This document shows positions 1 to 64,000 of a stretch of 64,000 nucleotides of DNA, one piece after another. Each line of letters opens with the position of its first letter. Position 1 is the stretch's first letter. The position numbers were made by a program, and so were the translations under genes. The notes below the pieces were generated by a model, which was not told where the DNA came from, made no database searches, and worked only from the letters and a program-made list of their open reading frames with translations. Source of the DNA: Macrostomum lignano (lineage: Eukaryota). The stretch spans positions 62,001 to 126,000 of the forward strand of contig NIVC01000594.1 in NCBI GenBank assembly GCA_002269645.1. The letters run 5' to 3'.

Positions 1-409
1 ATGCGTGGCCCACTTCAAATCCCCTGCCAACAATCTCGCCTATAACCGCGGAGGAAAAATCCCTTTCCCTGTCATGCCACACTGCATGACGCCGACGGGG
101 TTCCTCAAAGAATCCCCAAAGATTTTCTAGGATTTTGGCAGAGCCTTCTTACCATGGAATCCATCTGACCCGTGGAAGCCGCTAAAGGGATTTACCGGAC
201 GGGCCTCCGCGCTAAGGGGATCTGCGGCGCGGAGTTAATCAGCCTCGCCTTTGTTCATAAAGTATTTATTAATCCCCTTGCCAACCCAATACTATTGCCG
301 GTAGAAAAGCTTACTGATTGAGTGTCAAGATATTTCAGCTTCTGGAATGGCAGGGCTCCTGCTTCTCGGTCAATCCTCCCGTGAGACGTGAGACATCTCG
401 TCAGTGAGG

Positions 410-595
410 CGCTGCAACCTCCCGTCAGTGTCCCTCCGTAAGCCACTGCAACCTCCCGTCAGTGTCCTGTAAGCTACCGCAACCTCCCGTCAGTGTCAGT
501 GTCCTGTAAGCCACCGCAACTTCTCTTCAGTGTCCTGTAAGCCACCGCAACTTCTCTTCAGTGTCCTGTAAGCCACTGCAACCTCCCGTCAGTTC
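410..595. repeat. Short tandem repeat, ~29-31 bp unit
   Basis: About 5-6 imperfect copies of gcaacctcccgtcagtgtcctgtaagccac(t/c). Confidence 0.8.
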
Positions 596-1575
596 TCATG
601 CAGTGCCCCCGATTCCGGCAATTTATTTCTCAGGCCAGTTCCATTTAGCCGGAGTCGCCTGCCCCCGGCCAAACATTGATTCAGCCAGGAACCGGGATGG
701 GCAGAGGGCGATGGGAGGCTGGCAGCACAGCTGCCTCAGGCTGAGGAGCTGAGGATAGCGGATCTAATTAGCCGTTCAGTTCCAAGAACGAAAGAAAGAG
801 GCGAGGCGAGCAAGATGAGAGAAAGAGAATAAGCCCTCTGTCAGGCTCAGTGGGAGGTCTTTTAGAGCACTGCAGCTTCATCAGCTCTCTATTCCACACG
901 TGACCGAGCGCTCGCTGCAGTGAAAAGCTTGAAATTGGCTGGTGCTTGGGGCACTGCAATGATTTCTATTATACTCATAGTGCATGTGCTTCGCACAATA
1001 TGTTAGAAAAATCGATTTCTCGGCTGACTTAAAAAGACTGACATGAGGAACGGGTGAGTCCAGCAGCATCTCCGATGTGGCAATAAAACTATAAAGTTTT
1101 AAAATCGTACACTCCAGTCAAATCGTCTAAATAATTAATTGTCCTGTCATAAATAACGAATAAAATTTTACAAGTCTAATATAACTTTGTCGAGTCGAGC
1201 TGCACCGAAGCCTAGTAGAAACAGAGGCAAACCATGGCAAACCTTTAATAATAATTACCCAAATTAAGAGAGAGAGAGAGAGAGAGGAGAGTGTGTGAAG
1301 TGAAAGCTACTCAAACTTGAGCCAGATCGGACTCGATGTGCGAGCAAGCTACGAGTGTATTAGACTAAGTATTGAATGTACTTTAACTGTGCAGGTCCAT
1401 GTGGCCATCAGTTCTCTACATGGATATTAAAGACAAAGTTCCATATCAAGCAAGCGTGGATTACTTTAATTTATTGGTTTTAACTAATAATTAAAACAAT
1501 TTCCTCTGAAAGCGCATTAAGCTGTTCAAAGTGGGTAAACTCTTCATTCTCATTTTCGATCATTTTGTAAAGAAT

Positions 1576-1720
1576 CAGTGGCGTAGCCAGGATTTCTTTC
1601 TGGGGGGGGGGAGGGGGCAGGGGGTGCTAGGCCTCTGCGACGGGGGAGGGGGGTTGCTGCCGCATTTGGCCTGGATCAGCCGGCTGGGGGCATGACCCCC
1701 CTCCCTTGGCTACGACCCTG
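1576..1720. mobile_element. hAT-type MITE (145 bp)
   Basis: Termini CAGTGGCGTAGCC and GGCTACGACCCTG are inverted repeats. Flanks taaagaat (1568-1575) and taaggaat (1721-1728) match at 7/8, consistent with an 8-bp TSD. Confidence 0.7.
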
Positions 1721-2162
1721 TAAGGAATAACTTAACTGTACTTTAGGCTGTCATGGCTGGGGATTGAAATACAGAGAGCTGATTAACAGATCAATGCGAA
1801 CTCCTACGTGCATTTCAATGTACATTCAGCAGGTGCAGGGAGGCAGAGGATGTTCCACGGGGCTCGAGGTGGACAGTCAAGAGAGTAAGAAATTCAGAGA
1901 CGAGAGAAGAAAATTGCATCGCGCTGTGCTTGGAGTTTAGTTTAGCTACTAGTAGTTTGCAGCGGGCATGAAGGCACCATGCCAAATCAAGGCTACCTTT
2001 AGCCCGCAGCCAACCAGCAAGCAGGCAAGCAAATTCTGCTGACCACTGAGCGCGCTCTCGCACACGGAGATGCGTAGGCAGGAACCCGGTAACTTTAGGG
2101 CACGACATTTGAACGCGTTCACCACTGAGCTGCTCCGTGTGCTAACCATTTGCTCAAGCTGC

Positions 2163-2420
2163 TCCAGGGTGCTGGCGCCCCCTGGTGCTGGCCCCTGGTG
2201 CTGGCGCCCCTTGGTGCTGGCGCCCCTTGGTGCTGGCGCCCCTTGGTGCTGGCGCCCCTTGGTGCTGGCGCCCCTTGGTGCTGGCGCCCCTTGGTGCTGG
2301 CGCCCCTTGGTGCTGGCGCCCCTTGGTGCTGGCGCCCCTTGGTGCTGGCGCCCCTTGGTGCTGGCGCCCCTTGGTGCTGGCGCCCCTTGGTGCTGGCGCC
2401 CCCTGGTACTGGCGCCCAGT
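2163..2420. repeat. 16-bp minisatellite (ggtgctggcgcccctt)n
   Basis: About 15 near-perfect copies; explains the repetitive ORFs at 2070-2553. Confidence 0.95.
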
Positions 2421-2612
2421 TAATGCTAGATAATCTAGACATAAGCACACGCAGCTTGTGCACAATATTACGTAACAGAATATATTTTGGCAGTTGCATC
2501 GCACCTTGAAAACTGTACATCATCAGAATGTTAATAAATTGCAGTGATCGCATGATTCGATGGTGAAATCCCAGAGATTAAAGCAGTCTGACAATCACTA
2601 AACTCAGAGCGG

Positions 2613-3155
2613 TCAGCCATCCGGTCTTGATGCTCGGCCCGCGCCAAAGTGGCCGAAAATAAGATTGACGCCGCCGCCGCTGCTGCTGCCGATGCCGCCT
2701 CCCCCGCCTGCGCCACCGCCCGTTCCGCCGGCGCCCATCTGTTGGCTGCCGCCTCCGCCGCCACCCCCGCCGCCACCGCCTCTCCGATGGTGATGATGGT
2801 GCCTAGAGGCTGAGGAGTAGGTGCAGTCCCGGTCTAGGCCGCCGCCACCGCCGCCGATGCCGCCACCGCCTCCGATGCCACCGCCGCCACCGCAGCCGCT
2901 GCCGCCGCCGCCGCCAAACTCGAAGCCAGATGATCCCATGTCCAGCACGAGCTCGTGACGATGATGGTGATGGGCCGGCTGCTGCCCAGCCGTGCTGCCC
3001 TGCTGGCGAAGGGTTCGGCGCTGAAAACCCCGGGCCAGCTGGGCGGCCCGCTCGCAGCGGCTGCGCCGGTGGCGGCAGTGGTAGCAGACAAACGACACAA
3101 CCAGCAGAGCTATGAACAGCAGAGCGATGCCCAGATGGATTGGCCATATGAGCAT
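2613..3155 (-). CDS. Putative single-pass membrane protein with Gly-rich, His-run tail (180 aa)
   Basis: ATG start and GC-rich exon-like composition. N-terminal hydrophobic stretch LGIALLFIALLVVSFVCY is followed by basic residues (RHRRSR), then poly-Gly and His runs. No family recognised. Confidence 0.5.
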   Translation of the reverse strand: MLIWPIHLGIALLFIALLVVSFVCYHCRHRRSRCERAAQLARGFQRRTLRQQGSTAGQQPAHHHHRHELVLDMGSSGFEFGGGGGSGCGGGGGIGGGGGIGGGGGGLDRDCTYSSASRHHHHHRRGGGGGGGGGGGSQQMGAGGTGGGAGGGGGIGSSSGGGVNLIFGHFGAGRASRPDG

Positions 3156-3884
3156 GATTGACAGGCGGAACTGGGTCAGCAGATTCTTGGCCCTGCTGTC
3201 TGGCTTGAACTATCTCACAGCTATATCTACAGCCCGCTAGCTACGAGTAGCTATATAGAGGCCAACCAAAGCTGCGTGCAGAGATGACGGCACAGTCCGA
3301 ATAGGGACAGGAAGCGGAGCTGGGAGCGCTGTTGCACTGCTAGGGCTACCGGAGGTCCAACAGCACAGCCAGTGCTGACTGCTGGGATAGGAAAAGAGGA
3401 TAGCGGAAACAGGAAATCTCCCTGTTCTATATAGCTAGCTATATATATATATATATATTTGTGTTTGTGTGTGCGCGCTAGAATAAGAAGATCCTCTAGC
3501 CGCACTCGAGCCATCACTCATGCACCCGGCTGCTTATCTAGGGGTCAAGGGAGAGACAGCGGACAGACTGGGGCAGGGGGAGACACAAGAGACGAGACAG
3601 AGAAGCGGGAAGGAAGAAGAGATTGAGCGCACTTCAGGACAGAAGGCTTGTGGGGAAGCAGATTCTGCCAAGCTGGCATTGGCTGGGTCGATGGAGCACC
3701 GGCCTGCTTGTGCCGCGCGAGTGCACGGCGCGCCCATCCAACTTGCAGCTCTCCTCTGCCGCTGCATTCTTCAACTCCGACTGCTTAGACAGCCTAAATT
3801 GGTCGGATATTTATAGCAGTAGGCCGTGGGGATGTTCCTCAACTAAAAGGTGTGATTAAATTTGAGTCTGATCGACAGTATGAG

Positions 3885-4030
3885 CCCCTGGTGCTGGCGT
3901 CTCTGGTGCTGGCGCCCCTATAAAACTGGCGCTTCTAGAACTGGCGCTTCTATAGAACTGGCGCCTCTAGAAGTGGCACCACTAGAACTGGAGCCTCTAG
4001 AACTGGCGCCTCTATAGAACTGGCGCCCAG
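3885..4030. repeat. Degenerate ctggcgcc-based array related to the 2163-2420 array
   Basis: Starts with cccctggtgctggcg units, continues as tagaactggcgcctcta units, and ends in actggcgcccagt like the 2163-2420 array. Confidence 0.7.
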
Positions 4031-4504
4031 TCAAAAAATGAAATGCCCCTCATGAAAAGTGTTAAGGTGTTTCATTTTAGAAGCATTCTTGGGCTAGGAG
4101 ATAAATCACAGTCCAGAGTTGGGCGCAGCTACTTGGGAATAATATAAAACACCAGCTGTCTACTGAGCACTGACGAGACAGACGCGATGGCCTGGAGGCC
4201 AATTAGCATGCACCGATTCCCAAGAGCACTCGAGCCTGTACGTATTCCTCCATCTACAATCCCTCGTGCTTTTGGCCTCATTTTTCCTCTATTGAAGGCC
4301 GCCGTATGCAAATTCCGGCTGGGGCCCATTCCAGATCGGATCGGCGAGACCGAGATTTCGGATGCAAAAAACGTCTTTCTTTGCCCGATCGGAATGTTTA
4401 TAGTAATTATTATTTTGGCATGAGATTGGTCCGGTGCAAAACATGGCGAAATATTCTGAGAATGCAGAACAGTGCAGAAGAACAATCCTATATACTAAAA
4501 ATGG

Positions 4505-5450
4505 TGAGTGAGAGAGTGAGTGAATAAGTGAGCGAGTGAGTGAGTGAATGAATAAATGAGTGAGTGAGGGAGTGAGAGGGTGGGTGAATGAGTGAGTGAG
4601 TGAATGAGTGAGTGAGTGAGTGAGTGAATGAGTGAGTGAGTGAGTGAGTGAGTGAATGAGTGAGTGAGTGAATGAGTGAGTGAATGAGTGAGTGAGTGAG
4701 TGAATGAGTGAGTGAGTGAATGAGTGAGTGAGTGAATGAGTGAGTGAATGAGTGAGTGAGTGAATGAGTGAGTGAATGAGTGAGTGAATGAGTGAGTGAA
4801 TGAGTGAGTGAATGAGTGAATGAGTGAATGAGTGAGTGAGTGAGTGAGTGAGTGAGTGAGTGAATGAATGAATGAGTGAGTGAGTGAGTGAATGAGTGAG
4901 TGAGTGAATGAGTGAGTGAGTGAGTGAGTGAGTGAATGAGTGAGTGAGTGATTGAGTGAGTGAGTGAGTGAGTGAGTGAGTGAGTGAGTGAGTGAATGAG
5001 TGAGTGAGTGAGTGAATGAGTGAGTGAGTGAGTGAGTGAGTGAATGAGTGAGTGAGTGAGTGAGTGAGTGAGTGAATGAGTGAGTGAGTGAGTGAATGAG
5101 TGAATGAGTGAGTGAGTGAGTGAGTGAGTGAATGAGTGAGTGAGTGAGTGAATGAGTGAGTGAGTGAATGAGTGAGTGAGTGAGTGAATGAGTGAGTGAA
5201 TGAGTGAGTGAGTGAGTGAGTGAGTGAATGAGTGAGTGAGTGAGTGAGTGAGTGAATGAGTGAGTGAGTGAGTGAATGAGTGAGTGAGTGAGTGAGTGAG
5301 TGAATGAGTGAGTGAGTGAGTGAGTGAGTGAGTGAGTGAGTGAGTGAGTGAATGAGTGAGTGAGTGAGTGAATGAGTGAGTGAGTGAATGAGTGAGTGAT
5401 TGAATGAGTGAGTGAGTGAGTGAATGAATGAGTGAGTGAGTGAGTGAGTG
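4505..5450. repeat. (TGAG/TGAA)n tetranucleotide microsatellite
   Basis: About 950 bp of tgag with interspersed tgaa; source of the HSLT/HSFT pseudo-ORFs. Confidence 0.98.
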
Positions 5451-5989
5451 CATGAGAGGCTAGGAGAGTGATACCGCAGTGAGCAGCCTGCAGGCAGCAC
5501 GGGCACAGCAGGGCTGTAATGAGGCAGGGGAAGAGAAATCGAGCAGAAAAAAGCGGATTTGCATTCGGCCTGTCGGAATGCCGGACCGTCGCGCCACCCG
5601 CTGACTGTAGAATCATCGATCACGCACTGCCGACGGTGCAGGGGTGAGGACTAAAAATCAAATTCCCCAATCGAATTCCCGGAACCCTTCCCGCGCTGGC
5701 TCTATTGCAGCAGCAGAAATGCACTATTACTAGAGAGGATCCGATGTTTGATAAGTGCGCAACTGACTGGCCGAGCTGCCGAGGCCTTAGCTGCGCGCAG
5801 GGTTCGAGTCTGCAGCGGCATGGTAAATGCTTTATTGGCTTCAAGCTGCATGCATACTCAAATTTGACTGGTAGTGCACTGCACTATCAGTGTATGGTGT
5901 GACCGTTCTCTATAACTTTACACAAGTTTATAGGATTATTCAGGCTAGCTTTGCAGATTTCAGAATTTTGGAATTGAATGCGTCATTTG

Positions 5990-7230
5990 GGATTTTGGAT
6001 CAGGGATGGGATTACTGAAGATTTGCGATTATAGAGAGGATAATAAGCGACACGTTTTGGGATCAAGGATGGAATTAGTGAAGAATTGAGATCAGAGATA
6101 AGGTTAGTGAAGAATTTTAATCAGGGATGAGATTAGGGACATAGTTTTGGTCAAGATAGGATTAGCGAAACGTTTTAGGATCAAGGATGGGATCAGGGAT
6201 GGGATTAGTGAAGGATTGAGATCAGAGATAAGATAAGTGAAGAATTGGGATCAGGAATGGGATTAGCGTCCATTTTTGGGATCAGGGATGGGATTAGCGA
6301 AGATTTTGGATCAGGGATGGGATTAGTGAAGAATTAAGATCAGGAATGGGACTAGCTAAGATTTGGGATCAGAGATGGGACTAGCGAAGATTTGGGATCA
6401 GAGATTGGACTAGCGAAGATTTGGGATCAGGGATGGGACTAGCGAAGATTTGGGATCAGGGATGGGACTAGCGAAGATTTGGGATCAGAGATTAGACTAG
6501 CTAAGATTTGGGATCAGAGATGGGACTAGCAAAGATTTGGGATCAGGGATGGGACTAGCAAAGATTTGGGATCAGAGATGGGACTAGCGAAGATTTGGGA
6601 TCAGAGATGGGACTAGCGAAGATTTGGGATCAGAGATGGGACTAGCGAAGATTTGGGATCAGGGATGGGACTAGCAAAGATTTGGGATCAGGGATGGGAC
6701 TAGCAAAGATTTGGGATCAGGGATGGGACTAGCTAAGATTTGGGATCAGAGATGGGACTAGCTAAGATTTGGGATCAGGGATGGGACTAGCAAAGATTTG
6801 GGATCAGGGATGGGACTAGCGAAGATTTGGGATCAGAGATGGGACTAGCGAAGATTTGGGATCAGGGATGGGACTAGCAAAGATTTGGGATCAGGGATGG
6901 GACTAGCAAAGATTTGGGATCAGGGATGGGACTAGCAAAGATTTGGGATCAGAGATGGGACTAGCTAAGATTTGGGATCAGGGATGGGACTAGCGAAGAT
7001 TTGGGATCAGGGATGGGACTAGCGAAGATTTGGGATCAGAGATGGGACTAGCGAAGATTTGGGATCAGGGATGGGACTAGCGAAGATTTGGGATCAGGGA
7101 TTGGACTAGCTAAGATTTGGGATCAGAGATGGGACTAGCAAAGATTTGGGATCAGGGATGGGACTAGCAAAGATTTGGGATCAGAGATGGGACTAGCGAA
7201 GATTTGGGATCTGAGATGGGCCTAGCGAAG
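5990..7230. repeat. 29-bp minisatellite (gggatcagggatgggactagcgaagattt)n
   Basis: Homogeneous copies at ~6340-7230, with degenerate copies at 5990-6340. Confidence 0.95.
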
Positions 7231-7807
7231 ATACTTCAAACTCAATTGAATTAATTGCAGTATTTGCAGATTTATTCGATTCCCAAGTCAAGCTGAACGC
7301 AACTCACACCGAATTATAATGCCATCCATAATTCGCAGACGAACGGATTCAGGCTCATCAGTAAAAACTGGAAAAACTATGGACTAACGCTTATATTTCT
7401 GTACAATGGCGAAATGCTTTAGCACACAATGGACCATGTAAAATGGGTTAGAAAGTTGAAAAGTTTGTTCATTAACTAACACTGGATACAGGAAGACTAG
7501 TTATGTTGACAATAGTTTTTATTAAATCAAAACAATTCTAAATGATCTAAATCCGCCTACTATTAGTAGCTTAAACTAGGTCATACTTAACAGGTAGCAA
7601 TCGATTAAAAATAAATGCGATAATTAACCTCTCCGTGCATCAAAAACTTCAAATTTTTCGAAGTTATGAGAAGAAACATTAAGAATTTGGTTTTGATATT
7701 TAGGGTCCCACATGCGCAGCACCCGGCCGAGCCCACACAAGGTAAGTCACAAAAATGCCCACCCGAAAAATACAGAAGTAGTACTAATTAATAAGACGTA
7801 GTACTAA

Positions 7808-8035
7808 TCAGCAATGAAATCCCTACTCAGCAACCCAGCAATGAAATCCCCACACAGCAATTCAGCAACGAAATCCCCACTCAGCAACTGAGCAATGAAC
7901 TCCCCACTCAGCAACTCAGCAATGAACTCCCCACTCAGCAACTGAGCAATGAAATTTCCACTCAGCAATTCAGCAATGAAATCCCCACTCAGCAACGAAA
8001 TCCCCACTTAGCAACTCAGCAATGAAATCGCTACT
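7808..8035. repeat. ~30-bp tandem repeat (cagcaatgaaatccccactcagcaact..)n
   Basis: About 7 imperfect copies. Confidence 0.85.
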
Positions 8036-8441
8036 AAAAATTTGAATTGTTGATTACTTAGGAGTTCATTGTTTTTATAATTCAATAAAGAATTCATAAA
8101 AAGATGAATAACTTTATAATCGTAATATCAGCTTAATAACTGGTTGATAACAGTAATATAATGTGTAACAAGAATTTATATATATTTTGATCGAAAAAAA
8201 CTTGCAACAATAAAAACGCACGTAAAGGATAACTGTTTGATAATAATTAGTGAAACGAAAATATAACCAAGCAGTGCCACTCACTGACTCACTTTAGAAA
8301 TAAATGGCTTTACAGATGTTCGATAATTATAAGTTAAACCCCACTGGTTTCTTTTATTGCGGCCGAGAACGGCTGAGGACTAGAGTGGCCGGAGCCCTTC
8401 GCAGCCACGAATAAGTGAAACAAGCGGGGGAATAATGTATT

Positions 8442-8840
8442 TATTCCTCACTTCGCCAAATAAATATGTTTCTGTAGTCTATGGCCAGGCCAAATAAATA
8501 CATTTCTGTAGTCTATGGCCAGGCCAAATAAATACATTTCTGTAGTCTATGGCCTTGCCAAATAAATACATTTCTGTAGTCTATGGCCAGGCCAAATAAA
8601 TACATTTCTGTAGTCTATGGCCTTGCCAAATAAATACATTTCTGTAGTCTATGGCCAGGCCAAATAAATACATTTCTGTAGTCTATGGCCAGGCCAAATA
8701 AATACATTTCTGAAATCTATAAGCCAGCTAAAATACATCTCTGTAGAGCTATGGCCTAGCTAAAAATACAATTCTCTAGTCTATGGCCAAGCCAAATACA
8801 TACATCTCTGTAGCCTATGGCCAGGCTTAAGTGAGGAATA
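8442..8840. repeat. 34-bp minisatellite bracketed by a 12-bp inverted repeat
   Basis: Unit aaataaatacatttctgtagtctatggccaggcc, about 10 copies. Flanks are TATTCCTCACTT (8442-8453) and AAGTGAGGAATA (8829-8840). Confidence 0.8.
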
Positions 8841-9533
8841 CAAATAAATAATAAAGCAAGGTAAAAATATTGATAAAAAAGTTTACCACAAAAGTAATAT
8901 AGTAGTATGCGAACTTAAACAATATGAAAACAAATTCTACAAAAAAATTATATATTGTAACTAATATTAAGTTATTTAATAAGAAAAAGATAATAAGTGA
9001 ACGCAGTCAAATAAGATAACAGTTAATAAATAAAGCAAATTTGCCCCTCAGCAAATTTATCAAATAGAACAGCGAATATGTAAGTATAAATCTTAATAAA
9101 ATCTTAATATTTATTTAAAAACAACTCAAAAAACTAAAACTGAATTTACATTTATATATGGCAGAGGATGGGGCAGATGCGGTGCACAGAGATCATTGAT
9201 TGATTGATTTGAGTGCAAGAATCCTCAAGACGCTTGAAAGCAGGCAAATACCCTACAGTCCCTACGGCAGACTTTCTAACCGTCAGCCATGTACACTCCC
9301 TGTGCCAAGCTGTCACCCTGGATTCCCTCCTGATAATCATGAGAAGGACAAAAATAAAACAAAGCGAAAGAATTTCGATAACAAGCAAGCAACAAATTCA
9401 TACTATTATAATTCGTTCGCTTTTCAAACGATTCGTAACTCAAAAAAGAAAGATGATTTTCTTTAAATTGCACGCGAACCTCGAAAATTCGGCAGATTCC
9501 AATCCTCTTCAGCTACGACAGCTGTCTCCCCCA

Positions 9534-12500
9534 TCACTTGAATCGCACCTGCAGCCGCTTCTCCCCTAGCAGGTGACCGTTGACCTTCTTGACGGCTTCC
9601 ACCGCCTCTGAGTACCTGGCATTTTTAGTGGGTTGGGAAGATTTCTGAGTGGGTTGGGGAGATTTCTGAGTGGGTTGGGAAGATCTCTGAGTGGGTTGGG
9701 GAGATTTCTGAGTGGGTTGGGAAGATCTCTGAGTGGGTTGGGGAGATTTCTGAGTGGGTTTGGGAAGATTTCTTAGTGGGTTGGGGAGATTTCTGAGTGG
9801 GTTTGGGAAGATTTCTGAGTGGGTTGGGAAGATCTCTAAGTGGGTTGGGGAGATTTCTGAGTGGGTTGGGGGGATTTCTGAGTGGGTTGGGGAGATTTCT
9901 GAGTGGGTTGGGAAGATCTCTGAGTGGGTTGGGAAGATCTCTGAGTGGGTTGGGGAGATTTCTGAGTGGGTTGGGGAGATTTCTGAGTGGGTTGGGGGGA
10001 TTTCTGAGTGGGTTGGGAAGATCTCTGAGTGGGTTGGGGAGATTTCTGATTGGGTTGGGGAAGATTTCTGAGTTGCTCTAAAATAATAAGAGTTTCTATA
10101 CTGTCTATACCAAGATTTACCTTTCGCAGTGCGAACAAAAGACGCCGGTCTCACCTGAGCATGGTGACAAATCCGTAGCCTCTCGGCTTCTGCGTGGCCG
10201 CATCTCGGATCACCTTCACAGACTTGACAGCGCCATGGGGGCCGAACAGCTCCCACAGGTCGATGTCTTGGGCCGCGTCACCGAGGCCGTACACAAACAG
10301 GGGGAACTCGCCCTTGTCCTGCTTTGGCTGCTGCTGGTGCTGCGGGTGGGTTCGAATGGACTGAATTACCCGGAATTTGGACTGAATGACCCGGAATTTT
10401 TGGACTGAATGACCCGGGATTTGATGGACTGAATGACCCGGGATTTTATGAACTGAATGACCCGGGATTTGATGGACTGAATGACCCGGGATTTGATGGA
10501 CTGAATGACCCGGGATTTGATGGACTGATTGGTATTAAAACGGGAAGGGTATTAAAACACTGTGCTGCAGGGATTTAGTGGGCAGTGCAGCACAGCAAGG
10601 CCAGCGGCCTCTCACCGCGGCCACGGCGGCGGTCAGCGCCTCCTCGGCGGTGTCAGTCCTGCGCTTTTTGTTCGGCGGCGACAGAAGGCCGTCGGTGGGG
10701 TGCAGGCCCGCGGCGACGCCGAACGGCCGGATATGGGCAGGTAGCAACTCGTGCTTCACAGTCAGCTGATTGACAGGGCTGACCCCGGCCGCGCCAACTT
10801 GGCCGCCAAGCAGCAGGGCGCCCTTCGGAGGCAGCGGCCGGTGCACTTTCAGCGGCTGCGGAGCGCCATCAAGCTGGAGGCCGTTGAGCTGGGCGATGGC
10901 CATATCTGCTAGGGGACCGCTGCACAGTTCAATGAATCCGCAGCCCTTGGACTTGCCGGTCCTCTTGTCCATGAGCAGCTTGGACTCTTTCAGCGGGCCG
11001 TAGCTGTCGAATAGCTTGTCCAGGTCCGACTGCGCGTAGCCCTCTGGCAGGTTGCCTGCCAAAGAAACAAAAAAATCCTGGAGTAGCAAATAGATATGCT
11101 TTTAAACTACGAGAAACAAGGCCAGCTAAATATGGATTACTAAATATTACTGATGAGACTAATAAAAGGATGCTGATGTCCAACTAAATACCCCCTTAAT
11201 CCATTAAATATCCTATCAGCTACTAAATACCCCATAAGACAATAAATACCCAATAAGTTACTAAATACCCCATAAGCTAGTAAATACACCATAAGCCACT
11301 AAATACCCCATAAGACAATAAATACCTAATAAACTACTAAAGACCCCATAAGCTACTAAATACCCCCATAAGCTACTAAATACCCCATAAGCTACTAAAG
11401 ACCCCATAAGCTACTAAATACCCCCATAAGCTACCAAATACCCCATAAGCTACTAAAGACCCCATAAGCTACTAAAGACCCCATAAGCTACTAAAGACCC
11501 CATAAGCTACTAAAGACCCCATAAGCTACTAAATACCCCCATAAGCTACTAAATACCCCCATAAGCTACTAAAGACCCCATAAGCTACTAAATACCCCAT
11601 AAGCTACTAAATACCCCCATAAGCTACTAAATACCCCCATAAGCTACTAAATACCCCCATAAGCTACTAAAGACCCCATAAGCTACTAAATACCCCCATA
11701 AGCTACTAAATACCCCCATAAGCTACTAAAGACCCCATAAGCTACTAAATACCCCCATAAGCTACTAAATACCCCCATAAGCTACTAAATACCCCATAAG
11801 CTACTAAATACCCCCATAAGCTACTAAATACCTCCCACAAGCCGGTAGATATGCCACTAAATGCGCCTACAGGTCTCAAAACAGCCACACAGAAAACTAC
11901 ACAAATAGTAAATAGCTCGTATATGGTTGACTAATCTTACTCACCAATATACAGCTTGCCATTCTCGGCAATCTCCGGCTTAGCAAATTGCACCTTGAGC
12001 TTCTTGCCCTGAATCAGGCGGCCAGTAAGCTCAATAGATGCTTTAGCCGCGTCCTGCGGTGCCACATAAGTGACAAAGCCGAAGCACTTGGACTCGCCCT
12101 CAGGCGTGCGAACAATTTTCGAGCTGCGCAGCTGGCCAATGGTTTCAAACAGGTCGCGCAGATCCTCGTCTGTGAATGCGGCCGGCAGGAAGTTCACCAT
12201 CAGGTTGCAGTCTGCCGGATTCTCCTCCGCGTGTCCACCCTGGCCGCTACTTTGGCCGCTGCTGGCACCAAGACCGACGCTCTGACCAGCGCCCATGCCT
12301 TCGCCGCCGCCAGGCTTGTGCAGCTGAATCTTGATGACGTGTTTATCAAACTCTTTGCCCTGCAGCTCTTCTGCGGCTTCCTCAGCGCAGTGGTAGCTTT
12401 CAAAGTTCACAAAACCGGAGCACTTGGACAAGCCAGTGCTGGGGTCAATGAGCACCCGCGAGCTCAGGATACGGCCGTAGGGCTTGAATGCCGCCATCAG

Positions 12501-14223
12501 CTCGTTGTCGTTCCAGTAGGCTGGGAAGCCGGCCACGTACAGCTTGCCTGCCAGTGCGTTTGGGTGTGATATGGACAGGTGCACTTGGGACAGATGAGGT
12601 GTCCGCAGACTCAGCACTCACTGGGTGAGCAGAGGGGGAACTGAGCGAATGACTAGAAATGGAGGCCCTCTGTGACTGACTAGAGATGGAGGCCCTCTGT
12701 GACTGACTAGAGATGGAGGCCCTCTGTGACTGACTAGAGATGGAGCCCTCTGTGACTGACTAGAGATGGAGCCCTCTGTGACTGACTAGAGATGGAGCCC
12801 TCTGTGACTGACTAGAGATGGAGCCCTCTGTGACTGACTAGAGATGGAGCCCTCTGTGACTGACTAGAGATGGAGCCCTCTGTGACTGACTAGAGATGGA
12901 GCCCTCTGTGACTGACTAGAGATGGAGGCCCTCTGCGAATGACTAGAGATGGAGGCTGACTAGAGATGGAGGCTGACTAGAGATGGAGGCTGACTAGAGA
13001 TGGAGTCTGACTAGAGATGGAGTCTGACTAGAGATGGAGTCTGACTAGAGATGGAGTCTGACTAGAGATGGAGGCTGACTAGAGATGGAGGCTGACTAGA
13101 GATGGAGGCCTCTGTGACTGACTAGAGATGGAGGCCCTCTGTGACTGACTAGAGATGGAGGCTGACTAGAGATGGAGGCCCTCTGCGAATGACTAGAGAT
13201 GGAGGTTGACTCGAGATGGAGCCCTCTGTGACTGACTAGAGATGGAGCCCTCTGTGACTGACTAGAGATGGAGGCTGACTAGAGATGGAGCCCTCTGTGA
13301 CTGACTAGAGATGGAGCCCTCTGTGACTGACTAGAGATGGAGCCCTCTGTGACTGACTAGAGATGGAGCCCTCTGTGACTGACTAGAGATGGAGGCTGAC
13401 TAGAGATGGAGGCCCTCTGCGAATGACTAGAGATGGAGGTTGACTCGAGATGGAGGCTCTCTGTGACTGACTAGAGATGGAGGCTGACTAGAGATGGAGA
13501 CTGACTAGAGATGGAGCCCTCTGTGACTGACTAGAGATGGAGGCTGACTAGAGATGGAGGCTGACTAGAGATGGAGGCTGATTAGAGATGGAGGCTGACT
13601 AGAGATGGAGGCTGACTAGAGATGGAGACTGACTAGAGATGGAGACTGACTAGAGATGGAGACTGACTAGAGATGGAGACTGACTAGAGATGGAGACTGA
13701 CTAGAGATGGAGACTGAATAGAGATGGAGGCTCTCCGTGAATGCCAGCGATTGATGGCAATCACAAAATCATGACAATCCGGAATTGCGACTGTAGGTAA
13801 ATAAAAGACATCAGACAAACCCGTGTGGCCCAGCTCCTGCTGTGGTATGGCGATGCCAACCCGAATGCATTTGTCCTGAATTAGGCGACCGTTCAACACT
13901 TCGACCGCGCGCTCAGCGTCGTTAGGCGACTCGTAGGAGACGAAGCCGAAGCATTTCGACTCCTTAGTGATTCGATCTCGAACAACAATAGAGTTAGTAG
14001 TTGGCCCAACAGATTCGAATAGTTTCTTAAGCTCGTTATTGCCTATACTGGAGGGCAGGTAGTTGACTATCACTGTGCTTCCAGGCTGACTGCTGCTGGA
14101 TGACGCTCCGTCACCGCTGCCACCACCACTGTTGGCTAGTGATGCGACAGCGCCATTGTTGCCACTGGCCCCAGCAGCTGAGAGGCCGGAGCTGCAGTCC
14201 TGAGCCAGAGCGTCGGACAACTC
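9534..14223 (-). CDS. elav: ELAV/Hu-family RNA-binding protein with five RRMs; exons 14223-13821, 12547-11945, 11055-10616, 10360-10155, 9615-9534; start-codon exon not located
   Basis: All five exons have GT-AG ends with consistent phases. RNP motifs: VIVNYLP...CFGFVSY; LYVAGFP...CSGFVNF; LMVNFLP...CFGFVTY; LYIGNLP...GCGFIEL; LFVYGL...LWELFGPHGAVKSVKVIRD...GYGFVTM...VNGHLLGEKRLQVRFK. The last matches the ELAV RRM3 pattern. Confidence 0.9.
9625..10080. repeat. Intronic 21-bp minisatellite (gagtgggttggggagatttct)n
   Basis: About 21 copies filling the last intron of the ELAV-like gene. Confidence 0.95.
10357..10530. repeat. Intronic ~24-bp repeat overlapping a splice acceptor
   Basis: About 7 copies of ggactgaatgacccgggatttgat. 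The terminal copy supplies the AG acceptor of exon 10360-10155. Confidence 0.85.
11205..11835. repeat. Intronic 22/23-bp minisatellite (ccccataagctactaaata)n
   Basis: About 27 copies between ELAV-like exons. Confidence 0.95.
12650..13735. repeat. Intronic compound minisatellite (gactgactagagatggagccctctgt and short gactagagatggaggct units)
   Basis: Mixed 26-27 bp and 17 bp units sharing the core gactagagatggag. Confidence 0.95.
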
Positions 14224-14397
14224 CTGGAGAAATTTGGGAGCCAATTGGATTGGCCTTTTTGCCAAGCCATAAACTGGATAATACCCCAATAAGACACTGG
14301 TAAATGACTAATAAGCTTCTAAATAATACCCAACAAGTATTGTTACCTGAGACCTATTGGCATTATAAGTCTTATTCTTTAACACTTGAGGGGTTCT

Positions 14398-14640
14398 ACA
14401 GGTTGTAGCCTAGTGGTTAGTGTCAAACTCACAAATTGAAGGTTCGACTCCCAATCCCACTGGAACAATTTGTGTCTTTAAACAAGATACTTAACTCTGC
14501 ATTGCTTCAGTTCACCCAGCCATAAAGTGGGTACCAGCATTAGCTGGGGTAATTGAGGGGGGTATATGATACCCTCTAGTCCTTGGACTGAACAGCCATA
14601 TGCAGCCTTCAATTGCACCATATAATAGTGGTGGCTGAGC
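14398..14640 (+). mobile_element. tRNA-derived SINE with conserved central domain
   Basis: A-box-like gtagcctagtggttag and B-box-like ggttcgactcc are followed by aagatacttaactctgcattgcttcagttcacccagc...tgggtaccagca. A second copy lies inverted at ~36595-36820. Confidence 0.65.
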
Positions 14641-14906
14641 TATTAGTTAAACTAAGTAAAAGTTTTTTATAACATAACAAACTAACCAACTTTGCAAATT
14701 TTATAACCTGATAATTTGTCTATAATTTAGATAATAGTTCTACTAAAATTTATAAACCAATGGGTTTATCATATAAAAAGACAAGATAAACATAAAAACT
14801 ACAAATTTTATACTAGGATTTGGGGGTTGGCATAAGCTATATATAGCTTGCCATAAATGCTAGAGCATTAAATTCTTACATAGGATAGATATGCATTAGT
14901 GCTATA

Positions 14907-16196
14907 TATTCAGTTGAAGGGAAAGTTCTTGCCAATTCTAGAAAAATATAGTGCAAGGAAAATTTTGAAAGTTTTAGAACCTTCCATTGCTGGATTATAA
15001 AGAAGGATAGGTGGGAATCATGTCATAGTCATTGCCTTCTACTTTCTTCAGAATAGCGCCTGAAAAATAGAAAATTCAAAACTATATTTGTCTATGTTTG
15101 CTCTACAACTTTAAATCTAGACTTAATGCATCGACATTGGCACTTCGCATTAATTCTGCATTTAGAGAGGGTACCATGTCCAACAGAACTGCCTGGGACT
15201 AGTTCACTTGTTTCCACAATGGAAACTTTGAACTTGAAGTTCAGCCCCAATCAGGTTGACCATTGGGGGTGGATGATGAGCAGCTGCGCCAGCTTGTAGA
15301 AGTTGATCCCTGCTGAACCTCGCATCAAATGGCAGATATCCTTGGGGTACACCAGACCACCATCATTAATTGCCTACACCAGCTAGGTAGGTGTATAAGT
15401 TGGCACAATGGGTACCCCACGACCTTATTGAGTTTGACCATTGGCATTGCACTGATGCTGCAATGTTTTTTTTGTCCTACCATTGCACAACCCATTGGCT
15501 AACATTCATAGTGATAAGTGACAAAAAGTAGTGTTTATGCACCAATGTGAAATGCTATGCTTTGTGGGTAGACAAAAATGAAGTGTCCACAGCTAAACCA
15601 CAGCTAAAAGCACCACTACACCCTTGGAAAGTGATGCTTAGTATCTAGTAAGACTGCAATGGTGTCATTTACTCATTCATTATGAGCTGCTGCCACCAAA
15701 CCTGACAATTACAATTATACTTATAGCCAACAAGTACTATCAGCAACTGGATGATTTGGCAGCAAAGATCAAAGAAAAGTACCCAAATCATGATCTGGTC
15801 CATTTTTTCACAACAATGCACAGCCACACATGGCAAAGGTTACTTGGCAGAAGCTGCTTGATCTGGGCTGGGAGGTTTTACCCTACCCACCTTATTCATC
15901 GGACCTTGCACCATCTGATTACCACTAGTTCTTATCCTTATTCAGTGCCATGGCCAAGAAATCATTCAATGATAAGCATGAACTCAACATCTAGCTGTGT
16001 GGCTGGACAACTTATTTGCCTCAAAACCAGCTAAGTTCTATAAGGGCGGCATCATGAGTCTGCTACACAAACGATGGCAGAAAGTCATTATATATGATGG
16101 CAATTATTTCACTTTGTGAAGTTGCTTCAGTCCAATAAAAACTCAATACAATTTAAGTTCTTAAAATTGGCAAGAACTTTCCTTTTAACTAAATAT
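14907..16196 (+). mobile_element. Decayed mariner element (~1.3 kb)
   Basis: Inverted termini attcagttgaagggaaagttcttgccaatt and aattggcaagaactttccttttaactaaat with TA flanks. Broken transposase keeps WVPHDL, KVML, NAQPH and HPPYSSDLAPSDYH-type motifs amid stops and frameshifts. Confidence 0.85.
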
Positions 16197-19100
16197 TATA
16201 ATGGTCAATGTAGACCAAATTATTATAGAATAAATTATCTAATACTGATTTTCACTTTTCAGCTTCCTATTTCTTTCAATATTTAATCAAAGTCAAATCT
16301 TTGATTTATTCACAGCTGGGCCAATAAAATGCTTGAAAATGGTCAATGTAAACTAAATACATCTAAGAAAAACTATCTAATACTGGTTTGAGCTTCTTGT
16401 TTCTTTTGATACTCAAGCAAAGTTAAGTCCTAGGCCTACTCCTAGATTTATACCTAGAAATTATCAACCCTTTTTTCTAGTTTAGGACTTATAATTTACT
16501 ATTTTGTATCTTATATCCCTTAAATTATATCTTTCAAATAATAAATTAGTATAATATAATTGACAAAGTGATAGTATCTAAAAAGAACAATTAATACTGA
16601 CCTAGTGGCTATGACAGAGCTTATTAGGCCACATAGACAATGGCAATATCATTGCCATATCAGAAAATATCAAAGAAAGGTGAAATAATAATATGGCAAA
16701 ATTCTTCATTGATACAAATTGTTATTTATAGACTTAATATGCTCTTACATAATTAAAAGGTCCTAAAAAATGAAAATTACAAAAATAATTACAAAAAACT
16801 TCTGCCAGAAGAAGATTAGACCTAGGACCCATCCTCATAGTTCTATAGGCCTAGTTTAGGCATTTTATATGATATAGGCCCCCATCAAAAGTATACTATC
16901 AGTTATCATGCCTTACTTAGGCCTAGCCTTGGCCTTAACAACACCCTGCCATAGTCTTGGTCTACTCTGATTTTATATTAAAGCAAAGTTGCATGTATCT
17001 TTTTTTTAGATAACGACAAAATCGATTTTTTTATAAAATGTAGATGTTGCATGAGTATTATTTACAACTCGAAGCAATCGTATTCGAATCGATCGAATTT
17101 GAATGCACTACTAACTAGGTGAACTAGCATAGCTACTTGACGCAGGTTTATTTTCCCGTGCGATATTCAAATCGATATTCGAAAATAACAAAACTCTAAA
17201 CTTCTAAACCAACAAACATCATGGTTTTTTGCAAGAAAACATATCCCCCATGAGATAAACTTCCTTGAACAAAATTAGAGCTTGCGACAGGAATGAATTT
17301 TATAATTAGATAGGTTGGATAACTGATAGCTAGGTATTAACTAACTACTGATGAATTCCTATCTCTTAAGTGGATCTAGATTGATAAATCACATATGGAC
17401 AGACAGACAACTCATTTTTAGGATATAAGATTCGAGTTGAATTTTCTCTCTGGTGCTGAAAATTGCCACGCAATACTTCACCTGGACATTGCCATTATTA
17501 TAAATGAAACCAACATTAAAACTTCATGCATGCTGCATGCAGAGCTATTCCAGAAGAACTCTAGATGTTATTATCTCCAAAGATAGTATTTAGATATTAT
17601 AAGAACATATCAGTTTTTAAAATCGCTAGTAGTTCCTGTGCATGATGAAGCTTTTAAATTCCGTTTGATCGAGTTGTGATAATTTATTTGGATTGTAATT
17701 ATTCAGTGATTACTATTCTCGTTCGACTCTGCTCTCGTTGGACTGCTGGATTGGGAGAATGTGAGTTGACAAAAGTTGTATCAAAGTGAACCCCGAGCAG
17801 ATAAAACTAACTGCGATCGATGGAAAATTGAACTTGGGGATCGATTTCAAGCAAGAGAGTGCAGTGCAATTCTAAAAAAGCACAAGGGAGGACCAATTAG
17901 AGGGCTGGTACCGCCGGAATCGGTGGGAAAAGCGGAGCAGTTAAAATGTGGTCGACCGATTCTGGCTGTGCTACTGCAACGGCGGCAGAGCGAGAGATCG
18001 AAGAGTCGGGTTTTGCCGTGTAGGTTGCCAGAAATTTGCAGTGACCCGAGCGCAGCTGGGCGAGGGTGGTTCTTTTGGCGCCGGTTGAGAAGCTACTCGG
18101 TGATGTCGATGCAGTGGGGGGAGGCGGTGAACAGCATAGGGTTGATGATCAAAGAGCGCGATGTGCTCACGAACGATGGCGGAATGAATGGTGGTTGTTA
18201 AATTGATGGAGAGAATTTCGGTCGCAGATGACGGGAATATGTTAAGATTAATTGGCACTGAAAGACGGAGTTGCTGAGGTTGCGGAGGTTGCCACGGATG
18301 GTGCGACACGGCAGCGGCTGTTGAAGCATGCCGGTATTCGGGTGGCCGGGGAGGGCGTAGGAGATCCAGTATTTTGGAGGCAATGAGCCCAGAGTGAGTG
18401 ACGCAACAGTCTACGATCGCGTCTTCGCTGCGGTGTTACCACAGGGTCATCACCTTGGCGGCCAATAGTCGTGGATGCAATCTCATAAAACCGGGGCGAC
18501 GGGCGCGGTATGCAATCTCAGTAGATGTCTCCAGCGAATTGGGCATTTGTAAATTACATCGCGTTCGGCCGACGGTATGACATCACGTAGAACACCATGA
18601 TACATGTATCACGCAATTTAAAAATTTGCCAGAGAGGTCAACAGACATCGGAAACATGGGTCGATCTCTGATATTTGTAATAGGGGATTTGTTCCGTACT
18701 CAGCTCAGCTTCATCCAATTCAAATGACACTAAACGCCAGTAGATGACAAATGCATCATGAAAGTAAAAGCATGCAGCATGATGCGGTCTCTCGACTTAG
18801 TGATCTTATACTTCAGTAACTTTTGACAGCTTTTTCGTGGAAAAGTTGCGCTTGTGCTTTTAATCTACGAGTATAATTAAACGCTGCAATCGGCTGTATT
18901 TTTACTTTCTCTGTACCCGATTCCGCTGTTAGCTAGTCTCTGTAATCTACTCTGCATACACGCACGGCCCTTTCTTGAATAGAACAGCATATTCAACTAT
19001 CAGCCAAAAAGCTCGGTGAATGGCCCAACAGGAGCAAGATTTTAGGTGAGGCCGAGGACAAGCACTGAGCATTATCAGCTTAAGTGAAAGCCAGACCGTA

Positions 19101-21084
19101 TAAATTTTTCAACCCATTTTTTCTCTACCTCCCAGATCCAGTTCGAGTCCGAGTAGAGCTTCAGTAACAGAGCAGAAAAAATATAGTCCATACAGTCGTA
19201 ACAACTGCATCGTTTTTTGAGCTTCAAATACGCATCGATGCCTGCCTTGTGTTGTTTGTTTATGCCACCGTCTCCCGCTTTTTATATCGATAGTCGCCGC
19301 CCGTGCCAGTAAGTCAACTGGGTGCATAAGTGGCATTCAATTGTTACTTCAGAATCTCTTCTTGTCACACTGGTTGCAGAGAGGGTCCATGAGATTTGCC
19401 CGCAGACGAATAAAATGCAGCCAAGAAGAACACCTGTGGTGCCACATATTAATGTGACGTTAATGAGTGACGAGTCCTATACTCGATATAAAACAGCATC
19501 AGCTGAGGGGTGTGGGCACCTTGGCGCAACGCCTTTGGCGACATCATCACACAACCAGAGCTGACGGCAATTCTACCTATTCGGCTGACTCCTGAGAACA
19601 TACAAGAGCGCCAGTAGTGTACCGCAGGCACGCACTCGTGTGCACGCTCACACAGGGTGTACAGCGGGCATGTACACTCTATTCGCCTTGAGGGTTGGCC
19701 CCATAGTCTATGGATCTTATTAATGTATCAAACCGGAATCAAATCGAGGGCTCGTATAGCGCGAGAGGTTACCGATGAGCAGCTCCTTCCCCGAGTCCTC
19801 CCCCAAGGAATGGTCTGACAAATCTACCACCGAATTCAGCTTGGAAGCACTACACAAATCAGCTGAATGGCAGCTGCACGAACAGCCCTGGCATTTGTCC
19901 TATGACCTTTAGATAGGCGAATTTCTGGATCTGAAACGGCGCGCAACCCGGGACAGTGCAATTGGGGGCTTTCGCCTCCACGGAGAGCGGTTGGGGTGAA
20001 CAGGGGAGTCGGTCTCCATTAGTCGGTAAGTCGAGATCTCAGGTTTAAGACCGCCTGGCCTATTCCGGGAGTGTCGTCTGCACATTGTCAAGGACCACTG
20101 TAGTATAACAGGACATAAAACAGGACATGAACAATGACTGCATTTTATCTGAGACAGTGAAGATTACCGTTTTTTCATTTACAATTTTATTGAATATATA
20201 GCTGTGGTTGTAGTGAAAGTTTCATTTTCATATTCTTTTCTTTTTATTTCATAAGCCTAAAGTTCTAAATACTCACAAGTGGCATTAGCTTGACTTATAT
20301 TTTATTTCTTGTTGCATGCAGGTACTCTAAGCTATTATTGTAGGTAAAATTCCACTTCTAGTATTAGTTCCTGCATATACATACATAAACAGTTTAAACA
20401 GTTAGTGCATACAACTTGGGCACATGAAATAAAAAGAGAATAATATGAAAAAGAGACTTTCACTACACGGCTGCATAAAATCCAACAGATTAACATGCTG
20501 TGCATGGTAAATTAAAAGAATGACAATTTTCACTGCCCCGATGAAAAATGATATTGTTATATCCACAGTGCGATTTTTCCAGGAAATAGGCCTCCAAAAA
20601 TCACACAATCATTAAGTTTTACGTGCTGTTATACTACAGCGGTCCTTGCACTTTGTCCGGGGCGCTCCCATGCGGGGCCCTGGGAAAAAGGCTGGCTCCA
20701 TACCCCAAGCAGGAACAAATCCTGTACTTACTCCTGTAGCGCGCCTTAGAGTGCACGAATGGGAGGCAAGAGAAGGCGAATCCCTCTCAGCATCGGGAAA
20801 GGAAGGAAGGAGTCCCTGAGCGGAGGGCAGGAAAATTTCACCAATTGCCGCCCCGGCCTAAGAGTGAGAGACGATTAATAGTCAGCCAATGGACTGCAGA
20901 AGCCGAGTGCTTAAGGGGAAAGGGGGATGCGGCACTCTGGGGGGGGGAACCTGCTAAGCGGGAGAACATTTAGGGATAAAAATGGACTGGGGCACGCACT
21001 GGCAAGCACAGCACTGGCCTGGGGAGTTGGAGAATTACTGCGGCCGACTGTCAAACTACATGCGTTTCAGACTAAGCAAAGAGG

Positions 21085-22839
21085 ATGATGCTGTACGAAG
21101 AGCTGCTGTCCAGCATCTCCAAGTCGGGGCCCTGCTACCGTTGGGGCATCACCCTGATGATCTCCTTCCTGTCCATGAAGGCGGCTTTCGACATGTTTCT
21201 GCTCAACCTGTCCACAGCGCAGGTGCCGTTTCACTGCGCCGAGGCCCTGCTGGACAATGGCAGCGAGGCTGCCCCGGTGCTGCCCTGGAGTTCAATACTG
21301 TCAAACTACAGCCTGGCGTCCCCGGTGAACATCACGGACTTCCAATGCAGCCGACCGCGCCTCGTTGCCAGTCCAGATGGCTCGCTCAGATTGGCTACGG
21401 GGGGACACGGATCTAACGAGACTAATCCCGACCGGTGCGAGTCCTGGACCTTCCTAGTGCCGGGCCGGAGCATTCTCAGCGAGTACCAGCTGGTGTGCGA
21501 CCGGCAGTACCTTAACGACCGGATGCAGACGGTGCTGCAGCTGGGCATCTGCTTGGCCACGCTGCTCGGCCCGCTGGGTGACGCGGTGGGCCGGAAGCCG
21601 GTGCTGCTGGCCCTCTGCTACCTGAACCTGGCCAGCAGCATGGCTGCCGTCTTCGTGACCGACCTGACCTGGCAGATGGTGCTGCGCTTCTTCATGGGCT
21701 GCGGCGACCCGGCCCAGCTGATGGGCCTCATGCTCATCACGGAGATCGTGTCGCAGGAGTACCGCAGCCAGCACGGCAATCTGTTCTGGATCACATGGAC
21801 CCTGGCCTACATGGGCTCGGCAGGGGTGGCCTACCTGCTGACCGACTGGCGACTCCAGCTGGCCGTGGTGGTCGGCGTCACCGGGCTGAGCTATGCCGCC
21901 TATGCTCCGCTGCTGCCGGAGTCGCCGCGCTGGCTGCTGACCCGGCGCAAGACTCAGCGAGCCAGACGCGTCCTGCGCCAAATCTGCCAGCTGAGCGGCT
22001 GCGAGGACGCGCTGAGCCGGTTCAGCTTCGAGAACAACGAGCTGGTGTGCGGCGGCGGCTCGGGCCACTCGGAGCCCGGACTGTGCAGGTGCATCCCCAG
22101 GGCCAACATCTGCCGGCCAGTTTACCTGGTCACGCTGGCTGTGGTGACGTTGAGCTTTTTCACATCGAACCTGGTCTATCACGCGCTCTGCTTCCAGCGC
22201 GACTTAATCGCCAGCGACCCGTACGTGAATGTGGCCATTGCCGGGGCGCTGGAGCTGCCAGCCCACGTGGTCGCCTGGCCGCTTATTAACCGGCTGGGCA
22301 GGCGGGGGACAACAGTAGGCAGCATGTGCCTGACAGGTGTAGCTCTGGTTGCTATGCCGTTGCTACCCAGCATGCCTGGAGCGACCCAGGTGCAGAGCTG
22401 CCTGGCTGTGGCGGCCAAGTTCAGCAGCACAGTTACCTACAGCGTGCTGAACGTCTACGGCGCCGAGGTGCTGCCAACGAAGGTGCGCAGCTGCTCGCTG
22501 TTCTTGGCCTACAGCATCATGACGGTTGGCCAGTTCCTCGCTCCGGAGCTCGGCGGCGTCCTGGCCGCGCGGCACCCGGCGTTGCCCGGCCTGCTGTACG
22601 GTGGCTCTACGGCGCTGGTCGGCCTGCTGGTGCTGCTGCTGCCGGAGACGCGAGGCCGCGCCATGCCGAACTCGGTGCGCCAGATGCGCCCGCTGAGCCA
22701 CTGCTGCAGCGGCAGCCAGCCCGACTTGAAGGCGGCCGACGCCGAGGAGGATAAAGGTGACAACGACGAGCTGGCGGCCGGAGTCGCGCTGAAAGACGAC
22801 GAATCAGCGCGGCGAGACAGTCAGGAACAGCCGGTATAA
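21085..22839 (+). CDS. SLC22/organic cation transporter-like MFS protein (584 aa, single exon)
   Basis: Multiple hydrophobic segments and a large N-terminal loop with Cys and N-glycosylation sequons. Motifs EYQLVCDR, DAVGRKP, EIVSQEYR, LPESPRWL, LGRR, EVLPTKVR and LPETRG. Confidence 0.92.
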   Translation: MMLYEELLSSISKSGPCYRWGITLMISFLSMKAAFDMFLLNLSTAQVPFHCAEALLDNGSEAAPVLPWSSILSNYSLASPVNITDFQCSRPRLVASPDGSLRLATGGHGSNETNPDRCESWTFLVPGRSILSEYQLVCDRQYLNDRMQTVLQLGICLATLLGPLGDAVGRKPVLLALCYLNLASSMAAVFVTDLTWQMVLRFFMGCGDPAQLMGLMLITEIVSQEYRSQHGNLFWITWTLAYMGSAGVAYLLTDWRLQLAVVVGVTGLSYAAYAPLLPESPRWLLTRRKTQRARRVLRQICQLSGCEDALSRFSFENNELVCGGGSGHSEPGLCRCIPRANICRPVYLVTLAVVTLSFFTSNLVYHALCFQRDLIASDPYVNVAIAGALELPAHVVAWPLINRLGRRGTTVGSMCLTGVALVAMPLLPSMPGATQVQSCLAVAAKFSSTVTYSVLNVYGAEVLPTKVRSCSLFLAYSIMTVGQFLAPELGGVLAARHPALPGLLYGGSTALVGLLVLLLPETRGRAMPNSVRQMRPLSHCCSGSQPDLKAADAEEDKGDNDELAAGVALKDDESARRDSQEQPV

Positions 22840-23329
22840 AGAGACAAGCACTAAAAAACCCCGTCTTACATGTATCGCGTGCAGGTTCAGACAGACTCAA
22901 GCAGGCAGATTCAAGCATTTGTTTCAGAACTAAGCCAGCTGGGATCGCCCACATTGGCCATAGATTGAGGAGAGGTACTGCCGAAATAGCAAGTTCCGAC
23001 AGCGGATTTCGGCTACGCCTACGAGTAGACTGGAGCATTTGATTCCCCCAGGCCGTGTATATGGGAGGCTTCATTGACTCAGTGGATAGACCCAAACGCA
23101 TCATTAGAGAGCAGGGTTAGAGCAGGAAGCTTTTTAATGAGCAAAACGGCAGGTGATCTGTGGGGGGAGGAGGCGAAGAGCAGAGAGCACCGAGACTGGA
23201 AGATCGCGTCCTGTTTCAGGCAGCTGTCCGCCCCATTCAAATATCCCAACTGCTCAGGGGGAAGGCGTGATATCGTCCTTTCCTATTGATAAAACACTGC
23301 AGAGTATGTTGCGACGCAAGTAGAGTTGC

Positions 23330-24057
23330 TCATTTGTAGGGGTTGTTGCTATTTGTAGGGGTTGTTGCTCATTTGTAGGGGTTGTTGCTATTTGTAGGGG
23401 TTGTTGCTCATTTGTAGGGGTTGTTGCTATTTGTAGGGGTTGTTGCTCATTTGTAGGGGTTGTTGCTATTTGTAGGGGTTGTTGCTCATTTGTAGGGGTT
23501 GTTGATCATTTGTAGGGGTTGTTGATCATTTGTAGGGGTTGCTGCTCATTTCTAGGGGTTGTTGATCATTTGTAGGGTTATTGCTCATCTGTAGGGGTTG
23601 TTGCTATTTGTAGGGGTTGTTGCTATTTGTAGGGGTTGTTGCTCATTTGTAGGGGTTGTTGCTATTTGTAGGGGTTGTTGCTCATTTGTAGGGGTTGTTG
23701 ATCATTTGTAGGGGTTGCTGCTCATTTCTAGGGTTGTTGATCATTTGTAGGGGTTATTGCTCATTTGTAGGGGTTGTTGCTAGTTGTAGGGGTTGTTGCT
23801 CATTTGTAGGGGTTGTTGCTATTTGTAGGGGTTGTTGCTATTTGTAGGGGTTGTTGCTCATTTGTAGGGGTTGCTGCTCATTTCTAGGGGTTGTTGATCA
23901 TTTGTAGGGGTTGTTGCTCATTTGTAGGGGTTGTTGCTATTTGTAGGGGTTGTTGCTCATTTGTAGGGGTTGTTGCTCATTTGTAGGGGTTGTTGCTCAT
24001 TTGTAGGGGTTGTTGCTATTTGTAGGGGTTGTTGCTCATTTGTAGGGGTTGTTGCTC
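23330..24057. repeat. 19/21-bp minisatellite (gttgttgctcatttgtagggg)n
   Basis: About 35 copies with alternating ctcatt/ctatt variants. Confidence 0.95.
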
Positions 24058-24516
24058 GGTTCTCGGAATTTTCTGGTGGTCGTTGGGAGTTGACAAGAAA
24101 AAAGGGACGCTGGCTCAAGCCCCAGATCTTCGACAGTTTGCGTTTGAAATTTGAACCCCTGCACAATGCGCTTCTCAGAGGACGGACGATTGTTGGCTCG
24201 CTTTCTTTTTTGCTGGATATTTCCAAAATTTCAACAAAACATGTGTACTCGTAAAAACTTTTATTGTTGTCCTTTGATTACTAAAATATCGTACATAATT
24301 TGCTCTAGTTGATGCCAATAGACTCAAAACAAAATGGTGGTTGTAACCTTCATTAGATTGCTATACTTTCAACAAATTATTCCAATTTTCAATCGGAAGA
24401 GGGGAAATAGAATTAAATTTCTGAGCAAGCCAGCTTCCTTGAGTGCTGTTATTGCATATTGTTTCGGCCTTTTAAACCTATATATTTATCGAGTACTTGA
24501 TTCGATATCGAGTATC

Positions 24517-25055
24517 GAGACACAGGAGCACAGGGAGACACAGGAGCGCAGGGAGACACAGGAGCGCAGGGAGACACAGGAGCGCAGGGAGACACAGGAG
24601 CGCAGGGAGACACAGGAGCGCAGGGAGACACAGGAGCGCAGGGAGACACAGGAGCGCAGGGAGACACAGGAGCGCAGGGAGACACAGGAGCGCAGGGAGA
24701 CACAGGAGCGCAGGGAGACACAGGAGCGCAGGGAGACACAGGAGCGCAGGGAGACACAGGAGCGCAGGGAGACACAGGAGCGCAGGGAGACACAGGAGCG
24801 CAGGGAGACACAGGAGCGCAGGGAGACACAGGAGCGCAGGGAGACACAGGAGCGCAGGGAGACACAGGAGCGCAGGGAGACACAGGAGCGCAGGGAGACA
24901 CAGGAGCGCAGGGAGACACAGGAGCGCAGGGAGACACAGGAGCGCAGGGAGACACAGGAGCGCAGGGAGACACAGGAGCGCAGGGAGACACAGGAGCGCA
25001 GGGAGACACAGGAGCGCAGGGAGACACAGGAGCGCAGGCAGACACAGGAGCGCAA
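24517..25055. repeat. Near-perfect 18-bp minisatellite (gagacacaggagcgcagg)n
   Basis: About 29-30 essentially identical copies; source of the RRETQE pseudo-ORF. Confidence 0.98.
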
Positions 25056-25874
25056 AGATGTTGCCAATTTAATCCTGACGGAGTCCAATAAATCGCCCTG
25101 CTAAACACGGTTCTACCAGTGCATCGTTAATACAGCCCAAGTTAGCGACTAGCAAACTCCAGACCATCATCAGGGAGGTTGACTAGCTTCTGTGCAGCTC
25201 ATATTTTGTAAATCTAATTATAGCAAACTTATTTGCATAGAAACGAGACTATTTGCAAATAAATTACAATAATTCGAGTCAGTTTTCCAACTAACCCCGC
25301 CTCCTGGGGTCTCAATCAATTACGAGTAGCTAACGAAAAAACTTCGGTTGCACGAGACCAAACAAAAGTTGGTCTGCACTGCTAAATGTACACCCAATGG
25401 AGTCGCTTATCAGTGCTGCTGTGAAAAGTCAGCGTTTAACAGCTGATTGTAAAACTAAAGTGCATGGCTACTATTCAAAAAATGACTGAGCAGATCATTG
25501 ATCTACCTTCACCCGGCCCTACCTTCAATGGCAATTTGTTTTGGCCCATTATTTTACAGTTGCTTCTCGATGTACTTTTACCCTTGAGTACAGATTTCAT
25601 CATGTGACTGATTTCCCTCGTTTATTATCGATCCACCCCTCCGTGTCTTTGCGTTAGCATAAAATAAGTGTGAAATAATGACATCTAGCTGTGCTGGGCA
25701 AATACATATAGAATGCACTTGTTCAGTAAGAGCGTATGTTACTGAGCATGAGTTGAATGGCCGAGATACGAGCGCTCTGGAAGACTCGGCTATTATTCAA
25801 CTCAGCTCTACATATTACACTATCTAGCATTGATTGAGTCCTGCTCGTGAAGGCCAAATAAACTGTGACTACAT

Positions 25875-26580
25875 GGGCCAGACACTAGAGTGACTAGATG
25901 GGCCAGACACTAGAGTGACTAGATGGGCCAGACACTAGAGTGACTAGATGGGCCAGACACTAGAGTGACTAGATGGGCCAGACACTAGAGTGACTAGATT
26001 GGCCAGACACTAGAGTGACTAGATTGGCCAGACACTAGAGTTACTAGATGGGTCAGACACTAGAGTTACTAGATGGGCCAGACACTAGAGTGACTAGATT
26101 GGCCAGAAACTAGAGTGACTAGATTGGCCAGACACTAGAGTTACTAGATGGGTCAGACACTAGAGTTACTAGATTGGCCAGACACTAGAGTGACTAGATT
26201 GGCCAGACACTAGAGTGACTAGATTGGCCAGACACTAGAGTTACTAGATGGGTCAGACACTAGAGTTACTAGATGGGCCAGACACTAGAGTGACTAGATT
26301 GGCCAGACACTAGAGTGACTAGATTGGCCAGACACTAGAGTTACTAGATGGGTCAGACACTAGAGTTACTAGATTGGCCAGACACTAGAGTGACTAGATT
26401 GGCCAGACACTAGAGTGACAGATTGGCCAGACACTAGAGTGACTAGATTGGCCAGACACTAGAGTTACTAGATGGGTCAGACACTAGAGTTACTAGATGG
26501 GCCAGACACTAGAGTGACTAGATTGGCCAGACACTAGAGTGACTAGATAGGTCAGATACTAGAGTGACTAGATGGGTCAA
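25875..26580. repeat. 23-bp minisatellite (gccagacactagagtgactagat(t/g)g)n
   Basis: About 30 copies with a recurring higher-order pattern of gtg/gtt and ttgg/gggtc variants. Confidence 0.95.
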
Positions 26581-28647
26581 CACCCTAAAACGGCTAGAGA
26601 CAGAAACGATTTTAAAGTACATAGTACATACGAGTATAGAGACTAAGTGTTAGATTGATTTAGGCTACTAATCGCTACCTCAAGAAATCTTATTATTTAG
26701 TAAGGAAGGCATTATTTCCAATAATTCTGCGCACAACGCACTGACACTGTTATGAAAGTAGAAGCCACATGCCTTGGCGACCCTCGGAGTGGAGTGGAAG
26801 CTTTTGACAGAAATCTGTCGGGATTTTCCCTCGCCTGTTTCGCAGCTCCCGCCATTTTTAATCTCTGGCGCAGGTCTGGACGAGGGCTACGGCTCAAACT
26901 CGTAAATTTGAGCGACAGCTGCCGATCATAGTGGATTAGTTGGATCTGTGTTCTGCGGGTCAAAACGGCGAAAAACCGCTTTTCAGGAATGACAAAGAAT
27001 CTAAGATTAAGGTGGCATTGGCAACTCTTTGCTATTTGCTCAGACAATCGTTGCAGCAATTACTGAATACTGAATACACCACAGACCCAGTGTGCCTGAG
27101 CGAGAGCTGGAAAACCTTGCGTGATTGCAGTGCAAGTGAGTTGAAGCTAGCTCGCTTATCTTTAACTGGTTATATTGGTTCGTTTCATAAAACCAGTCGT
27201 ATTTTATACTCGATCGTATCTTCATTTAACTGCAAATGATGTTTTTGGTTAAATTTACATTTTCTTTTTTTGTGACATTCTTAGTCATTTCTTCAGCTCA
27301 TTTGTTTTCTCCCTCTCTCCATAGTTCAGTCTTATTATTCTTCTCTATCCCACGCTGCCTTCTGATTGGCTATTCAATCTCGACTAGTCTCAGTCGAGCA
27401 CTCCACTGGAACCGACCAAAAGGGCGACTTGTAGACTTGTATTGGCATATTCTACATGCGTGTAAATTAATGCACCAAGCTAAGGACTACTCAAGTATCA
27501 AAAACCGGAAAACCTCGTTTCTTAGAAAACTTTACGAGGCAGGTTTTTCCGAAAAAAACACTACGGAAATAAAAAGTTTCCATTTTAAGCGCAAAAAATT
27601 GTTATTGCTTTCGATACAGAAGGAAGCCTCAATGTTCATTGTTTGCTATGTTCTGCCTTTCTTTTAGCTCTATTGATATTCATAAAGCTTTTCAACTGTC
27701 AGCTAAGAATCATAAAATAGATCGCATATTCCATACCACTACTCGTATATTTTAACAAATCTAACAAATACGCTCGCACAATTCTAGGCCTAATTTTAAT
27801 CATACATGTAAACTTGTAATTCTAATAAATATATTGCGACTGTCGCCCTTTTGACCTGTAGCCCATTCCACCCCCCGTTCTTATCTGCACTCAACCCCTG
27901 AATTAAAAAAATACACTCGCTTGGACCCCGCGCCCTACAATTCACACGATACGTGATGCAGCCAAACAGAAAGATAGAGAGGACAGAGAGCGATCACTGC
28001 GCAGATTGTACATTTACATAGAGTGTCACTGTAGTGCATAACACCAAAATCATTTTATAGAGGTACCGGTACGAATAGGTCTTAAAATATTAGCTTCATT
28101 GAATTGAAATGCTGAATCAGGATAAACTACATAGAGTCCATCGATGCTTGATGAATTGGCTCTATATGCGCATGTCTCAACGAAAATGATTGGCGCAGCT
28201 TTCATGCTGGCACATGGATGGAACATCCAGAATCGGGCCTGGAATCCTCACCAGTTGATAATTAGAACTTTTCATTTAACCATTTCGCACCCGCTTCGCC
28301 GGTCTCAGTCCACTCCAACCAGCCCCATTAGTTAATCAATACACCCAACACAAAGGCCATTAAATAGTTCGTCTTTGGATGGATTTTACCCACCTGATTA
28401 AGTAAATTCAATTCGTGCACTTTTTAGGCGAATCGATTAAATGGAGAACAGGCAATACTAGTCAGAGATGGCAACTTTATGTGCTCAGAAGATGTAACAA
28501 GATAAATGTATGCTGGACAGCAACAAGGCATTAGGTAAATGCACTTCAAATTACCTACTAAAATTTATTCACATAAAGATAGAAAAATATGCAGCAACAG
28601 CTGAGAATAGATTAATTGGATAGAAAACCGACTTTCCATTGACATGT

Positions 28648-29105
28648 GTAGACTACAGACAGAATCCAGTGCCATAGACTACAGACAGAATCCAGTGCCA
28701 TAGACTACAGACAGAATCCAGTGCCATAGACTACAGACAGAATCCAGTGCCATAGACTACACACAGAATCCAGTGCCATAGACTACATACAGAATCCAGT
28801 GCCATAGACTACAGACAGAATCCAGTGCCATAGACTACACACAGAATCCAGTTCCATAGACTACACACAGAATCCAGTGCCATAGACTACAGACAGAATC
28901 CAGTGCCATAGACTACAGACAGAATCCAGTGCCATAGACTACACACAGAATCCAGTTCCATAGACTACACACAGAATCCAGTGCCATAGACTACAGACAG
29001 AATCCAGTGCCATAGACTACACACAGAATCCAGTGCCATAGACTACACACAGAATCCAGTGCCATAGACTACAGACAGAATCCAGTCCCATAGACTACAG
29101 ACAGA
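28648..29105. repeat. 26-bp minisatellite (atagactacagacagaatccagtgcc)n
   Basis: About 17 copies just downstream of the METTL17 stop codon. Confidence 0.95.
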
Positions 29106-29173
29106 ATACATTTGCAACAATAGTATATAGAATAAATCTCAATGCATAAGCAACTACGACGTATAAACGGGCC

Positions 29174-32100
29174 TCAGCCGCTGACTGCTCCAGTGCTCTC
29201 CTCCACTCGATCCTCAATGCTTTCGCCCTCATCGTCCGCCCAGTCTGGCTCGGGCAGCGGCTCTGGGCACGATTCACCGGTCTCTGAGTCCACCAGCGCA
29301 GGCAGTCGGTCCCCGATTTTGGCGGCGTGAGCGACCAGCAGAAGATCCGGATCCGTGTTGCCGCGCGAGAACCCGTAGCAACCGGCAGAGCCGTTTGGCA
29401 GGCAAAGGCCGACCAGCGCCTGACCGTGCGAGTCCTTCCCGTGTCGGCGAACCGAATCGGTTCGGACGCGACTGGAGCCGGTTTCTATAATGCGAGGCCA
29501 GGCCGGCAGGGCCAGATCGCCCGGAGACCCCTTGGCAACGATTAGGTAGGCGAAGGTGTCCATTAGCACTTCCGGCGGCGTCTGAGAGCTCAGGCGGAAT
29601 TGTACGTACCTGGGGAGTGAGTTGGGACAGCTATGGTTACAGAGAGCCTGTCTGCCTGTCTGTTAGTGTATGTGCATTTAGATTGACTTTTCGTGATTTT
29701 GAAAGTCTCATTAGCTGTACATTTCGATACATAGACCCTTTAGGTGGAGCACCTCGTATTTTTGTTGTTTAGCTTGACCAACTGCATAGTCTGCATATTC
29801 TCTAATTGATTGAGGCGATTCTCTAATTGATTGAAAAGATTCTATTATTGATCGAGGCGATTCTCTCATTGATTGAGGCGATTCTCTCATTGATTGAAAA
29901 GATTCTATTATTGATCGAGGCGATTCTCTCATTGATTGAGGCGATTCTCTCATTGATTGAGGCGATTCTCTAATTGATTGAGGCGATTCTCTAACTGATT
30001 GAGGCGATTTTCTAATTGATTGAAAAGATTCTATTACTGATCGAGGCGATTCTCTCATTGATTGAGGCGATTCTCATTTGTCGAGGCGATTCTCTAATTA
30101 ATTGAGGCGATTCTCTCATTGATTGGGGCGATTCTCATTTGTCGAGGCGATTCTCATTTGTCGAGGCGATTCTCTAATTAATTCAGGCGATTCTCTAATT
30201 GATTGAGACGATTTTTTATTGATCGAGGCGATTCTCTAATTGATTGAGGCGATTCTCTAATTGATTGAGGCGATTCTCTAATTGATCGAGAAAAGCTACA
30301 GAAAAGAAATTATCATTAGGGTCTCAGGAGGAGATTGCAAGCATCGCGCACAACTGCGAGATGTGCGCTAAAAAGCATATATTAACAATTTTGCCACTCA
30401 TCACTGGTTGGGAAAGCTGCACCGCTTGGCCAGTCTCGGACAGGGCGAGTCGTGCGGACACGGGGCCACAATGTGAGCGCCGTCCACAGGTGACAGCCGG
30501 CCGGTGTCCGCATCGGCCAGGCCATAATTATCCAGCAGGTGTTGGCGCGCCTCGGCCACGGCGGCAAATCCGGCCCTGTTGCCGTATTCGATGATAACCA
30601 GAGCGCCGCCCGGCTCAACTTTGGCCCACAGAGTGTCCAGAGTGTCGGCCCGGAGCCCGGCGTCCTGCAGAGTCAGCAGGCTGTGCGCGCAGGTCACCAG
30701 ATCGTAGCGGCGATCCACGCTGGCTGGCAGGAACTGGCGCAGGAAGACGCCCGGGAAGCAGGCGGGCCGGCGCGGGGATCCGTCCTGCGGTGGCGTGCGT
30801 TTCAAGTAGCTCATAATTGTTTAGTAGTGGTGCTGGGTTCTTAGGGTGTTGATTTGTATATTTTAAACTCTAACCAATGCAGCTTAAACGTTTAAGCTGT
30901 CTGTTTGATGTCTTGAGCTTGAAATCCACGCAGCTTGGACCCAAATCCATGTAGATTAAACCCAAATCCATGTAGATTAAACCTTAATACATGTAGATTA
31001 AACCCTAATCCATGTAGATTAAACCCTAATCCATGTAGATTAAACCCTAATCCATGTAGATTAAACCCTAATCCATGTAGATTGAACCCTAATATATACA
31101 GATTAAACCCCCAAATCCATGTAGATTAAACCCTAATTCATGTAGATTAAACCCTAATCCATGTAAATTAAACCCAAATCCATGTAGATTAAACCCAAAT
31201 CCATGTAGATTAAACCCAAATCCATGTAGATTAAACCCAAATCCATGTAGATTAAACCCAAATCCATGTAGATTAAACCCTAATCCATGTAGATTAAACC
31301 CTAATCCATGTAGATTAAACCCTAATCCATGTAAATTAAACCCTAATCTATACAGATTAAACCCTAATATATACAGATTAAACCCAAATCCATGTAGATT
31401 AAACCCTAATCCATGTAAATTAAACCCTAATCCATACAGATTAAACCCTAATCCACACAGATTAAACCCTAAGCCATGTAGCTTAAACCCTAATCCTCTG
31501 CTTTATTACCCTCAAATAAGTCTGATATATAGTACTGTATAAATGAGTAGCACAAGCGTATAAAGCAGGATTTTTCTACTTTTATAATCAAAGCAGGCAA
31601 ATACAGCAGACGTTTAATAACAGAATGAATAAACAACAACCTGCATAAGCAGTCCGGCCAGCGAGTTCATGCTGGAGCACGGATCCACCATGAAATGCTC
31701 GCGCAGCAGGCCCGGCCAAACCGTATTGGCAGCCCAGGCCGAGGTCCCAACGCCCGAGCCGTAGTCGAACAGGGTTCTGGGCCGGAATTCCGGCCAGCGT
31801 TTGCGCAGCTGGTACAGCACTCGGACTCCAGCAGAGTAGTTGGGAGCCAGTCGGGCTACCATGTACAGGATGCAGTTGCGATTACTGAATGTGTGCCGGC
31901 TGTCTGCGGCTGCGTACCGCTTCACTAGTGGCGTCAGCTGGCGGTGTGGGGTAGCGGCTGACACTTGGATTGCGGGAGGGTAGCGGCTGATACGTAGCAT
32001 TGGGGGAGGGTAGCGGCTGACACTTAGGATTGGGGGAGGGTAGCGGCTGACACTTAGGATTGGGGGAGGGTAGCGGCTGACACTTAGGATTGGGGGAGGG

Positions 32101-33255
32101 TAGCGGCTGACACTTGGATTGCGGGAGGGTAGCGGCTGATACGTAGCATTGGGGAGGGTAGCGGCTGACACTTAGGATTGGGGGAGGGTAGCGGCTGACA
32201 CTTAGGATTGGGGGAGGGTAGCGGCTGACACTTAGGATTGGGGGAGGGTAGCGGCTGACACTTAGGATTGGGGGAGGGTAGCGGCTGACACTTAGGATCG
32301 GGGGAGGGTAGCGGCTGACACTTAGGATTGGGGGAGGGTAGCGGCTGACACTTAGGATTGGGGGGTTGTAAGGGTCCCTTCCAGCCGATGTCCTACCTGG
32401 AGTCGTTCAGCCTTCTGCCTGGCAGCTTCCATTGCCTGTTCCTCTTCCGGGGCGCCCGCTTCCGCCATCTCTTCTAACTTCTTCGCGTCGCGTTGTTCTA
32501 ACCGGCGCAGAACTTCTTTCTTGTAGGTGTACCGATCCTTCAGCGGAGCGTCTAGCATCCAGCGACTACGTTGCGGGTTTTGCAGATTTATAGATTTCTA
32601 CAATTATTTCTGTTTTCAACCCTAGAGACTGGTTCAAACCTAGAACCCTGACACTAAATATAGGCTGCCCTTACCTAGACTACCCTAGACAGGTTCCAAA
32701 CACCCTAGAGACAGGTTTCCATGACCCTAGAGACAGGTTGTCATGACCCTAGAGACAGGTTGTCATGACCCTAGAGACAGGTTGTCATGACCCTAGAGAC
32801 AGGTTGTCATGACCCTAGAGACAGGTTTCCATGACCCTAGAGACAGGTTGTCATGACCCTAGAGACAGGTTGTCATGACCCTAGAGACAAGTTTTCATGA
32901 CCCTAGAGACAGGTTTCCATGACCCTAGGACGGGTTCCCATGACCCTAGCCCAAAAAACTTATAAAAGCGCAAAGCAAAGCAGACTAACCTGCAGAGTAC
33001 CGCAGCCTGAGCCTCTAAATTAGCGGGGCTCTCAGGCACGGACTTCAGCGCAAACACGGCGGCCCGATCGAGCCGCAGCGGCAGGCGTATCGGCGGCAAC
33101 GACGCGGCGGCCGGATGACGGCGAAGAAAATCGCGCAGAGTCGGCTCCGGCGGCTGCTGCTCGCCTCTGCGGCGTCGGGTGAAAAATCGATCGGCAACCG
33201 AGCGAATGGACTCGTCGGCTCGAAGGCGCAGCGGCCTGGTAACCCCGGGGATCAT
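29174..33255 (-). CDS. METTL17: Mitochondrial small-subunit methyltransferase-like protein (METTL17/Rsm22); exons ~33255-32990, ~32600-32397, 31937-31641, 30784-30405, 29609-29174
   Basis: Motifs YMVARLAPNY, FRPRTLFDYGSGVG, PGVFLRQFLP, YDLVTCAHSL, LVIIEYG, HIVAPCPHDSPCP, FAYLIVAKG, WPRII and GDRLP. Exons 3-5 join in frame at GT-AG sites; the exon 1/2 junction is uncertain. Confidence 0.9.
29790..30290. repeat. Intronic ~21-bp minisatellite (gaggcgattctctcattgatt)n
   Basis: Imperfect tandem copies in the last METTL17 intron. Confidence 0.9.
30925..31495. repeat. Intronic 20/21-bp minisatellite with telomere-like core (aaccctaatccatgtagatta)n
   Basis: About 27 copies, each containing CCCTAA or CCCAAA. 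Confidence 0.92.
31960..32365. repeat. Intronic 30-bp minisatellite (gtagcggctgacacttaggattgggggagg)n
   Basis: About 13 copies in METTL17 intron 2. Confidence 0.95.
32700..32950. repeat. Intronic 21-bp minisatellite (atgaccctagagacaggttgtc-type)
   Basis: About 11 copies in METTL17 intron 1. Confidence 0.9.
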
Positions 33256-33934
33256 GACCGCTGCACTGGCCGCTACAGTTTCGAGTAAGTATTGATTGGC
33301 TTAGTTGCTCCCACCCAGCAACTGGCTAACGGTAGACAGCATAAATAACTGCGCTGCAATTAGCAAAGGTGACAGTTGTTTCATTATGGAGCTGTTGCTT
33401 GACAGCACTATTGGCTGTAGCAGCCCCTACAGCACTATTGACTGTAGCAGCCTCTACAGCACTCTATTGACTGTAGGGGCACACAGTAGATGAAAATTAG
33501 GAAATTAACTCAATCGAATACTTAAAACACAAGTAAAGAAGTTCGCTGAAGTCGCAGATACCGAGTGCAAACAAATACTGTAAACAAAAGACTGGACTCT
33601 ATCAAGGTGTACTTGCAAAGCAATAAAACACTTACAAAAGTTAAAGTAATTTAAAAAAAATAGTTCTACACAATATTTTGAATAAAAAAATGGAGGAAGA
33701 TTATTGAAATGAAAAATTGCTGCCACGCACTGAGTGCACCTAGAGAAAAAAGAGCTAATTACAAAAATATCTAAATAAGAACCTGCATTTAATGGTTTTC
33801 AAAAGCATCACTTGAAGCATGTAAAAATTGTAAATTGTTCGATTATTGAATAAATGATAAATGTAGAAATTAAAAAATTAAAGCACATATTGCCAGTACA
33901 GGCGCTAACACCGATATTTGAATTGATAAATACT

Positions 33935-34620
33935 GAGGATGGCGGTCCAGTCTGAGGATCTGGGAGAGGATGGCGGTCCAGTCTGCGGATATGGGAGAGG
34001 ATGGCGGTCCAGTCTGCGGATCTGGGAGAGGATGGCGGTCCAGTCTGCGGATCTGGGAGAGGATGGCGGTCCAGTCTGAGGATCTGGGAGAGGATGGCGG
34101 TCCAGTCTGAGGATCTGGGAGAGGATGGCGGTCCAGTCTGAGGATCTGGGAGAGGATGGCGGTCCAGTCTGAGGATCTGGGAGAGGATGGCGGTCCAGTC
34201 TGCGGATCTGGGAGAGGATGGCGGTCCAGTCTGCGGATCTGGGAGAGGATGGCGGTCCAGTCTGAGGATCTGGGAGAGGATGGCGGTCCAGTCTGAGGAT
34301 CTGGGAGGATGGCGGTCCAGTCTGAGGATCTGGGAGAGGATGGCCGTCCAGTCTGAGGAACTGGGAGAGGATGGCGCCCTGAGGAACTGGGAGAGGATGG
34401 CGCCCTGAGGATCTGGGAGAGGAGGGCGCCCTGAGGATCTGGGAAAGAGAGTGGCGCCTCACTCTGAGGATTTGGGAGGGAGTGGCGCCTCACTCTGAGG
34501 ATCTGGGAGAGGATGGCGCCTCACTCTGAGGAACTGGGAGAGGATGGCGCCTCACTCTGAGGATCTGGGAGAGGATGGCGCCTCACTCTGAGGATCTGGG
34601 AGAGGATGGCGCATCTGAGC
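33935..34620. repeat. 31-bp minisatellite (gaggatctgggagaggatggcggtccagtct)n with a variant sub-array
   Basis: Two related unit types in succession, between the PNPO-like and METTL17 genes. Confidence 0.95.
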
Positions 34621-34732
34621 ATTTGGAAATATGGCTGAAAATAAGTGAAGTTATTAACAACGCAAGGTACGAGTACTTCAGGCAGTTCTAACAATTGTAA
34701 AAAGGAGTGAAATATTTCGCAGCACAGATCCA

Positions 34733-36426
34733 CTACTGAGCAATCTGCTCCACCACCCAGTCGGGACACTCGCTGAATGTGAACCGATTGTCAACCTGCG
34801 AGTCCTCGGTACAGCGCGAATAAACCAGGCGCACGTTGCCAATCTCATTGGAATTCTCACAGAATTCGTAGCCGGTGGCTTCAACGCAAAACAGCACCAT
34901 TGAAGGAGGCGGCGGCGGCGGGCCTTTACTGTCGCCGCCCCTGATCAGAGCGTCAACCTCCTGTTGGAATTGTTCTTTGAACTCGTCATCTATGGCCAGG
35001 CTCTGGTTGCTGTCTATGGCGTAGAAGTAGCGGCACAGATCCGGGGTGAATGTTTGGCTGAAGTAGCGACAGATTTGCTGCTTGTCTCTGCCAGAGGGAG
35101 GAGTTGATGAAAAATGTGCACCAAATTCACTGTAAATGGTACCGAATTACTAAGCCTTTTAAGAAACCATACTGACACGAAATTGTTGTGTCGTGGCAAG
35201 GAGCCCGTAAAAGGGCCGTTTTTCTGACTAACTAATAGGGGTATTTTTTCTTACTACTCTACTTAAAGTAGTGCAGTTCATAAATCATTCGTATAATGTA
35301 TTTTGGAATCACGTGACATTTTGGGGTTTCTAATTTATTAATCGTGTAATAATTTATTGTTGGATGTCAAATATAAGCGCGGGTTGTCCTAAGGGAGCTA
35401 TTGTTCTGGTTTTCCGGCAAAAGTCTTACCTGCCTAAGTACTCGTTTGTTTTTCCTGTGTTAGTCTATCGAGACACCACAGGAATCCCGTGGTTATTTTT
35501 AGAAACTATACTGACACGGAATCCCGTGGCAGTTTTTAAAAAATATATACTGACACCGAATCCCGTGGCTATTTTTAAAAAATATATACTGACACGGAAT
35601 CCCGTGGCTATTTTTAAAAAATATATACTGACACGGAATCCCGTGGCTATTTTTAAAAAATATATACTGACACGGAATCCCGTGGCTATTTTGAAAAAAA
35701 TATACTCACACGGAATCCCGTGGCTATTTTTAAAAAATATATACTGACACGGAATCCCGTGGCTATTTTGAAAAAAATATACTCACACGGAATCCCGTGG
35801 CTATTTTTAAAAAATATATACTGACACGGAATCCCGTGGCTATTTTTAGAAAATATATACTGACACGGAATCCCGTGGCTATTTTTAGAAAATATATACT
35901 GACACGGAATCCCGTGGCTATTTTTAGAAACTATATACTCACACGAAATCCTGCGAGTTTTTTTAGAAACTTAAATTCATATTCTTGAAGATCTCTTGTC
36001 GTGACGGAATTAACAAATAACAAAAGAATTGTAAAAAACAGTGATTAGCCGAAAAACCGGGGTCCGTGAATCCTGTAACAATATTTACCTTACAATCGCC
36101 ACTTCGCCTTCGACAGTCACGTGACGGCCTTGGGCCAGCCAATCAAAGAAAAGTGACACTCGATTGTTCTGAGCGATCTGGCAGCCCTTCCGACTGCACT
36201 CGCTAGATAAAAATAGAAAAGCGTCCTCGTTGGCGTCAGCCAGTTGCATTGGCCGCTGCGAAGGTTTCAGGGTTTTAGCGCAGGCGCTGGCCAGGACCAT
36301 GGTGTTGGCCTGGCCGCACAGGCCCGACCGGATGGCGTCCCGCTGCCAGCAGCGGAACAGAGAAAACGGTCGCGAGAAGCCGCGCGCTAGGGCGTCCGCC
36401 GGGCCGCGGATTGGACGAGTGCACGG
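34733..36426 (-). CDS. PNPO: Divergent pyridox(am)ine-5'-phosphate oxidase-like protein; exons 36426-36089 and 35087-34733
   Basis: Exon 1: PFSLFRCWQRDA...NTMVLASA...PSQR...FLFLSSECSRKG.QIAQNNRVSLFFDW...RHVTVEGEV. Exon 2: RYF...SNQS...PPPP...EF...R...W..EQIAQ. This follows the PNPO layout, and the splice phases match. No upstream start exon found; first in-frame ATG at 36300. Confidence 0.75.
35480..35960. repeat. Intronic 39-bp minisatellite (gacacggaatcccgtggctatttttaaaaaatatatact)n
   Basis: About 12 copies in the PNPO-like intron. Confidence 0.95.
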
Positions 36427-36594
36427 CTGGAAGTTAGACCGTACCGCAAAGTTAACAAGTCACTCGCAAGTATTGAACCCTTCTAACCGGTTTTGAGTAG
36501 CTATAGCTATTAGCGATAGCCATATTTTACTATCAGTGCTTCCTCTTCTTTAACAACAAAAATAAAAATAAATGTTAAACCGACAGCTCAGCCA

Positions 36595-36820
36595 CATTTG
36601 AAGGCTGCGTGCAGCTGTTCAGTCCAAGGACTGGAGGGGGGATTGCCACATACACATACACCCGACACCTTCAATTACCCCAGCTAATGCTGGCACCCAT
36701 TTTACAGCTGGGTAAACTAAAGCAATGCAGAGTTAAGTGTCTTGCTCAAGGAAACAAACTGTTCCAAGTGGGTTGGGAATCGAATCCCTGACCTTCAAGT
36801 TGTGAGTTCGATACTCGCAA
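36595..36820 (-). mobile_element. tRNA-derived SINE, second copy of the 14398 family
   Basis: Reverse complement matches 14398-14640 (caattaccccagctaatgctggcacccat...gcaatgcagagttaagtgtcttg...gttcca.gtggg.tgggaatcgaa). Confidence 0.65.
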
Positions 36821-37211
36821 GTTGCACCTTAAGTTGAGTTGCCTAATTTTTACCTTTGCAACACTCACTTTGCCCCTCGCCATCTTTTTTATAAGTTTAG
36901 TCTCACTTTGGGAACTTTGGAAATGAAGAACGCTTGAGTTGTAGTTTGCTAACACATTGATTACTGCATGCAGGAATGCATTCAGATGTGTCAGGTGTGA
37001 CTCACATTGTGAAATATAGGTGTGACAGCCAGCCAGCCTTGACTTTCTCCAGACTTTTCCTTGATGCCTTGAGTATATATCTTCTTTTACAATTCATTTG
37101 GCAATCCAAGAGACAACTAGACACAACTACTAGCTCAATCTAAGCAAGACTTTGAAAACTGACTCAATTGTTATTTAATTATTCAGATTCATTCAAGATT
37201 TAAGTGCTGTA

Positions 37212-37954
37212 CAAGGTGTGGCCAAATAGTAATGAGAATTGCTATTTATATCTTAAGTATAAGCTTTCACTAAAATTGATCATTATGTCTTCTTGAAACT
37301 TAGCTTCTTAGATTTTATATCAATAGGAAGCAGTATTGCGTTGAAGTGTTTTGGTTTTCATAATTTTCTATCTGTTTTTCATTACAGCTCTCATATTGCT
37401 GTCACAAAATGAACAACAAGCAACTAATCAACATTAAGCTTTTGGTAAAACTTGGCAAGAAGCCATTGGAATGCCTCCAATTGCTTTGTCAAGCATATAG
37501 AGATGATTCTGTCTCAAGCAAGGGTGTACTAATGGCATAAGCAATTTTAGGATGGACAGAAGGTCATCAAAGATAGTGCCGAAGTTTTTTAGTGATGATC
37601 ATAAAAGCTGCACTTGGACATTGAGACAATTTTGGGCAAAAAGACAGGTCACAGAGTTGAGCCACACACCTTATTTACCAGATATAATGCCATGATTTTT
37701 GGCCCTTTCCTAAGGTGAAGTAGGTCCTCAAAGAATCCAGATTTGAAGACTTAGATGCCATCAGGGAGTGTGATAAGGGTGCCGAGGGGCATCATGAAGG
37801 ACTTCCAAGCTGCATCAGGAGCTGGCAACAACAATTGAGGTGATATGTTGAAAGTGGCAGCAACTACTTTGAAGGCTGCAGTTGACTAAATTTGCATTTT
37901 ATCAATCTGAAAGTTTTTGTAGCTAAATTCCTATTACTCTTTGGTTACACCTTG
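37212..37954 (+). mobile_element. Internally deleted mariner relic
   Basis: TA-CAAGGTGTGGCCAAATAGTAAT at the left end and ATTACTCTTTGGTTACACCTTG at the right end. A degenerate HxPYxPDxxPxDFW motif lies near 37665-37710. Confidence 0.7.
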
Positions 37955-38799
37955 CATTCTAGCTTGTGCTAATATCTTTGGTATGACAAAGACCTGACTA
38001 GTTGATGTTTGCAGCTATTGAACAAATAGATTCCAAGTTATGCAAGATAATAGCTAGCTATACTAAGTCAAAGCTGAATCTGCCCCACATCTATCCCCCT
38101 CCCCTGATTGACTACTAAGTCTACTCATCTAACTGATAGTCAAACTTTGTGCTAGAGACAAATCTTTTAAGCCATATAATTTTGTACCAATTTGAATTTT
38201 TATTTATTAGGAAAATGATTAAATGTATAAAAGTAAAAATAAAGTATTGCTACTTTGTCTTAATTCACTTCAGTATTTTTCTATCACAAAAATTGTTTGT
38301 CTATCAGACCTAGCAAGGTAATAGTCCACTGTGGTAAAAGCTAATTTAGTAATATTCAGGTAAAGTTGCTCACTTGGCAAGTAAGATGAATAGGAAGGCA
38401 AAAATCAACATTAAATTAATTTAATTGATAGACACATTTTGCACGATACTGTGTATCTTTAGGTTTATTTTTGAGCAAAAGAAATGAGTGAGATTGGCAG
38501 TAAATAAATACAAAATTTTGGGTGCAAATTCAATCAATATTTGAAGTATATGTTTGTTGGTCCAAAAGTCAAGAGGAAAAGTCCAAGGATAGAATGATAG
38601 CGATATAGTTAGAAGTATATAATGTACATCCAGTGCCCCCTCCCTCAGAACACATGGAGAACATGTCCCACACCACTGTGTTGGAATTGAGTGTTGAGGT
38701 TGGGGAATGCGCTCTAATGTACAGCACTTCAAGTATCTGGAGTTTGGTGTCAAATGAGCATTGATCAATGACTTTGAAGTGCTCTTTGGGTTTGCAATT

Positions 38800-40930
38800 G
38801 GAGCAACTATTATACTCTAAGAGATGGTTTTGGATAGCCAACAGTTTTAGCCAATGCTCTCTGATTCTAGTGTGCAGGTACATAGGGAAGACTAAAAGGC
38901 ACTCATACATTATATACTTCTAACTATATTGCTATCATTCTGTCCCTGGACTTTGCCTCTCAACTTTTGGACCAACAAGCATGTACTTCAAATATTGATT
39001 GAATTTACGCCCAAAATTTTGTATTTATTTACTGTCAATCTCACTTGTTTCTTTTGCTCAAAAATAAACCTGAAGATGTGCAGTATTGCGCCTACCACAG
39101 TATGTAACTACCACAGAAGTGACTCTGTGATCAAAACGAATATCCTGCTATCTGGAACAAATGTTGGCCACATGCTGGATATCAGTTGCACAAAGCTGGT
39201 AAAAGAAAATAAATAGACTAAAATATGTAATTGAACCAATTGAATTTCTTACTTGCTATGGTCTGGCTTTTCAAGGACATCGGGACTGTTGGGCTTATAA
39301 AAGTTCATTCAAATAGAACTATTGACTTAAGACAAAGGTAACTTCATTGCACTTCTGCAGTTTCTCCCAAAACATGATCTTGTTCTATGTGAACACCTTT
39401 GTATTAGACCATCAAATTCCAAATAAACTTCTAGTGAATCATAGAATAAAATAACTTGGGCTCTTTCTGATATTATCACCCAAGATTTGGCAATTTTGGA
39501 TTTTAGTAGTAGACTACTTTGCGCTGCTTGCACAAAGAATAGATATCCATCTGTGTTAGGTACCTCAACATCAACAATGGAAGTGTAGCTATTCACAAAG
39601 AGTTTATTTGCTTTGTTCACGTTGAAGTTTTGATTATCCGACTTGCAAGAAAGCTTTTCAAGATACTTAATTCTTTCCATATTACAGTACAACTTGTTGC
39701 TCAAAGCTATGATAGATTCAATGGCATTCAGGCAATGATTAGCAAGCAGCTGGGAAAAAAACTAGCAATCTATTTGCACTGTGCTACACATAATCTAAAC
39801 CTGTCTTTCCAGGATACTTGTAAGCTAGATTCAGTTTGTGCTACCATTACTGCTGTTAATACAGTTGACTCATAGTCTTCATTTACTCATTGCTACAAAG
39901 AATAGCTTTGCTTGAAAAAATCTAAGAGTTGGTTCTGGAGTCATTTGTGCATCAACTTCTAAAATATTGCAAGACCAGATGGGTTAAAAAGTAAGAGGCT
40001 TTTATCTGATTCAACCTTCTCTTCTTAGCAATCATTGAAGCTCTAGAGGAGATCAGCACATGGGGAGAAGAGGCAGGCAACAATGCTCAAAACAACCTTA
40101 AACCTTTAATAGACAGCAAATATGTTATTGCAAGCCACATTATCAATGCTGTTCTCATTATCATAAAACCATTATCAGAGAAATTGCAGTGTGTAGATCT
40201 CAATCTTGTTGATTATGTCAATTAAATTAAGGCTATCATTAATGTCCTTCAAGATTTCTACTCTGATGATGGCCATGTTAATTATAATAAGATATTTGAT
40301 TTTACTAAGAAAGCACTTAACAAGCAACTACAAAAGCCTTGAACCAATACCAGGTATCAATAGAAGCATTGTGCCAACCCCGATGTCTAAACAGCATGTG
40401 ATAAATGCCACATAGCAATGTACAATCTATTCATTGGATAATATAAGTGCTACTCTTGAGGAGTGCTTTAGTTCACATGCCTAGCTTGCATTTCAGATAG
40501 CACGACTGCTTTCTCATAGTGTTATTGACAAAATTTTTGATATGAAGAAACCAATAGAAATTTACATTAGATAATTATGTGGATTAAGCTTTGTGGAACA
40601 ACATCAAAGCTGAATTCTTGCTATAGAAAAAGCACTGGCAGAATGTCAATCTAAAGGACTGACTGTGACATGTGCTTGAGACATTAACAAATTCAGCTGT
40701 GAGACTTCAGAGCTTCTCTAATATCCAGCTTCTATAAGTTTTAACAATGATTCCCATCACTACTGCAACAGCAAAAATGGTCATTTAGTTAGCTTTGTCC
40801 ACTGAAGTTGTACCCACATTCTACAATGAGACAAGAGTGACTAATAGGATTGGCCTAGCTTCTAATTCACAGGGACATAAAGCTAGATATTAATAAAGTT
40901 ATCAATCAGTTTATACAGAATGGGTCTTGT
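38800..40930 (+). pseudogene. Decayed hAT-family transposase
   Basis: QSYD...YLHCATHNLNL (ORF 39630-39875), plus C-terminal dimerisation-like PITTATA...SFS and STMRQE.L.GLA...IHRD remnants, with many stops. Confidence 0.7.
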
Positions 40931-41213
40931 AGAATTGATTTATAAATAATTAAGTTAAATTTTTAGTCAATAAGTTTTAATAGGCCTAGAATGAGCATAA
41001 GTAACATATAGTCAACAGTATGATCAGGAAGAGTGGAAAGCAAAGATTGGATGGATTGAAGCTTCTACCTAGGTTTTCATAGTTTTTTCAAGCATTTTTA
41101 ATATCAAAATAGTTGGCCAAGGGATAAAATGCTAGTGAAAAAACAGGCTAGCCTTCAGTTTTGTTTGTTTAATTATTTTCAGAGTCTTGTATTATTTTTT
41201 GCCCTTTTTCAGC

Positions 41214-41457
41214 ATGGCGGGTCACCCATCTGCTCCGACGACGATTGTCCCACTGGCTGAGGTCAGGCCAACGACTGATCTATGCAATCTTCCGTTCATG
41301 AAGATGCGTGACCTTGCTATCCTGACTGCTGACACGCAATCTGTGATGCGCTGACTAGCGAAGTACCGGCTACTGCCCAACGAGCACCAGTGCTACAACG
41401 ACAACTGCCCTACGACACCCCAAATGCGGCTTCAACATCGTCAAGGACTTTTGTAAT
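41214..41457 (+). pseudogene. Possible N-terminal fragment of a Merlin/ISXO2-like transposase
   Basis: Translates as ...ADTQSVMR*LAKYRLLPNEHQCYNDNCPTTPQMRL. This resembles the WL...LL...CxxC...M.L start of Merlin-type transposases, but it is short and interrupted. Confidence 0.3.
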
Positions 41458-42053
41458 TGTGAACTCTTTACTGTGTCAGACTGCCAGTTTGTTGTTTTTA
41501 TTTCACATATTGCTCTACAGCTCTAAAATATATTGGTGCTATATTGATTAGAAAGCAAAATATTGTTGAAAAGCAAAATTGATACATTGGAAAGCATAGT
41601 GCATGCTAGTGCAGCAAGTAAAAAACGATTTTCATTTACTCAAGCATTCAGTAGAAAGAATTTTTTCTATTTTTTTCACTAAATTGTGCGATTTTCATTG
41701 AATTAGAAACTTGACTGGCCGTTCATAGCTACCTATCACCTATATATTTGATTTACAGCACTTAATTTTCTTGTGAACTATCATTGGGCCAGCAAGCTGT
41801 ACAAGTAGCAGCAGCTTTACTCATTTATATCCTTGCATCCCCCTTATGAGAAATTCCTAGCTACGCCCCTGTTACGTTGATGGCTGGGCCTAGGCCTGCA
41901 AGGACTGCCGCGCTCAAGAGTCCATCAGGAAGGGCTCGTTCTTTGAGCGTAGCGACCTGCAGCTAACCCAACTAGTGGACTTCCTATACTCAGTGAGCCA
42001 CTACTACCCTGCCTGAACACTCTTTGCGACTAGTGTATAGTAATTGTCTACGC

Positions 42054-42270
42054 CTGGGTTTTTTGTCTATAACTTGGGTGCGATTTCGCACCCTGTGCTA
42101 GATTTCAGGGTGCAATTTTCAAGACCAGGATGCGCTGCACTGCAAATTGTAAAACCCGCATCACATCCTTGCAAAAATTTGGGTGCCCTTTTTGCACCCT
42201 GAGTCAAATTTCAAGTTGCGATTTTCAAGACCAGGATGCTATTCACACCCATTTGCACAAAAAAACCCAG
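42054..42270. mobile_element. 217-bp MITE with exact 8-bp TSD
   Basis: Termini CTGGGTTTTTT and AAAAAACCCAG. GTCTACGC is present at both 42046-42053 and 42271-42278. Confidence 0.8.
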
Positions 42271-43499
42271 GTCTACGCCTAATAATAGCAAACTGATATC
42301 CCCAAAAATCTAGGCTATGCCCCTGGACTTTTTTATAGGCCTGCTAGAACTTAGGGCATTAAATAGCAAGGCCTACCATTTTTGTTCAAGTTTGAAAATA
42401 CAAAAGCACTTATTTTATTTTTAGTATTTTTGTGAGTGTCACAGGTTTTTTAGTTAGGCTAAGCTGATCTTTTCAATGAAAAAGATAATAGTTTATTATC
42501 CTAATGAAGCTAGAACTGCGAGATAGATTATAGGCTATATTTGATGGCTAGGTTGGCCGATGGACTATGGCCATGGGCTATAACTATGCCTATACTATAG
42601 CTAGGCCTATATAATTTTTTTCTTTATCAAAAAGTTTTTTCTCTTCTTTCTGATTTATATTTGCTTTTAATTTTATGTAAATGCATTGCAGCTATTCATT
42701 TTAAAATAACCTACTTTTTATTCAAAGGGCATGTCAAGTGTCAATGTCAACTTAAAACCATAAAGTTTAATCTTTATCTAGGGCTAGGCCCTAATCATAA
42801 TCTGATGTTTGAACTTCTGAAGCTCAGTCATCATACAGCAAATGATGCTGTAGATATCATGTATGAGTTTCGTTAGTTTAGGCGGATGTATGGCTTGCAT
42901 TCAGGTAATAACAGCGAAGCAAATGAGCATGATGATTTTGACTGATCATGCCAACAATTATGAATTATATTCTGACCGACGCGACAACTTTAAAGAACTG
43001 CCAAAGCACGTTCGTTTCATTTCGGTGAAAGTCTTACTATAACAAATATTCAGTGATACAATATAAACAATCTAATGCATAATATATAATATACAACATG
43101 AAAATATTCGAAAAAGAAAGCGTTAGGCCTAGTAAGCTTGCCTAAGTTGGTTGTAGAGTTGATGATTAATTTCACAACTTCTGAAACCTCAAACTCAACC
43201 TCGAAACCCTTTGAAAGCTTGAAACGTTCAGCTGCTCGAAACTTTACAAACAACTTTTTGAAATAAAATTATTGTAAATTGTTACAAATTTCGCTTGTTT
43301 GTTTGATTCCCAATTCTGCACAGGTCATTTCTGTATCATATTATCCGGCCCCATATATGCACAGTCTTGGTGGCTTTTGTTTTCGACTGAGGCCAACGGC
43401 CTGTTAGGTTCGACAGAAAAGCTGGCCTTATGCATCCCAGCTTCGGCCTAACAAATACTCTGCCGTCTTCTCATGTGGCACTGCATGCTTTTGCTACTG

Positions 43500-44025
43500 G
43501 AAAACGAGATAGTTGCGTACGAAAAGATCGATCAAGTATATAGTGCAGCTACTGGCTGGCGCACCGTCGCTCCTGGAAATCCATTTCCAATATACTAAAA
43601 ATTTTTTCCTAACAACTCTGCGCGTTGGTGAGGCAACGAGCCCAGCGGCGCTAAAGGGGAGAACTGCATTTGTGTTGCAAATAAGCCCACAGCACCGCTT
43701 GCGGACATGACCTGCAAATGAACTACGGCTGTGTGCGAATACGTGGGAATTAACTGTTCAGCCCGCTTCAAACACCTGGTGGCAGCAAGTGGACTTCGAC
43801 TGGCAGACCTGGCAGACTTAAAACTGTGTCTACTGCCAGACTGAAGTGACCGCGGCACCGGTTCTCCACTGCATGAGGGAGCTAGGCCACTCGGCTGGCT
43901 ACCAGCGTGAAGTCGCTTAATTTGTACAACAGCCGGTTGAGACGGTGCGTGCTGCTAAAGTACATCGATGCTCAGGTGGAGCTGTCCGTGGAGAATAGCA
44001 CGAAGTTCGCCCTGCATGCGTGGAG
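43500..44025 (+). pseudogene. Possible pogo/Tigger-like DDE transposase relic that received the Polinton insertion
   Basis: LKLCLLP...VKSLNLYNSRLRRCVLLKYID...KFALHAW continues after the element as RAVADPCNTF* (54231 onward) when the TSD is collapsed. This resembles the AWxxV..TIxNCF end of DDE_1 transposases. Confidence 0.35.
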
Positions 44026-44596
44026 ACTACATAACGCGTAGATTCTGCAGGGTTTTGGAGGTGAGGTGGGTGTCAGAGCCAATGCAAATTCAACGCCTAT
44101 CTAAATACATTAGACCGATTCTAATTGGTCCAGAGTCATTATGTGAGACATTTATGCTCTCATGTAAAATCTATACATGTAATCAGTGTACACTGTATCG
44201 TACAGCAGCGACGAGTACAATATAGTACGCATAATTAGCGCATCGCAGTTGTTGTACGCAGAAGCGCGCGCGCGCCCCCATCCCCACACAATGCAGCATT
44301 GGTGTACGCAGAATTAACTGTCCATATTAACTGTCCATATACCCAAAATTGGCAGAATTAGAGCGCCTACCCACCCCATAACTGTCCATATTATTACTTG
44401 TCCATATTTACTGTCCATCCCAAAATTGGTGTACGCGCAGAATTGTAGCGTCCGCCCACCCCATAGCTGTTTATATACCAAACTTCGTGTACGCACAGAA
44501 TTGTAGCGCCCACCCATCCAAGAAAATATTCTTTGACCCCCACAATTAATTGGTGGCCCCGCGCGGAGGCATGATGAGTCAGCCGCTGTAAATCGC
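44026..44596 (+). repeat. Left terminal inverted repeat (~570 bp)
   Basis: Reverse complement of 53657-54224 with scattered mismatches and indels; contains internal aactgtccatat and cagaattgtagcgccc repeats. Confidence 0.95.
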
Positions 44597-45212
44597 CGCT
44601 ATCCACCCCTCTGCCCTGCGCTGGCCGCTATAGCTACCAGCAGCAGTGTTACGCAACAACCCGGTCGAGCCACAATGCTAACTTTATAGCCAGACACGTC
44701 ATCAAGGTCTGAAAACACAAACTTCTATGCATGAAATATTCTCGTTTAACAAGATGCCAAACCAATTTTGTTCAGACAGCAAACTATAAATAAGAAAATT
44801 TGGATTCTCGGCCGTTTATCTAAATTCACCAAGTTCAATTAACATCCCAATCGTGTGGAAAACGCAGTGTTTGACAAGCAATTTTTGGTGCCAAAGCACA
44901 AGAGGATCAGACCTCCAAAGCATGAACTGCCAACAACTTGGAGCAAGGATTTCAACACACCTCCAACGCCAGCACCGAAAATAGGTACAAAAGGCTCATT
45001 TTTTCTGGAATCCTCGATAACGACAACACCGTGAAAAGCTCGTTAACATGTAATTAAAACAAAAACTTATTGAGACTCTCGGGTATATAAGCACCAACCC
45101 GGGGCACCAAGCACCCGTACCTGTAAATTTTTCTCGGATTCTCGGCAGTTTTTCAAGCTCAAATAACATTCCCACCACTAGTGCGAACAACGTAGCAAGT
45201 GCTTGACAAGAA

Positions 45213-45752
45213 ATGAGCTGGATTTCCAGAGACTACCCCCTATTATCGAACGAGGAAAAAGACGAATATGAGGCCTTGAAAAAATCTGCTGACTGGTTGT
45301 GCATTTGCCACAGCAAACCGATTTCCGAGCGATTTATAGTCACCTTCAATGCCAAGGTCGAGGAAATTGATCAAGGCCCCTACGACAGCCAAGACTACGC
45401 AGCAGCCAGGATAAATGAGCAACTACGGGACAAAATGAGATTCAAAGCTGATTTAGCACGAATGGAGAGATTACTGGCTCCGATACTAAGTGAAGAGCAT
45501 CGCCAAAAAATACGTTTTCGGAACCATCAAGATCTGTATAATCCGTCGTGGGAGGAGCAACAAAAGATTTGGAATTTTTGGCTGCCAAAGCACAAGAGGA
45601 ACAGGCCGCCAAAGCTTGAACTACCAGCAACTTGGAGCAAGGATTTCAGCACACCTCCAACGCCAGCACCCGAAAATAGGAACAAAAGGTTCATTTTTTC
45701 CGGAATCCTCGATAACGACAACTCTGTAAAAAGCTCGTTATCGTGTAATTAA
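45213..45752 (+). CDS. Polinton hypothetical protein (179 aa)
   Basis: ATG-initiated ORF downstream of a GGGTATATAAGC box; no family recognised. Confidence 0.6.
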   Translation: MSWISRDYPLLSNEEKDEYEALKKSADWLCICHSKPISERFIVTFNAKVEEIDQGPYDSQDYAAARINEQLRDKMRFKADLARMERLLAPILSEEHRQKIRFRNHQDLYNPSWEEQQKIWNFWLPKHKRNRPPKLELPATWSKDFSTPPTPAPENRNKRFIFSGILDNDNSVKSSLSCN

Positions 45753-45847
45753 AACAAAAACTTATTGAGACTCTCGGGTATATAAGCACCAGCCCGGAGC
45801 ATCTGCAAGCGCCCGTACCTGCAAATTTTTCTAAACAGACAAGAGAC

Positions 45848-46390
45848 ATGGAGACAGTGCAAGACTTCAACTGCGTCAAGCGAGAGCTGCTGGCACTCAA
45901 ACCGCGAGGTCCGAGCTTCAACGGGGTTGAAACGTTTGACATTGAATATGACGAACAGGGACCTCTCTACTTGGCCAATGCGGTCCCTGTTTTGATCGTC
46001 AAGGGCGTGCGTACTGACAACGAAGGTCGCGAATTCATCATCATTGCACAAAAACACATTGAAAGCTGCATACCCTACACTTTCAACACTGTGGCGGAGC
46101 ACCTTTCCAGCGAAAGTCTAGCTCTGCTGGGCTACAACCCAGCGTTTGGAGGTGACAGTGCAGCGTTTGGGCTGGCTCACGACTTTAAAATGTACGACCA
46201 AAACGGACTGCCTGTAGAGGATTACAAAAACAAGAGCGGCTACTACAGGATTCTGTTTACTCTCGACACGGCCGTGATTCGAGACGCTGTTTTGACCGCA
46301 ATGCCAAAAATTCAACAGCTACAGTTTGTCGAAGAAGCCAAACAGGCATTCGATCGTTGCTTTGGACGCCACCTCCAAAAATCAAGGTAG
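45848..46390 (+). CDS. Candidate OB-fold ssDNA-binding protein (180 aa)
   Basis: Beta-rich pattern FDIEY...LYL...VLIVKGV...FKMYDQNG...YYRILFTL...PKIQQLQFVE is reminiscent of T7 gp2.5-like viral SSBs. This is pattern recognition only. Confidence 0.45.
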   Translation: METVQDFNCVKRELLALKPRGPSFNGVETFDIEYDEQGPLYLANAVPVLIVKGVRTDNEGREFIIIAQKHIESCIPYTFNTVAEHLSSESLALLGYNPAFGGDSAAFGLAHDFKMYDQNGLPVEDYKNKSGYYRILFTLDTAVIRDAVLTAMPKIQQLQFVEEAKQAFDRCFGRHLQKSR

Positions 46391-46599
46391 GCGTCAAGAA
46401 AGTAAGCAAGAAAGCAAAGAAACCACCAAAGCTTGTCAAGGAGAAGCAGCCAAAGGTGCCTAAAAATCAGGCCAGAAAGCGACAGCATCAATCGAAACTA
46501 GTAGCAGCCAACGAATCAAAGAAGCGGTCGAAAGCCCCCAAGAAGGATACGAAAGTAAAAACTGCCGAAAAATCTACTTGCAGAACGTCGAGTGTGTGA
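46357..46599 (+). CDS. Lysine-rich segment, probably a frameshifted part of a neighbouring ORF
   Basis: KKVSKKAKKPPKLVKEKQPK... has no in-frame ATG and overlaps both adjacent ORFs in the -1 frame. Confidence 0.4.
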   Translation: MLWTPPPKIKVGVKKVSKKAKKPPKLVKEKQPKVPKNQARKRQHQSKLVAANESKKRSKAPKKDTKVKTAEKSTCRTSSV

Positions 46600-47057
46600 A
46601 CCGAGTGTTTTGCGCGAAATGGAGCCGCATGCCTGACTTGGACTGGGCGAGCGCACGGACATTTCGCAGACCAAGAGCTCTTATCAATTTGCGAATAGGA
46701 AAATGTACAATCAACTTTTTTCAGCGTTCTTTGTCTGCAATTGTATTCGGTTGTCGCTCAGTCAACCAAGTTTTGCGTCTTTTTCCTCAATGTAAACCAA
46801 TTTCTGTTGTTGTTACCACTAGTACTTACCGCGCTGAAGTAGACAGATGGCCAAACTTTTTCCAAATTGCATACTCCGGGTCCCACTGGGTGAAGTGGGA
46901 GTGTGAAGTTTTCAATGGAATAGTAATAAAGTCTCCATTTCGCAATGCTAAATGTTTATTATGCGGAAAGAATGGCCGCCTTGTTTTCCTTGGAATACGA
47001 AACTTTAAAGAGCTCTGTCAAATGTACGATCATGTGACTAGCGTTTTGCATGTCTAA
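46578..47057 (+). CDS. Divergent TATA-binding-protein-like domain (159 aa)
   Basis: LQNV aligns to TBP LQNI. [16 protein letters not shown]...[11 protein letters not shown] aligns to [43 protein letters not shown]...GRLVFLG...[13 protein letters not shown] aligns to ELFPGLIYR...GKVVLTG...EIYEAFENIYPIL. Confidence 0.7.
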   Translation: [159 protein letters not shown]

Positions 47058-47197
47058 TCCATGTAGCTGTTGCGTAACTTTACTGCTTTACCACTGTACC
47101 GAATTTGTATGTACGTACAAGCTGCTATGAAATTGTCTATAAATATATTGTGCATAAATTGCAGTGCACTGCAACCAACATCTTTTTGCTAAACAAA

Positions 47198-47554
47198 ATG
47201 ACAAACGGAATCTCCAGACTATGTTCTTGTCGCGGCGAGCTCGCAGAGCTCGCCAAAGCCCGTCCCACTCTTCGGCGGGCCATTATTCGAGGTGCAGGCA
47301 AGGAACTGATTCATTGTCTCTGTGAATTGAGTCACAACGTGCTCCGGGGAAATATCGATCTTTCTCCGAAACAGTATCTGCGATTAAAGCGATACAGAAG
47401 ATCGTTGCGTGAATTGGCAGACACAAAATTGTCTATAAATAGGAAGAAGAATATGCTTCTCTCGAATCCTCAAGTCGGTGGCTTTCTACCCATCCTTGCA
47501 TCTGTTGCTGCACCGCTAATATCAAGCCTGTTTGGCGGACTACTTGGTCGCTAA
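47198..47554 (+). CDS. Conserved Polinton/adintovirus virion protein with C-terminal GG|FL amphipathic peptide (adenovirus pX-like end)
   Basis: KELIHCLCELSHNVLRGNIDL...QVGG-FLPILASVAAPLISSLFGGLLGR. The ATG at 47198 is 60 nt after a TATAAAT. Confidence 0.75.
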   Translation: MTNGISRLCSCRGELAELAKARPTLRRAIIRGAGKELIHCLCELSHNVLRGNIDLSPKQYLRLKRYRRSLRELADTKLSINRKKNMLLSNPQVGGFLPILASVAAPLISSLFGGLLGR

Positions 47555-47555
47555 A

Positions 47556-48205
47556 ATGAATAAATACGTTGTTGTACCAGAAGAAGAATTTAATAGACTA
47601 AGTCAAGGCGCACCCCGAGAAATTGCATCCAAAACAGAATATGAAAAACTCATTGAATACAACACTCAACTCCAAAATAAACTAAGTCAGATCAAGCAAA
47701 AGAAGAGTAATCGTTTTCCTGAACGACAACAACGTGTTTGGGACATGCTGACAGAAAGATACCCAAATTTGGAGTACAACAAGTCGTGGGAAATTGTATT
47801 TGATGGAAAAACCTGGCCAGGAAGCAATATTTTCGATCTATTGAAGGAGATTACATCGAATGAAAGGCGCGACCGCCCAAGCCCAAATATAGTACCGCTT
47901 TTTGGGCCCTGGCCGAAGAGGCAGATATTGCAAAAGCTCTACTAGGACGACGCCAACAAGAAGAAGTCAGTGTGAAAAAAGAAGTCGGCACGGATCCGGA
48001 TCGAGACGATTTTTTAGTCGAGCAAGCAATTGGAACTAATGATTTCTACAACGACTTCCACAAAGACCAAGCCAGTGGCCTGAATGAAATTAAAAAATAT
48101 GAAGATCGTGGCAGCAATGCCTACAGGCATGCTTCATACCAACTTCGCGAACCAAAGAGGCGGCAGAAACCAGCAGTAAAATACGAGACGTTAAAAAAAC
48201 TATAA
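47556..48205 (+). CDS. Conserved Polinton hypothetical protein, split by one frameshift near 47900
   Basis: MNKYVVVPEEEF...WEIVFDGKTWPGSNIFDLL. The -1 frame continues ALAEEADIAKALLG into ORF 47972-48205. Confidence 0.65.
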
Positions 48206-48245
48206 ATAGAAATCATTTTCATGATTTATAATCTGTTTTTGGATC

Positions 48246-48512
48246 ATGGGTGCCGCAGCTGTAACTTCAAAGCTTTGCTCAGACAAACCGTCTGTGGAGT
48301 TCAAGTGTAATTACTCATGCTGTGCATCGAATCTAGTTGCGAATGAGGGTGAAAACCGCTCTTCGGAGAGTGTACGAACAGGGGGACGCCGCTTTTACAA
48401 ATGCTGCCCGTGTATATCAGGAGGCCAAACGGCTGGTCCCCTCCCTGACGAGACGCCAAACAGACGAATGGCTGAAGACCCAATCGAGCTACACCCGGCA
48501 CAAGAGGGTTAA
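48246..48512 (+). CDS. Small Cys-rich ORF beginning MG, overlapping the integrase 5' end
   Basis: MGAAAVTSKLC...FKCNYSCC. The ATG is 45 nt after a TATAAAT. Confidence 0.4.
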   Translation: MGAAAVTSKLCSDKPSVEFKCNYSCCASNLVANEGENRSSESVRTGGRRFYKCCPCISGGQTAGPLPDETPNRRMAEDPIELHPAQEG

Positions 48513-49410
48513 AAGAAAATTCCGAACCGGAAAAGTAATGTCGGGAGGCTTCATGGAAACTGTGCAAGCGGATTTGATGGACATGTCGCGATACGAACAA
48601 TGGAATGATGGTCATCGATATATTCTAGTTGCAATTGACGTGCTTAGTAAATTGGCTTTTTGTCAGTCAATAAAATTGAAAAGCGACACTCCAAAGGCTT
48701 TTGAAAGCATGATCAAAGACTTCCCCATTAAGCCTTTATATCTACACGTTGATCGAGGTACCGAGTTTTATAACAATCGCATGCAGAACTTACTGAAAGC
48801 CCATAATATCAAAATGTACAGTACAAACTCTGTATACAAGGCAAATATGGCTGAAAGGCTGATTAGGACTCTCCGAAAACGTTTAGCTCGCTACTTTGAG
48901 CATAAAAACACGTGGCGTTGGATCGACTATTTGCCAATATTGGTTAAAAGTTACAACAACACAGTACACTCTACTATTGATATGAAACCTTCGAGTGTCG
49001 GTCTGCACAATCAAAAAGAATTGTGGGAAAAGCTCTACAAGGATCCTGAATATGATGAACCAGTTTACCAAAAAGGGGACTTTGTCAGAATTTCAAAATC
49101 TCGTCGAGCCTTTGACAAGGAAGCATACGATATGTACAGCGAAGAAGTTTACGTTGTGTCTCAAGTATGCCCGGGACCGCCTCATTTTTATCGCATTTCC
49201 GACCTATCTGGAGAACAAATCGAGGGTCGATTCTACTATAATGAACTTTCAAAGACGGTTCGACCGGACCGCTTTGTTATAGACAAAATTCTGCGTCGCA
49301 ATGTCATCATCAATGGTGTCGCTCATCATTTCGTTAGTTGGCGCGGCTATCCCGAGTCGTTCAATGCATTTGTACCAGTTGAGGAAGTTATAAATATAAG
49401 ACAAGGATGA
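48337..49410 (+). CDS. Retroviral-type DDE integrase with C-terminal chromodomain
   Basis: Catalytic QADLMD, LHVDRGTEF and MAERLIRTL; YNNTVHSTIDMKP; chromodomain FVIDKILRR...HFVSWRGYPESFNAFVP. Confidence 0.95.
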   Translation: MRMRVKTALRRVYEQGDAAFTNAARVYQEAKRLVPSLTRRQTDEWLKTQSSYTRHKRVKRKFRTGKVMSGGFMETVQADLMDMSRYEQWNDGHRYILVAIDVLSKLAFCQSIKLKSDTPKAFESMIKDFPIKPLYLHVDRGTEFYNNRMQNLLKAHNIKMYSTNSVYKANMAERLIRTLRKRLARYFEHKNTWRWIDYLPILVKSYNNTVHSTIDMKPSSVGLHNQKELWEKLYKDPEYDEPVYQKGDFVRISKSRRAFDKEAYDMYSEEVYVVSQVCPGPPHFYRISDLSGEQIEGRFYYNELSKTVRPDRFVIDKILRRNVIINGVAHHFVSWRGYPESFNAFVPVEEVINIRQG

Positions 49411-49444
49411 ACACACATACACTCGAAACGTGTAGTATATTACA

Positions 49445-50598
49445 ATGCATCTATTCCTACCTAGCAATGCGTGCGTTGAGCACTATCCTGAGAATAATTC
49501 GGCACATTATAGCATTAATTTGCCCGACACCCTCCACTTTCCGAATCATGAAGTCTGCATCGAACGGATCTACTTTTGTAAAGAATTCAAAACCGTCCCC
49601 GATAATCGAATGGTTGATGTCCTGACCAACGCTCCGAGGATGAAGTGATTGACATTGAGGTGAGAGAAAAACCCGCCTCCACGTATAAACAGTTTGCGTC
49701 GGTTTCTCTCGCCGCGGGGCTATCAACAGCCAACGAAGTGGTTGATGCAATCATCGCCGATCTAAAATATGAGCAAGACGATAATGCGATGATTTGCATT
49801 GAGCGTTCACAGGAAGGCCAAATTTCAATTGTGAACAAATCATGGTATGGTGCGAACATTAGGCTGTCCAGTAATGTGCGTAGCATGTTTAAAAAGGTTG
49901 ATGACGCTGGAAATAAATCAAATATCGAAGTAACGACTTTTTTATTAAACCCAAGAAATTCGTTAGTATTCGCTATAGAATTGGAGTCCTCCTCCTCCAT
50001 AGAGAGTCCGATGACTCTAACGTTTGAAAAGAGTGTCTGGCCTTCTAGAACGTCACTGCGGATTGCTAAAGGATTCTACCGCACGCCTGACGAGCTCTTA
50101 AATTATGTTAATGGAGCGCTTTGGGGCGTCGTTTCAAAGCTCCCAATAAGTCCAGCGACGAGAGTGGATGCATTCCGCTACAACCCTTTTCTGAACCGGT
50201 GTGAGTACAAACCCATTGAAAACATTTTATTCGACATTGGAGAGCTTGCTGCCATTCTCGGCTTTCGCGAAGATGTTTTCAATGAAACTCCAAAGACCGC
50301 TAAACGACCAATCGATTTAACAAATGGTGTACAAACTATGTACATCTATTCAAATATTGTCGACTCTGCCATTGTTGGAGACGTCAAAGTCCCCCTGCTT
50401 GGGGCAATTCCTTTGAATGAAAAGGTATACGGCGAACGAGAGTACTACGAGTTTGTCAATCCATCCTACTTACCGTTGGTGAAACACCCATTCAAAACCA
50501 TTGAGGTGCAAATCTGTGACGATATGGGCAAGTTAATGGATCGGATTCTTCGAGGCAAAACTGTTTTATCGATCAACATTCGTGAAATTAAGCTATAA
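49445..50598 (+). CDS. Minor capsid (penton-like) protein, frameshifted near 49630
   Basis: N-terminus MHLFLPSN...YPENN...INLP...HEVCIERI (ORF 49445-49648). C-terminus MYIYSNIV...VGDVKVPLL...YLPL...IEVQICDDMG...GKTVLSINIR (ORF 49645-50598). Confidence 0.85.
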
Positions 50599-50642
50599 AT
50601 AAAGAAGTTTTCACGAATAAAAGGTAGCAACTGATCGACAAT

Positions 50643-51011
50643 ATGCCTTCAATCTTGATCGGAGGAGCTTTACCGGTATTTTCCGGTGCACAGCGCGGCA
50701 ACGGCCTGTTTGGCAGCATTGCCCGATTTGCCCTGCCAATTTTAAAGAGTTTTGGCAAAAATATTCTTCGCCACGGAACACGAGCCCTAGCTACAACAGT
50801 TAGCGACACACTCGATCAAGGCGGGAACTTGAAAGAAGCGGCATTGCGTAACTCTGTCCAGGCAGCTAAAGATGCTTTCAAGGACACAGTCGCACAACGA
50901 GGTAGCGGCAGACAAAGACGAAGAAAGATGACTAACAAAAAAACGAGAAAAAGACTGCAGCATTCTGATATTTTCGACTCTATAAATAAAAAAACCCGTG
51001 CCAATAACTGA
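50643..51011 (+). CDS. Basic core-type Polinton protein with QRGxG motifs
   Basis: LIGG, QRGNGLFG...PILK, QRGSG followed by an Arg/Lys run and DIF, as in conserved Polinton small basic proteins. Confidence 0.75.
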   Translation: MPSILIGGALPVFSGAQRGNGLFGSIARFALPILKSFGKNILRHGTRALATTVSDTLDQGGNLKEAALRNSVQAAKDAFKDTVAQRGSGRQRRRKMTNKKTRKRLQHSDIFDSINKKTRANN

Positions 51012-51054
51012 TCTGTCTATTAGAGCACCACACTAAGCCGCTGTTGAATGAAAA

Positions 51055-52336
51055 ATGACTGAGTGCCTGTGTACAAAGTCGGAATTCGAGCTTTTTGCTC
51101 CTCGCGCACACCAAATTGCTGCAATTAGCGCCACCACTGAAGAAGTTCACCCTGTTGCCAGTGTTGAAAATGCCAGCGTGGTCGAATTTAGGATTGTTGG
51201 TGGTGAGACGTTTATCGATCTTAACGACATTGACCTCGAGATTAAGGCCCGCGTTAAGCAGTCTAATGGTACAAATCTTGCTGCTGATTCGAATGTTGCG
51301 CCGGTCAATTACGTCCTTGAAAGCATGTTTAAAAACGTCACGTTGACAATCAACGGGACACACGTAGAGTCGAGCAATAACAACCACGCTTACAAGGCCT
51401 ATATTCTCACGTGTTTGAATTACGGACACGATTCAAAAACTAATCAACTGAGAATGATGGGCTACGCAAAGGACGCTGGAGGTCAAATGGCTGTGGTTGG
51501 AAATCCTGGCTTTGTAGCCCGCAAGGCGATGGCGGCAAACTCACGCACCTTTCACCTTTATGGACCTCTTAGTTTAGACTTTTTTGTTACCAACGACCGA
51601 ATGCTACTGCCATACACTGATATGGTAATTACGCTGACCATGCACAATTCCGGCTTCGTTCTGGAAAACCACGCGGACGGGGTTGATGCGCGGCTAGTAC
51701 TCGAGAGTGCCAAACTACATGTGCGCCGCGTCAAGGCAAACCCCCAATTGGCATTGGAGATTGAAGAACAACTAGGCAAACAGAATGCAATCTATCCGAT
51801 TGAGCGACTTGTTGTGCACAATACTTCAGTGGCTGGCGGTGTTCGGGACATGTCAATCAATAATATATTTCCTGAACAAAAGCCTAAACTAGTGGTTGTT
51901 GGCATGGTGAACAGCGGCGCATACAACGGTGTGGCTACACATAACCCGTTTAATTTTGAACCGTTTGGGGCAGACAGTGTCGCTCTGTATAAGGACGGAG
52001 TCAGTCTGTGTGGACAACCGTTTACTCCTCGATTCGGTGTTCATAACTATGCTCGCGAGTATGCCATGCTACTAAAAAGCCTAGGAAAGATGAATCGGGA
52101 CCTGATATTGACGTATCATATTCCGACTATGGAGCTGGCTACTGCTTCTTCGCCTGGAATCTCATGCCCGACATGGAGCTGGGCGGGCATAGCATGCCTC
52201 GCGAGCGAGGGAATCTGACGCTACAAATAAAGTTTTCTGCTGCCTTGGCCGCAGGAATCAACGTGTTGGTGTTTGGCTACTTTGACAATACTGTGCAATC
52301 ACTCGCGGTCGTCAGGTTATTCTAGACTACGTGTAG
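51055..52336 (+). CDS. Double jelly-roll major capsid protein, frameshifted near 52097 and 52297
   Basis: KSEFELF, VEFRI...FIDL, APVNYVLESMF, YKAY...LNY, NGVATHNPFNF. The -1 frames give YSDYGAGYCFFAWNL...GNLTLQIKFS...LVFGYFDN and ITRGRQVILDYV*. Confidence 0.9.
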
Positions 52337-52386
52337 AAACAAACATCTCTTTTTTATTCTCGAATAACGACCATATTCATGCCGAT

Positions 52387-52836
52387 ATGAATAGTCTAGA
52401 TATATTAGAACGTCTAATACTACCTGTCCCTGTTCGAGTAACACCAGTTGACAGGATTCCGCAGCCTGTTTATCCTGCTGCATACGTGATTAACTTTGAC
52501 ACTGGCAATCTACCAGGCACTCACTGGGCTTTAATTTGTCTTCATGCCGATGAGAGCGTGACATTTTTTGACCCCTTGTGTATCGATCCTGTGCCAGATT
52601 TATTAAAGTTGTGGATCACAAAGTATGTCCCTGTGGAGGTGGCCATGAACCGGCATCCTGTACAGCATCAGCTAAGTGTGACCTGCGGGGCTCATGTAAT
52701 ATTTGTGGCTGAAAAACACTTTCTGGAGGGTCTGTCAATTGAAAAAATATTGCGCGACTGTTATAGCACAAATCTTTACGAGAACGACTTGATGGTGCAG
52801 AATCACTGTCTACAAATAAAGCAGCATCATCCATAA
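52387..52836 (+). CDS. Adenain-like cysteine protease
   Basis: VINFD...GTHW (His), FFDP (Asp), VQ (oxyanion Gln) and TCGAH (Cys). Confidence 0.9.
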   Translation: MNSLDILERLILPVPVRVTPVDRIPQPVYPAAYVINFDTGNLPGTHWALICLHADESVTFFDPLCIDPVPDLLKLWITKYVPVEVAMNRHPVQHQLSVTCGAHVIFVAEKHFLEGLSIEKILRDCYSTNLYENDLMVQNHCLQIKQHHP

Positions 52837-52838
52837 AT

Positions 52839-53489
52839 ATGATTGGGCTGCCTATCAAAATGTATCAAACAATAGACCCCGACTCTTTAAAATTTGCCCC
52901 CAAAACGTCGGCAATTTTTGCTGGGGTGGCTCAAAGCGGCAAGACCACACTTGTGAAAAACCTATTGAGACAAGAATTTTTTCAAGATCCGAAGCCGATT
53001 CGCGTAGACTGGTTTGGCCACTATCCGGATCCTGAACTGTTTGAATTGCCGTACCCTGTAAATTTTCGTTCGTGTACATTTGATCCTGAACAATATGTCC
53101 CTGAACCAAATATTCTGCTTGTCGTCGACGACCAAATGCATGCCATGGAAAAGAGTGGCGCTTTTACAACTTTTTTCACGCGCAAAGTCTCCCACGTGGG
53201 GTTCCGACTTTGGTATCTTGTGCAAAACCTGTTTGCAAAGGGTAAGGAGCACCGAACTCAGTCGCTCAATTCGAACTACCTTGTTTTATTCCGCAATGTT
53301 CGGGATGCCAGCACAGTGTCTCATATTGCAAGGCAGCTGGTCCCCACTAATCCAAAAAGTTTTGTCAAAACGTATGAGGATGCTACTCGCGACCCCTACT
53401 CATACTTGATTGTAAACTGTTTGCAAAATGCTCCTGCTCGCTATTATTCAAATGTTTTGGGTCGTCACCCAATTGTGTATGCTAAATAA
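52839..53489 (+). CDS. A32/FtsK-like genome-packaging ATPase
   Basis: Walker A GVAQSGKTT, Walker B LLVVDD, then FT..VSH, QNLF.K...RTQSLN..YLVLF.N.RD. Confidence 0.95.
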   Translation: MIGLPIKMYQTIDPDSLKFAPKTSAIFAGVAQSGKTTLVKNLLRQEFFQDPKPIRVDWFGHYPDPELFELPYPVNFRSCTFDPEQYVPEPNILLVVDDQMHAMEKSGAFTTFFTRKVSHVGFRLWYLVQNLFAKGKEHRTQSLNSNYLVLFRNVRDASTVSHIARQLVPTNPKSFVKTYEDATRDPYSYLIVNCLQNAPARYYSNVLGRHPIVYAK

Positions 53490-53656
53490 ATATACGTATC
53501 AAAGCTCGGCCGGCTTTTTGTGTAAATATATATACGCCTTTTGAAAACTTATTTGGGAGAGGGGGTTGGTGGATGACGTAATTGTCTCGGAGTGTCGACG
53601 AGGGCTGAATTCTAGAGAGTGAAGTATGGAAGGAGTGGATATAACAGGCTGCAGCA

Positions 53657-54224
53657 GCGATTTACAGCGGCTGACTCATCATGCCTCCGCGTGGGACCGC
53701 CAATTTTGTGGGGGTCACAGACAATTCTGTGCGTACACCAATTTTGGGTGTATATATGGACAGTAAATATGGACAAGTAATAATATGGACAGTTATGGGG
53801 TGGGCGGGCGCTACAATTCTGCGCGTACACCAATTTTGGGATGGACAGTAAATATGGAAAAGTAATAATATGGACAGTTATGGGGTGGGTGGGCGCTCTA
53901 ATTCTGCCAATATTTGGTATATGGACAGTTAATATGGACAGTTAATTCTGCGTACACCAATGCTGCATTGTGTGGGGATGGGGGCGCGCGCGTTTCTACG
54001 TACAACAACGGTGAAGCGCTAATTATGCGTACTATATTGTACTCGTCGCTGCTGTACGATACACTGATTACATGTATAGATTTTACATGAGAGTATAAAT
54101 GTCTCACATAATGACTCTGGACCAATTAGAATCGGTCTAATGTATTTAGATAGGCGTTGAATTTGCTTTGGCTCTGACACCCACCTCACCTCCAAAACCC
54201 TGCAGAATCTACGCGTTATGTAGT
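53657..54224 (-). repeat. Right terminal inverted repeat (~570 bp)
   Basis: Inverse of 44026-44596. Confidence 0.95.
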
Positions 54225-54719
54225 GTGGAGGGCTGTAGCTGATCCCTGCAACACATTTTGAGAAGCTTTTATTTAAAAAAACGTCTTCTCGAACATACCT
54301 CAGCTGTTTCCCGTGATTATTCTTCGTTCTAACTGCAATTATCAATATATATATTTCCCCATTAATTTTTTTCCTCAGACCTGCCTCTATAAAGTTAATC
54401 TTAGTGTAGTTCTATCTATGCTACTTTTTGTCGAAAAGCAAAAAATGCCGCACCTATACAACAGTTGGTAATGAACCCATGCGCTCGAATAAAGAATGAT
54501 ACATGATTGTTCAAATCTACTCAAATCTAAGTTCATAATTCTATCAGTTTTTTCCTAAATTTTGTAGCGGATATACGAACATGCTTACTGAACACAGCAG
54601 TTCTCTTGTTTTTGTTTCTCATTCGAATAAATTTAAAAATTTTGAGCCGATTGGCGTTTCAAAGCAACAAGAATTGTTAAGCTCTGTGCGTTATTTTGTC
54701 TAGCATCAGTCTTGTGCTC

Positions 54720-54900
54720 TAGCATCCAGCGGCGCAACCTGAATGAAGTACACCTGTTTGGTGCCGTCTCACAGTCCAAGGCGCTGCTTGACCGCCATCA
54801 GAAGGCTCGGCTGTGGCAGGCATTGGTCAAACCGTCAGGCCCTTCATGAAATGGTCCGAAATTCTGCCATCCTGCGTTATGTCAGCGGCTTCAATTGGCA
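54720..54900 (+). pseudogene. Possible 3' fragment of an RTE-like LINE
   Basis: KARLWQALVKP resembles the KxRLYxALVxP motif after the RT domain of RTE elements; very short. Confidence 0.25.
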
Positions 54901-56067
54901 GGCCAAGTGATCTGGGTTGAGAGCGTTTCAAACACTACGGAGGCCGTGGGAGAGAGCGTATAGTTGAGCAAGGATAGGACACCCTAATCTCGCTATACCG
55001 ACCCGCACGAGGGTAGGTCGCACCCACATCAGCAAGTCCAAGCCTCAAACAATCGGTATTGGGGCAAGTAGACAAATTGAACAGGCGACATTGCTAATGT
55101 AGACTAGTCTCGAAAATGCTTTCCAATTGTTCCATTGTGCGCTACACGCTCATGAATTGGCCCGTTGACTCTGGGTCTGTGACCACAGGCTCCACCCTCG
55201 TGTAAGCTCTTCTGGTTAGCCGAGTTGATGATGGCCTTTAATTTACCCCTCCCCACCCCCCGACTGGCCTAGTGCTATTAAGTGGAAATGATGAAAACGA
55301 AAATAAAACACAGACCCTGACGGACAAAAGCAGTAGCTGGTATCCAAGGTATAGAAGGTCTCCACCTGGGCTTACAAGGGGCCTCATACCGCGCTGTGCC
55401 ATTTGTCTGCTCGCACCCACCCATGCAAACTGCAAACTGCTTACTGAGATCAGAATTAGGGGAGAGAAGTGAGAGCGCTGAAAAGTATGTATCTGCAGCG
55501 GCATCTAATGCTGAGCCCGGAGTTGATTTGAGTTTAATACTGGTGGTCCTGCGAGACTTGTAGTGGTCGCACGGACTGGAGGCTGTGCGGTGGGGTTGGG
55601 CAACGGCTCTCCTTCTCTCTAGGGCTCTCTCTGCTCTGGATTGGAAGCAACGACTGCCTAACGCATGGTAAGTATTTAAAAAAGTATAGCGTTCCAGCAA
55701 TCTCAGTGAAGCATAGCTACTCTGTTTTCTCAATATTTTTTAGAACTCTCTTCTCTGCGAGACGCCTATTTCTGTAGCTGTCACACTCGGTCAGAATTCG
55801 TTTGTTTACAACGCTGCGGACAACACGAGTGCAACCAGGACCAGCGACGCCGCCGCCGACCATATCATTCTTCAATAGGAATGGCAGGCAATGACGGTAG
55901 AAGACCGTTCTATGAACGAAAGACAGGTGAGAGGGACTTAGCTAACTTCTGCGATTCGTCTGATTAGATGGAAGCAAGTATGAAAATAAGTGGGTTGTAG
56001 CCAAATCTCCCAGCAAAAAAATAATTGTCTTGAAACTAAGTCTTAAGTTAATTCTCACAATTCATCC

Positions 56068-56690
56068 GAAAAGCTTTCCAAGGACTACTTAACAACACAG
56101 GAAGTTACACTTGCGAATATTGGCAGAATTCTAAAAGGCCGCTTTGTGTCTTGACAATATTTTGATCGAGTCGGAATCTGTCCCAACTGGGCCGAGACCA
56201 CTCATGTGCCGTTTGAGAGTCGAGGCTCCGCTTGCTTCATTCTAGCATCCTCCGGCCAATGCTTGCGGCATACGCCCATGTGCGCAGTGAAATGCTACCT
56301 TACCTTTGCTGCGATGGGCAAAGCCTTCATTCAGGAGTCAACCTTATCCTCTTCTTTCACAAAAGTAATACACGGTGCACCTTTCACCGCTTTTGTAGTG
56401 CTGATGCAGTCTGGAGTCTGCAACATTTCGTCGGCATCTTGTATAACTCAATTGAATTTGAAGCAAGAAATAAAAAAGATTCCGAGAACGCACAGTTAGC
56501 TGTTTGCTCTTGTCTACTTGGTGCTCTAAGCTAGACTTTATACAGGCTATCATGCTGCACTGCTATGCGAATTACTAAGCAAAAAGGCCCCTAAAACCAT
56601 AGACACACATTCAAAGCGGCCTTTTAGAATTCTTCCAATATTTGCAAGTGTAAGGTCCTGTGTTTTTAAGTAGTCCTTGAAGCTTTCTAG
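56068..56690. mobile_element. Putative MITE or foldback with ~85-bp inverted ends
   Basis: aagctttccaaggactacttaa...aattctaaaaggccgctttg (~56068-56150) is inverted at ~56612-56690. No TSD resolved. Confidence 0.6.
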
Positions 56691-56780
56691 GAAAATTCTA
56701 CCTGAGAGCTGTAGAATGAGCCTTCCTGCTTCTTAATTTCCAGCCATAATCGCGCCATCAGGCTTCTTCCATCTACCACC

Positions 56781-59369
56781 ATGCGATGGATGCCCAAACG
56801 ACCCCGAAATAGCCTGTCGCGCAATGCAAACACGTTTCCCCTGTTCATTGTAGGCGAGCTGTCTATTCACTTGGACATTTTCGACGCCAAGGCGGTGAAC
56901 CCAGAACAGTTCGGCTCCCGGCAGTACTTCTTGGTGAACCTGTCTGATCGGTTCGCTGCCATGCTTGAGAAGACTGAGCTGCACAAGCTGAAGGGATTCT
57001 TTGACAAGAGGAATACGCTGAAAGATACCACAATAGAATACTTCACGGACAGTGAGTGATGGCAGTAGTTGGTGCCAGCTCGTGTTTGCAAGCATATTCA
57101 GAAACCTTGAAAAGTCACCAGACTTTTGCCCAGCAAGCAACTCAATTCTCTGAATTAAACATTATCTAGTTAAAAGAGTCGGCAAAATAATGTATTCATT
57201 TATACTAATAGGCATATTTAAAGGACTTCTGCACCGATACAAATGCTGAATTTAGCTTTTCCCACTCTGGCTCTATTACGGCTCTGTAAAAATATTGCGG
57301 CGTACAGTACAGAAGGACTGCAAGCTGCAGCTAAAGGTATGTAATGATATAATTGCAGGAGCGCTGTGGTTACCCTTGGCGCAATGCCTTCAGCGAAATT
57401 GTCCCGCAATCAGCGCTGAGGCAATTCTGCCCCATCCCGCTGACTCGATCCGGAGCACAGAAAAGCGCGCCAATACTGTACTCAAGCACGCACTCATGCA
57501 CACGCTCACAGAGGGTGTACAGCGGCCCTGACTTTCTAATCGCCAGGCATGTACACTCCCCTGTGCCTTGGGAGCTGGCCCTCATGGGTGGGGAATCGTG
57601 CGACAACTTTCGTGCACACAAGACCCAAATGAATGGAATTAAACCAGTGAGGAGAGACGTGGAGCGATCGAGAGTCAGACGCATTTACCGCTGAGTTGAT
57701 CTGCCCCTCCCCCAGCTACAGGTAAAGTCTTACTCCTATGCAAACTAAAATGAGACCAGTATATCAGCCCCTGTTGAAGTGGCAGGGTGCTTAGGCCTCC
57801 AGGCCTCTCCATATGCATGCGAGGCAAGATTGGACCACGGCCACTAAAGTTAAAAATAGAGATGTGAGCGACAGTTTTAAAAAAGTAAAATCAATATCGA
57901 CTACTCCGTCTTAGCTGCCCTCATGAGGAGGAGTTGGACTGGCTCGATCGTAGGATTAGTTAAATGTTCCACATTGCTGGCGAGGAGAGTGGGGAAAGAG
58001 CGATCGTGCAGGTAGCTCCATTAATGTGTCTGAGTTCCTTCTCATGAACCAAGAGAGACTTTTATAGCAATTTTGTAGTTAGATTTGATCAATCAGCGGT
58101 CCCTGTGAATGACAGTCATTTTATAATAATTGCAAGACGTTTGCGTTTTGTGATCCCCTTGAAGTCCCGTCATGGAATTCTAGTATAAAGTCATCTACAA
58201 TCACCTGCAATGACCTGGTGCCCCTGGTGCTAAAGCCCAGTCAAATGAAGTGGCATCCGTTCAAAAGAAAATGTCGCAGCCCCAAAGACGCGCCTCCATG
58301 CAATGCAAAATCCTGGCTTACGCCGTATTTATTATGTACTTACAAATATGCAACTCTTTAGCGACCCATGACGCTCTCAAGAGGTTTTCAACCTCCATCT
58401 ATTTGTAATCCACAGAGTGCCTGTGCATCGTTTGCCCCTCGAGTCTGAGCGCACTGCAACGCCTTCAAAAGGACTACGAATCTGGTCGGCTGGAGCGCTT
58501 CTTTGTGGAATGCTTCGTCACCCCGGTGGCCATGAAGAAGCTGGAGGTGACCTCGATGAAGCTAAAAATTCATTTGTCACCGCCGGAACTGAAAAAAGTT
58601 GAGGCCGAATGGCTGGAGGGTGCCATGCCTCAGACTTACGATATGGATAAGAACGGTTAGCAAACCATTTTCATGCTCTTCTACTCCCAGTAGAGCTATG
58701 AGTACAGCGTTATTATTCTCTAAATCGAGCTTTCGCCATTCAATCGCACCCTCTTACATTCCAGAGAAGAGCTACCGCATGCTCCGCCTGGTGAAGCAGT
58801 TCCAGCTCAACTACATGCAGAATTCCGAGACCGGCTGCTGTACAAAACTGCGCGAGGCCGAAGCAAAGTACGAGGCCAGCTTAACCAGCCTCATCAACTT
58901 TCTCAAGATGCTTCGCAGCAACAGCATGGTGCCGATCAAATGCGCGAAGGAGGTCATCGACCTCTACGAGAAGGAGAAGACAAACTCGCCGGATGGCAAG
59001 CTGGTTGAGCAGTACTTCGATACGCTTCGCGGAATCGGCAAGTCTGTGCGCGTCATCGAGACCAGCATCTCCTTCCCGCTGGCCCAGATCCGGGTTGGCG
59101 GCGAGAATGAGGAGCAGCTGAAGCGTAAGAAGGAGATGTTTCAGATCATTCAAAACATCAAGGAGGCCCTGCGCGAGGACCAGCCGTTTCATTTGAAGCA
59201 CGAGACCTACGTAGCCAAGGTGTCTGGGTCGGAGCGTTTGGTTCTGTCTGGCTTCATCTGCCTACTGCCCAGCGTCATCCGCATGATGCTGGACTTGGAC
59301 GAGACTATCGACGAGTACTTCAACAGCGGTAGCGTTGTATTTAAGCCGTCGGAATTGAGCGCTAACTGA
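56781..59369 (+). CDS. Protein with TRADD-N/DEDD-C-like domain and unknown C-terminal domain (371 aa); exons 56781-57051, 58416-58655, 58765-59369
   Basis: Kozak context ACCACCATG, and three exons join in frame at GT-AG sites. CLCIVCPSSLSALQRLQKDYESGRLERFFVECFVT...MKLKIHLSPPEL resembles DEDD CDIKFSELTYLDAFWRDYINGSLLEALKGVFIT...IKLLVNVDEEDY. Confidence 0.7.
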
Positions 59370-60897
59370 GATTGAGAATTGCAGACTTTTTGTGACGGAT
59401 GACACTGGGACGGGTTTCTATACTGTTTACTGCTGTCTCAGCTGAAATACATCGTATACACGCGCACATGTCCGCAAAAGCGATTAATTTTATTTGCCAA
59501 ATACTTCATCCGCTCTTGGATTTTTTCATGTGTTAAAGGGTGTTAATTGTTTTATGCGTCTATACGACATAATAAATCAATATTTTTGCTACAAACAGTT
59601 GTATGATTGACGCACCATACAAATTGAATCAAATTATGCTTGTAAACTTGTAGTGCGAGCCAAACTACAGGTATCAGGAGAGGAGATTTCCGGGATGATT
59701 ATGTGTGCCACGCCTGCCAAAACTTAGTACTGACTTATACCTCTCAATGTACAGCCGCGCGCTGCAGGACCCTGCGGGCCACCCTACTGGCAGAGACAGT
59801 ATAGGCGCTCACTCACTGCCTGCTGGCTGACGCCGGCGTCCCAGATCGGCGGCACATTTTGTGGTGTCACAGCTACAAATTCTCACGAGATCTCCTCTCG
59901 ATTTTGCTTTAAGTCTTGTTTGAATTTATGATTCTATAGCACCTAGATGTATACGGAACATGTTTTACTTTTGGTTACGAGTAGGTTATGCAGTTTGTCC
60001 ATTTTCAAGAAGATTTGAGTAAATAAAATTTTTATTTGGTCTGTCTTTTGGTTAAGTTGCCATGCAATGCAGTGATTAATATGCTGAGTCATGAATTCTT
60101 CCGGGTTCAGCAACCGATATGGCAATTCTCGTTTTGTTTCGAAGTCATTTAGAACTCTTGCTTACGCTGTCCCGAGAAAGACTTTAAAGAAATCTTAAAA
60201 TGGATTTAATAACTTGAATCTCTAAGAAAACGAAAAACGCACAAATGTTTTTATCTTTCAAGTTGTATTTAGAATCGAGAATTAAGAGCCTTACACTGTA
60301 TATTCTCTTTTCACTTTTTCACTTCTTGGCACGCGCATCCAATGTTTTTAAGATTCGAATAATGCAGCAGCGGTTGTTAGGGCCGCAAGCTTGGTCAACA
60401 TCGAGCGGGAGGGGGGTTAAATTCTACATAGCCCTTTTTAGCTGCATTCACATGTAAGTCCCTTTTAAGTAAACTTAGTAAAGAAAAGCTGTTCTCAGAT
60501 CGACGGGGCAAAATACTGGACCGCGGGCTGCCTTCATCTTTTTTGCTTGAAGCAGCCTCCTTTGCATTCACTGACAAACAAAAGCAAAGTGGACCGCTAT
60601 TTCTTCTGTGCTTCAGCATAAGCCATTGCCTTATTTTACTTTCTTTTCCTAAACTGCTTGCTAAAGTCGAGCCTCTGCCCTCGGCTTTTGTTGGCATAGA
60701 GGGGAGGGCAAGCGCGTATTAAGTAGAGATCGAAAACATGGAGCAGCATGTGCACATAGCAACACCATGGCAACAGGCGCAGCGCATGGGAAGGCTTTAT
60801 ATAATGCGTTCTCCTGCGGCATTGTGCGCCCTACTCGCCCTTAAAGCTGAGCTAGTTAGCATCCAAAAGTAGTCGCCTGGAATTTACATCTGCAAGC

Positions 60898-61426
60898 ATG
60901 GCCGCGCCAAAGAAGTCCGGAGGTGCAGCTGAGGCTGAGACGTCGGTGGACCTTGTTAACCGGGATCCAAACAGCATCAACAGTCACATCAGGGTGAGTA
61001 TAACTAAGACGTGCATGTAGCTGCAAAGCTCCAAAAAGAGAACCGGAATATTCTCACGACACTACCTACTGATTTTCTTCATCACAGAGCAACTTTGACG
61101 AAGTTCTGGGCGAGCAGCCGCACGCTCACAGCATCGACTGTCTGTGGAGCAACTCCTATAAGTGCTACAACTGCGGCTTTGCCTGCCTGTACAAGACCCT
61201 GACCGTGCTCACCGGCCTCTGTCTGGGCCTCTACTGGGGCTGCCAGTTCGCCTTCCTGACCTACTGCCACGTCTGGTGCATGACCCCGATGCTGAAGTTC
61301 CAGACCATCGACCTGAACCTGGTGAAACGGTTCAACCTGCTCATTCTAGATACCTGCTGCGGTCCGTTGTGCGAGACATTGGGCCTGGTGTGTAGCAGGA
61401 TCAAGGTGCAGAATGTGCAAAAGTAG
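60898..61426 (+). CDS. cav: Caveolin (144 aa); exons 60898-60993 and 61088-61426
   Basis: DLVNRDPNSINSHIR/SNFDEVLGEQPHAHSIDCLWSNSYKCY caveolin signature, a hydrophobic hairpin and a Cys-rich C-terminus; phase-0 GT-AG intron. Confidence 0.92.
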
Positions 61427-62324
61427 CTGCGAGCTCAATGACTCAACTATATAACTCAAAATTGACTAATTAACTACTTGTTGACTAAGAGAAAGCGTCT
61501 CACAGCTAAAGCCTCCGTTTTACATATGTACTCAATGATTTACTCGATCTTAATTTTGCTTCCTTTCAAAGCTTACTTGGCCTATGCCGAATGAAACAAA
61601 TATTTTATTACTGCACGAAAGACTTTCTTTTATCAAAAAAAATTCAACCAATTTTATATCCAATCGTACGTCATTGCACAGTTTAAAATCGAGGAAATTT
61701 TCAATAAAGTTTTAGTCTCCTATTCGAGTTTAACACTGTTATCTCAATATTTTACAATTTAATCTAAGAGTATAGACATACACATGTTCGCGTCCCAGTT
61801 GCGGTTTTTTAATGTTTCATTTCGTCTTAGTGATGAAAGTTAGTGGTGCGTAATAAGCTAGCAATCCTCGACCTCGTTGGGGAAGAATCAAAGGAAGAAC
61901 CCTACTCTCCTTGCATGGATAAATCATGGATGAAGCATCCATGATGCCATGTATGGATCATACCTGAACATGTATGGAGCCATACCTGATCATACATGGT
62001 TCCACGTAAACTTCATCCATGGTTACTTTCCATCCATGTACATTGATGTATGATTTTAAATATAATTTTCCTTACTACACTACTGTTAGTAGAACGCAAT
62101 GTTTGCGTAGGTTCATTTTAAAGCTGAAATTTTCTAAACAAATTCGGCAGCATCTTTAGTGCTGCTGAGAAATATGTTTCCATTCCCTTATAAATCACTT
62201 TCAAAACAAAAAAGTATCAGAACAAATACTTATGCAATTAAATGTAGAAGTAATTGAAAACTCGTATGATGACCATTTCGAGACTTATATTATTAATGAT
62301 AATTAGGCATAATTCATTTCAAAG

Positions 62325-62865
62325 TACTGTAAGAAAAAATAAGACAGCTCAGTCTCAGAGAGCTTTAAAATACAGAATGGACAGAATTTGACGCATTTCA
62401 AGGTACTGTAAGAAAAAATAAGACAGCTCAGAGAGCTTTAAAATACAGAATAGACAGAATTTGACGCATTTCAAGGTACTGTAAGAAAAAATAAAACAGC
62501 TCAGAGAGCTTTAAAATACAGAATAGACAGAATTTGACGCATTTCAAGGTACTGTAAGAAAAAATAAAACAGCTCAGAGAGCTTTAAAATACAGAATAGA
62601 CAGAATTTGACGCATTTCAAGGTACTGTAAGAAAAAATAAAACAGCTCAGAGAGCTTTAAAATACAGAATAGACAGAATTTGACGCATTTCAAGGTACTG
62701 TAAGAAAAATAAAACAGCTCAGAGAGCTTTAAGATACAGAATAGACAGAATTTGACGCATTTCAAGGTACTGTAAGAAAAAATAAAACAGCTCAGAGAGC
62801 TTTAAGATACAGAATAGACAGAATTTGACGCATTTCAAGGTACTGTAAGAAAAAATAAAACAGTA
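62325..62865. repeat. 73-bp tandem repeat
   Basis: About 7 near-identical copies of aaggtactgtaagaaaaaataaaacagctcagagagctttaaaatacagaatagacagaatttgacgcatttc. Confidence 0.95.
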
Positions 62866-63276
62866 AATTTTACTGAACAGTCAATAAATAGAATTAGCCG
62901 AATTCGGTACGCATTAAGGGCAAGGGCCGACTAATCCTTTACGAAACGAAGTTAATGCTGCATTAGTCAATTATTTGCGCACAGAAACTTGGAGATTTTG
63001 AATATGGAGAGATCGGACAAAGAGAGGTAACGGTGGGAGTCTGAGAGGGAGGAAGTTGGGCATCTGGAAAGTTATTCTGATTCCCTGATGGTTTTATCTT
63101 GGTCATGGAGCATAATTTTATTTTCTGCCAGACTTTGCAGCATTAATAATAAAATAATCGGATCTAAGGTACGGACACATACTCGTACCTTTTTAATCAT
63201 GTTCAAACTCTTTGAACAATGGCACAGCGCAATAACAGTCTTTGCTGAACGATTCTACTGGAACAGCGATGCAGGG

Positions 63277-64000
63277 TCAATCGACCTCTGAAAAATTAAC
63301 TATACGTTCGCGTCTGGCCGATCTGGGCGCATTAGACAGGGATATCAATACAAAATTGAATGTCGAAGACTTTTTGAACATGGATTCCAGCAATGCTTTC
63401 CAATTAAGTAAATCGATGGGGAAAGTTGCTGCTGGTACTCGTAAAACAAAATCAAACAGCGAACCAATGGGATCCAAAATTTGCACTCGAATAGTATTAG
63501 GCTCGAGGAACTCTGCAATAGTGCAGATTTCGCCGGACTTCAATTGGCAAAGATGGTTAGAATTTTTCGACGCACAAGCTGAGCTTGTCGAGAAAAAATG
63601 TCCATTAAAATAAGCAAGTGAGTTTCGAAGAATACCATGTGGCCTGGATGGCTCTAAAGATATAGAGTTAACTGCATCCACTACAATAGAGTCCTTAACA
63701 CAAGAAAAGTAGTGATGTAGCAACTTTTGAAACAAAAACTTGCGAACAAGCTGTGGGCCAAATGACACAGTTCCGCATAAGAACTTTTTGAACATGCCAA
63801 TGGAGCTCTCAAATGCGAACATAGAATAATTAAATACAGGTCCGTACAATTCGTACTGTTCAGCCATATGCAAAAGCAGGTGGAAATTAAGGCGGAGTAC
63901 TTTCGGTCCGAATATTTGCTGAGCATTGGAGATAAAAGCTTTGCATAGCTTTTCGATATCAGTCTTATTTGATTGGGGGCTATACAACATGTGATAAATA
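63277..64000 (-). mobile_element. C-terminal part of a CACTA/Mirage (CMC)-type transposase, truncated by the window edge
   Basis: FG...LRLNFHLLLHMAEQYELYGPVFNYSMFAFESSIGMFKK matches the NxHxLxH...GPL...SxFxFE motif of CMC transposases. Confidence 0.75.

Follow-up and report, generated by a model that had tools for sequence, protein, structure and literature searches.

Polintons are defined by a polymerase and an integrase on one element. Search pipelines use the same definition as a filter, so that split forms would escape detection or be classed as decayed copies. Derivatives of Polintons that are non-autonomous, like defective interfering genomes, are mobilised in trans via common ends. One account gives Polintons a length of 13–25 kb and describes Vsr-like inserts for pPolB2 (10.1101/2023.08.22.554363). 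Bombyx mori bidensovirus (BmBDV) and Drosophila Vesanto virus are reported to be segmented, with a Polinton-derived protein-primed polymerase (pPolB), TIRs and matching termini (PMC4061559, PMC8502044, PMC8363768). Polinton-like viruses are characterised in one source as mostly devoid of an rve integrase and as carrying other replication proteins, a helicase or primase instead of pPolB (PMC11161782), while transpovirons, linear plasmids and plasmid-like pMVREs are presented as TIR-bounded polymerase elements without virion genes (PMC13215967). No segmented Polinton was found in the literature searched. Here, we analysed a window of 64,000 nucleotides from Macrostomum lignano (contig NIVC01000594.1, positions 62,001–126,000). 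We consider it quite probable that the element at 44026–54224 of this window belongs to a bipartite Polinton as its segment for capsid and integrase, and that each of the two segments inserts by itself and supplies in trans what the other lacks.

The element has the ends ACTAC…GTAGT. Both TIRs and the exact 6-bp TSD claimed in the preliminary description of this DNA were recovered, with GTGGAG on either flank (44020–44025 and 54225–54230). Repeat comparison within the window delimits a left TIR of ~575 bp (44026–44600, + strand); the right TIR (53653–54224, − strand) ends in 27 nt identical to the left end, and complementarity reaches 99% over the outer 165 bp. The terminal 31 nt (44026–44056, + strand; ACTAC-N22-TTTT) form a block that is common to the polymerase elements described below and that likely serves as replication origin and integrase site. 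Nucleotides 8–27 of this block are hypervariable from copy to copy; an origin of the variable block as a copy of the element interior was considered and rejected, the longest internal match being 8–11 nt. Repeat comparison also identified a partial direct duplicate (44882–45134, + strand) of 45576–45832, a source comprising the 3′ end of a 179-aa ORF and the intergenic stretch that follows.

The main genes of the element, and all ORFs given here, lie on the + strand. Within the gene set claimed earlier, the integrase, major capsid and packaging ATPase are confirmed, the protease is recognised by motifs and resident homologues, and the penton by weak matches. The intact ORF at 48343–49410 encodes a retrovirus-like rve integrase (Pfam, E 2.5e-8) with a chromodomain-like C-terminal part, for which the match is weak (E 0.055). 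The predicted structure of the major capsid protein, which is of the double jelly-roll type (51055–52325; pLDDT 78.6), matches the major capsid proteins of virophages, NCLDV and adomaviruses, with 65 matches at E ≤ 0.001; the capsid profile gave no match among PDB sequences, and no relatives were found in the viral_contigs collection. The packaging ATPase (52839–53489) is of Polinton type, with visible Walker A and B motifs and 30–39% identity to resident Polinton ATPases. The gene at 52387–52836 likely encodes an adenain-type cysteine protease: its His, Asp and Cys motifs are invariant in 7/7 aligned homologues and resident Polinton genes match at E ~1e-6 to 1e-7, with no match in Pfam or PDB searches or with a profile against PDB sequences. 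Gene position and weak tblastn matches to resident Polintons (E 1.6e-6 to 6e-4) suggest that 49445–50598 is likely the penton (minor capsid) gene, and a 122-aa basic amphipathic ORF (50643–51011; 86% identity in the sister family B) is likely a virion core or membrane-active protein.

The remaining ORFs are less readily assigned. The 179-aa ORF (45213–45752) is kept in family B and matches no family. The 180-aa ORF (45848–46390; 74% identity in family B) occurs in the A/B lineage only and may be SSB-like, by resemblance of a motif; a PDB search gave no match, and a fold predicted without an alignment reached a pLDDT of only 35.5. The element may encode a TBP-like protein in the frame at 46578–47057 (77% identity in family B), a weak lead: the NCBIfam TBP match has an E of 0.025, with 1.3e-4 for the B homologue, and two of just three PDB matches (E 1.2–1.5) are named TBP/TFIID. 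A 118-aa basic ORF with an amphipathic C-terminus (47198–47554) is kept in B, and a broken ORF (47556–48205) weakly matches one resident Polinton gene. The label "complete-looking" does not fit the window copy. Its penton-like gene is split into two frames (49445–49648 and 49618–50598), its major capsid frame stops early at 52218 with the C-terminal part in another frame (52047–52322), and two smaller ORFs do not reach the length they have elsewhere in the family; the broken ORF has 129 aa versus 216 aa in most copies, and the 180-aa ORF has 236–250 aa in most others. "Capsid-competent" thus describes the family but not this copy, whose frames are broken.

The reported absence of pPolB and helicase was upheld. 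In the window copy, two of three polymerase profiles gave best i-E values of 16–19 and the third had no match listed; Pfam detected no helicase apart from weak AAA-type matches on the ATPase. No pPolB trace, including degraded motifs, was present in 44600–48300, and related copies likewise lack the gene (no tblastn match at E ≤ 1 in any of nine A capsid copies; pPolB is also absent from the fetched B loci). Unrelated Polinton families in the same genome also include polymerase-deleted copies, so polymerase loss alone is not unusual here.

Eight of 12 fetched TIR pairs were collinear with the window element at 96.8–98.8% identity, and perfect TSDs flank 13/16 A capsid copies with both ends. The sister family B, which had been considered as a polymerase-bearing parent and was rejected, has the same layout; all nine fetched B loci were collinear and without pPolB. 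The A and B proteins (MCP, ATPase, integrase and protease) are 81–88% identical. The four-fold-site p-distances in the two modules, 381/612 (0.62) and 251/377 (0.67), are weak evidence that A and B diverged about equally in the capsid and polymerase modules, because these sites are near saturation. The earlier suggestion of a true polymerase-less lineage is supported by the number of distinct insertion sites and by a sister family that keeps the layout at near-saturated synonymous divergence.

Separate TIR-bounded elements of 8.8–9.8 kb with an intron-split pPolB occur at many other places in the genome. They made up 4/14 of a first sample of pPolB loci, with ACTAC ends and no capsid-module match. 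Among 24 elements with polymerase-type ends, 17 of which carry pPolB, no integrase, capsid, ATPase or protease was detected (tblastn E ≤ 0.01; best HMM i-E 1.4–16), and the capsid-module queries matched 4/4 canonical Polintons as a control. Though without an integrase, all 12 pPolB elements for which both ends were obtained are flanked by a 6-bp TSD; only two A-type elements with both ends were recovered. Exonuclease and polymerase motifs are visible in the partner pPolB; Polinton pPolB characteristically also has terminal-protein and OTU domains at its N-terminus. In the A polymerase gene, three GT-AG introns are missing from contigs of RNA-like runs, for two of these introns in a pair of runs each, and no skipping was seen in a presumed DNA run, a control covering only 16/30 bins; the RNA or DNA nature of the runs was guessed. 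For the capsid segment, no RNA run was listed among those on record. A Vsr-like insert in the polymerase, suggested by a motif, received no support from Pfam, NCBIfam or PDB. Resident canonical polymerases are distant from those of A and B (E ≥ 0.02), and metagenome loci resembling the polymerase show 25–39% identity on contigs of ≤6.5 kb. These data support the earlier term "helper-dependent". A host polymerase or a full-length Polinton does not seem to be the helper, however; that role appears to fall to a polymerase-only element with the same ends. "Satellite" understates the relationship: because this same-ended element itself lacks integrase and capsid, the dependence is likely mutual.

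The 31-nt terminal block, including its polymorphic haplotypes, is common to capsid and polymerase elements in two pairs, A–A and B–B. Between B capsid and verified B polymerase ends, 4/13 27-mers were exact (shuffle mean 0.002; 0/3000). For A, none of nine was exact and four lay at one mismatch, a count that leaves out non-coding elements (2/12 with them); the mean nearest end distance was 2.2 versus 3.9 after shuffling (0/3000). Cross-pair ends differ by 10–17. The pairing is not perfectly clean. Nucleotides 28–50 of the A capsid segment (44053–44075 in the window, + strand) match the same position in B-type, not A-type, polymerase elements, and two 9-mers at nt 19–27 are common to A and B, so that either polymerase may be the partner of the window element. 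A non-coding interior, 94–99% identical, is found with either A capsid or A polymerase ends; elements of 7.6–8.6 kb with A capsid ends were examined as polymerase carriers and rejected as non-coding. None of the 68 capsid-segment places has any of the 103 A/B polymerase places within 49 kb (both counts are lower bounds in an assembly fragmented into 5269 contigs). Complementary gene sets on unlinked segments with common ends, a mark of multipartite viruses, are present here.

Based on these findings, which come from integrated copies and assembled contigs, with complementation, free linear DNA and particles inferred, we propose a plausible cycle. The second segment, elsewhere in the genome, would supply the protein-primed polymerase and replicate both segments: the spliced enzyme would prime at the common end and copy any element bearing it. 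Displaced strands would fold into panhandles, evening out the two ends of one copy and letting end variants pass between segments. The integrase of the capsid segment would insert both segments, and its capsid would package molecules of ~7–10.5 kb. Two segment pairs, A and B, would coexist, and non-coding palindromic elements with A/B ends likely parasitise both. No monopartite ancestor of A/B was found, so fission of one virus and union of two defective ones are not separable. With guarded confidence, we also incline to the view that this is the first segmented double jelly-roll DNA virus, an actively transmitted bipartite Polintovirus whose segments integrate independently, whose 31-nt end acts as a recombining compatibility code and which supports its own defective-interfering satellites.

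It is unlikely that a full-length Polinton of ~19–20 kb, exogenous or missing from the assembly, supplies all functions and that the two classes are its defective derivatives. Such derivatives would also show common ends and a 6-bp TSD, the giant palindromic non-coding elements indicate that defective forms arise and spread, and fragmentation of the assembly makes the search counts lower bounds. However, no element among the 68 capsid and 103 polymerase places carries both modules, and A and B are split in the same way although their synonymous divergence is near saturation. Past the first 31–50 nt, the TIRs of one class bear no relation to those of the other, and each gene set shows conservation of its proteins. 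Two loci with a B polymerase beside a capsid module were rejected as a joined form, the polymerase element having inserted, with a TSD of its own, into an unrelated Polinton.

Quite unlikely, too, is an ordinary non-autonomous Polinton copied by a resident canonical polymerase, with the polymerase-only elements as a separate passenger. Resident Polintons of 16–17 kb with open pPolB frames do exist, other resident families have polymerase-deleted derivatives, and pPolB classes are described as swappable between Polintons with conserved ends (10.1101/2023.08.22.554363). Yet the canonical elements have AGTAGT ends and no similarity to the capsid element in the first kilobase, their capsid-module proteins are just 27–43% identical, and the pairwise polymorphic end haplotypes of pPolB-only and capsid elements would be left unexplained. 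We regard as very unlikely a one-way dependence in which the polymerase element replicates on its own as a linear replicon, with any resident integrase inserting it, and the capsid element is a satellite giving nothing essential, even though pPolB elements without structural genes are known and read as plasmids in one source (PMC13215967). The polymerase element does carry the whole replication enzyme, and the genome holds at least 150 integrase-like places. Retroviral-type integrases are, however, end-specific, and the perfect 6-bp TSDs of 12/12 polymerase elements accompany ends that match only capsid segments. A derivative of a single deletion, or replication by host polymerases alone, agrees with the several frame breaks of the window copy and the possible TBP-like protein but is largely refuted, and scarcely credible, given that dozens of similar copies share one layout across two families and that a matching polymerase element exists.

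The two-segment form, if true, would extend multipartite organisation to integrating double jelly-roll DNA viruses. It would also provide a stage on the way to bidnaviruses, to pPolB plasmids that have no capsid, and to the swapping of polymerases among Polintons. The hypervariable common 31-nt end points to the cis-sequence read by the Polinton polymerase and integrase, and makes the long-inferred model of Polinton replication testable in a laboratory flatworm.

The capsid element resembles Polintons/Mavericks (adintoviruses, Polintoviricetes) in its double jelly-roll capsid, its rve integrase with a chromodomain-like end, its likely protease, its packaging ATPase, its long TIRs and its 6-bp TSD, within the 5–8 bp of that class, and in pPolB too once the partner is included. 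It differs in having pPolB and integrase apart, on two unlinked elements of 9–10.5 kb each, with ACTAC rather than the AGTAGT ends of resident canonical Polintons and spliceosomal introns in pPolB. The closest analogue of a two-segment Polinton is the bidnaviruses, which, like Vesanto virus, have segments with TIRs and matching termini, one of them with pPolB. Those viruses have ssDNA, a parvovirus-type capsid, a superfamily 3 helicase and no integrase, and BmBDV combines PolB and major capsid on one segment, whereas here the capsid is double jelly-roll, no helicase was found and both segments integrate. Polinton-like viruses share the capsid module without pPolB and the dependence on another element; here, by contrast, an rve integrase is present, neither a replication enzyme nor a helicase was detected, and a 9-kb element, rather than a giant virus, is the partner. 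The palindromic non-coding elements fit non-autonomous derivatives or defective interfering genomes, but ordinary derivatives come from a complete parent; for A and B no such parent was found, and both coding classes are incomplete. Like the pPolB elements that lack a capsid, the polymerase elements described here are bounded by TIRs and have no virion genes; they differ in being inserted into the genome between 6-bp TSDs, in being spliced and in matching a capsid–integrase element by their ends.

The element spans window positions 44026..54224, beginning with ACTAC and ending with GTAGT. The preliminary description's terminal inverted repeats (TIRs) and exact 6-bp target-site duplication (TSD) were confirmed, with TIRs of ~575 bp and GTGGAG on each flank. 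Its claim that a protein-primed polymerase (pPolB) is missing also held, as neither tblastn nor three profiles across six frames detected a pPolB remnant in the element. The complete-looking set of virion and integration genes stood in part. The integrase matched the retrovirus-like core (rve; E 2.5e-8) and, weakly, a chromodomain; the capsid protein is predicted to adopt a double jelly roll fold (65 viral matches, E<=0.001); and the ATPase and protease are homologous to resident Polinton genes. The protease had no match in Pfam or PDB, and its motifs are unchanged across 7/7 aligned homologues. The penton identity of a further gene is weakly supported, and in this copy, which also has two shortened small ORFs, the penton-like and capsid genes are each broken across two frames. 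Such breaks vary between copies of the family (A), and the 9 copies tabulated include an intact version of every gene. Elsewhere in the window lie host genes for a two-RRM RNA-binding protein (11937-12617, - strand) and an MFS/sugar-type transporter (21076-22839, + strand), and a MITE-like pair of 68-bp inverted repeats spaced 465 bp apart (56079-56679).

A genome search with the left end gave 40 scored places out of 82 candidates. Eight of 12 fetched end pairs were collinear with the window element (96.8-98.8% identity), and four had the ends alone in common with it. Both ends were recovered at 16/18 A capsid loci, where the TSD was perfect in 13, had one mismatch in one, was absent from one and was replaced by mirror-image flanks in one; two of the 13 are likely one duplicated site because they have a flank in common. 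Mirror-image host flanks of at least 190 bp in place of a TSD (contigs G000 C996, C1588 and C356) represent either end conversion extending into the flank or an assembly artefact. Near-full matches to a lineage-specific ORF (26 at 95-100%, 22 at 73-75%) are not copy numbers. Sister family B, with an ATPase 86% identical to that of A, was collinear at 9/9 fetched loci of 10.3-10.6 kb, none with pPolB; a TSD was present at 9/9 loci with both ends, and an end was missing in 2/11. The window element thus belongs to a lineage, one of the two alternatives in the preliminary description, with polymerase-less copies in both families. In other public data there are, without context, capsid proteins that share 78-81% identity with A as well as B, and proteases at 66-71% identity. 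A TATA-binding-protein-like frame is conserved between the window (46578-47057, + strand) and the family B locus L022 (3137-3616), with no obvious ATG start in B. Family B also carries two additional 5' genes (L022 764-1931) not in A, one of which presumably has a Fic-like motif.

The missing polymerase was found in separate elements. PF03175 had 119 matches across the genome, and 14 loci were sampled. Several were canonical Polintons of 16-17 kb with AGTAGT ends, and four were ACTAC-ended elements of 8.8-9.8 kb without any capsid-module gene, one type having A-like and the other B-like ends. Among the 129 matches to a 200-residue polymerase probe, 27 near-full ones were of A type (91-100%) and 49 of B type (65-70%). 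Twenty further elements had polymerase-type ends; pPolB was present in 13 and not in 7, and the second end was absent from the fetched stretch in 6. None of these 24 elements matched the integrase, capsid, ATPase or protease queries, which did hit 4/4 canonical Polinton controls. Two-ended pPolB elements (2 A, 10 B) had perfect 6-bp TSDs in 12/12. Among 68 capsid places, none came closer than 49 kb to a polymerase place, of which there were 103. The polymerase has exonuclease and polymerase motifs and shows very little similarity to five resident polymerases (blastp E>=0.02); in the databases it came closest to Macrostomum lignano entries, which reached 92% identity against at most 34% for all others. 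Three GT-AG introns of its gene are skipped in contigs of presumed RNA runs, and for two of these introns skipping is seen in two separate runs; a presumed DNA run showed no intron-skipping joint over coverage limited to 16/30 bins. B polymerase elements (e.g. G000 C41) contain a 177-aa ORF, which we take from its motif to resemble PC4-type ssDNA-binding proteins. At two loci (G000 C4072 and C2932), a B-type polymerase element with its own TSD is nested in a polymerase-deleted Polinton of another family. A decayed pPolB ~31% identical to the A type (G000 C234:57207-58980), flanked on each side by ~18 kb devoid of capsid genes and paired TIRs, is possibly an older polymerase element.

All ACTAC classes open with ACTAC-N22-TTTT and diverge beyond it. 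Copies differ at 35-42% in positions 8-27 versus 0-8% in positions 28-67; in all of them, as at window 44026-44056, this hypervariable zone adjoins ~40 nearly invariant nucleotides. Three canonical resident ends likewise vary there, so hypervariability may be common to Polintons in general. The variation is mosaic, with linkage decaying within ~5 nt and all four combinations occurring at 65/91 (A) and 92/120 (B) site pairs, and the left and right ends are identical within 10/16 A and 6/9 B capsid copies. For B, 4/13 polymerase 27-mers exactly match a capsid 27-mer (0/3000 shuffles). For A, 0/9 match exactly and 4 lie at one mismatch, with a mean nearest distance of 2.2 versus 3.9 when shuffled (0/3000); cross-pairs differ at 10-17 sites. 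End haplotypes thus cross between capsid and polymerase segments. Counter to a clean pairing, nt 28-50 are common to A capsid and B polymerase elements, and two 9-mers at nt 19-27 are common to A and B.

Direct evidence that A capsid and A polymerase ends have been exchanged comes from non-coding, mostly palindromic elements of 6.6-9.4 kb, in which one interior carries either kind of end. These elements (L191-L195, L201, L209, L007-L009 and L014) have TSDs and include near-perfect full-length palindromes; they resemble copy-back defective genomes, and some may be assembly artefacts.

Between A and B, 381/612 four-fold sites of the capsid module differ, as do 251/377 of the polymerase module, values so near saturation that they date the divergence little. 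Together with retained protein identity (81-88% for capsid, ATPase, integrase and protease; 59-71% for polymerase frames), they suggest that the split layout is likely older than the A/B divergence and that both halves were kept under selection.

Complementary genes, common ends, independent insertion and splicing are observed, and we consider it probable that the window element is part of a two-segment integrating virus of Polinton type. Protein-primed replication is an established model, and on this basis the polymerase would prime at the common end and copy any element bearing it, displaced-strand panhandles would equalise the two ends of a copy, and end variants would spread among co-replicating molecules via short-patch exchange. 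Both segments would be inserted by the capsid segment's integrase, and its capsid would package molecules of ~7-10.5 kb. The arrangement may stem from the splitting of a single virus or from a merger of two that were defective.

Derivation of both classes from an unseen full-length virus is unlikely, as is an ordinary non-autonomous element served by canonical residents. Two AGTAGT-ended resident families retain the capsid module and integrase with pPolB deleted (G000 C424 and C753, 14.7 kb; C176, 10.95 kb), the first with ~30 identical ATPase matches. Since other resident families thus have polymerase-deleted copies too, the novelty of the two-segment arrangement is the reciprocal partner rather than loss of polymerase. 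A one-way satellite is very unlikely, and a one-off deletion is scarcely credible beside the collinear copies.

Titles and abstract openings yielded no segmented Polinton; such elements may have entries in repeat libraries such as Repbase or in papers behind subscription, among them the first accounts of Polintons. No paper was found that dealt jointly with polinton, terminal inverted repeats and a bipartite, segmented make-up; for Macrostomum, searches on polinton and on maverick yielded off-topic literature only. Comparison extended to the accessible portions of further reports (10.1101/2023.08.22.554363, PMC11071296, PMC11161782, PMC13215967, PMC6431247, 10.64898/2026.06.19.733378, 10.1101/2022.07.12.499685, 10.1101/2025.04.19.649669, PMC12220804, 10.1101/2023.10.16.562556). 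According to the portions available of PMC8502044, PMC4061559 and PMC8363768, bidnaviruses differ from these elements in having a parvovirus capsid and no integrase, but resemble them in combining matching segment termini with a Polinton-derived polymerase.
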